Shown: positions 1-24,000 of the stretch, piece by piece | How positions within the stretch are numbered: the first letter of the stretch is position 1 | Layout: each line of letters opens with the position of its first letter | Source: Candidatus Heimdallarchaeota archaeon | GTDB taxonomy: Archaea > Asgardarchaeota > Heimdallarchaeia > Heimdallarchaeales > Heimdallarchaeaceae | Reading direction: 5' to 3' | Assembly (NCBI GenBank): GCA_023705905.1 | Contig: BPTK01000014.1 | Span: forward strand, 10,740 to 34,739 | DNA: 24,000 nt | Made by a program: the position numbers and the translations under genes | The notes under the pieces: model-generated | The model's input: the letters and a program-made list of their open reading frames with translations, nothing else | The model's database searches: none | What the model was told of the DNA's origin: nothing

Positions 1-62
1 GGCTTTATGCTCTCATTAAATCAGCCATAGTTTTTGTTCCTAGCTGTATCATTCTCCTTATT

Positions 63-569
63 ATGAATCTTTCCAATTTTGCATCAAGCCTTGAAAATAA
101 TTTTTTGGTAGACAATCCTGGTGCACTCTCTCCCTTTTCTTATACACCGGACATTATAGAAGGGGTTCTTATTGGATTAATCATACTTCTTTCACTTCTG
201 ATGATTTTTACTGCTTCCTATTGGTCTGTGGCAAGATTTTTTACAATTATTGGGTATTTGCATCCTAAAAAAACATTGAAAGTCAAAAGCAAGCCATTTA
301 TCTTTGCTCTTCTCTTCCAAATGTTTCCATTAATTCTCTTTACCATTGTCCTAGATACAATGTTTGTGGAGATAAGGCATGGAGATATCTACAATCACTG
401 GGGAAATCTATATAATTTACTTGAAGGTCAAGCTTACATTGTTCTGCTAATACAAATGAGCCTATTACTTATCATTAATTTAGTGTATTTCCTTGATGGT
501 AGACGACTAATGAATAAGCGAGAGAATTTCATAGAATTAGAAGAGATTAATGTGGAAAGAACATATTGA
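63..569 (+). CDS. hypothetical multi-pass membrane protein
   Basis: 168-aa ORF with an ATG start. It has three to four long hydrophobic segments (GVLIGLIILLSLLMIFTASYW, FIFALLFQMFPLILFTIVL, AYIVLLIQMSLLLIINLVYFL). I recognise no family motif. Confidence 0.5.
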   Translation: MNLSNFASSLENNFLVDNPGALSPFSYTPDIIEGVLIGLIILLSLLMIFTASYWSVARFFTIIGYLHPKKTLKVKSKPFIFALLFQMFPLILFTIVLDTMFVEIRHGDIYNHWGNLYNLLEGQAYIVLLIQMSLLLIINLVYFLDGRRLMNKRENFIELEEINVERTY

Positions 570-1068
570 GGTATATTTCCTAGAACATATTCTGTAAATA
601 AATCATAGGTAGTAGTTCACTTAATTCTACGATCACAAGTTAGAGTTATATTTTAATCCACTGTTAAGATGTAATCTAATCGTTGAATATCTTCTTTGCT
701 CTGATTGTGAGATAGTAAGAGTAAACTGTTTCTAAAAATCTGAAAAATGAATCTTCGAATTTTCTGTAAATCAATCATTAAATATGATGGTTGTCCTAGT
801 TTATATGGAGAAAAATGCTCAAGACTTACCCTATCAACATCCATAGAAAATGGAGAATTGTTAGAAAAATAGAGATAACTAAAGAAATAGAAAGAGAAAT
901 TGAAAAAATATTAGTTAGGCTATTTATTACAAAGATTAATTGTTTAACTAACTGAAAGTAATCTTTAAGTTCTCTTTAAACACTTTTGAGCTAGACTTTT
1001 TGTCCAAAACCATTTTTGGTTCACAAATAAATTATTTTGACTATTAAAAAAGATTAGAAGAAAAATAA

Positions 1069-3069
1069 CTATTCTCTTAATATTGCTTTACGTCTTTTCT
1101 TTAGAACTATAAATATTGATGCAATTGCAATTGGTAGCAGTAGAGAGAGAGAAAGGATATCACCATATTCAAAAACGACACTAGTCCATTCTACCTGTAT
1201 TATCTGATATCCTGCACATTTAGAGATTTTCACTTCGTTATCTAACGTTGCAGTAATATTGTAACTTTTCAATCCAGATGTAGTTTCAGTAAGTTGGAAG
1301 TTGAATAAACCTGAGGAATCTGTTGTTGTTACTGGATCTCCATCAATATACACTTCTGCGCCTTCAACTGGAAAACTATTGTGAACAAATACTACCTGTC
1401 CTGAAAATGTTATGTAATCTCCTATTTCTGCAGTAATTGCACTTGTTTGCACATTACGAACTTCAAGGTCTGTTATCGTCACACTCAGTGATGTCATATT
1501 TACTCCACAATTCGTTGTAGTAGTAATTAAATCAATGCTATATATTCCATAAGAAAGCGGATCAAGTTGCCAAACTATAGAGGTCAAACTGGGTCCTAGT
1601 TTATCTCCAATATCGATTGTAGCAGGAGTAATACTGTTTATTGCTCCAGGTAAATCTAGTGAAACACTAATTCCTTGGATATCCCAGCCATAAGTTTGAA
1701 CTCTGCAAGTAAGATTGAATGTTCCTTCAATTAGAGAAACCATAGGTGCTATATCATAATCTACAGTAAATTCATCGTAGATCCAATCTAATAATCTTAA
1801 CCAACCATTCCCATCCGTTCCGTATAATATTTCATTCACACCATCAGTATCAACATCTCCTACAGTGATAGATGGTACACTTGGTTCAATTGTATTCTCT
1901 ATATACTTTGTTTCATAATCTGTTCCGTTCCATTCACAGTACATCAATCGTACGTCTGGATACGTGGTAGATGTTGTGTAAATAAAGACTACTTCATCTT
2001 TTCCGTCATTATCAAAATCATTTACTTCAAACTCATTTTGTAGAAGATAAAAATCAGCAAATAGGGAAATATTCGGCATCCCATCATAAATCTCTATGCT
2101 ATCGGTGTCAAGAAATGCATCTCGTTTTACAGATACTACAATATCGTCCATTCCATTTCCTTTAAGGTCGCCTGTTTCCATCCAATTGAATCTTTCACTA
2201 TGCCACCCTGGAAATCCTCCAAGGATCTCATGATAAATAACACCTGTATCATAAGCAACATATCCCAATGTACAGTTATCAGAAGTTGAACAATATACAA
2301 TCTCATTACCATCGAAATCTGAAGTAAAATCTCCTATGGATACACAGACTCTGGATTGATTGGTCTGGACAATATCTTCTGCAATCCAATTATCAAGATC
2401 CTTTCTGTAAACAGTTACATTGCAATTGTCAAGATTATCAGGAAATCCTTGTCCAACAACTACAAGATTATCTGTATTTACTCCAACTTCACCCACAGAG
2501 ATGCTATAAACACCACCCTTGATTGGGTTTCCACCGTTAAGAAATTCCCCTTCTTGCCACGCATTGTTTGTTTTGTTGAATCTTACTACGTCTCCTAAAT
2601 ATTCTACAGTAAAGTATGTTGTGCCAACTATTATACTATTATTTCCGGTACCATCAATATCAGCTATTACTATATCTGATATAAATGATACACAACCGTA
2701 ATAATCGTAGGTGAAATTTGCTATTACAATTTGAGTGAATTCAACAGAGTTTTCATCTCCTGTATTTTCATAAAGTATAACACCACCATGTGGTCGAATA
2801 CCTATCACAATATCATTATCTCCATCATTATCTGCATCACCTACTGCTATGCAATCTATAGTATCCCAAAGTACTTGATCAAAGGTGAAGTTAGTTAATA
2901 AAGGATTTAAGGCTTCAAAATTGTTCTTTTGTTCACCTGGTTCTTCTTCCGAGGTTGGAAGAACATAGTTGTTATTACTTAGATTTGAGTAAGAAAAGTT
3001 TACACTCAAGAGTAGTATAATCATAAAAGCGATCACTAAATATTTCCTGCCTGTGATAAATTTTTTCAT
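1069..3069 (-). CDS. FG-GAP/VCBS-repeat (integrin-alpha-like beta-propeller) surface protein, N-terminal signal anchor and C-terminal TM anchor
   Basis: Repeated Ca-binding FG-GAP-type loops: VGDADNDGDNDIVIG, ADIDGTGNNSIIVG, TGDLKGNGMDDIVV, NDFDNDGKDEVVF, VGDVDTDGVNEILYG. N-terminal MKKFITGRKYLVIAFMIILLL looks like a signal or anchor. The C-terminal hydrophobic stretch LSLSLLLPIAIASIFIV is followed by KKRRK. A CarboxypepD_reg-like segment (VEGAEVYIDGDPVTTTDSSGLFNF) is present, along with many N-x-S/T sequons. The ATG at 3069 is preferred over the TTG at 3093 used by the ORF track. Confidence 0.8.
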   Translation of the reverse strand: MKKFITGRKYLVIAFMIILLLSVNFSYSNLSNNNYVLPTSEEEPGEQKNNFEALNPLLTNFTFDQVLWDTIDCIAVGDADNDGDNDIVIGIRPHGGVILYENTGDENSVEFTQIVIANFTYDYYGCVSFISDIVIADIDGTGNNSIIVGTTYFTVEYLGDVVRFNKTNNAWQEGEFLNGGNPIKGGVYSISVGEVGVNTDNLVVVGQGFPDNLDNCNVTVYRKDLDNWIAEDIVQTNQSRVCVSIGDFTSDFDGNEIVYCSTSDNCTLGYVAYDTGVIYHEILGGFPGWHSERFNWMETGDLKGNGMDDIVVSVKRDAFLDTDSIEIYDGMPNISLFADFYLLQNEFEVNDFDNDGKDEVVFIYTTSTTYPDVRLMYCEWNGTDYETKYIENTIEPSVPSITVGDVDTDGVNEILYGTDGNGWLRLLDWIYDEFTVDYDIAPMVSLIEGTFNLTCRVQTYGWDIQGISVSLDLPGAINSITPATIDIGDKLGPSLTSIVWQLDPLSYGIYSIDLITTTTNCGVNMTSLSVTITDLEVRNVQTSAITAEIGDYITFSGQVVFVHNSFPVEGAEVYIDGDPVTTTDSSGLFNFQLTETTSGLKSYNITATLDNEVKISKCAGYQIIQVEWTSVVFEYGDILSLSLLLPIAIASIFIVLKKRRKAILRE

Positions 3070-3346
3070 TTTTTTCACATCTTTGTGTATCAAATAAATA
3101 ATAAGTAAAACTCATTAATCAACTTTATGGAGTTATAGTGACATCTCCAATTTCATCTACGATGTTTTTTTCCGTATCTAGTTTTACCTTTTGCTGAACA
3201 AGTGTAAAAATTCATAGCTAGGGTTTAATTTTCGCTCCAAAGTAATTTATTGAAATAGGTTTCCACAAACTAAACAAGAATCAATTAGTTCAAGCTTTTA
3301 GTAAAAGATAAAAAAAGAAGTAAAAGGAATAGGAAGTTAGTTCTTT

Positions 3347-3574
3347 CTATTCTTGGTATCTATTTGGTTTCTGCTTTTGAAAGCATTCTCTACAATATAC
3401 TGGTCTTGACCCATCAGGCTTGAAAGGAACTTCTGTTTCTTGATTACATTTTGCACAAGTTGCTTTATGTAATTCTACTGGCCTTCTTTGTCCAAATCCG
3501 GAACTGTTTCCTCTATTTCCACTTCTATTTTGTGGCCTTCCGCCACTTCTATTTTGATTGTTTCTATATGACAT
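3347..3574 (-). CDS. small RG/N-rich zinc-ribbon protein, CxxC-x17-CxxC type
   Basis: 75 aa. CAKC, then exactly 17 residues (NQETEVPFKPDGSRPVY), then CREC, which matches the CxxC-x17-CxxC domain pattern. The N-terminal half is a low-complexity R/G/N/S tract (RSGGRPQNRSGNRGNSSGFGQRRP). An SD-like AAGGTAA lies 6 nt upstream of the ATG. Confidence 0.75.
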   Translation of the reverse strand: MSYRNNQNRSGGRPQNRSGNRGNSSGFGQRRPVELHKATCAKCNQETEVPFKPDGSRPVYCRECFQKQKPNRYQE

Positions 3575-3869
3575 TGTGTTTACCTTTGTTTTTTTTGTAG
3601 TTGATTGACAGCAAAATTAGTTGTTCTATTTAAATAAACAGTAGTGGATTGTTCCGTTTCCTAGTTATCCAAAAATACCTATTTTCAGCATATCGCTTTT
3701 TCTACATGCCGCCAAAGAATCTCTGCTATTTAAACAATGACATCTAGCTGATTTTAGCTAAGAGGTTTGGATTTTCTAAGCTAGACTTCATTCAAGCTTC
3801 CCACATTGAGTTATTTCTAGTTCTAAACGCGTATAGTTTAAGAGTGTGAGTTGCTTACTAATTATAAAT

Positions 3870-5372
3870 ATGAATAAACAGAAGATAATTATCATAGGTG
3901 CTGGATTGGGAGGATTATCAACTGGGATCTATGCTCAAATGAATGGTTTTGATACTACTATTTATGAGAAAAATCCTGTTCCTGGAGGACTAGCAGCATG
4001 TTGGAAGAGAGGAGATTACTTAATCGATGGTGGAATTCACTTCCTTTCAGGTTACAAATCTGGTTTATCTCTTCACAATGTTTTCAAAGAAGTTGGAGCT
4101 CATAAAGCTGAATGTGTTGATTTAGTCACTTATGCTAGATATATCGATGAAAAGAGTGGAAGGTCTATTGACGTCTCCTCTGATTTGGATAAGTTTCAAG
4201 CAGATCTTCTGACGATGTTTCCAGAAGATAAGAAGAAAATCAACCACTTCATCAAAGGTATTCGAGGTATGAGTAAAACAGATATCAGTGAATTTGGTTT
4301 TAGAGAACCTGTTGAATTGATGAATACTAGGAAATGGATAAAAGAATTCTGGCAATACAGGAAAGCGCTCAAGTATTTCATAGGCAAGTCGATGCAACCT
4401 GTTAAGGATTATGTCAAAAACATTCACGACCCTATGTTTAAAGATCTCTTACTCCACATGTTCTTACCTGATGTTCCCATAGCTTTCTTGTGGATGATCC
4501 TAAGTTTCGTCTCCCAAAAGCAGATGGGTGTTTTGAAGAAAGGTTCATTAGATTTTACTAGAAAACTAGAAGAGAGATATCTGGAATTAGGAGGAAAAAT
4601 CGAATATAGGTCAGAGGTTTCAGATATTCTTGTTGAACAAGATAAGGCTGTTGGAATAAGAACCAAGGATGATATCGAACATCTATCTGATTTTGTTATT
4701 TCCGCTAATGATGGCCGTACTGTTATCTATGATATGCTCAAAGGTGCTTACACTAATGATGAAATTGATAGCCGATACAATGAATGGCAAACTGTCGATC
4801 CTTTTGTTAGTTTGAGTTTCGGTATTAAACAAGAATTTGACGATGAGGTATGGTTGACAGTCTTCAAGACAACCGATCCCATAACTATAGGTGACGAAGA
4901 AAAAGAAACAGTCATGATACGATTTTTCAACTATAGCACAGAATTTGCTCCCAAAGGAAAAACTGTCGTTCAAGTTGATATTGAGACTAACTGGGATTAT
5001 TGGTTTAATCTTAGAAAAGACAAGAAGAAGTACAATCAAGCTAAGAAAGATTTAGCAGAGAGAACCAAAGAGTGGTTAGAGAAAAGATTTCCTGGAATTA
5101 AAAAGAAAATCGAGGTTGAAGATGTAGCAACTCCTTATACCTTTTGGAGATATACTTCCAATGAGAAAGGTTCCTACATGGGTTTCCTACCCTCTAGTGA
5201 TACATTTACCACCTATATTAAGAAAACATTGCCAGGTCTAGATAACTTCTATATGTCAGGTCAATGGTCTATGTCAACCGGAGGAGTACAATCGGTCATA
5301 TATGCAGGGAGACACGCTATTCAGCTTCTATGTAAGGATGAAGGGAAGGATTTCATCACACAAGCAGAATAA
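3870..5372 (+). CDS. NAD(P)/FAD-dependent oxidoreductase, phytoene-desaturase (CrtI/COG1233-like) family
   Basis: N-terminal Rossmann dinucleotide motif KIIIIGAGLGGLSTGIYAQMNGFDTTIYEKNPVPGGLA, about 500 aa in length, and a C-terminal FYMSGQW..GGGV-type motif typical of the amine-oxidase/CrtI fold. The ATG at 3870 gives the canonical short lead-in to GxGxxG. The ORF track starts at a GTG at 3846. Confidence 0.8.
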   Translation: MNKQKIIIIGAGLGGLSTGIYAQMNGFDTTIYEKNPVPGGLAACWKRGDYLIDGGIHFLSGYKSGLSLHNVFKEVGAHKAECVDLVTYARYIDEKSGRSIDVSSDLDKFQADLLTMFPEDKKKINHFIKGIRGMSKTDISEFGFREPVELMNTRKWIKEFWQYRKALKYFIGKSMQPVKDYVKNIHDPMFKDLLLHMFLPDVPIAFLWMILSFVSQKQMGVLKKGSLDFTRKLEERYLELGGKIEYRSEVSDILVEQDKAVGIRTKDDIEHLSDFVISANDGRTVIYDMLKGAYTNDEIDSRYNEWQTVDPFVSLSFGIKQEFDDEVWLTVFKTTDPITIGDEEKETVMIRFFNYSTEFAPKGKTVVQVDIETNWDYWFNLRKDKKKYNQAKKDLAERTKEWLEKRFPGIKKKIEVEDVATPYTFWRYTSNEKGSYMGFLPSSDTFTTYIKKTLPGLDNFYMSGQWSMSTGGVQSVIYAGRHAIQLLCKDEGKDFITQAE

Positions 5373-5430
5373 TTCATGTGATTTCCTTCTTGAACTATAA
5401 TTAAAGAACATTGTATCTACAGAATTTTAA

Positions 5431-6627
5431 TTATGTCTCTTTCTCTGTCGTTTTTTCTTGCTCTTCCCATTGTGAATAGAGATCATCCAATAGAACCATT
5501 AAATCACCCATTATTTCGACTGATTTTGGTTTAATTATTCCATTTTCTATTATCACTTCTATATCACTAGACCCAACTAACTCAAGAAAGATTTTCATGA
5601 ATTCTTTTTCGGAAATCTCTAATAAATCAATTGTTTGCTTGATGTTTACCTCTCCATAAACCTTTAGAATTCCCTTAATCTGTTTAATCTGAGATTCTCT
5701 TAAATATGACTGGTCTATGTTAGTTTCTTTTTTTATGAAATTTATTGAATCGCGTATTTTACTTAATGCTGAAGCTTCAATCTTTCTTATAAGAGAATTA
5801 TCGCAGAATAATCTAGTTTTGGTATTATATTCAAAAACTGTTAAATTTGATAGCCCAACCAATGGTGAAATATCAAGCTCATTTAAATTTGAGCAATTAA
5901 CACCCAATTTATTTAATTTTAAACATTTCTGCATAGGTTTTAAGTCAAGTTCACTCAAATTATTATTCGACAAATCTAAATCGTCTAGATTCACAGCATT
6001 GTTTAAAGGTGTAAGATCAATAGATCCTATTTGATTATTGGATAAATCAAATTTCGTTAATCTTTCACAGTTCGTTAATGGTTCTAAATCTATCTCATCC
6101 AATTTACATTGAGTTAGATTTAGCCGTTCTAAATTACTAAGAGATTTGAATACTCCAAGGTCTAATTTAGTGAGAGGGGTCCAACTAAGATCCAATATTT
6201 TGAGATCACGGCATTCTGATAGAGGTTCAAAATCAATTTTTTCAATATCGCTAAATGAGAGAGAGAGGTTCTTCAACTTGACACATTTTTGTAAAGGTTT
6301 CAAGTTCAATTCTTTTATAGGATTACCTATTAGAACTAGAATTTCAAGTGAATTACATTTACTTAAGGGGCTTAAATCTAATTTGTAAATGTTATTCTCA
6401 TATAGATTCAATTCCAATAAATCTGTACAATGACGAACAGGTTCAAGATCAATATAACTTAATCTATTGTCATTGAGATAAATTTTCTGTATTTGAGGAC
6501 AGTTTCTTAATGGAGATAAATCTACTTCATGCCAGCCTTGTCCCTGAAAATCTAAAATCTTAGAAGTTTCACAATCTTTTTCTATTAGATAAGTTTCTCC
6601 ATCTGACAAACAAGTAAACTTAACCAT
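5431..6627 (-). CDS. leucine-rich-repeat protein with C-terminal winged-helix-like module and LLDDLYSQWEE tail
   Basis: About 11 tandem 22-residue LRRs with the pattern L..L.L..N.I..(I/L)DL.PL..C, for example LDLSPLSKCNSLEILVLIGNPIKELNLKPLQKCVKLKNLSL. No N-terminal signal peptide or TM segment. The C-terminal 75 aa resemble the shared module found in three neighbouring proteins. Confidence 0.8.
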   Translation of the reverse strand: MVKFTCLSDGETYLIEKDCETSKILDFQGQGWHEVDLSPLRNCPQIQKIYLNDNRLSYIDLEPVRHCTDLLELNLYENNIYKLDLSPLSKCNSLEILVLIGNPIKELNLKPLQKCVKLKNLSLSFSDIEKIDFEPLSECRDLKILDLSWTPLTKLDLGVFKSLSNLERLNLTQCKLDEIDLEPLTNCERLTKFDLSNNQIGSIDLTPLNNAVNLDDLDLSNNNLSELDLKPMQKCLKLNKLGVNCSNLNELDISPLVGLSNLTVFEYNTKTRLFCDNSLIRKIEASALSKIRDSINFIKKETNIDQSYLRESQIKQIKGILKVYGEVNIKQTIDLLEISEKEFMKIFLELVGSSDIEVIIENGIIKPKSVEIMGDLMVLLDDLYSQWEEQEKTTEKET

Positions 6628-6791
6628 AAAAAATAAGAAGTTACTAGAGATAAAAATCTTTCACAAGTTTATTGGGAACAAACTTAGAACATCAACCAGT
6701 TACTATATTCTTTAGTATTTTAGCCCTTTTTTCCGCAATATTTTAATATTTCTTATTTAAATTTCTATGAATCTACTAGGATGAATACTAA

Positions 6792-7658
6792 ATGGCTTTC
6801 TTTGATGACATCAATAATATCATGTATGTTGTTTTGGGTGTTATAGGATTAATTGTAATAATTCTCTTGATTTTTGCTCTAAAAGGTACTTTCTCTGACG
6901 TAAAGTTGAAGCGAAAGGCTAAATCTCTTGGTTTTCGTACTATTAAAGAGATGCACTCTCGTCAATCTGAAGGTTTTGAAAGTAAACCTGAGTTTGACAA
7001 CATCTCATCTTTAGGTTTTACAGATAAACAAGAATTCCTTTTTGGTGAAAAACTTGGTACTAGAACTCAAGAAGAAATGTATAAGAAATTGAATCAAACT
7101 GTTAAAGATTTGCTTGATCTAATGGAAGATTATAAAATTGACCTCCCTAAATTAGATAATGAAGTCACCTTAGTTTTATCACTTGACAAAATGACTGAAA
7201 TCTCTGAAGAGTTTACTCAGAAGCAAACTATCTTCAATAAGTTGCGAGAAGAGGTTAACAGCTATCCAAAAGAGAAAGTTATTGATCAAAGCAAGATAAA
7301 CATCCCCAAAGAAATAAAAGATTTACAAAATGAAACTGCAGCTAAGCTTTATTCTGTCAAGAATACACTTGACGTGAGGATGGAGTATGTTACTGAGCGA
7401 ACAAGTATAGTGGAATTGCTTAATCAGTTCAGGCCTAATGTTCCTGTCAATCTTAATAGGGTTGGAGAGATATCTAAACTGTCTTTAAAGGATGTCGAAT
7501 CCTTTTTGAAAGACATTGTCGAAGTTAATCCTGAAATAGGGGAATACTTAGAACTTGAGCAAGTTTTTATCAGGAAGACTGACACTGAAATACAAATTGA
7601 TGAACTCTTGAATCAATTCCAAAAATGGGAAGTTGAAGGAGAGGGGAAGAAGAAGTAA
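6792..7658 (+). CDS. N-terminally TM-anchored helical protein with C-terminal winged-helix module (DDRGK1/UFBP1-like layout)
   Basis: TM segment IMYVVLGVIGLIVIILLIFAL at residues 10-30, followed by about 170 aa of charged helical sequence. The C-terminal module is ELLNQFRPNVPVNLNRVGEISKLSLKDVESFLKDIVEVNPEIGEYLELEQVFIRKTDTEIQIDELLNQFQKWEVEGEGKKK. Confidence 0.7.
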   Translation: MAFFDDINNIMYVVLGVIGLIVIILLIFALKGTFSDVKLKRKAKSLGFRTIKEMHSRQSEGFESKPEFDNISSLGFTDKQEFLFGEKLGTRTQEEMYKKLNQTVKDLLDLMEDYKIDLPKLDNEVTLVLSLDKMTEISEEFTQKQTIFNKLREEVNSYPKEKVIDQSKINIPKEIKDLQNETAAKLYSVKNTLDVRMEYVTERTSIVELLNQFRPNVPVNLNRVGEISKLSLKDVESFLKDIVEVNPEIGEYLELEQVFIRKTDTEIQIDELLNQFQKWEVEGEGKKK

Positions 7659-7719
7659 GTTTGCAGTCTTCTAGGCAAAAGATATTTTAAGCTTGATTCA
7701 TTATCCTCTATGGTTGACA

Positions 7720-8406
7720 ATGGAATTAATCTTAACTGGGAAAAAAAAGAAGAAAAATTTTCGTAAAAAAATCAAGGACGATATTAGAAAGTTAGATCTT
7801 ACAAAAAAGAAGTTAACAGAGATAGACCTTACACCGCTCGAGCAGTGTCATCAGATCTATACAGTTAAGTTGAGTAACAATAAAATCTCTTCAATCAATC
7901 TAACTCCTCTAAGCAAATGTAAATCTCTTATCAGCGTATATCTAGAATATAATCCTCTTTCTTCAATTAATTTAGCTCCTCTTATCAAATGCCCAAAACT
8001 TGACAAAATTTCTTTTTCCAAGAATACTAAAATTGAATGGTTAGATGAAGAGTTTGACGTTTTTGCTATCCCAAGAGGGTTAAGACCTTATCTCAACCAA
8101 ATTAAAAAAGCACATGGTTCTTATGTTACTGAAACAGCAGAGCAAAAGCAAAAAATTGCTCACGAAAATGCTCCTGAGAAAATTACTGCTCTTCTCAATG
8201 AATTCCGCCCTGGTGTTCCTGTCAATGTTAATAGGGTTGCAGCACTAGCCGAAATACCAGTTGACGTTACCAAATCAATTATTTTAGAGATATTGGAACA
8301 CATGCCTGACGTTGGAGAATTCCTAGAACTGGAAGAGGTTTTTATTCGTAAAACAGAAGCTGAGATAGAGATAGATAAACTCTTAGATCAATTTCAAGAA
8401 TGGTAA
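7720..8406 (+). CDS. short leucine-rich-repeat protein with the same C-terminal winged-helix/LLDQFQEW module
   Basis: Three to four LRRs of the same Cys-containing type (IDLTPLEQCHQIYTVKLSNNKISSINLTPLSKCKSLISVYLEYNPLSSINLAPLIKCPKL). The C-terminal module ALLNEFRPGVPVNVNRVAALAEIPVDVTKSIILEILEHMPDVGEFLELEEVFIRKTEAEIEIDKLLDQFQEW is paralogous to that of 6792-7658. The ATG at 7720 is preferred. The ORF track uses a TTG at 7693. Confidence 0.7.
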   Translation: MELILTGKKKKKNFRKKIKDDIRKLDLTKKKLTEIDLTPLEQCHQIYTVKLSNNKISSINLTPLSKCKSLISVYLEYNPLSSINLAPLIKCPKLDKISFSKNTKIEWLDEEFDVFAIPRGLRPYLNQIKKAHGSYVTETAEQKQKIAHENAPEKITALLNEFRPGVPVNVNRVAALAEIPVDVTKSIILEILEHMPDVGEFLELEEVFIRKTEAEIEIDKLLDQFQEW

Positions 8407-8437
8407 AGAAGAAATAGATCAATGAGTATTGTCAATA

Positions 8438-9091
8438 TCAAAGGAACCTATGTTCTAAAGGTATTCCTAGTCCTGTTAGTGAAAATCCTTCGCTCGACAA
8501 ACCCATTTTAGTTAGCAAATCAACAACTGATGATTCTATCATCATCGATAGCTCTTCTCTACTTATTTTCTGTATTTCCTCGATGGAATATTGTCCCGAA
8601 AGTTCTCTCATTGCTTCTTTTATTATAAACAACACTTGCATTCTCATTTCTTTGGAAGAGAATTGGATTGAATCTTTTAAAATATTCAAGCAGAATACTT
8701 TCGGAGCGGAAATAGAAATCGATAGAGAACCTGACGCACCTATTTGTACATTATCTTTGGTTAATACTCCTTGTTCTTGAGGTATTCCCCACTTAACATT
8801 AAAAGACTGTCCTTCCAAGAAAACAATCTTCAAACCTTCTGTTCCTTTCTTCCTTTCTATTTTAAACATACCACTAGCTAGTTCGTCAATTATCTGCTCG
8901 TTTTCTATTACTACTGCTTTCTCAGCTATCTTTACTATCATCCCCTCTGTTTTCTTCAAATCAAAATCCTTTTGCCAGTTTTCATGAGCATGTGGATAAA
9001 CCCATGCAATCGTTTCTGAATCTCTTTCGCTTTTGATTATTCTTTTATCGTCAGAAGGACTAAAATCCTTTTTAATTATGAAAGACATCAT
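8438..9091 (-). CDS. SPFH/band-7-like protein (YdjI / COG4260-like)
   Basis: The motif order matches my recollection of the B. subtilis YdjI family: ETIAWVYP (compare DTLLWRYP), a beta-rich core with WGIPQEQGVLTKDNVQIGASGSLSISI (compare WGTPNPITLRD...RAFGIYSYRI), and a C-terminal helical part ending GFSLTGLGIPLE (compare SSFVVENISLPEE). A strong SD (GAGGTGA) sits just upstream of the ATGATG start, 11 nt after the stop of the upstream gene. Confidence 0.6.
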   Translation of the reverse strand: MMSFIIKKDFSPSDDKRIIKSERDSETIAWVYPHAHENWQKDFDLKKTEGMIVKIAEKAVVIENEQIIDELASGMFKIERKKGTEGLKIVFLEGQSFNVKWGIPQEQGVLTKDNVQIGASGSLSISISAPKVFCLNILKDSIQFSSKEMRMQVLFIIKEAMRELSGQYSIEEIQKISREELSMMIESSVVDLLTKMGLSSEGFSLTGLGIPLEHRFL

Positions 9092-9102
9092 TTCACCTCT
9101 AT

Positions 9103-10137
9103 TTATTGTTCAATTTCATAAAGCCCTGGGAAGTAGATCTTGTTTCCAGAACTGTAATCCTCATCAACTATTGCTAACCCTGTATCCTCTAGTTTCTTTA
9201 TCATTTGCAACACTCTTTCTATTGGCAGTTTGCATTCATTAACAATTTCTTCTCTTGTAGTATATCCCTTCTCCTTCGCTATTTCCATAATGTCTCTATG
9301 AATACTTGAATCATCGGCGAGAACAATAGTCATAGGAGTGTTGGAAGTCTTTTCTATAACACCAAGAATCCCTGAATCTTGTAGTTCAATAGCTACTCTT
9401 TCAAGATCTTCTACCTTAAACTCTACGTCAGGATATCGTTTTTGGAATATTTCAATGGTTTGGGAAAATTCTATAGATTTGATATCCTTCTCCATTAGAC
9501 TTAAACAAGTCTTGTGGAAATATTGTTTCAGTTTTTTGAAGTATTGCTTCTTATTGAAAAGTAAGGGTCTTGTTAATTCTTCATATTCATGGATTAGACC
9601 AAGAGTTTCAAGATAAGCTATATCACCTTCAAAGTCCTCACCTAATTTGCCAAAAAGGTCTTGAGAGGGTGCTAAAGTGTTAGTTAATACTCTTATCTTC
9701 AGCAAATCATCTATCTTTTGAACAGAACTCAATAGAAGAACTATTAGATCACGTACAGCTCCTTCACCTAAGGATAAGATGGTTCGCTCTAGATTTTGTA
9801 ATCCAACAGAAAAATCTTCAAATCGTGATAGTAATAAGAAATCTAGAATAATTATGGTTTCATGATGAAGAGTTAACTTTGTGGTATCCGTTTGTTCTAT
9901 TTGAGAGACAGTAGCAATTAATGTTTCAAATTGTGTTTTAACACCATCAACTGTAGTCTTTAGTTTTAGAAGAAGTTTCTTATTTTCTATTTTCAGATTC
10001 TTCATTATTGATAGGATATAATTTCTAACATCAATTATTCTTGAGTTAATCTCTAATTGAATTTTAGATTCATAACCATGAAATTCATTTACATTCGGAG
10101 GGAACTTAAGAAACTCTAAAGACATTTTTCCTGTCAT
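9103..10137 (-). CDS. helical protein with two C-terminal winged-helix domains
   Basis: 344 aa. The N-terminal 200 aa or so are predicted helical or coiled. The C-terminus carries two WH-like units: VEDLERVAIELQDSGILGVIEKTSNTPMTIVL and YTTREEIVNECKLPIERVLQMIKKLEDTGLAIVDEDYSSGNKIYFP. It appears co-transcribed with the SPFH gene (11-nt spacer containing an SD). Confidence 0.55.
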   Translation of the reverse strand: MTGKMSLEFLKFPPNVNEFHGYESKIQLEINSRIIDVRNYILSIMKNLKIENKKLLLKLKTTVDGVKTQFETLIATVSQIEQTDTTKLTLHHETIIILDFLLLSRFEDFSVGLQNLERTILSLGEGAVRDLIVLLLSSVQKIDDLLKIRVLTNTLAPSQDLFGKLGEDFEGDIAYLETLGLIHEYEELTRPLLFNKKQYFKKLKQYFHKTCLSLMEKDIKSIEFSQTIEIFQKRYPDVEFKVEDLERVAIELQDSGILGVIEKTSNTPMTIVLADDSSIHRDIMEIAKEKGYTTREEIVNECKLPIERVLQMIKKLEDTGLAIVDEDYSSGNKIYFPGLYEIEQ

Positions 10138-10159
10138 TTCTTCACACTTCTAAATTATG

Positions 10160-10188
10160 AACGTTCAAGCAATTAAGTGTTTTGCAAT
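10160..10188 (-). promoter_or_regulatory. conserved intergenic motif, copy A (aacgTTCAAGCAATTAAGTGTTTTGCAAT)
   Basis: 23 of 25 nt identical to copy B. It lies 27-51 nt upstream of the start of the WH/SPFH operon (10137). Confidence 0.4.
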
Positions 10189-10299
10189 GAAAGCAGACAG
10201 TTAGTAACTAGTGATTAGGAGTTAAATCATCAGACACATAATCTGAGTTATCACATCTTGTAAAAAATGGAATTAGATGGTTTAAGTCCAAAAGAAAAA

Positions 10300-13200
10300 C
10301 TACTTTTTCTTCCCTGTTCCTGTTTCTTCCCAGTTAGAGAATTGTTCTAGTAAATCATCAATAGCTGTTGTCATGTCTTCTCTCAACTCTGCACCTTCAA
10401 CTCTAGCTTCAAAGATTATCTCATCTCCTTCTATTCTATGAGGATATTCTAATGAGTAGATGTTTAACCAAGCTTTTAGTGATTTTTCGGTTTCAAACTC
10501 TACCAATGGTTTAAGTCTTGAAGTTGTTATTCTAGAGTAAGTATCTCTAATCTTTGCCAAACGGTCTAGTTTTTGATTATTGATTGTAGAGTTACTAATA
10601 ATTGGTGTTAATTCTTCAATTACTTTCTCAGTATTTTTTGAAGTTTCATGAACTATTGTAATTTTATCTTCAACTAAAGAAGTAATCGAGGAACTAAATG
10701 TTGAAGGAAGTTCAGCTAGAATCTCTCTGGAAGCACTAATATTGTTTCCTAATTCTTTTGCATTAGATAAGAAAGAAAGTAACTGAACATAACTAAATAA
10801 TACAGGTTTGAACCCTTTTTCTGACCAATTATGAGCTAGTCCGGATATAAGATCATTTGTAAAAGCATCAAGATTTTCAGCTGTTATCAAATTTATTGTA
10901 TCTAGTATTGTGCATCTGAACTTGTCTTCTAAGAAAGTTCTAGTACTTTTAAGAACACTTTCATATGTACTAATTTTATCTTTGCTAAATGACCTCTTTT
11001 TTGAATAAATGAGCATTAAATCTCTTGTTAAATCACTCAAAGATATTGTAAATTGATTGATTCTATCTATTGAAGAAGTTAAATCAAAAATAGTTGAAAT
11101 ATTAGTGAAAATGTCTTTAAATTCCTTCATTAATAAAGTATCATGCTTTCCTTGAAAGTTGTTCATGGTTCTTCTTAAGAGTAATTTCCTCTTTCTTGAG
11201 CGTATTAAACTTACAACCACAAGAGTTACTAAAGATAGAACAATTAATGGTAGAACAGCATAATATAGTATTATTTCAAATGTATTTAGATAGTTATCAA
11301 AACTTATTGGATTTTGATCATTTTGAACTTCCCATCCATCACTTCTTCCGTCCTCATCTGTATCGGGATTGGTTGGACTTGTAAAATAAAGATTGACTTC
11401 ATCACCATCGGTTAATCCATCATCATCAGAATCACTGTTATTGGGATCAGTCGAATAAGTATTTATCTCCGCTCCATCGGTTAACCCATCATCATCTGAA
11501 TCAGCATCATTAGGATCTGTATTATATGCACTTATCTCCGCTCCATCGGTTAATCCATCATCATCAGAATCAGCATCGTTAGGATTTGTAGAATTTTGAT
11601 ATTCTTCAAGATTAGTCAACCCATCAGTATCTAAATCACTAGAAGCATCATCAATTAGGGGATTGAGATCATTAGCTACTTCCCAACCATCAGGCATAGA
11701 ATCTGTATCGCTATCGTTATTACCAGGATCTGTGCCTTGGAGATATTCTTGAAGATTAGTTAAACCATCTGCATCTAAATCAAAAGCAGAATCATCAATT
11801 AAGGTATCTAGACCATATAAATTCTCCCAATCATCAGGCATATTATCACTGTCCTGATCCAAAGGTATATCATAAAAAACAATGTTACTCCAGTCAGAGA
11901 GCAAACCGTCTTCATCCATAGCTCTAACTCTAAAAAATTGAATCGGATCAGCACCAAGAATAACACTATAAAGCTGTATTGTCAAATAAGTTACATTATT
12001 TATTTCCCATCTTGCATAAGCTGCAGAACCTTCCCAGGGGGAGGTGACATCTGATTCTTCTACTATATATGAAACAATATATCCATCCAAGTCTTTAGAA
12101 GAGGACCAAGTTAGATTATACATTGAAGGTACTGTTTCCGGATGTATTTCTTCTAACTGAGGAGTTGAAGGTTTCGAGGAATCAACCGTATATTCAAATA
12201 TCTTTGACAGAGAGACTTTTCCAGATGTATCATTAATTTCGAAATAATATTGTATAGTTGTTTGATAAGGTAATTGTTGCTCAAGAATGTTATTTACGTA
12301 CAATGAAGCACCCAAATAATTTCCGATAGAAGATGTCCAAATTCCTCCTTGTATCTTATATGTGCAAATTACTGTGTCAACTTTCACGTCATCAACAATT
12401 CTTGATTTAATTGCAACCCTCCAAGATTCTACTAAATAATTACACTCTACAGAATTAATTGTAGGAGGTAGTAAATCATCATATTTAGTTGGGTAAGCAT
12501 CAAATGAACCCGCGCTTCCTTCAATAGAATAATTACCAACTTCGTTCCAATCTGACCAACAATTACCAAGAAACAGGCTTTCTTCATACCACATATTGTT
12601 TATTCCATAATCACTAGCTTGTATATTTCCACCTTTGTTACCTGCAAAGATATTTCCGTAAAAAATATTATTATCGGAACCGTAAGTTACGTAAACACCA
12701 TAATCAACGCTTGATAGAAAAAGATTATTTGATATATTACTATCATCCACATGGGACAATATTAGCCCAATGGCTTCCGAATTAATAGTATTGTTATAAA
12801 ATGTCAAATTATTTACATTTTGTGCATTAATAGCAGTAAAACGTCCATTTTTCACAGAGCAATTTGTTAATGTAATCGTCTCTGAATTCGCAATTTGTAT
12901 TCCATTCCAATTATTATTGGAATGAATATTTCGCAGAGTAGTATTAATACAATCTAATATCAAAACACCTAGATCTGAATTTGATACATCAATATTTAAA
13001 ACGGTAATATTTATACAATTTAATAAAAACATTTGTCCATAATCAACAGAATCTAACGTTTGATTTTCAATATTTGTACAATATCCAAAAGCTTTGCTGT
13101 TTATGCTATTATTGTATATGAAATATTTTAAATAATTTGCAATATTTGCTTCGTAAATAAATAAACCATCATTAATCAAAGTATTGTTACTTATTGTTGT

Positions 13201-13896
13201 ATAAGTTGAAATTGAAATTGAGATTCCATATCTTGAATTATTTTCACATGAATTTAACGTGATATTTGAACTTCCAGAAGCAACTAACTGAATGCCGATA
13301 TCATTATCTGTACAAGTGTTATTTATAATCTTGCAAGAAGGAGAATAATCTACAAAAAGACCATATTCTGAGCATTTTACAAAAGTGTTATTTATTACCT
13401 GAGCTGTACCTTGCGCAGTATTACTAATAAATAACCCATTTTGTCTAGCTTCAAAAAAACAATTTTGTACAATAAAGTGTTTTGTAGTTAACTTAATTTG
13501 TAAAGCATAGTCTAAGTGAGGAACTACTATTTGATAATTTTCAATTAAGTACGGAGCCTCTTCAGTTCCAGAGCCATTAAAACCATTGTCTACAAAATCT
13601 TGGTCTGATATTATTAGTAATGATTCATACAAAGTTGTAACATATGAACTTTTTATTTCTGATAATGTATCTGAAACATTTTTACCATCAAGAGGAGAAT
13701 TGAATGGTTTGATGATATTTTCAGTTGAGATAAAACTTCCAGAATTTGTTAAATTTCTACTTTCTTCAGGAAATATTAAGAACGATACCAAAGAATACAA
13801 TATTAACATTAACAAAAGAAAGCTTATTTTATATCTAGTAAATTTTTTGTAAATAGTATTTAAAAGAGCAAGATATTTATGAGTCTTAACATTCAT
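10300..13896 (-). CDS. giant single-pass receptor-like surface protein: parallel beta-helix (PbH1) + TSP3-like Ca-binding repeats + TM + cytoplasmic domain with shared WH/LLEQFSNWE tail
   Basis: N-terminal anchor ISFLLLMLILYSLVSFLIF. It has more than 10 PbH1-type repeats (NNTFVKCSEYGLFVDYSPSCKIINNTCTDNDIGIQLVASGSSNITLNSCENNSRYGISIS...). D-rich repeats follow (DSDNMPDDWE, DLDADGLTNLQEY, DADSDDDGLTDGAEI x3). A second TM segment IILYYAVLPLIVLSLVTLVVVSLI is followed by RSRKRK. The cytoplasmic region of about 290 aa ends in AIDDLLEQFSNWEETGTGKKK. Confidence 0.85.
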   Translation of the reverse strand: MNVKTHKYLALLNTIYKKFTRYKISFLLLMLILYSLVSFLIFPEESRNLTNSGSFISTENIIKPFNSPLDGKNVSDTLSEIKSSYVTTLYESLLIISDQDFVDNGFNGSGTEEAPYLIENYQIVVPHLDYALQIKLTTKHFIVQNCFFEARQNGLFISNTAQGTAQVINNTFVKCSEYGLFVDYSPSCKIINNTCTDNDIGIQLVASGSSNITLNSCENNSRYGISISISTYTTISNNTLINDGLFIYEANIANYLKYFIYNNSINSKAFGYCTNIENQTLDSVDYGQMFLLNCINITVLNIDVSNSDLGVLILDCINTTLRNIHSNNNWNGIQIANSETITLTNCSVKNGRFTAINAQNVNNLTFYNNTINSEAIGLILSHVDDSNISNNLFLSSVDYGVYVTYGSDNNIFYGNIFAGNKGGNIQASDYGINNMWYEESLFLGNCWSDWNEVGNYSIEGSAGSFDAYPTKYDDLLPPTINSVECNYLVESWRVAIKSRIVDDVKVDTVICTYKIQGGIWTSSIGNYLGASLYVNNILEQQLPYQTTIQYYFEINDTSGKVSLSKIFEYTVDSSKPSTPQLEEIHPETVPSMYNLTWSSSKDLDGYIVSYIVEESDVTSPWEGSAAYARWEINNVTYLTIQLYSVILGADPIQFFRVRAMDEDGLLSDWSNIVFYDIPLDQDSDNMPDDWENLYGLDTLIDDSAFDLDADGLTNLQEYLQGTDPGNNDSDTDSMPDGWEVANDLNPLIDDASSDLDTDGLTNLEEYQNSTNPNDADSDDDGLTDGAEISAYNTDPNDADSDDDGLTDGAEINTYSTDPNNSDSDDDGLTDGDEVNLYFTSPTNPDTDEDGRSDGWEVQNDQNPISFDNYLNTFEIILYYAVLPLIVLSLVTLVVVSLIRSRKRKLLLRRTMNNFQGKHDTLLMKEFKDIFTNISTIFDLTSSIDRINQFTISLSDLTRDLMLIYSKKRSFSKDKISTYESVLKSTRTFLEDKFRCTILDTINLITAENLDAFTNDLISGLAHNWSEKGFKPVLFSYVQLLSFLSNAKELGNNISASREILAELPSTFSSSITSLVEDKITIVHETSKNTEKVIEELTPIISNSTINNQKLDRLAKIRDTYSRITTSRLKPLVEFETEKSLKAWLNIYSLEYPHRIEGDEIIFEARVEGAELREDMTTAIDDLLEQFSNWEETGTGKKK
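11396..11590 (-). repeat. in-frame 69-bp tandem repeat (about 2.8 copies) encoding DADSDDDGLTDGAEI(S/N)xY(N/S)TDPN
   Basis: The unit ccatcggttaa(t/c)ccatcatcatc(a/t)gaatca recurs at 11405, 11474 and 11543, a period of 69 nt (23 aa). It lies inside CDS 10300-13896. Confidence 0.8.
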
Positions 13897-14070
13897 TGAT
13901 GAATCATCAATAACTGAATCAATATTTATTTAAACATTACGCTAATTTTTCTTCAAACTAATAATTGTCACTTGAAAAGTAGAATTAGTAGATGAAAGAA
14001 AATCGTTCATGAGAATGCACATGAAAAAATAACGGCGCTTATCAATGAATTCTTCCTTGGAGTTCTTTTC

Positions 14071-14103
14071 AACGTTAATTCAAACAATTAAGTGTTTTGT
14101 AAT
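14071..14103 (-). promoter_or_regulatory. conserved intergenic motif, copy B (aacgttaaTTCAAACAATTAAGTGTTTTGTAAT)
   Basis: It sits between the E2 stop (14151) and the start of the giant receptor-like gene (13896), in the same orientation as copy A. Confidence 0.4.
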
Positions 14104-14150
14104 TTAAGATAATCTAAAATTGAATAATGAGAAATAACCCACGTAATTAA

Positions 14151-14720
14151 TTACTCAACTTCTTTTTTTTCCCAGTGCTCAATTATCAGATTCTGTTGTG
14201 CTGCCCACCAATAAAACACCTCTCTAATAAAGAAGTGACTTATTGTTAATCTTGGATTCCAAGCTTCATCTACTGTTTCCATGTGCTCATGACAGATCAT
14301 AACGAACTTTTCTCCGTTCTCTTCTTCCCAGATATTCTTCAAAAACACTTTTCCTGCATATTCTGCTATTGATTCTTCTGCAAAAGCTCTCGGGCATGCA
14401 TTTGGATAAGCACTTGGTAGAAGTATCACCATTTTGAACCTTATTTCTGGTTTAGATGGTACTTGCAAATATCCATCCCACTTCATAAAATTGTATTTTG
14501 GGTTCTTACTTGGAGCTAGGAAAAACCAACTTTTCCCTCCTTTTTTCTGTAAAAATTGAACATATTTTGCTAGATTTAATATTTCTATTTTCACTCTTTC
14601 CTGCCATTTTGGATGCTTTGGATTAATTTCAGTTAGTGCTTCGGGGAACTTAACTAAAACTTTCTCTGCTAGCGTCTCTTCCCATTTATTGTTTTCTTCT
14701 GTTATTTGAATGACCCCCAG
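14151..14720 (-). CDS. UFC1-like E2 (UFM1-conjugating-enzyme-like); start codon unresolved
   Basis: Matches to my recollection of human UFC1: WFFLAPSKNP (compare WFRLESNKEG), a catalytic-Cys context FVMICHEHM (compare GKICLTDHF), and no HPN motif. The ORF track starts at a GTG at 14594. However, the frame is open back to 14720, and the extension (..LAEKVLVKFPEALTEINPKHPKWQERVKIEILNL) aligns with the UFC1 N-terminal helix (..[33 protein letters not shown]). Confidence 0.8.
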   Translation of the reverse strand: MGVIQITEENNKWEETLAEKVLVKFPEALTEINPKHPKWQERVKIEILNLAKYVQFLQKKGGKSWFFLAPSKNPKYNFMKWDGYLQVPSKPEIRFKMVILLPSAYPNACPRAFAEESIAEYAGKVFLKNIWEEENGEKFVMICHEHMETVDEAWNPRLTISHFFIREVFYWWAAQQNLIIEHWEKKEVE

Positions 14721-14724
14721 TTAT

Positions 14725-14988
14725 TTATCCTACTATCCCACGGTTGATAACTTGAAAAGCTGTTCCGTATTTGTTTATTATCTCATCCACTGTAGAGTTG
14801 AAATCTGTTATTGTAAGAGTGTTACCCATTTCTGAAGATACAGCTATCTGCTCAGTTGCTATACTGAATTTCTTTGCAACTTCTACAACTAATTCGTGGA
14901 AAATTATTTCTCCTGGTGTTTCAAAAGGTATCTGTTTATGTTCTGTTCCAACAACATTTGTAAAGTATATTCTTTTTAGTGAACCCAT
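14725..14988 (-). CDS. UFM1-like ubiquitin-fold modifier with pre-exposed C-terminal Gly
   Basis: 87 aa. ELVVEVAKKFSIATEQIAVSSEMGNTL and the terminal AFQVINRGIVG-stop parallel human UFM1 [27 protein letters not shown] and ELRIIPRDRVG(SC). It has a single terminal Gly preceded by Val, as in mature UFM1. Confidence 0.8.
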   Translation of the reverse strand: MGSLKRIYFTNVVGTEHKQIPFETPGEIIFHELVVEVAKKFSIATEQIAVSSEMGNTLTITDFNSTVDEIINKYGTAFQVINRGIVG

Positions 14989-15026
14989 CTTTATCCCTTA
15001 TTTACAATCTATTTATTTGTGTTTCA

Positions 15027-16079
15027 TTAAATCTTTTTCGCTAAATCCTCAACAATTTGAGCGATTTTAGCGAAATTTTCTTCTTTTTCTATGTTATTTT
15101 TGGTATTTCTAATCGTTTTTAACATTAACTCCCTCTTTTTCTCATTTTTTGAAGAGAAATATTCTACTCTAAATTCCAATAGCTGAAGGAAAGAGAGTAT
15201 AGATTCTTTATCTTTCTTCGAAACATAAAATTTCCAATTTACATTATCATAAAGAAATTCTATTCTTACCGGTTTAGATATTTTTCCCTCCGCTATTATA
15301 GTGTTTTTCAGCTGATAATACATGTCATCTATGAATGCTTGTTTCATCAAAGGTTTTATTGAAGAGAGAGTAGTTTTTTCTTGTGCGCATATGTTAGCAT
15401 GCAAATCCATAGTAAACACCAAATCATCAGCTTTTGCCAGATTATCTTCAAACACTGAAAATCTTACAAAACACTCATTTCCTTCAAGTTTGTCTGTAGA
15501 TATTGATCCACTTAACAGATTTTGTTTGTATTCTATCTGTTTAACTTCAAAACTTTCCAAAATCTCCCTCATTCTAGATGAAACTGTTTGAATATCTAGT
15601 TCAGTTCCTTGAGGAAGATTAATTTTTGCCTTTGCTATGAATCTTATTGATTGTGGTACTTTTATTGAACTAACCTTTACTTTGATTTCCTCTACAGATT
15701 CATCTTTCAGTTGGTAATATTTTGTCTCTTTCACATTGGTAACTATTGATAAGAAATATGGATAAACTGATGCAAACTGTTTAACTGTGTGATTATCTGT
15801 AGAACTATGGAACACTTTTCCTACATGGGAGTGATAGATCCCCACTATCCCTATTCCCCTAGGAATTGCTTTTGAGATTTCCATTACCTCTTCTTGTGAA
15901 GGCTCAGCAATTATTTGATTTTGCATTTTATATTGTTTGCAGGGAACACTTGAGACGACGAATAGCTGATCCTTATAGTCATAACCTAGCAACCAACCAT
16001 AGATTTCTATTGTAGGAAAAGCATATGCATGTCTCTTTATATCGTCTGCTACACTATTGCAAACATTTACTTTACTCAT
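15027..16079 (-). CDS. JAB/MPN+ (JAMM) metalloprotease with about 220-aa C-terminal domain of unknown function
   Basis: N-terminal 130 aa or so contain the Glu of EIYGWLLGY and the motif YHSHVGKVFHSSTD, which is HxH-x6-S-x2-D, one residue shorter than canonical HxHx7Sx2D. The start ATG overlaps the E1 stop as ATGA at 16076-16079. Confidence 0.8.
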   Translation of the reverse strand: MSKVNVCNSVADDIKRHAYAFPTIEIYGWLLGYDYKDQLFVVSSVPCKQYKMQNQIIAEPSQEEVMEISKAIPRGIGIVGIYHSHVGKVFHSSTDNHTVKQFASVYPYFLSIVTNVKETKYYQLKDESVEEIKVKVSSIKVPQSIRFIAKAKINLPQGTELDIQTVSSRMREILESFEVKQIEYKQNLLSGSISTDKLEGNECFVRFSVFEDNLAKADDLVFTMDLHANICAQEKTTLSSIKPLMKQAFIDDMYYQLKNTIIAEGKISKPVRIEFLYDNVNWKFYVSKKDKESILSFLQLLEFRVEYFSSKNEKKRELMLKTIRNTKNNIEKEENFAKIAQIVEDLAKKI

Positions 16080-16942
16080 TCTTCTACCTCCTTTATTTCT
16101 TCTTCCAAATCTTCCATTAATTCTGACAATTCTTTGCCTTCGGTTAATTTTTCTATTTTTTCAAAAGATTGCTTTTTTTCCTTTTTAGAGAAGATTTTAT
16201 CTCCACAAACATGGCAGTTTGGATCATTTGGCATGGTTTGCTTTAGATAATGGTCTGTTAAAGCGTTAAACCCTATGTAATCTGGTATCGTTCCAAATTT
16301 CAGTAGATACTTTAAACTTATTTCAGTAACAAATGAAGCCACAATTGCTATTGTTGAAGGTAGAGAAGCTGTACAATCTTTGCCCTCTTTCTTCTCTCCC
16401 AAATCTATTGAACCTGTGCAAGCATAGCAAGCATTTTCTCGTGGTTTAACTAAGTGTACATACCCTCCTAAACCAGAACGTGTTGCTCCTGAATCTACGT
16501 ATGGACGATTAAGTTCGACACATTTACTGTTGACATACAATCTTGCTGGTAAATTATCCAAACATGAGATTGTGAGACTATTATCATTTATCAGTTCATC
16601 AAACTTCTCTTCGAAATCAGATGAACACACATCTACAAAATAACCATTTATTTCCACATCAGAATTTATTTTCTTTAAAACATCCTCTGCTGCTTTAACC
16701 TTTGTTTGACCAATCTGATCTACTGTGTAAAAGAGTCTATTTAGATTAACTTCTTCTACATAATCTAAATCGATAATATTCAACTCTCCCACCCCACATC
16801 GTGCTAGCATTTCAGCAGCTACACTCCCCACGCCCCCCACACCTATTATCAATACGTTCATTTTGGCAAGATCGAGCCAATCTACCTCTAGTCCAAACTC
16901 ACTCAATGATTTCAATCTTGTATAGCGATTTTCATCTTCCAT
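16076..16942 (-). CDS. UBA5-like E1 (ThiF/MoeB-fold adenylating enzyme of the UFM1 branch)
   Basis: [41 protein letters not shown] compares with recalled human UBA5 [41 protein letters not shown]. The catalytic-Cys block [30 protein letters not shown] compares with [30 protein letters not shown]. Zn-site pairs CYAC and NPNCHVC compare with CFAC and NPQCDDRNC. It has a single-domain, minimal E1 architecture with an acidic C-terminal tail. Confidence 0.9.
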   Translation of the reverse strand: [288 protein letters not shown]

Positions 16943-17134
16943 TAAGAAAACCTATTATCTTTATTCTAACCTAACAACTACTATTATATTGTAATCTATT
17001 TATATTTTTTTCATGAGTTTAAGATTCATAATCACAATTTTCAGATATTTACTTGTTAGATCTAAAATAGACTCAAACACTCTACCCTGAATCTTTAATA
17101 TTAACAAATATCTTGCAACCTCCTGTTCAATTCA

Positions 17135-17161
17135 TTCAAGGCATTGAAGGTGATTTGCACT
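17135..17161 (-). promoter_or_regulatory. degenerate third copy of the intergenic motif (TTCAAGGCATTGAAGGTGATTTGCACT)
   Basis: About 21 of 27 aligned positions match copy A with two 1-nt gaps, in the same orientation. It lies about 195-220 nt upstream of the E1 start (16942). Confidence 0.25.
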
Positions 17162-17198
17162 ATTTCACCTACAACAATTTGAAAGTTTAAGGAGTTTT

Positions 17199-18953
17199 TT
17201 AATCCTCCTTCTTCCTAAAACCTCTATTTAACAAAGAAAGAACAAAAACACCTGTGATTCCAAGTAAATACAAAGCATTTGTTTGCTTTAATTCTATATC
17301 TACTGTAAAATGAACAATTTTTGTTCCCAAATTACCTTTAATGTCTCTTGCTGTAATAGTAAACTCATATTTTCCACCAGTCAAATTGTAATAACTGTAT
17401 TTTATATAGTACGCATTACTCAATAGAGTTGAGCTGTCGTTAAGGATAAGATTAACTTCGTCAAGTTTAGAATTATCATAAATAGACCATGTTACAACAA
17501 TATCTTGAGAATCTAAGATTTCATTCTCTTCAGGAGATGTTATTGATATTAATGGTTCCAAATAATCTTCTAGGATTACTTCATCATCTATCAATATTAG
17601 TGGTTTTAAATCAGTATAGGTTACAGAATAGATAGGTATTCTTTCTATTCCATAGACATATTTTTGGAAATCTTCTGTGAAATCCAAACCAGAAAATTCA
17701 TTTAATTCTTGTAGTAGTTCTGGTGTAGACATGAGATTTTCTGGAATATCAGAACCTGCATATGTTAAATTGTATTTGCTTATCCACAATTGCATAAACT
17801 GATTTAAAGTCAAGGAAGCATTATTATAAAGAATTTTATGAAGATACAGAGCAAATATTTCCCCCTTTACATAATAAGTTCTTGCATTTGGAGTCATGAA
17901 ATAGACCGGCATGTCTACAAGAGGCAAATCTAATCCTTCAGCTATAAACTCATCATAATATGGAAGTTCGGCACTATTAATGAAATCAACAGCTGTAAGA
18001 GGTTCTAAACCAAGATTACCATAAAGCGAATCAAATCCTTCCAAGATCCATTTATCTGAATCTTCTGTAACTGGGTCAAAATACTCTCCTCCATAATTAC
18101 GTTCAACATTTATCACTGCACCTATCCATGCATGACAAACTTCATGGCTCTGTTTGGAACCTGATTGGCTCATCAACCACTCTATTTCCGAAGGTGGATA
18201 AAAAAGCCCTAAAGTATCTTCAGCTACTATTGCACCATCATTTTGTATTACTATTCTATATTCATCTATAGGAAAGTACAAGAATTTATACCATAGTCTG
18301 TTGAAGATGTTAAACCACTTATCAGCTACATTTTGCTTGTTGTATGACGTTGAAACCTCATTACCAAAAGCAATCACAACCTTAACTCCATGTAAGTGAT
18401 ATTCATAAACATCATGTGTTTCACTAGAATAGTTCAAATAATCTGCAGGATACCAGATGTATTTCCAATTACGGTACTCTTCCCAAGAAGAAGTAGGAGC
18501 GCTTATATCATTTGAATCAATAGGTGTCATTACTTTGATATTTTCTGATGTTGTTAATACAATCCCTTGATTATCTAGAACGTTTAAGTAATAGGTATAA
18601 TCTGTTCCATAAACATGGTTTGTAAAAGTAAATTCTGATGTTTCATTATCAAAAACACCGATCAGATCAATTCTATCAATGAATTTGCGATAAACCTTAA
18701 CTCCAGTGTAATCACCAATTATATCCCAACTTACTAGGACAGATGAATAGTTGAGAACATTCAATGAAAAATCATCAATAGATGGAACTGTAACAGATTT
18801 AAGTTGATTTATTAGTGACGAATTATTGCCCATCCCAATATTTATCGGAACAAAAGCTTGACAAACAAACCAAATTGAAAATAAAAAGAAAAGATATTTT
18901 CTTGATTTTTTAATATTAGAAAGCAGAAACAATTTCTTAGCAGCTGAACTCAT
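17199..18953 (-). CDS. surface-anchored gluzincin (M1-like, HExxH...EGF) metallopeptidase with FN3/Ig-like domains
   Basis: HEVCHAWIG followed 30 residues later by WILEGFDSLYG, comparable to the M1 pattern HExxHxW.G...W(L)NEGFA but with a longer spacer. N-terminal signal or anchor YLFFLFSIWFVCQAF. C-terminal TM segment ALYLLGITGVFVLSLL followed by NRGFRKKED. Beta-rich FN3-like N-terminal and Ig-like C-terminal segments. Confidence 0.7.
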   Translation of the reverse strand: MSSAAKKLFLLSNIKKSRKYLFFLFSIWFVCQAFVPINIGMGNNSSLINQLKSVTVPSIDDFSLNVLNYSSVLVSWDIIGDYTGVKVYRKFIDRIDLIGVFDNETSEFTFTNHVYGTDYTYYLNVLDNQGIVLTTSENIKVMTPIDSNDISAPTSSWEEYRNWKYIWYPADYLNYSSETHDVYEYHLHGVKVVIAFGNEVSTSYNKQNVADKWFNIFNRLWYKFLYFPIDEYRIVIQNDGAIVAEDTLGLFYPPSEIEWLMSQSGSKQSHEVCHAWIGAVINVERNYGGEYFDPVTEDSDKWILEGFDSLYGNLGLEPLTAVDFINSAELPYYDEFIAEGLDLPLVDMPVYFMTPNARTYYVKGEIFALYLHKILYNNASLTLNQFMQLWISKYNLTYAGSDIPENLMSTPELLQELNEFSGLDFTEDFQKYVYGIERIPIYSVTYTDLKPLILIDDEVILEDYLEPLISITSPEENEILDSQDIVVTWSIYDNSKLDEVNLILNDSSTLLSNAYYIKYSYYNLTGGKYEFTITARDIKGNLGTKIVHFTVDIELKQTNALYLLGITGVFVLSLLNRGFRKKED

Positions 18954-19144
18954 TATTTATCACACGTATCATTATAGCTTCAGGAATAGCTCTTTATATT
19001 AAAATTCATATTTAAGAATTTTGGAAAAAAGTCATTATTGAATTCTAGCTTGAACTCTTTTCTTATTTTTATTGAACGAATCTCAATGTGAATCAGTGCA
19101 TTTTTACAAAAAGTATAAAATGTTTAAAAATTTAACATTGTTTT

Positions 19145-20242
19145 GTGAAGGTCGTTACTGGTAAAATTAAACTCGAACTTAGAAACGGTATATGTATAGA
19201 TTCCCCTCAGGTTTCAGAACTAGATAGAGACTTCCAAACTTATTATGGTTACATTTACAGTTCCTCTTTTGGTCGAAATTCTTCTGTTTTTGCTGAAATT
19301 ACTGAAATTAATTATGAAACAGACAATAACGAGTCGATTATCAAACTTGACAAGAGAATTGCTGGAGAGATAGCTGATAATGACATAGCAAGTATGATCA
19401 TCTCTCCTGCTCCTCCCCAAGCAGACACAGTTTTTCTCGCCATCCCCAGCTCTGTTGGTCTCCCCCAAGGAGATTGGACGAATATTGTTAAAGAGAGCAA
19501 TTTGGGTAAAATAGTCGATTATGGCAATAATCTTAGTTTCGTTGTTCCTTCAGAGATTAGAGAGCCTTATGTAGTTCAAAGTCAGATTCTCACCTCTCTT
19601 CCCTATCCTCCTGTTATCATCCACGAAGGCACTAAGTTTCAGATACTAAAGAAAGACCAAGCCAACCTTGCTGTTAGTTTGCAGAAAGGATATATTTCTA
19701 GGAGTAAACGAGCTAAAGATTTAGAGGTTAGAGTAGCAGCAGGTTACCATGAACAATTATTGGCTTTGAAAAATGGTCAGCTAGAAAATCTGGGAAGATC
19801 TCTGGAGTTCACTACTAAACCAAAGACAGCTTTTGAAGCTATAAAAACAGCTTTTACAACTTACTATACTATTGAAGAAAACGTCACCATTGATACTGAA
19901 ACCAATTTTGTTGGAAACATCATGTTCGCAACTAGTAAAGATCTGCAAAACATTCAACTTGTTGAAATGATTGTCAGTGGTAAGGATAATGCTGGCCTTT
20001 TAGCCATTTGGATTTATGGTGAAAATAGACCAGTTATTGAAGAAAAATTGCAAAAAGAAATTCTACCAAAAATAGGTATAGTAATTGAGGGGATGAAGGA
20101 AGGACCTGAACTAATTCAAATGTATTGTGCTGGAAATTGCGGAGAAATGTTGAAACTAGAAGATATGGCAGATAATGGTATAATTCAATGTCCAGCATGT
20201 GATACACCGAACATGATACCATCGAGATTAAGAATTCACTAA
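19145..20242 (+). CDS. stand-alone Cdc48/VAT N-domain-like protein with C-terminal zinc ribbon
   Basis: The first 170 aa or so follow the VAT-N pattern. IIKLDKRIAGEIADNDIASMIISPAPPQADTVFLAIP compares with VRIDSVMRNNCGASIGDKVKVRKV..AKKVTLAPI. QSQILTSLPYPPVIIHEGTKFQI compares with FKVVKTLPSKVPVEIGEETKIEI. No AAA+ Walker motifs follow. The C-terminus has CAGNCGEMLKLEDMADNGIIQCPACD (4 Cys). It has a GTG start with no obvious SD, so the start is uncertain. Confidence 0.55.
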   Translation: MKVVTGKIKLELRNGICIDSPQVSELDRDFQTYYGYIYSSSFGRNSSVFAEITEINYETDNNESIIKLDKRIAGEIADNDIASMIISPAPPQADTVFLAIPSSVGLPQGDWTNIVKESNLGKIVDYGNNLSFVVPSEIREPYVVQSQILTSLPYPPVIIHEGTKFQILKKDQANLAVSLQKGYISRSKRAKDLEVRVAAGYHEQLLALKNGQLENLGRSLEFTTKPKTAFEAIKTAFTTYYTIEENVTIDTETNFVGNIMFATSKDLQNIQLVEMIVSGKDNAGLLAIWIYGENRPVIEEKLQKEILPKIGIVIEGMKEGPELIQMYCAGNCGEMLKLEDMADNGIIQCPACDTPNMIPSRLRIH

Positions 20243-20518
20243 TAATGGAGTATTAGAATGTCAGATTCATATACAGGTATTATATCCGGATTTGAAAAAA
20301 TAAAGTATTAGCTTCTCAAACTTAAATTAAACCATATAAGCATCTATAATACTAGAAACTTCTTAAGTATAACATGCATTCTACTTAATCTTTTTAATCT
20401 ATCCCACCTATGGAGAGTAATATTAACATTCGTTAGTTGAATACACACAATATTCAAAAAGCACAAATGCTAAAGAACTTCAAGAAAGATTATTGAGAAG
20501 ATATTAGATGGTGAATAT

Positions 20519-20998
20519 ATGAAAATAATAAGCCTTTTGGGAGTTAAAGAGGATTTTGAAGATCAAATGTTTGATAAGCTTGAAAAGTACACTGTTCTTC
20601 AGTACATAGCTTTAGATCAAGAAGGAAAACACGAAGTAATGGTAGGTCACACTGAAAGAGAAACTTACGGTTTAAACAGAAAACGTGTGGTGGTTTTTAT
20701 TGATAACTACCCTTTTGCTGAATTTGTTGCAGCTGATGATTTTGACAAAACTGGAGACCTTCTATCAGAAATCAGATTAATTCAAGAAGATGACCATATG
20801 GATATGTGTGAGTATCCAGAGGAAGGAATACCAGCAATCTATGCAAACTTCACAGTAGAAGGATTACCGAATAGGATTAAAGCTAAAGGAGTTCACAATG
20901 CTTGGGCTGTTGTAGCGAACATTAGCGATAACAAAACAATGATAGCTTTAGCTTTCCTAAGAAAAAAGGAAAAAGAGATCTATTCAAAGAAGAAATAA
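20519..20998 (+). CDS. hypothetical cytoplasmic protein
   Basis: 159-aa ORF with an ATG preceded by SD-like ATGGTGA at 4-nt spacing. I recognise no motifs. Confidence 0.45.
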   Translation: MKIISLLGVKEDFEDQMFDKLEKYTVLQYIALDQEGKHEVMVGHTERETYGLNRKRVVVFIDNYPFAEFVAADDFDKTGDLLSEIRLIQEDDHMDMCEYPEEGIPAIYANFTVEGLPNRIKAKGVHNAWAVVANISDNKTMIALAFLRKKEKEIYSKKK

Positions 20999-21039
20999 AT
21001 TCTTCTGTATCAATGTAACGAGATGAGTTATTTTTCCCA

Positions 21040-21260
21040 CTTTCCCCACTTATAGGTAGTGGCAAATAATTTTGAGGACTCTTCCCAACCCAAGAACGTA
21101 CAAGGTAGCATAGCAGTAAGTAGTAGCGTAGGGACTTTCAAGTTCTGGGATTACACCTCCAACACACAGTGTTAGTGGAGGTGAGAGGGTTCATCTCCTC
21201 ACCGGGACTCATTACTGGAGACAGTGTTATTGAGCACCTTAGGTACTCACTCCAGCTCCG
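21040..21260 (-). ncRNA. candidate TnpB-associated omega/reRNA scaffold
   Basis: This GC-rich stretch overlaps and follows the tnpB 3' end, which is where omega RNAs are encoded. Visible hairpins: cctcca-N14-tggagg (21156-21181), ggtgag-N12-ctcacc (21180-21203), ccact-N7-agtgg (21047-21063), and a longer-range pairing of cccaagaac (about 21089) with gttctggg (about 21141). The ends are not determined. Confidence 0.4.
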
Positions 21261-22717
21261 GGGGTAAGCAGATGACTCTGCTTTGTCTGTAGCCATTGGC
21301 TTAGGACAGGGAAGACACGAAAAGAACTGAGAGGGAAAAACTTCCCACTAACTAGATCTTTTATTGAGTTATACTTTGGTTGCAAAACATACTTGATTAG
21401 TCTTTTTGCTATGTTTTTCGCTCCATTCAAATCAGCATTAACTTGATATCCACAGTTGTTACAGATAAAGGTAGGTTGGTTGGGACGGGTAGTGTGATAG
21501 GAGCCACAGCGAGAACATGTAGAAGAGGTCCACGATTCACCAATAGCCAGGATTCTGTACTCTTCCCAACCATGAAGTGAGAGCTTGAATTTAAGTAATT
21601 CTGCAACTCTTCTATAATTCCATTTATGGACGCTTTTACGTGTTCGTGGTTGTTGGTTTCCTCGATAATGACTCTTACGGATGAGGATGGGAAAACCTAC
21701 CACCACATAAAGGTCATACCTTTTTCCAACCGAGAGAATGTATTTAACGAGTTTATTGACATAGGTGTGGTCAGTTAGATTATGTTTCGCTCTTTGCCTC
21801 TTTCTAAGCAATTTCAGTTTATAGAGAACTTGTTTTCTCTTTCCAAAACTCAAACTAGGTTTAGCTAAAATCTTCTGTAGTTTGGCGATTTCTCTTTCTT
21901 TTTCCTTTAGTAGTCTTTTTCGTGTCTTATCAGACCAAAATCTGATCTCGTGACGATTAATTACTCCTTTCGGAGTTAAGAGTGCACTTACTGCACGTTT
22001 ATTGATTCCTAGATCTATCCCCAGCACAGCTGGAGGATGAGAAGAAGAGTATTTATCTGGAGCATGAAGCAGTATGAAATGTACCCACCATTCCTTTTTC
22101 TTGGGATAGTAGAGCACTTCAAGAGCCTGTATTTTTCCTTGTTGGAGTTTATATTCGTGATAGGGAGAACATGCCAGAGGTAACCACAATTTTTCGTGAT
22201 TGCGAGTGTTGTTTTTCCGCGTATCTAGAGAGTCTCTTATCCCTACCCACCATCGAGCAATGGAGTTGGAAGGGGAACAAGTAAGAATGAACCTATTCTT
22301 ATTTACTGATTGTGTTCGAGGTATTTTCTTTGGTGAAGTTTTTTTAGCAGGGGAAGAGTTGAGAGCTTGTTGACTGTGATAAATAGCTGTTGCGTTGTCT
22401 CTACATTCTTGTAGTTCATCATGAGAGGAGCGAGGAAAGCGTTTCTTCAAATCATGTCTAACCTTTGGGCGAGATGTGTATGCAGTATTTTTTGTCGTTG
22501 TCAAGGTTAGTTGATCTAGTTTAGTTTTATTCACTTTTTTCTTCCTATTTTTTACACTCATAAGGTGATTTTCATTATGGTAAATTACCTTAAGAAAATG
22601 GTGAATAGTTCTTGAATCTCTTCCAGTAATCTGTTCTAATTTTCTCTTTTTCCGAGCAGTGAGCACTTCTGTTTTAATTTTCACCTTTACAGTTGTTCTC
22701 ACTCTATTTCTCGTCAT
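21239..22717 (-). CDS. tnpB: TnpB (OrfB/IS1341-type RuvC + zinc-ribbon RNA-guided nuclease family)
   Basis: RuvC-I VLGIDLGINKRAVS. Zinc ribbon TSSTCSRCGSYHTTRPNQPTFICNNCGYQV. RuvC-III NADLNGAKNIAKR. The basic N-terminal WED/REC-like region is typical of TnpB. Confidence 0.9.
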   Translation of the reverse strand: MTRNRVRTTVKVKIKTEVLTARKKRKLEQITGRDSRTIHHFLKVIYHNENHLMSVKNRKKKVNKTKLDQLTLTTTKNTAYTSRPKVRHDLKKRFPRSSHDELQECRDNATAIYHSQQALNSSPAKKTSPKKIPRTQSVNKNRFILTCSPSNSIARWWVGIRDSLDTRKNNTRNHEKLWLPLACSPYHEYKLQQGKIQALEVLYYPKKKEWWVHFILLHAPDKYSSSHPPAVLGIDLGINKRAVSALLTPKGVINRHEIRFWSDKTRKRLLKEKEREIAKLQKILAKPSLSFGKRKQVLYKLKLLRKRQRAKHNLTDHTYVNKLVKYILSVGKRYDLYVVVGFPILIRKSHYRGNQQPRTRKSVHKWNYRRVAELLKFKLSLHGWEEYRILAIGESWTSSTCSRCGSYHTTRPNQPTFICNNCGYQVNADLNGAKNIAKRLIKYVLQPKYNSIKDLVSGKFFPLSSFRVFPVLSQWLQTKQSHLLTPGAGVST

Positions 22718-22746
22718 TCAGGGATCAGTATTTTTAGTAGATTTTC

Positions 22747-22756
22747 CTATAAAAAG
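22747..22756 (-). promoter_or_regulatory. candidate TATA box for tnpB
   Basis: The minus strand reads TTTTTATAGG about 30-39 nt upstream of the tnpB ATG, inside the element's upstream end. The AT-rich background makes this weak evidence. Confidence 0.3.
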
Positions 22757-22858
22757 CTAACATTAATCTGGGAGAAGTAGGGGAGAAACAATCATGGCTA
22801 CTCCAAAGGAAGAAGAAGAAATAAAAATAATTAGAGAGAAGTGGTTTTCTTTTTCTAC

Positions 22859-24000
22859 TTATTGTTGTGCAATATTCTCCATTGAACCAATTATCTTTTT
22901 CACTACTTCCCAGATAATTGCAACGCTTTCTACTTCCACATACTCTTCTGTTGTATGAACATTTTTTATCGTTGGACCAATTGATGAAACACTAAGTTTT
23001 GGATTTAATTTTAGAAACATCCCACACTCCAATCCTGCATGTAATGCTTCCAGCTTAACTTCCTTTCCTAGTACTTCTTCATAATTTTCTTTAACCATCT
23101 TAAGGAAAGGAGAATCTAAATCGGGTTTCCATCCAGGATAAGTTTCTGTTAAACTCACTTCAGCTCCTAATGATTCACCTAGGATCTTGATTTTTTCTCT
23201 TGCTTCATTCAATTTTTCGTCAACTGAACTTCTCGTGCTTACTGATATTTCTACTCTATCAGCTAATGTCTTAACCACTGCTAGATTGTTTGAAGTTTGA
23301 ACCAATCCCTCAATTTCTGAACTCATAGATATCACTCCATGGTGTAGTTCGGAGATTAATGAGCAAATATCAGCTGTTTGTTCTGCTGAAAATCCTTTTG
23401 CATCTTTTAGTTTTATTTCAGATATCTCTATTTTTATCTTAGGTTCAAATTCTTTCATCATTGAACCAGCTGTTCTCTTCCAATGATTCAAAACTTTCAA
23501 TACCATAGCTTTGTTTCCTTTAGGAACAAGAAAATCACAAGTAAACTCTCCTGGAATAGCATTGAGTACTGTCCCCCCAGAAATATTGCTTAGCAATAGT
23601 TTAGCATTTTTCTCTTCTTGTTTTTCTAGATAATCTTGTACCTTTGTTAATGCATCTACTCCCACTTTTATAGCATTCAACCTTCTTTTATCAATTTCCA
23701 TCCCCGAATGCCCGCCTAGCAACTCACTAATCTCTAATCTTATTCCTTTCCAACCTTTAACAGAGATCTTTTCTACGGGGATAGTTAGTATTGTATCTCC
23801 TCCTCCAGCACTGCTAATTGTTATTTCTCCCAAGACTTCGCTATCAAGATTAAGAAGATAATCACCTGTAAAGAACCCTTTTTTCATTCGAAGAGCACCA
23901 GTCATACCAGTTTCTTCATCAACGGTCAAAAGCACTTCAAGAGGACCATGTTCTAGTTCTTCATCAATTAGAGCAGCAAGACCTAGCACTATACCTATAC
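22859..24000 (-). CDS. pepD: aminoacyl-histidine (Xaa-His) dipeptidase PepD, M20C family; N-terminus beyond window edge
   Basis: HGPLEVLLTVDEETGMTGA, GGHSGMEI, YPGWKPDLDSPFL, LHAGLECGMF and SIGPTIKNVHTTEEYVEVESV match E. coli PepD blocks (HGPLEVLLTMTEEAGMDGA, GGHSG, YPGWQPDANSP, IHAGLECGLF, SIGPTITGPHSPDE). The frame stays open to base 24000. Confidence 0.9.
   Translation of the reverse strand, partial: IGIVLGLAALIDEELEHGPLEVLLTVDEETGMTGALRMKKGFFTGDYLLNLDSEVLGEITISSAGGGDTILTIPVEKISVKGWKGIRLEISELLGGHSGMEIDKRRLNAIKVGVDALTKVQDYLEKQEEKNAKLLLSNISGGTVLNAIPGEFTCDFLVPKGNKAMVLKVLNHWKRTAGSMMKEFEPKIKIEISEIKLKDAKGFSAEQTADICSLISELHHGVISMSSEIEGLVQTSNNLAVVKTLADRVEISVSTRSSVDEKLNEAREKIKILGESLGAEVSLTETYPGWKPDLDSPFLKMVKENYEEVLGKEVKLEALHAGLECGMFLKLNPKLSVSSIGPTIKNVHTTEEYVEVESVAIIWEVVKKIIGSMENIAQQ

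Follow-up and report, generated by a model that had tools for sequence, protein, structure and literature searches.

A winged-helix module with a conserved C-terminal tail, shared by four proteins encoded close together in a Heimdall-group Asgard archaeon, and its possible link to an adjacent UFM1-type cassette

In eukaryotes, the C-terminal helix of UBA5 binds the backside of UFC1 (PMC8481289), and the N-terminal helix of UFL1 binds the same site (PMC10702826). The UFM1 E3 itself is made of winged-helix repeats. One of its components, DDRGK1 (UFBP1), serves the UBA5/UFC1 cascade with UFL1 and is membrane-anchored, having an N-terminal TM segment, a long helix and a C-terminal PCI-type winged helix; the flexible terminal helix of the E3, whose AF2 pLDDT is below 70 when it is modelled alone, docks on the UFC1 backside (PMC10702826). 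PCI domains, found in the proteasome lid, the COP9 signalosome and eIF3, also combine a winged helix with a C-terminal helix after it and helical segments before it, and PCI subunits operate together with JAB/MPN subunits. Tandem winged helices make up ESCRT-II (Vps22, Vps25, Vps36). F-box, SOCS box and BTB are adaptor boxes on the substrate receptors of cullin-RING ligases.

A previously unannotated winged-helix domain followed by a conserved tail of 26-27 residues is present on four neighbouring proteins, here called A, B, C and D, of a Heimdall-group Asgard archaeon. They are encoded in the window, by which we mean the whole 24,000-nucleotide stretch of DNA that was analysed (32% GC). All four C-termini belong to one module family, with two close copies (B and C) and two diverged ones (A and D). 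The features of the locus are collected in Table 1.

Table 1. Positions of the module copies and of neighbouring genes in the window
Feature	Position (nt)	Strand	Basis
A C-terminus: second (A-type) winged-helix-like subtype and decayed tail (5434-5502), ending LLDDLYSQWEEQEKTTEKET, after LRR array	5434..5694	-	L001 relative, hhalign
B N-terminal TM anchor and cytoplasmic helical region	6819..7400 (TM 6819-6881; helical 6894-7400)	+	AF2
B module: winged helix (residues 204-262) and C-terminal helix/tail (residues 265-288, nt 7584-7655), ending IDELLNQFQKWEVEGEGKKK	7401..7655	+	BLASTP, AF2, tail HMM
C module: winged helix and tail helix after LRR array	8176..8403	+	family profile E 3.5e-29, tail HMM E 1.5e-5
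SPFH/Band-7 protein, conserved neighbour	8438..9091	-	Pfam Band_7_1 E 1.5e-9
Vps22/EAP30-like tandem winged-helix protein (ESCRT-II-like), conserved neighbour	9103..10137	-	Pfam EAP30 E 6e-6
D C-terminus: degenerate winged-helix-like segment and canonical tail (10303-10377), ending IDDLLEQFSNWEETGTGKKK	10303..10533	-	hhalign, HMM, pairwise alignments
UFC1-family E2	14151..14711	-	Pfam UFC1 PF08694 E 5e-6, 26.7 bits, cut-off 25
Ubl candidate, 87 residues, ending ...NRGIVG	14725..14988	-	cassette position, 90% identity in L014
JAB/MPN metalloprotease with 240-residue C-terminal extension	15027..16079	-	Pfam Prok-JAB E 9e-8, JAB E 2.3e-6
UBA5-type E1, acidic C-terminal helix ...GKELSELMEDLEEE	16076..16942	-	PDB UBA5 E 5e-55, Pfam ThiF E 6e-49

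Judging by BLASTP, B and C are clearly homologous (54% identity over 74 residues, E 1e-25). The match between B and D is confined to the last 25 residues (56% identity; E 7e-5 when the database holds six proteins), and the hhalign P for the D tail is 1e-7. The winged helix of D, which appears degenerate, escapes detection by profiles and would be recognised solely from colinear pairwise alignments to the canonical member P0047 (37% over 81 residues, E 2e-8) and to P0007. In these, RITTSRLKPLVEF pairs with IPLSRIAELI, and IEGDEIIFEAR with VGEY..EKVFIRR. The D module lies on the cytoplasmic side of a surface protein with Pfam NosD, Beta_helix and TSP3 matches and a TM segment at 11206-11274. The C-terminus of A is undetected by the family profile; A appears to join the family solely through one relative and a profile-profile match. 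The relative is a 376-residue multi-pass membrane protein at the syntenic locus L001, which ends in ...DWFEHEKTGKGKK, its last residues being EKTGKGKK, and whose C-terminus is 36.6% identical to that of A (E 2e-18). In an hhalign comparison, 67 columns of the resulting two-sequence A-type profile align colinearly with the tail-type profile (P 2.9e-5, probability 74%).

The original prediction had placed a shared C-terminal module on these four proteins, quoting their sequences, coordinates and strands correctly. The module holds for B and C and, in its tail, for D, while the D winged helix and the C-terminus of A have diverged. The G-x-G-KKK endings were confirmed for B and D, and LLN(Q/E)F-like motifs do bracket the module in B and C. 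To call the four proteins otherwise unrelated was an overstatement, since A and C share LRRs (E 5e-16) and the helical region of B is homologous to the cytoplasmic juxtamembrane region of D-type proteins in other genomes. This region of B is composed of four short GF-x-[ST]-x-x-E repeat helices and then three long helices that run into the winged helix; about 40 family members have homologous juxtamembrane segments.

The module consists of a canonical winged helix, an amphipathic helix and a short Lys-bearing end, in this order. AF2 models it as a winged helix of topology H-b-H-H-b-b-H with a flexible C-terminal helix (pLDDT 86.6, and 88.9 for a model of B residues 35-288). Of all helical elements, that of the tail has the lowest confidence (pLDDT 63-67), and the chain ends in disordered residues; both would be expected of a tethered motif. 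Counted from the wing strand, the tail keeps its length of 26-27 residues in most members and follows the pattern [IL]-D-x-L-L-x-x-[FY]-x-x-[WFM]-E-x-x-x-x-G-K-x-x, even on diverged winged helices such as those of D and of the A type. It is under strong constraint. Nearly all tail-type members carry a Lys 2-4 residues from the C-terminus, and the distance to the end is fixed. The C tail stops at W (…IDKLLDQFQEW*) without the G-x-G-KK end, and the C orthologues at L001 and at a further locus, L014, end in WNEE or W, without Lys; the G-K-K end is therefore not universally needed.

A full HMMER search finds the winged helix in 116 clusters at 50% identity (116 representatives at E<=1e-3, 36 of them at E<=1e-10). 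No Pfam model covers the module. All placed loci belong to Heimdallarchaeota or another Asgard MAG, and the family so far appears to be restricted to Heimdall-group Asgard archaea; one MAG holds at least four paralogues spread over three contigs. The family is combinatorial, with a variable front end, the winged helix and an output slot. The front ends comprise LRR, TPR, WD40, HEAT, TSP3/beta-helix-TM and a bare TM anchor. The slot is occupied by the tail in 54 of the 116 representatives and, exactly in the tail position, by a zinc ribbon plus RING-H2-like finger in 48 (Pfam detects zf-RING_2 in 22, Prok-RING_1 in 8 and zf-C3HC4_2 in 6). A TIR_2 domain (E 1e-11) takes this position in one representative, and an NYN RNase (E 1e-9) in another. 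The same front end may come with either output: LRRs precede the RING in P0009 and the tail in A and C, and a NosD-TSP3-TM part precedes the RING in L010 and the tail in D and P0010. None of A, B, C and D has a RING, and no RING ORF is found anywhere in the window. That the module is portable, as had been proposed, is thus well supported. By analogy, it resembles the adaptor boxes, which are likewise small conserved modules on many interchangeable LRR, WD40 or repeat domains. Such an arrangement would imply a single shared partner encoded once per genome. Unlike these boxes, the module has a winged-helix fold, and no cullin, Skp1 or Rbx1 partner was identified.

The cassette in the window is, by the families of its E1 and E2 (UBA5 and UFC1), of UFM1 type and not of ubiquitin type. 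After UBA5, the next-best PDB match of the E1 is MoeB (5e-22). UFC1 is the only E2 family matched by the E2 in the PDB (E 1.4e-3 to 2.6e-3), and the L014 orthologue scores 30 bits against Pfam UFC1. The E2 ORF is open upstream of the listed GTG start and includes a conserved N-terminal extension, to about nt 14711. Sequence searches give no match of the Ubl candidate to UFM1 or any Pfam family, and no family is found for the C-terminal part of the JAB protein, which ends in helices. In contrast to the UFM1 system, with its UfSP cysteine protease, the deconjugating enzyme here would be the JAB protein.

At L014, the genes for B-like, C-like, SPFH, Vps22-like, E2, Ubl, JAB and E1 proteins are contiguous; identities are 42% for B, 52% for C and 49% for JAB, but 90% for E2 and Ubl. 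L001 keeps part of this cluster. The SPFH protein is syntenic at both loci (92% identity at L001, 52% at L014), as is the gene of the Vps22-like protein, which scores 26.6 bits against EAP30 (cut-off 26.8) and matches SNF8 in the PDB at E 0.04. The cluster of B, C, SPFH, Vps22-like, E2, Ubl, JAB and E1 genes is conserved across about 50% divergence. The earlier suggestion of a link between module and Ubl cassette draws support from this synteny and from the RING alternative, but not from ten other family loci, where the cassette is absent from flanks of up to 10 kb. Restriction-modification, HEPN, NYN or helicase genes surround many of these cassette-less loci.

Because a RING takes the place of the tail in relatives, and the genes lie beside a UFM1-type cassette, the module probably couples sensor and membrane-anchor proteins to this tagging system. 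A slot that holds a RING (rarely TIR or NYN) or the tail suggests that the tail may be a trans-acting output element, that is, a flexibly tethered docking helix. It would connect the sensor and anchor proteins to the UBA5-type E1, UFC1-family E2, Ubl and JAB. At the membrane, B with its TM anchor and C with its LRRs would then serve as scaffold-type E3s or adaptors, or else be privileged substrates. Docking of the tail in trans onto the cassette, perhaps onto its E2, is the reading that we favour, tentatively and at somewhat less than an even chance. B has the architecture of DDRGK1 and lies beside UBA5- and UFC1-family genes. However, sequence searches do not connect B to DDRGK1 or UFL1, neither of which is in the Foldseek top 50; the module helix is C-terminal and followed by the G-K-K end, and dozens of paralogues, with LRR, WD40 or TPR parts, carry the module.

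Speculatively, the backside groove of the E2 would be the most specific target to propose. The tail resembles the UFC1-binding sequence of UBA5 and the N-terminal helix of UFL1 in being a terminal amphipathic helix that is flexible when unbound, its own binding to an E2 being putative. Two acidic residues precede its hydrophobic positions I66, L69, L70, F73 and W76, which are spaced i, i+3, i+4, i+7, i+10 like UBA5 L394, L397, M398, M401 and M404. When the UFC1 residues listed as binding the UBA5 helix (PMC8481289) are compared in the E2-UFC1 PDB alignment, the E2 keeps most of them: L39, V43, F54, L56 and K47 are retained, while L32 is replaced by V and I40 by A. It must be said against docking on the E2 that this spacing is generic for amphipathic helices. 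Moreover, the tail runs about 10 residues beyond its helix, whereas the UBA5 helix ends at a free carboxylate (PMC8481289), and a tail HMM searched against all window ORFs does not pick up the E1 C-terminus.

Other partners would fit parts of these data. Nearly all top Foldseek PDB matches of both AF2 models are PCI subunits (CSN2, CSN3, CSN4, Rpn3, Rpn5, Rpn6, Rpn7, Rpn9, eIF3a/c), which outrank many MarR-type winged helices, and Rpn6 is among the best PDB sequence matches, at a non-significant E of 0.5-1. Together with the long, helix-ending extension of the JAB protein, this would suit a small lid- or CSN-like complex in which the winged helices pack laterally and all C-terminal helices, those of the JAB/MPN protein included, form a common bundle, bringing sensors to the deconjugating enzyme. 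We consider such an assembly unlikely: the Foldseek matches are weak (E 4e-3 to 0.2, none at E<=1e-3; TM-scores 0.2-0.6 with high rmsd), Pfam detects no PCI domain, the helices ahead of the winged helix form a three-helix bundle, not a TPR-like solenoid, and are missing in A and C, and a RING, TIR or NYN in place of the tail would go unexplained. Equally improbable is that the near-C-terminal Lys serves as a Ubl attachment site, used by the cassette or by RING-bearing paralogues that recognise substrates through the shared winged helix. The near-universal Lys at a fixed distance from a disordered end would agree with this, and a DDRGK1-UFL1 fusion construct is itself ufmylated in vitro (PMC10702826). 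Against it, C and its orthologues lack the Lys, and a simple acceptor would not need a strongly conserved amphipathic helix. Sorting of membrane proteins into an ESCRT or microdomain pathway, by binding of the tail or winged helix to the Vps22-like or SPFH protein, seems to us more doubtful again. Both genes are immediate, conserved neighbours of B and C at three loci, ESCRT-II acts via winged-helix contacts, and a contextual SPFH-ESCRT link has been reported in archaea (PMC10936438); but A and C are soluble proteins, and the majority of family members lie away from such genes. The module differs from ESCRT-II in being a single winged helix plus tail, and it has no EAP30 or Vps25 profile match.

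The gene neighbourhoods of many members (restriction-modification, HEPN, Eco57I/MmeI, DEAD-MZB helicase, MvaI_BcnI and Nmad3 genes) raise the question of a hub of conflict or immune type that has nothing to do with the cassette. In such sensor-effector proteins, the winged helix would form the core that oligomerises or binds a ligand, with the tail recruiting another effector or regulating activation. The sensor-like repeat front ends, TIR and NYN among the outputs and the multiple paralogues in one MAG are in keeping with such a role, which we nevertheless hold to be rather unlikely. Expansion of LRR and beta-helix families is a general feature of Asgard archaea, and no PADLOC model fits A, B, C, D or P0011. 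The cluster of B, C and cassette genes is conserved across about 50% divergence, and the most frequent alternative to the tail, the RING, speaks for Ub-like conjugation. Finally, a chance or compositional likeness of Lys/Glu-rich C-termini might be suspected in a window of such low GC content, the more so as neither the A tail nor the D winged helix is significant alone. This we regard as barely credible, and for B, C and the D tail it is refuted, given the B-C match, the 116 database relatives and the confident AF2 fold. Indeed, when an HMM of 37 family tails was searched against all six-frame ORFs of the window, B (2.5e-9), D (2.1e-7) and C (1.5e-5) stood above a gap, below which came the Vps22-like protein (0.33) and A (0.59), the latter matched at the correct position.

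The C-termini of four neighbouring proteins, A to D, were originally predicted to be related, and for B and C this is secure. Their last 74 residues are 54% identical (BLASTP, E 1e-25), and a family profile over the winged helix (wing motif GEYLELEQVFIR) detects B at 5e-34 and C at 1e-29. D joins them through its tail: the match between B and D is confined to the last 25 residues (56% identity). A tail-only HMM, built from 37 family tails and run against every six-frame ORF in the window, detects B (2.5e-9), D (2.1e-7) and C (1.5e-5). For B, C and the tail of D, chance is excluded as the source of the resemblance. Below a clear gap come E, the Vps22-like protein, at 0.33, and A at 0.59, the latter with its match correctly placed; the tail of A is decayed. 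The six genes concerned, A to F, and the other features discussed here are listed in the table. The GC content of the window is 32%.

Features of the window and of related loci in other genomes or metagenomes
Feature	Position	Strand	Description
Unannotated stretch	3093-3846		Without annotation apart from the zinc-ribbon peptide
Zinc-ribbon peptide	3383-3457	minus	Small peptide with CxxC-x20-CxxC (CAKCNQETEVPFKPDGSRPVYCRECF)
A	5431-6627	minus	398 aa, LRR protein
B	6792-7658	plus	288 aa, helical protein with TM anchor at N-terminus
B juxtamembrane repeats	6894-7060		Residues 35-90; 3-4 tandem short repeats (S)LGF-x-[ST]-x-x-E-[WFYM]-x-x-A
B motif, first helix	7410-7430		ELLNQF
B motif, tail helix	7596-7616		ELLNQF
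C	7720-8406	plus	228 aa, LRR protein
C motif, first helix	8185-8205		LLNEF
C motif, tail helix	8374-8394		LLDQF
F	8438-9091	minus	SPFH protein
E	9103-10137	minus	344 aa; Pfam EAP30/Vps22-36, E 6e-6
D	10300-13896	minus	1198 aa; NosD/beta-helix and TSP3 ectodomain, one TM, ~300 cytoplasmic residues
Vps22-like/E2 gap, window	10300-13896		Holds D
Vps22-like/E2 gap, L001	3980-9629		Holds A-type multi-TM protein, truncated E2, D-like protein
Vps22-like/E2 gap, L014	5692-5762		Empty
Cassette, window	14151-16942	minus	Downstream of A-F; E2-like gene, 87-residue Ubl candidate ending in Gly, JAB protease, ThiF-type (UBA5-type) E1
Cassette, L014	5762-8211		UBA5-type E1, UFC1-family E2, Ubl ending in Gly, JAB
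E2 upstream stretch	14595-14711	minus	ITEENNKWEETLAEKVLVKFPEALTEINPKHPKWQER
E1 C-terminus, window	16076-16150		GK(E/S)LSELM(E/G)DL(E/D)
E1 C-terminus, L014	7657-7700		Same pattern
TnpB-like gene	21239-22717	minus	492-residue TnpB/Cas12f1-like protein, TNB domain E 3e-14
Small module ORF, L002	1937-2125		Little beyond the module

The winged helices of A and D give no significant match to the family profile (E>0.1), an extended profile of the cytoplasmic part of B detects neither A nor the winged-helix part of D, and hhalign finds no match for D minus its tail. In pairwise comparison, the pre-tail segment of D aligns colinearly with the H2, H3 and wing elements of two canonical family members, P0047 and P0007, and on this ground can be read as a degenerate winged helix. 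The C-terminus of A is 36.6% identical (E 2e-18) to that of a 376-residue multi-pass membrane protein, ending in DWFEHEKTGKGKK, from the syntenic locus L001. Compared by hhalign with the tail-type profile, this A-type pair matches over 67 colinear columns (P 2.9e-5); A is related as a diverged member only, and its C-terminus appears to be a separate winged-helix subtype. The accompanying claim that the N-terminal parts differ completely does not hold. LRRs are common to A and C, and D-type proteins elsewhere have a juxtamembrane region homologous to the helical region of B.

An exhaustive HMMER search with the B+C profile recovered 116 cluster representatives at E<=1e-3, 36 of them at E<=1e-10. 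All GTDB loci recovered bear the title Candidatus Heimdallarchaeota archaeon or Promethearchaeati archaeon. The module is not covered by any Pfam family. A word-indexed protein search, which is nearly blind to the Heimdall lineage, returned no match with the B module or with the A-type alignment and only four proteins with a 42-sequence family alignment; no record of B turned up in an exact-protein look-up. The family is a genuine, unannotated and lineage-specific winged-helix-plus-tail module.

The module is portable, as had been proposed, the winged helix standing behind many front ends and before a tail, RING, TIR or NYN output. The tail forms the C-terminal end of 54 of the 116 representatives; in 48 a zinc ribbon and RING-H2-like finger follow the winged helix (Pfam zf-RING_2 in 22, Prok-RING_1 in 8, zf-C3HC4_2 in 6), and 14 are fragments or have other content. 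In this last group, tail and RING are replaced by a TIR_2 domain in P0097 (322 aa, E 1e-11) and by a Zc3h12a-like NYN RNase in P0114 (533 aa, E 1e-9). Front ends include LRR (13), TSP3 (11), TPR (9), WD40 propellers (about 6) and HEAT (6). Either output may follow the same front end: LRRs occur with a RING in P0009, and a NosD-TSP3-TM front end occurs with a RING at locus L010 and with a tail in P0010, D and the D-like protein of L001. RING motifs were seen only in paralogues from other genomes; the four proteins lack them, as does the rest of the window.

In most tail-type members the tail extends for 26-27 residues after the wing strand (VFIR) with the pattern [IL]-D-x-L-L-x-x-[FY]-x-x-[WFM]-E-x-x-x-x-G-K-x-x, placing Lys 2-4 residues from the free C-terminus. 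C and its orthologues end at W or WNEE, C being without the GK end. In RING-type members no more than the first half of the helix (I-D-x-L-L) is kept, after which the zinc ribbon begins. Readings of the tail as MIM1 (the Vps4 MIT-binding motif), LIR/AIM or KKXX were rejected as unsupported, their characteristic residues (Arg/Lys for MIM1, a beta-strand core for LIR, Lys at -3 with -4 or -5 for KKXX) not being consistently present in the listed tails. A near-identical motif occurs in the first helix of the winged helix and in the tail helix of both B and C. It could be coincidence or a hint that helices swap or the module self-associates; at the H1 site the tail HMM scores are non-significant.

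The AF2 model of the B module (85 residues, 42-sequence alignment; pLDDT 86.6) contains the elements H2-9, E15-17, H18-25, H29-42, E47-50 and E55-58, that is, an H1-b1-H2-H3-b2-b3 winged helix, followed by a helix at 66-80 and five disordered final residues. The topology recurs in the model of B residues 35-288 (254 residues; pLDDT 88.9, pTM 0.73), where four short and three long helices precede the winged helix. In this longer model pLDDT is just 63-67 for the tail helix, suggesting that it may be a flexible tether. C is predicted to have the same fold from its clear homology to B. The juxtamembrane repeats of B, also found in relatives, are modelled as short helices, and their motif is kept across TM-anchored family members.

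With both B models, the top Foldseek matches in the PDB are almost all PCI subunits (CSN2, CSN3, CSN4, Rpn3, 5, 6, 7 and 9, eIF3a/c), at E 3.7e-3 to 0.2 and TM 0.2-0.6, none reaching E 1e-3. Pfam PCI (PF01399) matches neither B, nor its 254-residue region, nor is it among the top families of the 116 members, and Rpn6 appears in the PDB sequence search at E 0.5-1 only. The modelled PCI-likeness of the module is taken as a lead and does not classify it. PDB sequence searches with the module profile and with a 244-position profile gave only non-significant or coiled-coil matches, DDRGK1 and UFL1 not among them. In architecture, B resembles DDRGK1/UFBP1, with a TM segment at the N-terminus (residues 10-30), a long helical stretch and, C-terminally, a winged helix (204-262), and with UBA5-type and UFC1-family genes as neighbours. 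The likeness is architectural only; B has no sequence match or top-ranked fold match to DDRGK1 or UFL1, Pfam DDRGK failing to match it and DDRGK1 being absent from the Foldseek top 50.

From the matches of its E1 and E2, the neighbouring cassette appears to be of UFM1 type. A phmmer search of the PDB matches the E1 to UBA5 at E 5e-55, MoeB following at 5e-22. UFC1 is the sole E2 family in the PDB that the E2 matches, and Pfam UFC1 (PF08694) scores it at 26.7 bits in the window and 30 bits at the metagenome locus L014, with a curated cut-off of 25. This threshold is passed with the N-terminal helix included: the ORF is open and conserved at the protein level for some 40 codons before the listed GTG start, and this upstream stretch, in which there is no ATG, GTG or TTG start, matches UFC1 helix 1 as well as the N-terminus of the L014 protein. 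The archaeal E1 has at its end a putative LSELMEDL helix resembling the UFC1-binding C-terminal helix of human UBA5 (L394, L397, M398, M401; residue numbers from PMC8481289). The Ubl candidate matches nothing in Pfam or among PDB sequences; phmmer and a two-sequence profile gave no UFM1 match, and BLAST gave no alignment with the human UFM1 query used. Its size, position and C-terminal Gly are all that favour a UFM1 assignment, and we do not place it in that family. A phylogenomic study reported UFC1 and UFM1 from eukaryotes only, tracing UFL1 and DDRGK1 back to Asgard archaea (Picchianti et al. 2023, PMC10183829). A structural survey reports Ufm1 homologues in nine Asgard clades and makes no mention of UFC1, UBA5, UFL1 or DDRGK1 (Kostlbacher et al. 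2026, PMC12962969).

At L014, B-like, C-like, SPFH, Vps22-like, E2, Ubl, JAB and E1 genes are contiguous, with no D-like insert. Identities between the window and L014 are 42% for B, 52% for C, 52% for SPFH, 51% for the Vps22-like protein, 49% for JAB and 66% for E1. The E2 and Ubl are each 90% identical, as against 42-52% for B, C, SPFH, Vps22-like and JAB, which looks like the extreme conservation typical of ubiquitin. L001 keeps a B orthologue (89% identity), C', SPFH and the Vps22-like gene; these are followed by the 376-residue A-type protein, a truncated E2 and a D-like protein ending in a canonical module. The gap between the Vps22-like gene and E2, of differing content at the three loci, is a hotspot for module-bearing genes.

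At ten other family loci the cassette is absent within 10 kb, and several of these lie among restriction-modification, HEPN, NYN, MvaI_BcnI, Nmad3 and large helicase genes. This indicates that the family is dispersed and that linkage to the cassette is confined to the B/C lineage. The original core idea of a portable module for docking, with a tie to the Ubl cassette, is partly supported in a more sharply defined form, the partner and biochemical role being predicted. One assembly, GCA_025960485.1, has at least four paralogues on three contigs (L009, L010, L022). Their neighbours encode type I restriction-modification, HEPN, Eco57I/MmeI, MvaI_BcnI, Nmad3, NYN and RNase H proteins and a 1741-residue DEAD-MZB helicase, and one member is inserted between hsdM_N/YgjP genes and hsdS. 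These neighbourhoods are variable and defence-island-like.

The tail fills the slot of a RING, TIR or NYN domain in paralogues, and for this reason is read as a trans-acting output element, whose leading candidate partner would be the neighbouring UFM1-type cassette. UBA5 binds UFC1 by its C-terminal helix, of which L394, L397, M398, M401 and M404 fill a backside groove at UFC1 helix 1/strand 1 (PMC8481289). The scaffold-type E3 UFL1 with DDRGK1 is built of winged helices, and places a flexible terminal helix on the same UFC1 site (PMC10702826). The tail hydrophobics I66, L69, L70, F73 and W76, preceded by two acidic residues, have spacing identical to the UBA5 helix, though such spacing is generic for amphipathic helices. 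Most UFC1 groove residues are kept in the archaeal E2 alignment. Likeness to the UBA5/UFL1 docking helices consists in this tail pattern and groove conservation only, as predicted from sequence, and the tail HMM does not detect the E1 C-terminal helix. We tentatively favour, at somewhat less than an even chance, the explanation that the tail serves for output or docking and is coupled to the cassette; about half of this likelihood falls to the version in which the E2 itself is the docking site. A fuller proposal, rather unlikely as a whole, is a Heimdall-group proto-UFMylation with the winged-helix-plus-tail module as E3 or adaptor element. B would serve as a DDRGK1-like scaffold anchored in the membrane, and LRR, WD40, TPR or surface-receptor proteins, interchangeable and numbering in the dozens, would each recruit the UFC1-family E2 via the conserved C-terminal helix. 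Together they would form a repertoire of substrate receptors, comparable to F-box proteins, for a modifier of UFM1 type and older than the eukaryotes.

Other explanations compete with this one. The module might form a PCI-like assembly with JAB, a reading to which the Foldseek ranking points and the silence of Pfam PCI does not; we consider it improbable. It is similarly doubtful that the tail lysine or lysines serve as an acceptor tag, an idea consistent with their closeness to the free C-terminus in most tail-type members and at odds with the lysine-free end of C. Given the defence-island-like neighbourhoods and the TIR and NYN outputs, the family could be a conflict-system hub without relation to the cassette; PADLOC matches none of the module proteins to a defence family, B and C do lie beside a cassette, and this too seems improbable. 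A role in sorting linked to the Vps22-like and SPFH proteins, which accompany B and C at all three syntenic loci, is very unlikely. Coupling of the tail to the cassette remains the preferred reading.

UFMylation is among the least understood ubiquitin-like pathways. What the locus contributes is a UBA5-type E1, UFC1-family E2, Ubl and JAB in one operon-like cluster, the membrane-anchored and LRR winged-helix proteins beside it, and the replacement of the tail shared by B and C by RING fingers in paralogues. If the tail couples proteins to the cassette, this would give a concrete, testable picture of archaeal ubiquitin-like target choice and possibly an ancestor-like state for scaffold-type (winged-helix) E3s. 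Even with no link to the cassette, this is an unannotated, combinatorial, lineage-specific domain family joining sensors to RING, TIR or NYN outputs.

The TnpB-like gene of the window is probably an IS605-family element, and a similar element flanks a small module ORF at two further loci, L002 and L003. These free-standing ORFs of 62-80 residues include P0038 (62 aa). The P0038-type ORF, which consists of the C-terminal part of the winged helix and a canonical tail and has a TnpB gene as its neighbour in a Heimdall MAG, could be either a module that stands alone or the fragment of a gene. A small zinc-ribbon peptide is encoded in an otherwise unannotated stretch of the window.

Follow-up and report, generated by a model that had tools for sequence, protein, structure and literature searches.

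The locus and its conjugation cassette

The window, a stretch of 24,000 nucleotides, comes from a Heimdallarchaeaceae archaeon and carries on its forward strand an ATG-started open reading frame for a 288-aa protein, here called TM-WH for its transmembrane (TM) segment and winged helix (WH). Because orthologues occur in Heimdallarchaeaceae MAGs and metagenomes at 86-89%, 55% and 42% identity, the frame evidently represents a real, conserved gene, and its product gave nothing significant when its sequence was searched against Pfam and the PDB. The protein is ordered as TM helix, mini-repeats, helical stalk, WH module and tail; the features are collected in Table 1.

Table 1. Features at the TM-WH locus, with positions counted in the window
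Feature	Position	Strand	Basis
Possible degenerate tail 'LDDLYSQWEEQEK', end of LRR protein 5431-6627	5452-5490	-	tail HMM 3.4 bits, E 0.27, weak
TM-WH gene (288 aa, single-pass membrane protein)	6792-7658	+	ORF, orthologues, AlphaFold pLDDT 82
TM helix, residues ~10-30	6819-6881	+	Kyte-Doolittle 19-mer mean up to 3.24; helical in AlphaFold model
Basic juxtamembrane stretch KLKRKAK	6903-6923	+	sequence, positive-inside rule
Four ~14-aa mini-repeats '(L/E)G(F/T)xxxxE(F/M)', one short helix apiece	6924-7091	+	sequence, AlphaFold helices
Stalk (residues 93-210) of three long helices	7068-7421	+	AlphaFold pLDDT 90-98
C-terminal WH module, wing 'GEYLELEQVFIRK' best conserved	7359-7655	+	model pLDDT 85, 141 cluster representatives
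Tail: amphipathic helix 'IDELLNQFQKWE' then 'GEGKKK'	7584-7655	+	model helix; tail HMM 21 bits
LRR protein with WH module (module 8149-8403), ending at tail tryptophan	7693-8406	+	Pfam LRR; module HMM E 2.6e-31
SPFH/Band-7 protein without TM	8438-9091	-	Pfam Band_7_1 1.5e-9; syntenic in L001 and L002
ESCRT-II Vps22/SNF8-like tandem-WH protein, ~195-aa helical N-terminal extension	9103-10137	-	Pfam EAP30; human SNF8 at 3e-6
Tail copy 'AIDDLLEQFSNWEETGTGKKK', C-terminus of 1198-aa NosD/TSP3 receptor (gene 10300-13896)	10303-10383	-	BLASTP 52% over 27 aa; tail HMM E 1e-3
UFC1-family E2; gene probably reaches upstream to ~14720	14151-14594	-	Pfam UFC1 in L002 orthologue; PDB
87-aa ubiquitin-like (Ubl) candidate, end ...RGIVG	14725-14988	-	sequence and orthologues
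JAB/MPN protease, ~220-aa C-terminal extension	15027-16079	-	Pfam Prok-JAB and JAB
UBA5-like E1	16076-16942	-	Pfam ThiF 5.7e-49; PDB

The first-pass annotation had described the protein as a TM anchor, a long charged helix and a C-terminal WH, and hydrophobicity and the AlphaFold model bear out the order of TM, helical part and WH but not the charged helix, the middle part being of ordinary charge per 24-residue block and made of amphipathic helices that follow the mini-repeats. There is a single strongly hydrophobic segment. By the established positive-inside rule, the KLKRKAK stretch after the TM helix places the C-terminal bulk of the protein in the cytoplasm. One orthologue (P0007) has an additional, signal-peptide-like hydrophobic segment at its N-terminus. 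The helices of the mini-repeats lie at residues 51-59, 65-73 and 79-87 of the model; the repeats are kept in the orthologues, and relatives of the RING type (P0034 and P0023) have more than one copy of them; an identity as SHOCT, which had no Pfam support, was dropped. The stalk helices (H93-127, H131-160 and H175-210, pLDDT >90) make the body almost all-helical, and relatives of the receptor and RING types have a homologous region ahead of their WH module. Neither the stalk compared with PDB folds nor the full-length model in a fold search gave a significant match (for the latter E was at least 0.36, with CSN2 ranked first).

The LRR protein encoded next to TM-WH has a module 54% identical to that of TM-WH, and an LRR-WH gene also adjoins the TM-WH gene in one of the syntenic loci (L002); LRR-WH proteins stop at the tail tryptophan and do not have the GK tail. 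Of the paralogous WH modules proposed earlier for the LRR and receptor proteins, only the one on the adjacent LRR protein is the same module; the receptor shares only the tail and the other LRR protein (5431-6627) at most a marginal version of it. The tandem-WH neighbour is identified as Vps22-like by a profile search against the PDB and by an EAP30 match both here and in the syntenic loci; an identity as UFL1 was ruled out for it by the SNF8/Vps22 match, and no UFL1 Pfam match was obtained at the locus.

The E2 starts 6.5 kb from the TM-WH gene, as the first-pass annotation had it. Its L002 orthologue exceeds the Pfam gathering score for UFC1 (30 vs 25 bits), its best seven PDB matches are all UFC1, and in-frame sequence upstream of the annotated gene matches the N-terminus of the orthologue, so that the complete E2 would be 189 aa long. 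The E1 is closer to UBA5 (5e-55) than to MoeB (5e-22) in the PDB, and its C-terminus resembles the UFC1-binding sequence of UBA5. The Ubl candidate had no match in Pfam or among PDB sequences. The UBA5-like E1, the E2 of the UFC1 family and the Ubl that ends in VG make the cassette, by sequence, one of the UFM1 type. By eye, 'GESLEDLMAKM' of human UBA5 resembles 'GKSLSELMGDL' of the Heimdall E1.

Gene order is kept in three lineages (100, 55 and 42% identity), a sample of three independent loci, as TM-WH, (LRR-WH), SPFH, Vps22-like, UFC1-like E2, Ubl, JAB and E1; the tail-bearing receptor is also retained, in varying position. Co-occurrence with the cassette therefore held up in three divergent lineages, and the genomic link of the TM-WH gene to it is real.

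The winged-helix module, its tail and its family

The AlphaFold model of the module, built on an 88-sequence alignment, has the fold H1-b1-H2-H3-b2-b3 plus a C-terminal helix (pLDDT 85, ~93 in the WH core). The wing, a beta-hairpin, is its most conserved element, rather than H3, and conservation stands at 100% for G61, 91% for F70 and 88% for both R34 and E67. Because the module is acidic (median net charge -2, median pI 5.2, median H3 charge -1), it is unlikely to bind DNA, and the acidic charge and conserved wing would fit a protein interface instead. Among its best 50 Foldseek matches the leaders are the PCI subunits CSN2, Rpn5/6/9 and eIF3, in alignments that span the WH and its flanking helices; these matches are weak (E 4e-3 to 3e-2, rmsd 12-16 Å), and the DNA-binding WHs BrxR, CapW and GntR are mixed among them, the best E overall being 4e-3. 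The Pfam PCI family (PF01399) weakly matches 4 of the 88 modules (best E 0.0028), and Pfam HTH families match sporadically and below threshold, in at most 3 of the 88. A PCI-like kind of WH is tentatively supported for the target, and the WH of DDRGK1 is of this kind too; some members of the DDRGK family also match Pfam PCI.

The tail helix occupies module positions 80-98 in the model; the terminal part of the tail is otherwise of low confidence, and within it G96 (62%) and K97 (65%) are conserved in the module alignment. The tail of the receptor is kept in its L001 orthologue and, because the receptor's TM lies at residue 872, would be cytoplasmic. That the tail mimics the UFC1-binding helix of the E1 is kept as a hypothesis and not counted as evidence, since the tail HMM gave background scores for the UBA5 peptide and for the C-termini of the E1s.

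The family was collected as 141 cluster representatives at E<=1e-3. The family is not in Pfam, all its named members are Heimdallarchaeota or Hodarchaeales, and in the literature library that was searched neither the module nor a UFC1/UBA5 operon of archaea is described; it appears to be a previously uncatalogued domain family, so far restricted to Heimdallarchaeia. Among 110 full-length relatives there are 24 with zf-RING_2, 9 with Prok-RING_1 and 6 with C3HC4, together with 14 LRR, about 10 TPR, 6 WD40, 6 HEAT and 11 TSP3 proteins, and the module sits behind the LRR, TPR, WD40 or receptor domains. Judged from these architectures, the fusion set would be a repertoire of E3 ligases and substrate receptors. 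What follows the WH, in the same position, is either RING/Zn fingers or the tail (64 relatives with at least two CxxC motifs, about 60 with the tail), and membrane proteins are commoner among tail-type relatives (22/36 vs 12/64); in 30 clusters a TM lies upstream of a C-terminal module. The occurrence of one module on LRR, TPR, WD40, receptor and RING proteins fits a set of interchangeable adaptors.

An A1-based scan of the genome collection found no true relative, a scan of it with a degenerate DNA pattern that encodes ELEQVFI[KR] yielded 56 loci, only three of them real (L035, L041 and L048), and a metagenome scan gave 8 loci. When the UFM1-type cassette was looked for at the scanned loci, only the known orthologue locus carried it, the other module-bearing genes being scattered with no cassette adjoining; linkage in cis to UFM1-like genes is therefore not a property of the WH module itself.

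A proposed docking adaptor and alternative readings

The reading that we tentatively favour is that TM-WH serves Ubl conjugation as a docking adaptor anchored in the membrane and would work like DDRGK1 without belonging to its family. In its favour we count the alternation of tail and RING, the RING, LRR, TPR and WD40 fusions, the synteny, and the CSN2 and proteasome-lid subunits that lead the Foldseek matches; against it we count the weak Foldseek E-values, the scattered module genes, the sample of only three loci, and the RING fusions themselves in so far as they point to canonical E2s rather than the UFC1 type. Known adaptors offer a partial parallel: F-box/SOCS-box LRR and WD40 proteins and transmembrane RING E3s likewise place a small docking domain on LRR, TPR, WD40, HEAT or receptor proteins, often with RING in the module family, but the fold of the F-box/SOCS-box adaptors is not a WH and they have no sequence relation to the module. 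We infer that WH and tail would bind components of the cassette, and that the protein would serve as adaptor and not as substrate.

The opposite assignment, in which the WH is a recognition handle, the lysines of the 'GxGKK' tail are the sites of Ubl attachment and the tag marks membrane and receptor proteins for ESCRT-II-like/SPFH sorting or turnover, seems unlikely to us. It would account for the conservation of G96 and K97 inside an otherwise low-confidence stretch, for the persistence of the tail in the receptor and its L001 orthologue, whose WH has diverged, and for the preponderance of membrane proteins among tail bearers. In eukaryotes DDRGK1 and the C-terminal tail of RPL26 are themselves UFMylated. 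However, the LRR-WH proteins end before any GK tail, and roughly half of the family has a RING in its stead, which points to an effector more than to an acceptor.

We regard it as distinctly improbable that the WH and C-terminal helices of the TM-WH, LRR and receptor proteins are PCI-type subunits that line up with the JAB/MPN protein in a small deconjugation complex of the lid/CSN kind, bound to the membrane. PCI subunits (CSN2, Rpn5/6/9, eIF3a/c) share with the target a helical region, a WH and a C-terminal helix, they are its best structural matches, with CSN2 first for the full-length model too, and the conserved cluster includes a JAB/MPN protein whose C-terminal extension is long, as such proteins stand beside PCI subunits in Ubl-related machinery. 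Yet every one of these matches is weak, Pfam support is marginal and limited to the four modules, and the target differs in its TM anchor, its much shorter helical part and its RING-fused relatives, which are not PCI-like. The ESCRT-II WHs (Vps22/SNF8, Vps25 and Vps36) offer another comparison, being acidic and protein-binding and having a Vps22-like gene two genes away; they are tandem where the target has a single WH, hhalign gives the module 0.3% against the WH of this neighbour, and EAP30 matches neither the target nor any of the 88 modules.

Somewhat less probable still is a role as membrane anchor or partner of the SPFH protein, on the model of NfeD-stomatin operon pairs, with the Ubl genes as mere neighbours: the SPFH protein has no TM, and its gene invariably lies beside or close to that of TM-WH, but such a pairing does not explain why the module is fused to RING and repeat domains or why the receptor and LRR proteins have a tail in common, and there is no NfeD similarity.

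A true, very divergent DDRGK1/UFBP1 orthologue, with a WH descended from the DDRGK domain, is very unlikely, despite a likeness that includes the same order of parts (an N-terminal TM anchor with a cytoplasmic body, a helical middle and a PCI-like WH near the C-terminus), a UFM1 association, which for the target consists in gene neighbourhood only, and membrane tethering of a UFM1-type system, which for the target is a proposed role. The likeness in sequence that the first-pass annotation had proposed between the WH and the DDRGK domain proved to be one of fold only, its alignment holding 11 identities in 57 positions with one gap, and the preference for DDRGK expected from profile and structure searches did not appear. 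PF09756 matches neither TM-WH nor any of the 88 module sequences at E<=1, BLASTP of the WH against verified human DDRGK1 finds nothing (E>8), and a PDB profile search with the target matches neither DDRGK1 nor UFL1. Against a DDRGK profile of 116 sequences, hhalign gives the module a probability of 2%, with the first half of the WH in register and the wing strands out of register, which is no better than the 3.8% obtained between DDRGK and the neighbouring ESCRT-II-like WH. Within the best 50 Foldseek matches the target WH shows no structural similarity to the solved WH of DDRGK1 above other WH families, and DDRGK1 chains are absent although the PDB has five DDRGK1 sequences. The differences extend to architecture: DDRGK1 has a partial WH that completes a composite WH with UFL1, whereas in the target model no partial WH was found after the WH, and a single helix and a short basic GK tail stand there instead; the linker of DDRGK1 is a single hyper-charged helix and that of the target a folded stalk with mini-repeats; DDRGK1 has UFL1 as partner and the target locus is without UFL1; and the DDRGK domain is not promiscuous, whereas the target module is fused to RING and repeat domains. 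TM-WH is not a detectable relative of DDRGK1. An origin of DDRGK1 in Asgard archaea, which would favour descent, has been stated (PMC10183829). For the membrane-adaptor arm of the UFM1 pathway, which had been suggested here should the resemblance be real, the shared layout and linkage with no preference for DDRGK therefore leave a plausible functional analogue and not a demonstrated homologue.

That TM-WH is a generic wHTH regulator (MarR/PadR/GntR-like) which binds DNA from the membrane and has nothing to do with the Ubl genes was rejected as extremely improbable on the acidic charge of core and H3 and on fusions to RING, LRR, TPR and WD40 rather than to ligand-binding regulator domains, the conserved synteny with the cassette and a wing better conserved than H3 also standing against the BrxR, CapW and GntR matches and the sporadic weak HTH ones.

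Implications for Ubl conjugation in Heimdallarchaeia

On the docking-adaptor reading, TM-WH, with very little outside the membrane and its body in the cytoplasm, would be the minimal, 'headless' member of a Heimdallarchaeia family whose common cytoplasmic unit would run from the mini-repeats through the helical stalk to the acidic, PCI-like WH, followed by either the amphipathic helix and GK tail or a RING. WH and tail would most likely act as a protein-protein docking module that plugs its carrier into the Ubl conjugation machinery, that is, the UFM1-type cassette, the Vps22-like protein and the SPFH protein, and TM-WH may tether or organise this machinery at the membrane. Eukaryotic UFMylation relies on an unusual, ER-tethered E3 made of winged helices (UFL1 and DDRGK1), and the archaeal protein would fill the role of DDRGK1/UFBP1 by way of a different WH family. 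Heimdallarchaeia are an Asgard lineage near the ancestry of eukaryotes, their exact placement being debated. Surveys have reported UFM1 homologues in Asgard archaea (PMC12962969), and one survey stated that UFC1 and UFM1 are confined to eukaryotes (PMC10183829).

A wider proposal, which we consider speculative and on balance improbable, is that the genes of the locus together specify a UFM1-type conjugation machine of a prokaryote, tethered to the membrane, in which WH and tail are the common handle of a scaffold-type 'proto-E3'. This handle would join the headless anchor, the LRR proteins and the large surface receptors to the UFC1-like E2 and the Vps22-like scaffold, RING-fused versions would serve canonical ubiquitin E2s, and the whole would be an archaeal analogue or forerunner of UFL1-DDRGK1.

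If the module is unrelated to conjugation, the finding shrinks to a lineage-specific WH family. The conserved Heimdall operon brings the UBA5-like E1, the E2 of the UFC1 family and the Ubl ending in VG together with a membrane WH protein, a WH-tagged LRR protein and receptor, an ESCRT-II-like protein and an SPFH protein, and if WH and tail are a docking element, these would form a testable set of proteins with which to reconstitute a UFM1-like pathway of archaea and its targeting to the membrane, while the new domain family would flag dozens of candidate RING E3s and receptors. Should the proto-E3 proposal be true, there would be a physical link in Heimdallarchaeia between UFMylation-like tagging and the membrane biology of ESCRT and SPFH proteins.

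A membrane-anchored winged-helix protein

Word-indexed searches with the TM-WH protein of this AT-rich window (G+C about 32%) returned identical or near-identical proteins (86-89% identity) and orthologues at 55% and 42%, the named ones coming from Candidatus Heimdallarchaeaceae MAGs, and these relatives mark the gene as real and conserved. The first-pass annotation proposed it as an analogue of DDRGK1 (UFBP1), with a membrane anchor, a helical region and a C-terminal winged helix (WH), and this layout is correct. A strongly hydrophobic helix (residues ~10-30, Kyte-Doolittle maximum 3.24) is followed by KLKRKAK, which places the remainder of the protein in the cytoplasm; the 42% orthologue carries an extra signal-peptide-like segment N-terminal to the start of the window protein, consistent with an N-out topology. 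Four copies of a mini-repeat of about 14 residues, '(L/E)G(F/T)xxxxE(F/M)', each with one short predicted helix, match no known repeat family; additional copies are found in two RING-type relatives (P0023 and P0034). The stalk consists of three long predicted helices (residues 93-127, 131-160 and 175-210, pLDDT >90), and instead of the long charged helix claimed by analogy with DDRGK1 it is folded and amphipathic, with ordinary charge. The C-terminal ~100 residues gave a poor model from the shallow full-length alignment; remodelled from 88 diverse homologues (pLDDT 85, core ~93), this module is predicted to be a textbook winged helix in the order H1, b1, H2, H3, b2, b3, with a C-terminal helix after it (module positions 80-98).

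Features of the window discussed in the text
Feature	Position	Strand	Remarks
FG-GAP repeat protein	1069-3093	-	single-pass surface protein, C-terminal TM; flanks the locus
TM-WH gene	6792-7658	+	ATG start, 288 aa
Juxtamembrane mini-repeats 'LGFxxxxEF' (~14 aa)	6924-7091	+	residues 45-100; kept in orthologues
E2 ORF	14151-14594	-	147-aa call
E2 upstream in-frame stretch	14595-14720	-	upstream of the E2 ORF
E1 C-terminus	16079-16140	-	
Ig/fn3 protein	17199-18953	-	single-pass surface protein, possible M61 peptidase motif; flanks the locus
Zinc-ribbon protein	19145-20242	+	365 aa
TnpB/Cas12f-like protein	21239-22717	-	492 aa; Cas12f1-like_TNB 3e-14; locus edge

A UFM1-type cassette in the conserved locus

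Around the 55% and 42% orthologues, two loci (L001 and L002) share the order TM-WH gene, (LRR-WH gene) and then, on the opposite strand, SPFH, EAP30-like, E2, Ubl, JAB and E1, and every window counterpart gives a strong match. The co-occurrence check proposed in the first-pass reading thus has a positive outcome. In L001 and L002 the E2 gene comes directly after the EAP30-like gene; in the window a 1198-aa receptor is inserted between the two, and its homologue in the other two loci is found on the far side of the TM-WH gene.

The cassette is of the UFM1 type. The best PDB matches of the E1 are to UBA5 (5e-55, vs 5e-22 for MoeB), the E2 orthologue is above the Pfam UFC1 gathering score over nearly the whole profile and has UFC1 as all seven of its best PDB matches, and the Ubl ends in ...RGIVG. 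The C-termini of the E1 in the window, L001 and L002 ('GKELSELMEDL', 'GKSLSELMGDL', 'GKDLSNILDEL') resemble the UFC1-binding sequence of human UBA5, 'GESLEDLMAKM' (checked against PDB 7NVK), which suggests conservation of the way in which E1 and E2 dock in the UFM1 system. The likeness of the module's tail helix to these E1 and UBA5 sequences was by eye only, without statistical support, and we set it aside. Upstream of the E2 ORF, the in-frame stretch encodes LGVIQITEENNKWEETLAEKVLVKFPEALTEINPKHPKWQER, which matches the N-terminus of the 189-aa L002 E2 orthologue and contains no ATG, GTG or TTG; the E2 call is thus probably truncated, the real protein being longer, with an unusual start or an altered start codon. 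The 344-aa tandem-WH neighbour is an SNF8/Vps22 homologue (3e-6) and not UFL1. The zinc-ribbon protein, which has its CxxC...CxxC ribbon at the C-terminus and matches no Pfam family, is conserved beside the E1 side of the cassette in L001 (E 1e-138) and L002 (6e-132), and may belong to the system as an additional component.

UFM1 homologues have been reported in Asgard archaea (PMC12962969); UFL1 and DDRGK1 are said to originate in Asgard archaea, and UFC1 and UFM1 to occur only in eukaryotes (PMC10183829). In the literature searched, no paper treats UFC1 or UBA5 together with Heimdall lineages, and the module is not described.

Comparison of the winged helix with DDRGK1

The WH had also been claimed to resemble the DDRGK domain, and this resemblance proves not to be specific. 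Human DDRGK1 (reference sequence matching PDB 8OHD chain C exactly) has no BLASTP match in the WH of the TM-WH protein (best E 8), PF09756 of Pfam has no match at E<=1 in that protein or in any of 88 module sequences, and the module profile found neither a DDRGK1 nor a UFL1 chain in the PDB. The alignment first put forward, with 11/57 identities and one gap, is better than composition shuffles, but shuffling also removes the hydrophobic pattern common to any two WH domains, so this is no evidence of a specific relationship. With hhalign, the module profile (88 sequences) against a DDRGK profile (116 sequences) gives 2% probability (P 0.023), with H1-H3 in register and the conserved wing paired with the wrong element; as yardsticks, the WH of the ESCRT-II-like neighbour gives 3.8% with DDRGK and 0.3% with the module, which puts the module-DDRGK score at the level between unrelated WH families.

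Foldseek matches in the PDB are led by PCI subunits (CSN2, Rpn5/6/9, eIF3; E 4e-3 to 3e-2), interleaved with BrxR, CapW, GntR and methyltransferase WHs, and the best 50 include none of the five DDRGK1 sequences of the PDB. Several DDRGK family members also match Pfam PCI, so a PCI-like WH is a class-level feature common to both, and BLASTP, Pfam, hhalign and Foldseek revealed no likeness more specific than that. The two proteins also differ after the WH, where the TM-WH protein continues with one helix and a short basic tail, and DDRGK1 with a partial WH, which pairs with UFL1. The TM-WH protein fails these tests of DDRGK membership and belongs to another WH family; homology to DDRGK1 is not supported, and a functional analogy is plausible.

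The module family and its putative role

An exhaustive HMM search (E<=1e-3) gave 141 cluster representatives (50% identity) of 52 to 1625 aa, the named members all being Heimdallarchaeota or Hodarchaeales, and no Pfam family covers the module in its 88 sequences. Conservation is highest at residues within the wing sequence 'GEYLELEQVFI(R/K)' (G 100%, F 91%, E 88%, Y 83%). The core of the WH has an acidic character (median net charge -2, pI 5.2), which speaks for a surface that contacts proteins and against one that binds DNA. Among 110 full-length relatives we find RING domains (zf-RING_2 in 24, Prok-RING_1 in 9, C3HC4 RING in 6) and repeats (LRR in 14, TSP3 in 11, TPR in ~10, WD40 and HEAT in 6 each). 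Two endings alternate at the same position after the WH, a RING/Zn region with at least two CxxC motifs (64 of 139 relatives) and the tail 'IDxLLxx(F/Y)xxWExxGxGK' (~60 of 139), and membrane proteins are commoner among the tail type (22/36 vs 12/64). The 30 clusters with a TM upstream of the C-terminal module span multi-pass proteins, headless single-pass proteins like that of the window and receptors with ectodomains of ~400-1100 aa. Receptor-type and RING-type relatives also show recognisable counterparts of the TM-WH protein's mini-repeats and stalk ahead of the module, so the conserved cytoplasmic unit consists of repeats, stalk, WH and then tail or RING.

On contig CAZRLL010000140.1 ('uncultured archaeon'; L035:3296-4684, -), LRR, a run of 'EERRRQE'-type charged repeats and the module are joined in one protein of 462 aa to a multi-cysteine, RING-like domain at the C-terminus, and 1.4 kb away is a second, tail-type module protein. 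An LRR-WH-tail gene (L069:1659-2125, +, on the same contig as L048) is apparently split into 87-aa and 62-aa ORFs beside a TnpB/Cas12f-like gene, and is possibly a disrupted copy.

Paralogous modules had been proposed on the LRR and receptor proteins of the window. The adjacent LRR protein does carry a full module (E 2.6e-31), the only one besides that of the TM-WH protein; the receptor shares just the tail (tail HMM E 1e-3), kept in its L001 orthologue, and the tail likeness of the LRR protein at 5431-6627 is marginal (E 0.27). Module and tail are absent from the FG-GAP and Ig/fn3 proteins. In the flanks examined of other module-bearing genes (L035, L041/L067, L048, L062-L066, L068) there are no cassette genes, so the link to the UFM1-like cassette holds for the orthologues of the TM-WH gene and for two or three partners in their locus, and does not extend to the module in general.

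Taken together, fusion with RING fingers and classic substrate-recognition repeats, a wing that is acidic and conserved, weak affinity to PCI and an operon that is itself conserved favour a docking function for the module in networks of ubiquitin-like conjugation, its wing and tail binding a putative partner. Alternatively, the tail lysines may be Ubl acceptor sites, the modules may form a PCI/MPN-like assembly with the JAB protein, or the TM-WH protein may anchor the SPFH protein. Under the favoured docking role, which we infer in several steps, what is new would be a family of WH adaptors associated with Ubl systems: the TM-WH protein would serve the adjoining UFM1-type system as an adaptor or scaffold anchored in the membrane, comparable in function with DDRGK1 and drawn from a different WH family.

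Follow-up and report, generated by a model that had tools for sequence, protein, structure and literature searches.

We find four closely packed genes, for an E1, a JAB protease, a ubiquitin-like modifier (Ubl) and an E2, on the minus strand at 14151–16942 of the window (the whole 24,000-nucleotide stretch of DNA analysed) from a Heimdall-group Asgard archaeon. Our best explanation, to which we assign a probability of about 0.75, is that they encode a working UFM1-type conjugation pathway, native to Asgard archaea and homologous to UBA5–UFC1–UFM1. Such an operon makes a prokaryotic origin of UFMylation directly testable; descent of the eukaryotic genes from the Asgard system and transfer the other way are both possible. 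The features of the locus are as follows.

16981–17010, minus strand: candidate archaeal promoter, an A-rich tract with TATA-like ATATAAATA and AATATAAT boxes
16076–16942, minus strand: UBA5-type E1, 288 aa
15027–16079, minus strand: JAMM/MPN+ metalloprotease (JAB), 350 aa
14725–14988, minus strand: UFM1-like modifier (Ubl), 87 aa, C terminus NRGIVG
14151–14720, minus strand: UFC1-like E2, 189 codons counted from CTG 14720
19145–20242, plus strand: zinc-ribbon partner (ZNR), ~363 aa, with homology to E1-adjacent genes elsewhere
9103–10137, minus strand: Vps22/SNF8-like (EAP30) tandem winged-helix protein, 344 aa
8438–9091, minus strand: soluble SPFH/Band_7_1 protein, 217 aa

Direct reading of the sequence located all four open reading frames of the original prediction, with the tight spacing it had described: ATGA is shared by the ends of E1 and JAB, JAB and Ubl are 38 nt apart by coordinates, and the Ubl stop (TAA, 14727–14725) is followed after 4 nt by the E2 frame, which is open from 14720 to 14151. 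We judge these genes to be real, with chance open reading frames ruled out, because dozens of conserved homologues exist for each of them and ~30 Asgard genomes show this gene order again. The boxes of the candidate cassette promoter, read by eye rather than with a promoter model, lie 40–65 nt upstream of the E1 ATG. The E2 frame has no ATG, GTG or TTG ahead of the GTG at 14594, and a start at this GTG was rejected as it drops ~42 residues aligned with the N terminus of UFC1. The codon at the position of CTG 14720–14718 is GTG in a relative with 87% identity and ATG in Ca. Heimdallarchaeum aukensis, and the same Gly-Val follows these orthologous starts. The E2 gene therefore comprises 14151–14720, and by this alignment CTG 14720 is a non-canonical or mutated start.

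By sequence the E1 is unambiguously UBA5-like. Its best PDB matches by phmmer were UBA5 (5.4e-55, against 5.3e-22 for MoeB), and bit scores of 190 for human UBA5, 82 for MoeB and 73 for the best PADLOC E1–E2 model place it with neither MoeB/ThiF nor Bil/CBASS E1s. The best 120 homologues in a large protein database consisted solely of Asgard proteins and, directly after these, eukaryotic UBA5, and identity to animal and plant UBA5 is 40–44% across the adenylation domain. The protein consists of this domain only and, unlike Uba1-type E1s, has no distinct catalytic-Cys domain and no UFD. All the elements on which a UBA5 match had been proposed align: the GxGxxG motif (GVGGVGS), catalytic Cys190 within a CTASLPST block and both pairs of zinc cysteines (C172/C175/C243/C246). 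As in eukaryotic UFMylation, the catalytic cysteine lies inside the adenylation domain. A further likeness is the amphipathic C-terminal tail, L-S-E-L-M-E-D-L, which aligns with the eukaryotic UFC1-binding sequence (UBS) and is wholly missing from some Loki and Sigyn E1s. In UBA5 the UBS makes its contacts via L394/L397/M398/M401 (PMC8481289). Unlike the eukaryotic enzyme, the archaeal E1 showed no UFM1-interacting sequence (UIS) or long linker when aligned with UBA5. Human UBA5 requires the UIS and linker for UFM1 binding and transfer.

The match of the E2 to UFC1 is moderate, as judged from profiles and a predicted fold. Pfam scored UFC1 at 26.7 bits, 1.7 bits above the cut-off of 25, and UQ_con at just 16. 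Searched against the PDB, both the sequence and the family profile retrieved UFC1 only (7e-7 for the profile, with canonical UBCs absent at E≤1), and hhalign gave 1.9e-5 for human UFC1 (score 39.5, probability 77%) against 5.8e-3 for UBE2D2 (score 24). The best 25 PDB matches of an AF2 model (pLDDT 88) were UFC1, with TM scores of 0.6–0.7 and r.m.s.d. of ~4 Å, compared with TM scores of ~0.35 for canonical UBCs; profile and fold thus both point to UFC1 rather than to a canonical UBC. The protein has the N-terminal extension specific to UFC1, and a single long C-terminal helix follows Cys143 in place of the two C-terminal helices of UBCs. Cys143, His144, His146, Lys128 and Asn129 are invariant in 15 sequences from Heimdall, Loki and Odin. 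The proposal of a UFC1-style cysteine context lacking HPN holds for the UFC1 match and the missing HPN, but the context itself differs: Cys143 sits in an invariant MICHEHM motif after an 8-residue β-hairpin insert, and the HPN/TAK position reads L-K-N, neither HPN nor the TAK of UFC1, with the asparagine of HPN retained and invariant. This asparagine and a canonical W-x-P-x-L-T-I-S motif align with UBE2D2.

For the modifier, the assignment to UFM1 rests on predicted fold. Sequence and profile comparisons gave no significant match, UFM1 included, and with the profile ubiquitin scores as poorly as UFM1. In a Foldseek search of the PDB with an AF2 model based on 15 aligned sequences (pLDDT 89), by contrast, the best 14 matches were all UFM1 (TM 0.74–0.92, r.m.s.d. 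1.2–3.1 Å), ahead of ubiquitin and SUMO (TM ~0.6–0.7), so that UFM1 clearly leads the structural matches and no grouping with ThiS/MoaD/SAMP emerged. The UFM1-like Ubl of the original prediction is accordingly borne out in modelled fold and in its UFM1-like end, but not by sequence or profile. The protein is encoded already mature, ending NRGIVG (the R-x-x-V-G end of UFM1), and the terminal G-x-V-G is invariant in the family. Orthologues in other lineages carry tails of 1, 5 and 9 residues past the terminal Gly and so, in several lineages, the modifier is a precursor, like pro-UFM1. In many Lokiarchaeia the modifier is instead joined in frame to the E2, an arrangement without eukaryotic counterpart that occurs in 6 protein clusters and ~9 genomes. 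Carriers of the fusion apparently include the cultured Lokiarchaeum ossiferum.

A fusion or a tailed modifier has to be matured by a protease. The obvious candidate is the JAMM enzyme, which takes the place of the UfSP1/2 cysteine proteases of eukaryotes. As predicted, it is of JAMM type; it is Rpn11-like, with a complete motif (the Glu in TIEIYGW and YHSHVGKVFHSSTD). Its JAB domain spans approximately residues 1–135 (Pfam Prok-JAB 9e-8, JAB 2.3e-6); the C-terminal extension beyond it is conserved and non-catalytic. The Heimdall and Loki families can be aligned across ~270 residues (E 1.6e-39). The best PDB match was the Rpn11-like protein of Caldiarchaeum (4e-4), then Rpn11, with BilC at 0.15. 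The Caldiarchaeum Rpn11 homologue cuts a ubiquitin precursor (PMC6043591).

From these parts we infer the following pathway. The 87-aa modifier would present its C-terminal Val-Gly directly, while the tailed (1–9 residues) or E2-fused forms of relatives would have to be cut after the Gly. The E1, probably a homodimer by analogy with UBA5, would adenylate Gly87 and then hold the modifier as a thioester on Cys190. Its C-terminal amphipathic helix, in which LxxLMxxL has the UFC1-binding spacing of UBA5, may recruit the E2, which would accept the modifier on Cys143 and pass it to lysines of target proteins. ZNR, the Vps22-like winged-helix protein or both probably help as an adaptor or scaffold-type E3, and the SPFH protein may be part of the same module. 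The Rpn11-like protease would both mature precursors and strip conjugates, the role of UfSP in eukaryotes.

The compact four-gene operon originally described is closely packed as stated but is not a stand-alone unit: it is the core part of a wider conserved cluster that adds ZNR, winged-helix and SPFH/Band-7 genes. All three occur in the window, where inserted surface-protein genes stand between them and the cassette. ZNR almost always adjoins E1, and its homologues in loci of Loki, Hermod, Odin and Hodarchaeales sit directly upstream of that gene; here it is inverted, with a 584-aa surface-protein gene between it and E1. The family is confined to 47 clusters among 1.84 billion representatives. 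Its C terminus is a LysW-like CxxxC...CxxC zinc ribbon (E 0.002), and the N-terminal region may be CDC48-N-like, having weak, non-significant matches to VAT-N (0.28) and CDC48_2 (0.011–0.09). The winged-helix protein matches Pfam EAP30 at 6e-6, slightly under the cut-off, and its family profile matches human SNF8 (9e-5) and neither UFL1 nor DDRGK1 at E≤10. It is homologous to a 454-aa Loki neighbour across the C-terminal winged-helix pair (hhalign 92%, 5e-7). The SPFH gene (Band_7_1, 1.5e-9) comes after the winged-helix gene in every case, a synteny seen in Heimdall and Loki loci, and its product showed no TM-like segment. Linkage of ZNR–E1–JAB–Ubl–E2, plus the winged-helix and Band_7 genes, survives rearrangements, including those in Hodarchaeales. 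Nearly all of 33 GTDB-representative loci are labelled Asgard or unclassified archaeon, and by this survey the cassette with its larger conserved neighbourhood is Asgard-wide. Two fragmentary matches occur in a MAG labelled Patescibacteria.

As had been pointed out for Bil-type operons, the composition of the cassette, a compact operon of E1, E2, JAB and Ubl without a RING E3, is common to BilABCD, Bub and CBASS Cap2–Cap3. The cassette could then be a defence-type system that, on infection, tags proteins of the virus or the host and is reset by the JAB, a reading we consider unlikely. Consistent with it are an N-terminal TIR domain in two ZNR-family members, a Loki lineage in which the cluster adjoins BrxC/BrxD-like, HEPN/nucleotidyltransferase and helicase genes, and a TnpB-like gene near the cassette both in the window and in one other locus (L005). 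PADLOC CBASS E1–E2 models do match the E1 adenylation core, but at no more than 73 bits, far below UBA5, and no PADLOC model matches the E2 or the Ubl; sequence affinity to these systems goes no further than the shared superfamilies. The JAB is far closer to Rpn11-type proteins than to BilC and the modifier is a single UFM1-fold domain. Moreover, a defence system is expected to be patchy and island-like, whereas the cassette is broadly kept in one archaeal phylum (Heimdall, Hod, Loki, Hermod, Odin and Sigyn), with divergence that roughly tracks lineage, conserved non-defence neighbours in housekeeping-like synteny and no relatives found on viral contigs.

Somewhat less probable again is that the resemblance to UFM1 and UFC1 reflects primitive features shared with a generic early Ubl system of the kind encoded by the ubiquitin operons of Caldiarchaeum subterraneum and Asgard archaea (Ub, Uba1-like E1, UBC E2, RING E3 and Rpn11). 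These too are archaeal Ubl cascades encoded in operons with an Rpn11-like JAMM enzyme, and CsRpn11 is the closest solved relative of the JAB; the UBE2D2-like E2 features and the indifferent sequence profile of the modifier also fit. Against this, the E1 is of UBA5 rather than Uba1 type, the E2 is UFC1-like rather than UBC, the folds favour UFM1 and UFC1 with wide TM margins, the C terminus of the modifier is, as in UFM1, one Gly preceded by Val rather than Gly-Gly, and, as predicted, the cassette lacks a RING E3. That a sulfur-carrier or adenylation system of the MoeB/ThiF–MoaD/ThiS/SAMP type merely lies beside an E2-like gene is very improbable. Pfam does assign the E1 to ThiF only (5.7e-49), and NCBI names its homologues 'HesA/MoeB/ThiF family', yet scores against NCBIfam ThiF, MoeB and SAMP-E1 models fall 2–5-fold under their cut-offs. 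A rhodanese domain is absent, the modifier combines a UFM1 fold with a Val-Gly rather than a Gly-Gly end, and a conserved Cys-bearing E2, sometimes fused, and the JAMM protease are always present. None of the placements named at the outset as contradicting the original prediction was found.

The UFM1-type pathway proposed here differs from eukaryotic UFMylation in its arrangement as an operon and in its accessory proteins. The cluster holds no homologues of UFL1, DDRGK1, CDK5RAP3 or UfSP, and has zinc-ribbon, Vps22-like and SPFH proteins instead. We found no description of the operon in the literature. A structure-based screen by Koestlbacher et al. (bioRxiv 2024 / Nat Microbiol 2026; PMC12962969) reported that, among prokaryotes, Ufm1 homologues are limited to Asgard archaea, in nine major clades. 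The cassette Ubl probably belongs to this family; the main text of the paper makes no mention of UBA5, UFC1, a protease or gene neighbourhood. Set against that main text, Asgard Ufm1 homologues were already known, and the operon, the E1 and E2 assignments, the fusions and the conserved neighbours are new. Some of the Asgard Ufm1 matches in that screen were not full-length (PMC12962969), which fits the Ubl–E2 fusions.

The original prediction had placed a UFM1-type conjugation cassette of four consecutive minus-strand genes at 14151-16942, and the ORF listing contains exactly these reading frames:

16076-16942, minus strand: E1, 288 aa
15027-16079, minus strand: JAMM protease (JAB), 350 aa
14725-14988, minus strand: ubiquitin-like modifier (Ubl), 87 aa, C-terminal end NRGIVG before the stop codon
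14151-14720, minus strand: E2, frame closing at 14151, start put at a CTG at 14720

The tight spacing was also found as described. E1 and JAB share an ATGA overlap that can be read in the sequence, the gap between JAB and Ubl is 38 nt, and the Ubl stop lies 4 nt from the opening of the E2 frame. The window has a G+C content of ~32%, and a candidate promoter, an A-rich tract carrying TATA-like boxes, lies 40-65 nt ahead of the ATG of E1. Rfam and tRNA searches returned no match.

The start of the E2 gene required a choice. A mechanical ORF list opens it at GTG 14594, which would delete ~42 residues that align to the UFC1 N terminus. At the position of CTG 14720, orthologues have GTG (in an 87%-identical relative) and ATG (in Ca. 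Heimdallarchaeum aukensis), each followed directly by Gly-Val as in the window E2. Since orthologues start at this position and the GTG would remove UFC1-aligned residues, we placed the E2 at 14151-14720, with a start codon that would be either non-canonical or mutated. For the stretch 14718-14727, which runs from this CTG to the Ubl stop, three explanations are conceivable: rare initiation at a non-canonical codon, coupled by termination-reinitiation; a point mutation of recent date; or an error in the assembly. E2 is probably translationally coupled to Ubl. A frameshift or readthrough joining the two in the window was rejected, both frames being closed by stop codons between the genes.

The E1 had been assigned to the UBA5 type, and database comparison bears this out: it is an adenylation domain only, with the catalytic Cys inside it in a C-[AT]-A-S-L-P-[ST]-T block and with two Zn Cys pairs. 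In a phmmer search of all PDB sequences human UBA5 matched at 5.4e-55 (190 bits), with weaker matches to MoeB (5.3e-22), UBA6/UBA1 (~1e-20) and CBASS Cap2 (3.5e-7). GVGGVGS lines up with UBA5 in the phmmer alignment, the catalytic block KDC190TASLPST aligns with GVC250AASLPTT of UBA5, and the Zn pairs C172/C175 and C243/C246 align with the UBA5 pairs. The catalytic Cys and the Zn Cys pairs are invariant across the aligned Asgard and eukaryotic sequences. In a search of 5.8 billion proteins the best 120 matches were Asgard homologues (Heimdall, Odin, Hodarchaeales, Loki and Sigyn) and, immediately after them, eukaryotic UBA5 (40-44% identity); none of these 120 was a bacterial or other archaeal protein falling between the two groups. 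Some of the E1s are already labelled 'ubiquitin-like modifier-activating enzyme 5' at JGI, and a contig in the Logan assembly of run DRR310881 carries a sequence identical to the window E1.

The C terminus of the E1 was compared with that of eukaryotic UBA5. The tail LSELMEDL of the window E1 aligns with the eukaryotic UFC1-binding L-E-D-L-M-x-x-M, as do the Heimdall, Odin and Hodarchaeales tails. The hydrophobic residues of this tail are spaced i, i+3, i+4, i+7, like UBA5 L394/L397/M398/M401, which have been described as UFC1-binding contacts (PMC8481289). The tail is absent from some Loki and Sigyn E1s in the alignment. Whereas eukaryotic UBA5 has a UFM1-interacting sequence (UIS; E/D-W-G-I-E-L-V) and a linker of ~50 residues, neither has a counterpart in any aligned Asgard E1.

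The E2 belongs to the UFC1 family by Pfam, profile, hhalign and fold, with a modest margin. UFC1 (PF08694), the family anticipated, clears its cut-off of 25 with 26.7 bits, whereas UQ_con, at 16 bits, stays under its cut-off of 27; precomputed PF08694 matches are already attached to these E2s in databases. A 15-sequence family profile run against the PDB retrieved UFC1 chains only (7e-7), with no canonical UBC at E<=1. By hhalign the E2 aligns with human UFC1 over residues 8-149 at E 1.9e-5 and with UBE2D2 at 5.8e-3. The 25 best PDB matches of the AF2 model (pLDDT 88) are all UFC1 (TMq ~0.6, TMt 0.65-0.72), whereas canonical E2s give a TM of ~0.35.

The predicted active site departs from that of UFC1. 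The original prediction had proposed a UFC1-style Cys context lacking HPN, and the lack of HPN was confirmed. The corresponding position, however, carries L-K-N with an invariant Asn rather than the TAK of UFC1, and an 8-residue β-hairpin insert (model strands 126-132 and 138-141) precedes the putative catalytic residue Cys143. This Cys lies in an invariant M-I-C-H-E-H-M, within 2-3 residues of UFC1 C116, with H146 aligned to H120 by hhalign. In addition, the segment W-N-P-R-L-T-I-S mirrors W-S-P-A-L-T-I-S of UBE2D2 in an hhalign alignment that is not significant alone. From the invariant Asn at the HPN/TAK position together with this UBE2D2-like segment, the E2 looks intermediate between canonical UBCs and UFC1.

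For the modifier, membership of the Ufm1 family (PF03671) had been expected and did not hold up by sequence, Pfam giving no match at E<=1. Its family profile found no UFM1 in the PDB at E<=10, phmmer against the PDB returned nothing significant, and hhalign against human UFM1 gave a probability of 5%, with an equally weak score against ubiquitin. The AF2 model of the Ubl (pLDDT 89), built like that of the E2 on a 15-sequence alignment, has UFM1 as all of its 14 best PDB matches (TM 0.74-0.92, r.m.s.d. 1.2-3.1 Å), against a TM of ~0.6-0.7 and an r.m.s.d. of ~3 Å or more for ubiquitin and SUMO. The Ubl is thus predicted to carry the UFM1 fold, the modelled fold being the sole discriminator from other Ubls. 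Both Ubl and E2 have their closest named homologues in Candidatus Heimdallarchaeaceae, the closed Ca. Heimdallarchaeum aukensis and endolithica genomes among them, and this places the window in a Heimdall-group Asgard archaeon.

The likeness of the modifier's RGIVG end to mature UFM1 was upheld. The terminal G-x-V-G is invariant, and the C-terminal Val-Gly is exposed directly in the window Ubl, which is already encoded in mature form, and would be exposed after processing in relatives, which carry tails or fusions after the Gly. The tails include +L and +QKVLY, and +QNKCGARYD in Hodarchaeales. In-frame Ubl-E2 fusions of 266-275 aa form six Lokiarchaeia protein clusters from NCBI, JGI, ENA and Logan, with a junction of the form ...DRGVVG-(S/D)...; the DNA of one such fusion is without a stop codon. 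By tblastn a single continuous match covers Ubl and E2 in 9 GTDB loci, including the complete Ca. Lokiarchaeum ossiferum genome. Elsewhere the two genes are separated by a few nucleotides or overlap by ATGA. The fused loci, which lie in genomes other than that of the window, were recorded as follows:

L005, 10001-10813: Ubl-E2 fusion
L018, L022, L027, L029, L030, L031, L032, L034 and L037: Ubl-E2 fusions

Such fusions occur in many Lokiarchaeia and Hermodarchaeia, and the cultured Ca. Lokiarchaeum ossiferum appears to be among the organisms that have them.

Fused and tailed modifiers need cutting after the Gly, which argues for a maturation role of the adjacent JAMM protease; precursor maturation has been shown for the Caldiarchaeum Rpn11 homologue (PMC6043591). 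The JAMM motif of JAB is intact, with its Glu in TIEIYGW followed by YHSHVGKVFHSSTD, and Pfam Prok-JAB matches at 9e-8. The closest solved relative is the same Caldiarchaeum protein (4e-4), and ~140 residues past the catalytic domain are kept between Heimdall and Loki (hhalign 1.6e-39 over ~270 columns). Eukaryotic UFMylation uses UfSP cysteine proteases, whereas the sole protease of this cluster is a metalloprotease; the other window ORFs of at least 100 aa gave no match to any cysteine-protease family.

The cassette sits in a larger conserved neighbourhood. An E2 peptide-pattern scan of 185,579 species-representative genomes yielded 33 loci, nearly all labelled Asgard (Heimdall, Promethearchaeota/Loki, Hermod, Odin, Sigyn and Hod) or unclassified archaeon, along with two fragmentary matches in a MAG labelled Patescibacteria. 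When the window proteins and their Loki versions were mapped onto these loci, the neighbourhood comprised ZNR (a zinc-ribbon protein of ~363 aa), E1, JAB, Ubl, E2, a tandem winged-helix protein and a Band_7_1/SPFH protein. ZNR adjoins E1 in most loci and lies inside the neighbourhood in all; the winged-helix gene, then Band_7_1/SPFH, stands either downstream of E2 or upstream of ZNR. Hodarchaeales show a rearranged order, Ubl-E2-ZNR-E1-JAB. In the window the following genes surround the cassette:

19145-20242, plus strand: ZNR, conserved partner
9103-10137, minus strand: winged-helix protein, conserved neighbour
8438-9091, minus strand: Band_7_1, conserved neighbour
10300-13896: NosD/beta-helix/TSP3-repeat surface protein, 1198 aa, two TM-like segments
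17199-18953: Ig-like/fn3 surface protein, 584 aa, N-terminal hydrophobic segment

The two surface-protein genes part ZNR, the winged-helix gene and Band_7_1 from the cassette here; in Ca. H. aukensis the neighbourhood is contiguous. None of the ZNR, winged-helix and Band_7_1 proteins has a predicted transmembrane segment.

The identity of these partners bears on the question of an E3. The winged-helix family has human SNF8/Vps22 as its best match in a PDB profile search (9e-5), and its Heimdall and Loki versions have a C-terminal winged-helix pair in common (hhalign 92%). ZNR is a small family: a single-protein query against 1.84 billion representatives retrieved 47 clusters. Its C-terminal end is a LysW-like zinc ribbon; a CDC48-N-like N-terminal domain appears at sub-threshold level only (VAT-N E 0.28; CDC48_2 0.011-0.09). 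Four fusion variants of ZNR (P0166, P0183, P0195 and P0200) fall into two with an N-terminal TIR domain and two in which an EAP30/Vps36-type winged-helix pair replaces the zinc ribbon, the latter linking ZNR to the neighbouring Vps22-like gene. A UFL1/DDRGK1-like identity of either protein was rejected: neither Pfam (E<=10) nor any of three profile searches of the PDB brought up UFL1 or DDRGK1, the matches being SNF8/Vps22 for the one and only zinc ribbons for ZNR. No window ORF or conserved neighbour matches the E3_UFM1_ligase or DDRGK families of Pfam, and no RING, HECT, RBR or UFL1 protein is present, RING having been sought in window ORFs of at least 100 aa. UFL1 and DDRGK1 homologues have been reported elsewhere in Asgard genomes (PMC10183829). 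Since ZNR is constantly linked and its N-terminal part occurs joined to an EAP30-type winged-helix pair in a Rosetta-stone fusion, the leading candidates for an adaptor or scaffold-type E3 are, speculatively, ZNR and the Vps22-like protein.

The best-supported reading of these data is a functional UFM1-type cascade. By analogy with the UBA5-UFC1-UFM1 mechanism (PMC8481289), the modifier would be transferred as a thioester from E1 to E2, and the JAMM protease would both mature the modifier and reverse its conjugation. Three other readings were weighed against this. A generic early-ubiquitin system, to which the Rpn11-like JAB and the canonical-E2 motifs of the E2 might point, is contradicted by the UBA5-type E1, by the profile and fold preferences of the E2 and by the fold preference of the Ubl. 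The Rpn11-like JAMM is the only feature in common with the Caldiarchaeum-type ubiquitin operon. That operon has a canonical UBC E2, a RING E3 and a Uba1-like E1 whose Cys domain is separate, whereas the cassette has a UBA5-type E1 and an E2 below the UQ_con cut-off. A sulfur-carrier system is excluded for practical purposes: the E1 falls below the NCBIfam cut-offs for ThiF (124 vs 275), MoeB (119 vs 449) and SAMP E1 (88 vs 450), and the predicted fold of the Ubl is UFM1-like. Moreover, SAMP/UbaA and MoaD/ThiS systems have a Gly-Gly end and no E2, whereas here the modifier ends in V-G and an E2 is always present.

The evidence also weighs against a Bil-like defence system. In favour of such a system, the gene composition is alike, ZNR occurs fused to TIR domains, and in one Loki lineage the cluster abuts BREX-like and HEPN genes. 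The cluster is nevertheless distributed phylum-wide in a stable, non-defence synteny, and no relatives were found on viral contigs. PADLOC gave generic CBASS E1-E2 models only for the E1 (best 73 bits) and no match to E2 or Ubl. There is no specific likeness to BilA-D, BilC matching JAB at only E 0.15 in the PDB search.

A UFM1-type cascade in Asgard archaea raises the matter of ancestry. UFMylation is essential in animals, functions in ER-ribosome quality control and is tied to neurodevelopmental disease; the operon would bear on its origin. In one phylogenomic analysis UFM1, UFC1, UfSP2 and C53 counted as confined to eukaryotes, UBA5 occurred throughout prokaryotes and was probably of bacterial origin, and UFL1 and DDRGK1 went back to Asgard archaea (Picchianti et al. 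2023, PMC10183829). UFL1-like domains have been noted in Asgard fusion proteins (Liu et al., bioRxiv 2020), and a structure-based screen identified homologues of Ufm1 in nine clades of Asgard archaea (Koestlbacher et al., bioRxiv 2024; Nat Microbiol 2026, PMC12962969), in a paper whose main text is silent on UBA5, UFC1, enzymes and gene context. The modifier family in Asgard archaea is therefore already known. In the searchable open literature we found no published description of the operon. What appears to be undescribed is the complete operonic cascade with its JAMM protease, along with the fusions of Ubl to E2, the intermediate active site of the E2 and the conserved ZNR, Vps22-like and SPFH partners.

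The operon, conserved from Hodarchaeales to Lokiarchaeia and apparently present in the cultured Lokiarchaeum ossiferum, would mean that the entire E1-E2-Ubl core arose in Asgard archaea. It may be the surviving prokaryotic ancestor of eukaryotic UFMylation, with UBA5, UFC1 and UFM1 co-inherited from an Asgard operon, UfSP later replacing JAMM processing, and ZNR, the Vps22/ESCRT-II-like protein and SPFH forming an E3/adaptor-effector module. We hold this proposal tentatively, at odds somewhat below even. If true, a tie between UFM1-type tagging and ESCRT-like machinery would predate eukaryotes. The Asn-retaining active site, the UIS-less E1 and the Ubl-E2 fusions would be natural intermediates bearing on the evolution of UFC1 catalytic architecture, and the zinc-ribbon, Vps22-like and SPFH proteins are nominated as new pathway partners. 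The cassette would offer a minimal set of small soluble proteins suited to in vitro reconstitution.

Several further observations concern the surroundings of the cluster. A 492-aa ORF at 21239-22717 of the window has a Cas12f1-like TNB domain (TnpB/IS200-605-type nuclease), and a related TnpB-type fragment lies near a Loki cluster (L005 16373-16807). Leucine-rich-repeat proteins, which are uncommon in archaea other than the Asgard group, are encoded at 5431-6627 (398 aa) and 7693-8406 (237 aa), flanking an unannotated 288-aa ORF. In one Promethearchaeota lineage (L007 10500-16890, also L008 and L009) opposite-strand genes for a HEPN/nucleotidyltransferase, a DEAD/Cas3-like helicase and two BrxC/BrxD-like ATPases come directly after the cluster, an arrangement that looks like a defence island. 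Fragments holding only the E2 C terminus (L039 7001-7285, L040 7001-7183, L042 7001-7144 and L043 3438-3572) measure 45-97 aa and share 73-89% identity with the Loki E2. The Patescibacteria-labelled MAG has two of them and a Hodarchaeota MAG one; such fragments could represent remnants of a gene, contigs binned to the wrong genome or genes broken by an insertion. Finally, one Promethearchaeota MAG (33X4) holds two copies of the cluster (L016 and L019), and 1.7-2.5 kb of extra sequence lies between E1 and JAB in L017 and L019.

Follow-up and report, generated by a model that had tools for sequence, protein, structure and literature searches.

A probable ATA start codon for a UFC1-like E2 enzyme in Heimdallarchaeaceae

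The window, i.e., the whole stretch of 24,000 nucleotides analysed here, encodes a UFC1-like E2 enzyme whose gene appears to be intact and to start at an ATA codon (minus strand, 14705-14703), giving a protein of 184 residues; on comparison of sequences we place the probability of this reading at roughly 0.8. The 42 start-less codons at the beginning of the E2 frame are, as a stretch, real coding sequence and part of the E2 domain, and standard gene finders almost certainly miss 37 residues at the N-terminus of the enzyme that are conserved and structured. The features on which this reading is based are the following:

16942..16076, minus strand: ThiF-type E1, upstream gene of the operon
16079..15027, minus strand: JAB/MPN protease, upstream gene of the operon, with a 4-nt overlap with the E1
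14988..14725, minus strand: Ubl gene, 87 aa, ending NRGIVG-TAA, directly 5' of the E2 gene
14721..14727, minus strand: TAA-A-TAA, comprising the Ubl stop (14727-14725), one base and an E2-frame stop (14723-14721)
14718..14720, minus strand: CTG, first codon past the in-frame TAA, an alternative near-cognate start that overlaps the Shine-Dalgarno (SD)-like sequence
14711..14718, minus strand: SD-like sequence GGGGGTCA, ending 5 nt 5' of the ATA
14711-14709, minus strand: ATT, a further in-frame near-cognate codon
14703..14705, minus strand: ATA, proposed initiation codon, 7 codons before a conserved Trp
14151..14705, minus strand: proposed full coding sequence of the UFC1-like E2 (ATA start, 184 codons plus stop), from the open frame, Pfam, Foldseek and the N-termini of orthologues
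14595..14702, minus strand: the 36 codons after the ATA, lost if the gene is called from GTG 14594
14592..14594, minus strand: GTG, codon 43, first canonical start in the E2 frame and the choice of gene finders
14292..14294, minus strand: TGT, codon of the presumed catalytic cysteine, Cys143 (MICHEHM motif)

From CTG 14720 the E2 frame stays open for 189 codons and closes with the stop at 14151; its first 42 codons (LGVIQ...KWQER) include no ATG, GTG or TTG and are followed by GTG 14594. A preliminary description of this locus had already reported the start-less stretch, the arrangement of the two stops and the SD-like sequence 5 nt from the ATA, with ATT 14711 and CTG 14720 as further candidate codons; translation returned the same 42 codons, the Ubl TAA, single base and second TAA were reproduced letter for letter, and the SD-like sequence and all three codons were found where described. 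Start-less 5' leaders of at least 40 codons occur in only 58 of the 2604 stop-to-stop ORFs of at least 150 codons in the whole genome (2.2%, at 32% G+C), so that the leader of the E2 gene is beyond chance. The gene order E1-JAB-Ubl-E2, followed further downstream by EAP30/Vps22-like and SPFH genes, is found again as E1-JAB-Ubl-E2-EAP30-SPFH in L002 and L003, the relatives named here being Heimdallarchaeaceae and other Asgard archaea.

With residues numbered on the extended translation from CTG 14720 (GTG 14594 being residue 43), the Pfam family UFC1 (PF08694) covers residues 21-176 with 26.7 bits (E = 5e-6), a borderline score just above the curated cut-off of 25 bits, and phmmer against PDB sequences aligns the protein from residue 18 onward with UFC1 from residues 8-14 onward. 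The extension is conserved in 26/26 homologues (alignment A1), with the pattern W..S..DE...EFP....GPKHP.WK.RVK. An AlphaFold2 model computed from a 26-homologue alignment has a mean pLDDT of 86.7, with values below 50 only at residues 1-7 and between 86 and 94 at residues 11-40, residues 8-42 being confident overall. These three lines of evidence—conservation in relatives, alignment with UFC1 in Pfam and the PDB, and a confident model—identify the extension as coding. Since helix 1 of the model spans residues 39-59, a start at residue 43 would cut it. The preliminary description had named a structure prediction as a check, which places residues 8-42 in the confident fold, and had equated the extension with the N-terminal helix of UFC1; it is indeed a UFC1-type N-terminal segment, but one that consists of a loop and the opening turn of helix 1.

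The overall fold points in the same direction: the best 26 Foldseek matches are all UFC1 structures (TM 0.6-0.7 over 165-179 aligned columns), as against TM values of 0.32-0.40 with ordinary (canonical) E2s, and the model comprises both the UBC core fold and the UFC1-specific segment before helix 1. Cys143 lies in a near-invariant column of the alignment and, on this basis, is presumed to be the catalytic cysteine. Eukaryotic UFC1 (PF08694; PDB 2Z6O, 3EVX, 8C0D) is the best match of the window E2 in both fold and sequence, and the extension encodes precisely the N-terminal segment that precedes helix 1 there, although identity is only ~18-22% and the protease partner in the window operon is a JAB/MPN enzyme rather than UFSP. 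The remaining operon context consists of the ThiF E1 and a Ubl that ends in VG and has no Pfam match. UFC1 has been reported only in eukaryotes (Picchianti et al. 2023, PMC10183829), and our literature search found no paper on UFC1-like E2s in Asgard archaea, where such a family is noteworthy in its own right.

Comparative evidence for the ATA comes from related loci, of which ~100 were gathered and inspected at each Ubl-E2 junction. An E2 tree computed on the first 12 loci groups the window with its closest relatives in one Heimdallarchaeaceae clade (support 98/54), to which four loci of like junction layout were added after the tree was made, giving a group of 16 with 65-87% protein identity to the window. 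An SD-like 8-mer—in the versions GGGGGTCA, GGGGGTAA, GGGGGTTC, GGAGGTAA, GGAGGAGA, AAGGGTGA or GAGGTA—followed after 5-6 nt by an in-frame ATA, ATT or ATG is present in all 16. The start position is occupied as follows:

ATA, n=5: window, L001, L040, L146, L148
ATT, n=10: L002, L008, L041, L009, L003, L010, L011, L012, L042, L147
ATG, n=1: L145

The alignment of orthologues, another of the checks named beforehand, thus finds the extension in frame and conserved, with ATA or ATT at the position of the window ATA in 15/16 loci and ATG at the same codon in the remaining one, which supports the non-canonical start proposed behind GGGGGTCA. The distance from the Ubl stop to the start is 19 nt in the window and 19, 20, 26, 36 or 65 nt across the clade (remainders modulo 3 of 1, 2, 2, 0 and 2, respectively), and the relative reading frame of Ubl and E2 therefore differs among the loci. 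From the start codon to the conserved Trp there are 7, 8, 10 or 12 codons, and the codon directly before the G-run is CTG, GTG, ATG, TCG or the stop TAG. No canonical start is found upstream of or in the conserved N-terminus in 8/12 loci of the junction survey, and in L011, a complete genome, any such codon lies more than 45 codons beyond the Trp. In L001/L040, L010 and L042, a canonical codon (GTG or ATG) situated 3-5 codons further upstream, within the SD or next to it, could serve as the start.

The spacing and strength of the SD at the ATA fit this genome. It contains GGATCACCTCCT, a putative 16S tail that agrees with the conserved 3' terminus of archaeal 16S rRNA. In 1230 genes with an unambiguous ATG, the most frequent positions relative to the start are 7-9 nt upstream for GGAGG and 4 and 6 nt upstream for GGTGA. 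In the window, the G-run precedes the ATA by 8 nt and ATT 14711 by only 2 nt, and it lies 3' of CTG 14720. Base pairing to the 16S tail is predicted at -9.6 kcal/mol for ATA 14705, in the 6th percentile of 1231 ATG genes, and at -4.0 and -5.5 kcal/mol for CTG 14720 and GTG 14594, respectively, both about the median of the same genes. A start at ATT 14711 was rejected, the SD being 2 nt away and the codon being ACA in L001; together with CTG 14720 and a truncated protein, which the preliminary description had also kept as alternatives, it fails on conservation. A scan of tRNAs for an unusual initiator found nothing unusual among the 24-31 recovered, an incomplete set that includes one tRNA(CAU) with a GGG/CCC anticodon stem.

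According to the preferred reading, E1, JAB, Ubl and E2 would be carried on one polycistronic mRNA and translation of the E2 would begin at AUA 14705-14703, the 30S subunit being positioned by the strong SD GGGGGUCA located 5 nt 5' of the AUA. The initiator Met-tRNA would read the near-cognate AUA with a mismatch at the third position, residue 1 would be Met, and the weak codon would be offset by the strong SD, leaving E2 output probably below that of the Ubl. The anatomy of the ORFs, the homology and fold of the extension and the conserved module of SD, spacer and ATA/ATT, with ATG at this site in relatives, are shown here; initiation at the ATA, methionine as first residue and an attenuating purpose are what we infer. 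In archaea, the factor aIF1 reportedly selects against non-canonical starts (PMC8211752; PMC7531240), which is the main ground for caution about an ATA start and at the same time a possible regulatory handle.

Three properties expected of a near-cognate start coincide at the junction: no canonical start is available that would keep the E2 domain intact, a ribosome-binding site lies at functional distance (GGGGGTCA + 5 nt), and the codon is kept or swapped for a canonical start in orthologues. AUU start codons are known from bacterial infC (IF3) and from E. coli pcnB, and NCBI table 11 lists ATT, ATC and ATA as rare starts. As in infC and pcnB, an Ile-type near-cognate codon with a good SD is the sole possible start of the window E2, is conserved in orthologues and interchangeable with ATG, and presumably entails low output. 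Unlike in infC and pcnB, the apparatus is archaeal (aIF1, aIF1A, aIF2), both ATA and ATT are used, and the gene encodes a Ubl-conjugating enzyme in a Ubl operon, where factor-dependent autoregulation is without evidence.

Closer to the present case, an ATT start was inferred for the AtubA tubulin of a Kariarchaeaceae (Heimdallarchaeia) MAG (Sci Adv 2026, PMC13394414). It is of the same archaeal class, with an annotated protein too short for the fold, an upstream ATT that restores the conserved N-terminus and a plausibly spaced ribosome-binding site, but it concerns one gene in a methods note, whereas the window E2 codon is followed through 16 loci and the states of sister clades, and more ATT-start genes are identified here in the same genome. 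In Haloferax, ~30% of putative initiation sites were near-cognate and were set aside (Gelsinger et al. 2020, PMC7261190), and a literature search found no paper on systematic AUU/AUA starts in archaea.

The sister clades surveyed (Loki, Odin, Hermod and Sigyn types) show two further arrangements of the Ubl-E2 pair. In 28 NTGA-overlap loci of Loki/Odin type (including L013, L014, L016, L018, L020-L022, L031, L035, L043 and L045-L047; for example ggTTGAg), an ATG, GTG or TTG located 7 codons before the Trp overlaps the Ubl stop, and its occurrence at the same position makes the window ATA positionally homologous to bona fide starts. In at least 17 loci, Ubl and E2 form a single in-frame ORF of ~270 aa in which RGIVG leads directly into the E2. 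Such fusions are found in many Loki-, Hermod- and Sigyn-type relatives (L019, L026, L029, L015, L024, L058, L074, L088, L068, L027, L064, L065, L044, L032, L085, L082 and L086; also L005 of genome G025), and the E2 tree indicates that they were gained or lost several times, with at least 5 changes. An in-frame fusion implies proteolytic release of the modifier, and it is presumably the JAB protease that frees the Ubl.

These arrangements bear on how ribosomes would reach the ATA, which could be supplied with ribosomes straight from termination at the Ubl stop, through termination-reinitiation or short 70S scanning, and not with fresh 30S subunits. The Ubl stop and the start are 19-20 nt apart in 10/15 clade loci with a measured gap, and the 4-nt NTGA overlap or fusion in Loki-type relatives marks coupling as the ancestral habit of the pair; the 28 overlapping orthologous pairs have the same layout as the 4-nt-overlap termination-reinitiation pairs described by Huber et al. 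(PMC10666635). In contrast to those pairs, the window and its clade have an SD of their own, a non-canonical start and gaps of 19 nt and 19-65 nt, respectively, instead of the overlap or gap of at most ~10 nt that characterizes reinitiation pairs and is seen in the Loki-type NTGA loci. In Haloferax volcanii, 13-14 nt already cause a 40-60% loss of reinitiation, which is nearly gone at 19-23 nt and abolished at 22-23 nt (PMC10666635). Furthermore, L012, L147 and L042 keep the SD + ATT module despite gaps of 36-65 nt, and the strong SD speaks for independent recruitment of ribosomes. A start dependent on termination at the Ubl is therefore unlikely.

Initiation at CTG 14720-14718, alone or besides the ATA, would make the protein 5 residues longer; CTG is a near-cognate codon too, and at the homologous position L001/L040 carry GTG and L010 carries ATG. 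Such a start is improbable all the same, given that L003 has a TAG stop at this position and L011 a TCG, that the SD sits downstream of the CTG with just the near-median pairing upstream of it, and that residues 1-7 are disordered in the AlphaFold2 model. More improbable again is a 147-residue truncated E2 started at GTG 14594, with the upstream frame as a relic. This GTG is the sole canonical start in the E2 frame, and relatives have been gene-called in similarly shortened form (P0004, P0006, P0008, P0010). Starting there would, however, produce a protein that lacks 35 conserved, confidently folded residues together with the opening turn of helix 1, from a codon with a weak SD; in L011 the 45 codons that follow the Trp include no canonical start, and a relic frame would not remain open and conserved in 16 loci. 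Orthologues that begin at the GTG equivalent with an unconserved extension, which would have spoken for truncation, are not what is found, the codon being ATT (Ile) in L001, and GTG 14594 is probably an internal Val codon. Least credible of all are recoding by read-through and frameshift or hop into a Ubl-E2 fusion, an assembly error or a pseudogene: in-frame fusions do exist in relatives, and the GGA before the Ubl stop (14730-14728) and GGG 14717-14715 could in principle act as take-off and landing codons, but stops close both the Ubl and E2 frames, the offset between them is inconsistent among clade members, as opposed to what frameshift or bypass would demand, a hop finds no in-frame Gly landing codon in L002, and 16 independent assemblies with the same layout exclude an assembly error.

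If translation does start at the ATA, its persistence invites a more tentative proposal: that ATA/ATT is a selected attenuator which has held the E2 well below the Ubl throughout the history of the clade, in place of the 1:1 output that fused or overlap-coupled genes give in Lokiarchaeia, and which may be tunable through aIF1; the Heimdall group may likewise tolerate AUU, AUA or AUC starts on ordinary genes (RNase HII, a glycosyltransferase, tubulin). We consider this possible rather than likely. Were such tolerance real, the proteomes of the Heimdall group would be systematically mis-annotated at their N-termini. The series of states of one Ubl-E2 pair, from fusion through 4-nt overlap to an SD with a weak start, is also a natural experiment in how a conjugation cascade has its stoichiometry set.

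The genome of the window was scanned for other start-less leaders with an in-register SD and an ATH codon, and three further genes with support from homology were obtained:

G000:C23:10561-11244 (= L113:162-842), plus strand: RNase HII, ATT start with GAAGGTGA 5 nt upstream
G000:C74:5314-6048 (= L104:115-849), minus strand: GT2 glycosyltransferase, AGGAGGA, 7 nt, then ATT
G000:C72:16171-18180 (= L103:272-2281), plus strand: PUA-PAPS-reductase-ferredoxin protein, first canonical start at residue 57

The SD pairings of all three are in the top 1-8%. RNase HII is the clearest case because an in-frame TAG immediately precedes the ATT. Its residues 10-208 correspond to positions 1-198 of the Pfam RNase_HII profile, and the first canonical start, at residue 24, comes only after the catalytic DEAGRG. 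The layout is identical in four congeners (5 species in all), and elsewhere in the genus this position holds ATG, ATT or ATC behind GGTG(A). The GT2 glycosyltransferase probably starts at its ATT as well, position 1 of its Pfam profile being aligned at residue 4 and the first canonical start being residue 41; no orthologue was found at E <= 1e-40 in 40 relatives. An ATT start of the PUA-PAPS-reductase gene is also probable, but on weaker grounds than for the other two. The bare combination of SD and ATH in start-less leaders is not significantly enriched in frame genome-wide (4:2:1; 7:8:5 in a second count), and it is thus homology, not the motif, that picks out real cases.

The E2 start represents a clade-wide and well-supported addition to the few hints of AUU/AUA starts in Asgard archaea, and it bears on how strictly start codons were chosen in the lineage ancestral to eukaryotes. 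Its practical value is a corrected N-terminus for an E2 family that gene finders mis-call. Public calls of the family are inconsistent and often truncated: ACTSQE_14240 has 169 aa, and a call of the window gene would have 147 aa. Expression or modelling of the Asgard UFC1-like enzyme from such calls loses part of the fold. P0004, P0006 (NCBI ACTSQE_14240), P0008, P0010 and P0026 begin at an internal GTG, TTG or ATG and are without 13-27 N-terminal residues that the full-length ORF of the window aligns, and P0003 is called from a GTG within the SD.

Some minor observations concern the distribution of the gene and its surroundings. The E2 was found in 0/24 other genomes of the window's genus and in 6/6 genomes from four other genera of the family, at genome completeness of 72-92%; this distribution could reflect loss in the genus, lateral acquisition or a mis-binned contig. 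The very last residue of the Ubl is Gly in the window and in most of the clade, and in L011 (Ca. Heimdallarchaeum endolithica; ~1440-1500) it ends RGVVGL-stop, one residue past the terminal Gly. GGATCACCTCCT together with a downstream spacer of ~25 nt occurs twice in the genome, at G000:C6:219 and C6:10622, with 10.4 kb between the copies; ahead of the first one stand ...CTGCGG, ~30 extra nt and then TGGATCACCTCCT, and the extra nucleotides may be a small insertion near the 3' end of the 16S rRNA. Finally, the SPFH gene (window 9086-9100, minus strand), whose SD GAGGTGA had been drawn on for comparison with that of the E2, does carry this motif, but at 9099-9093 and not at 9094-9100. It has two tandem ATGs, at 9091 and 9088, and since GAGGTGA lies 1 nt from the former and 4 nt from the latter, the second ATG is the better-placed start.
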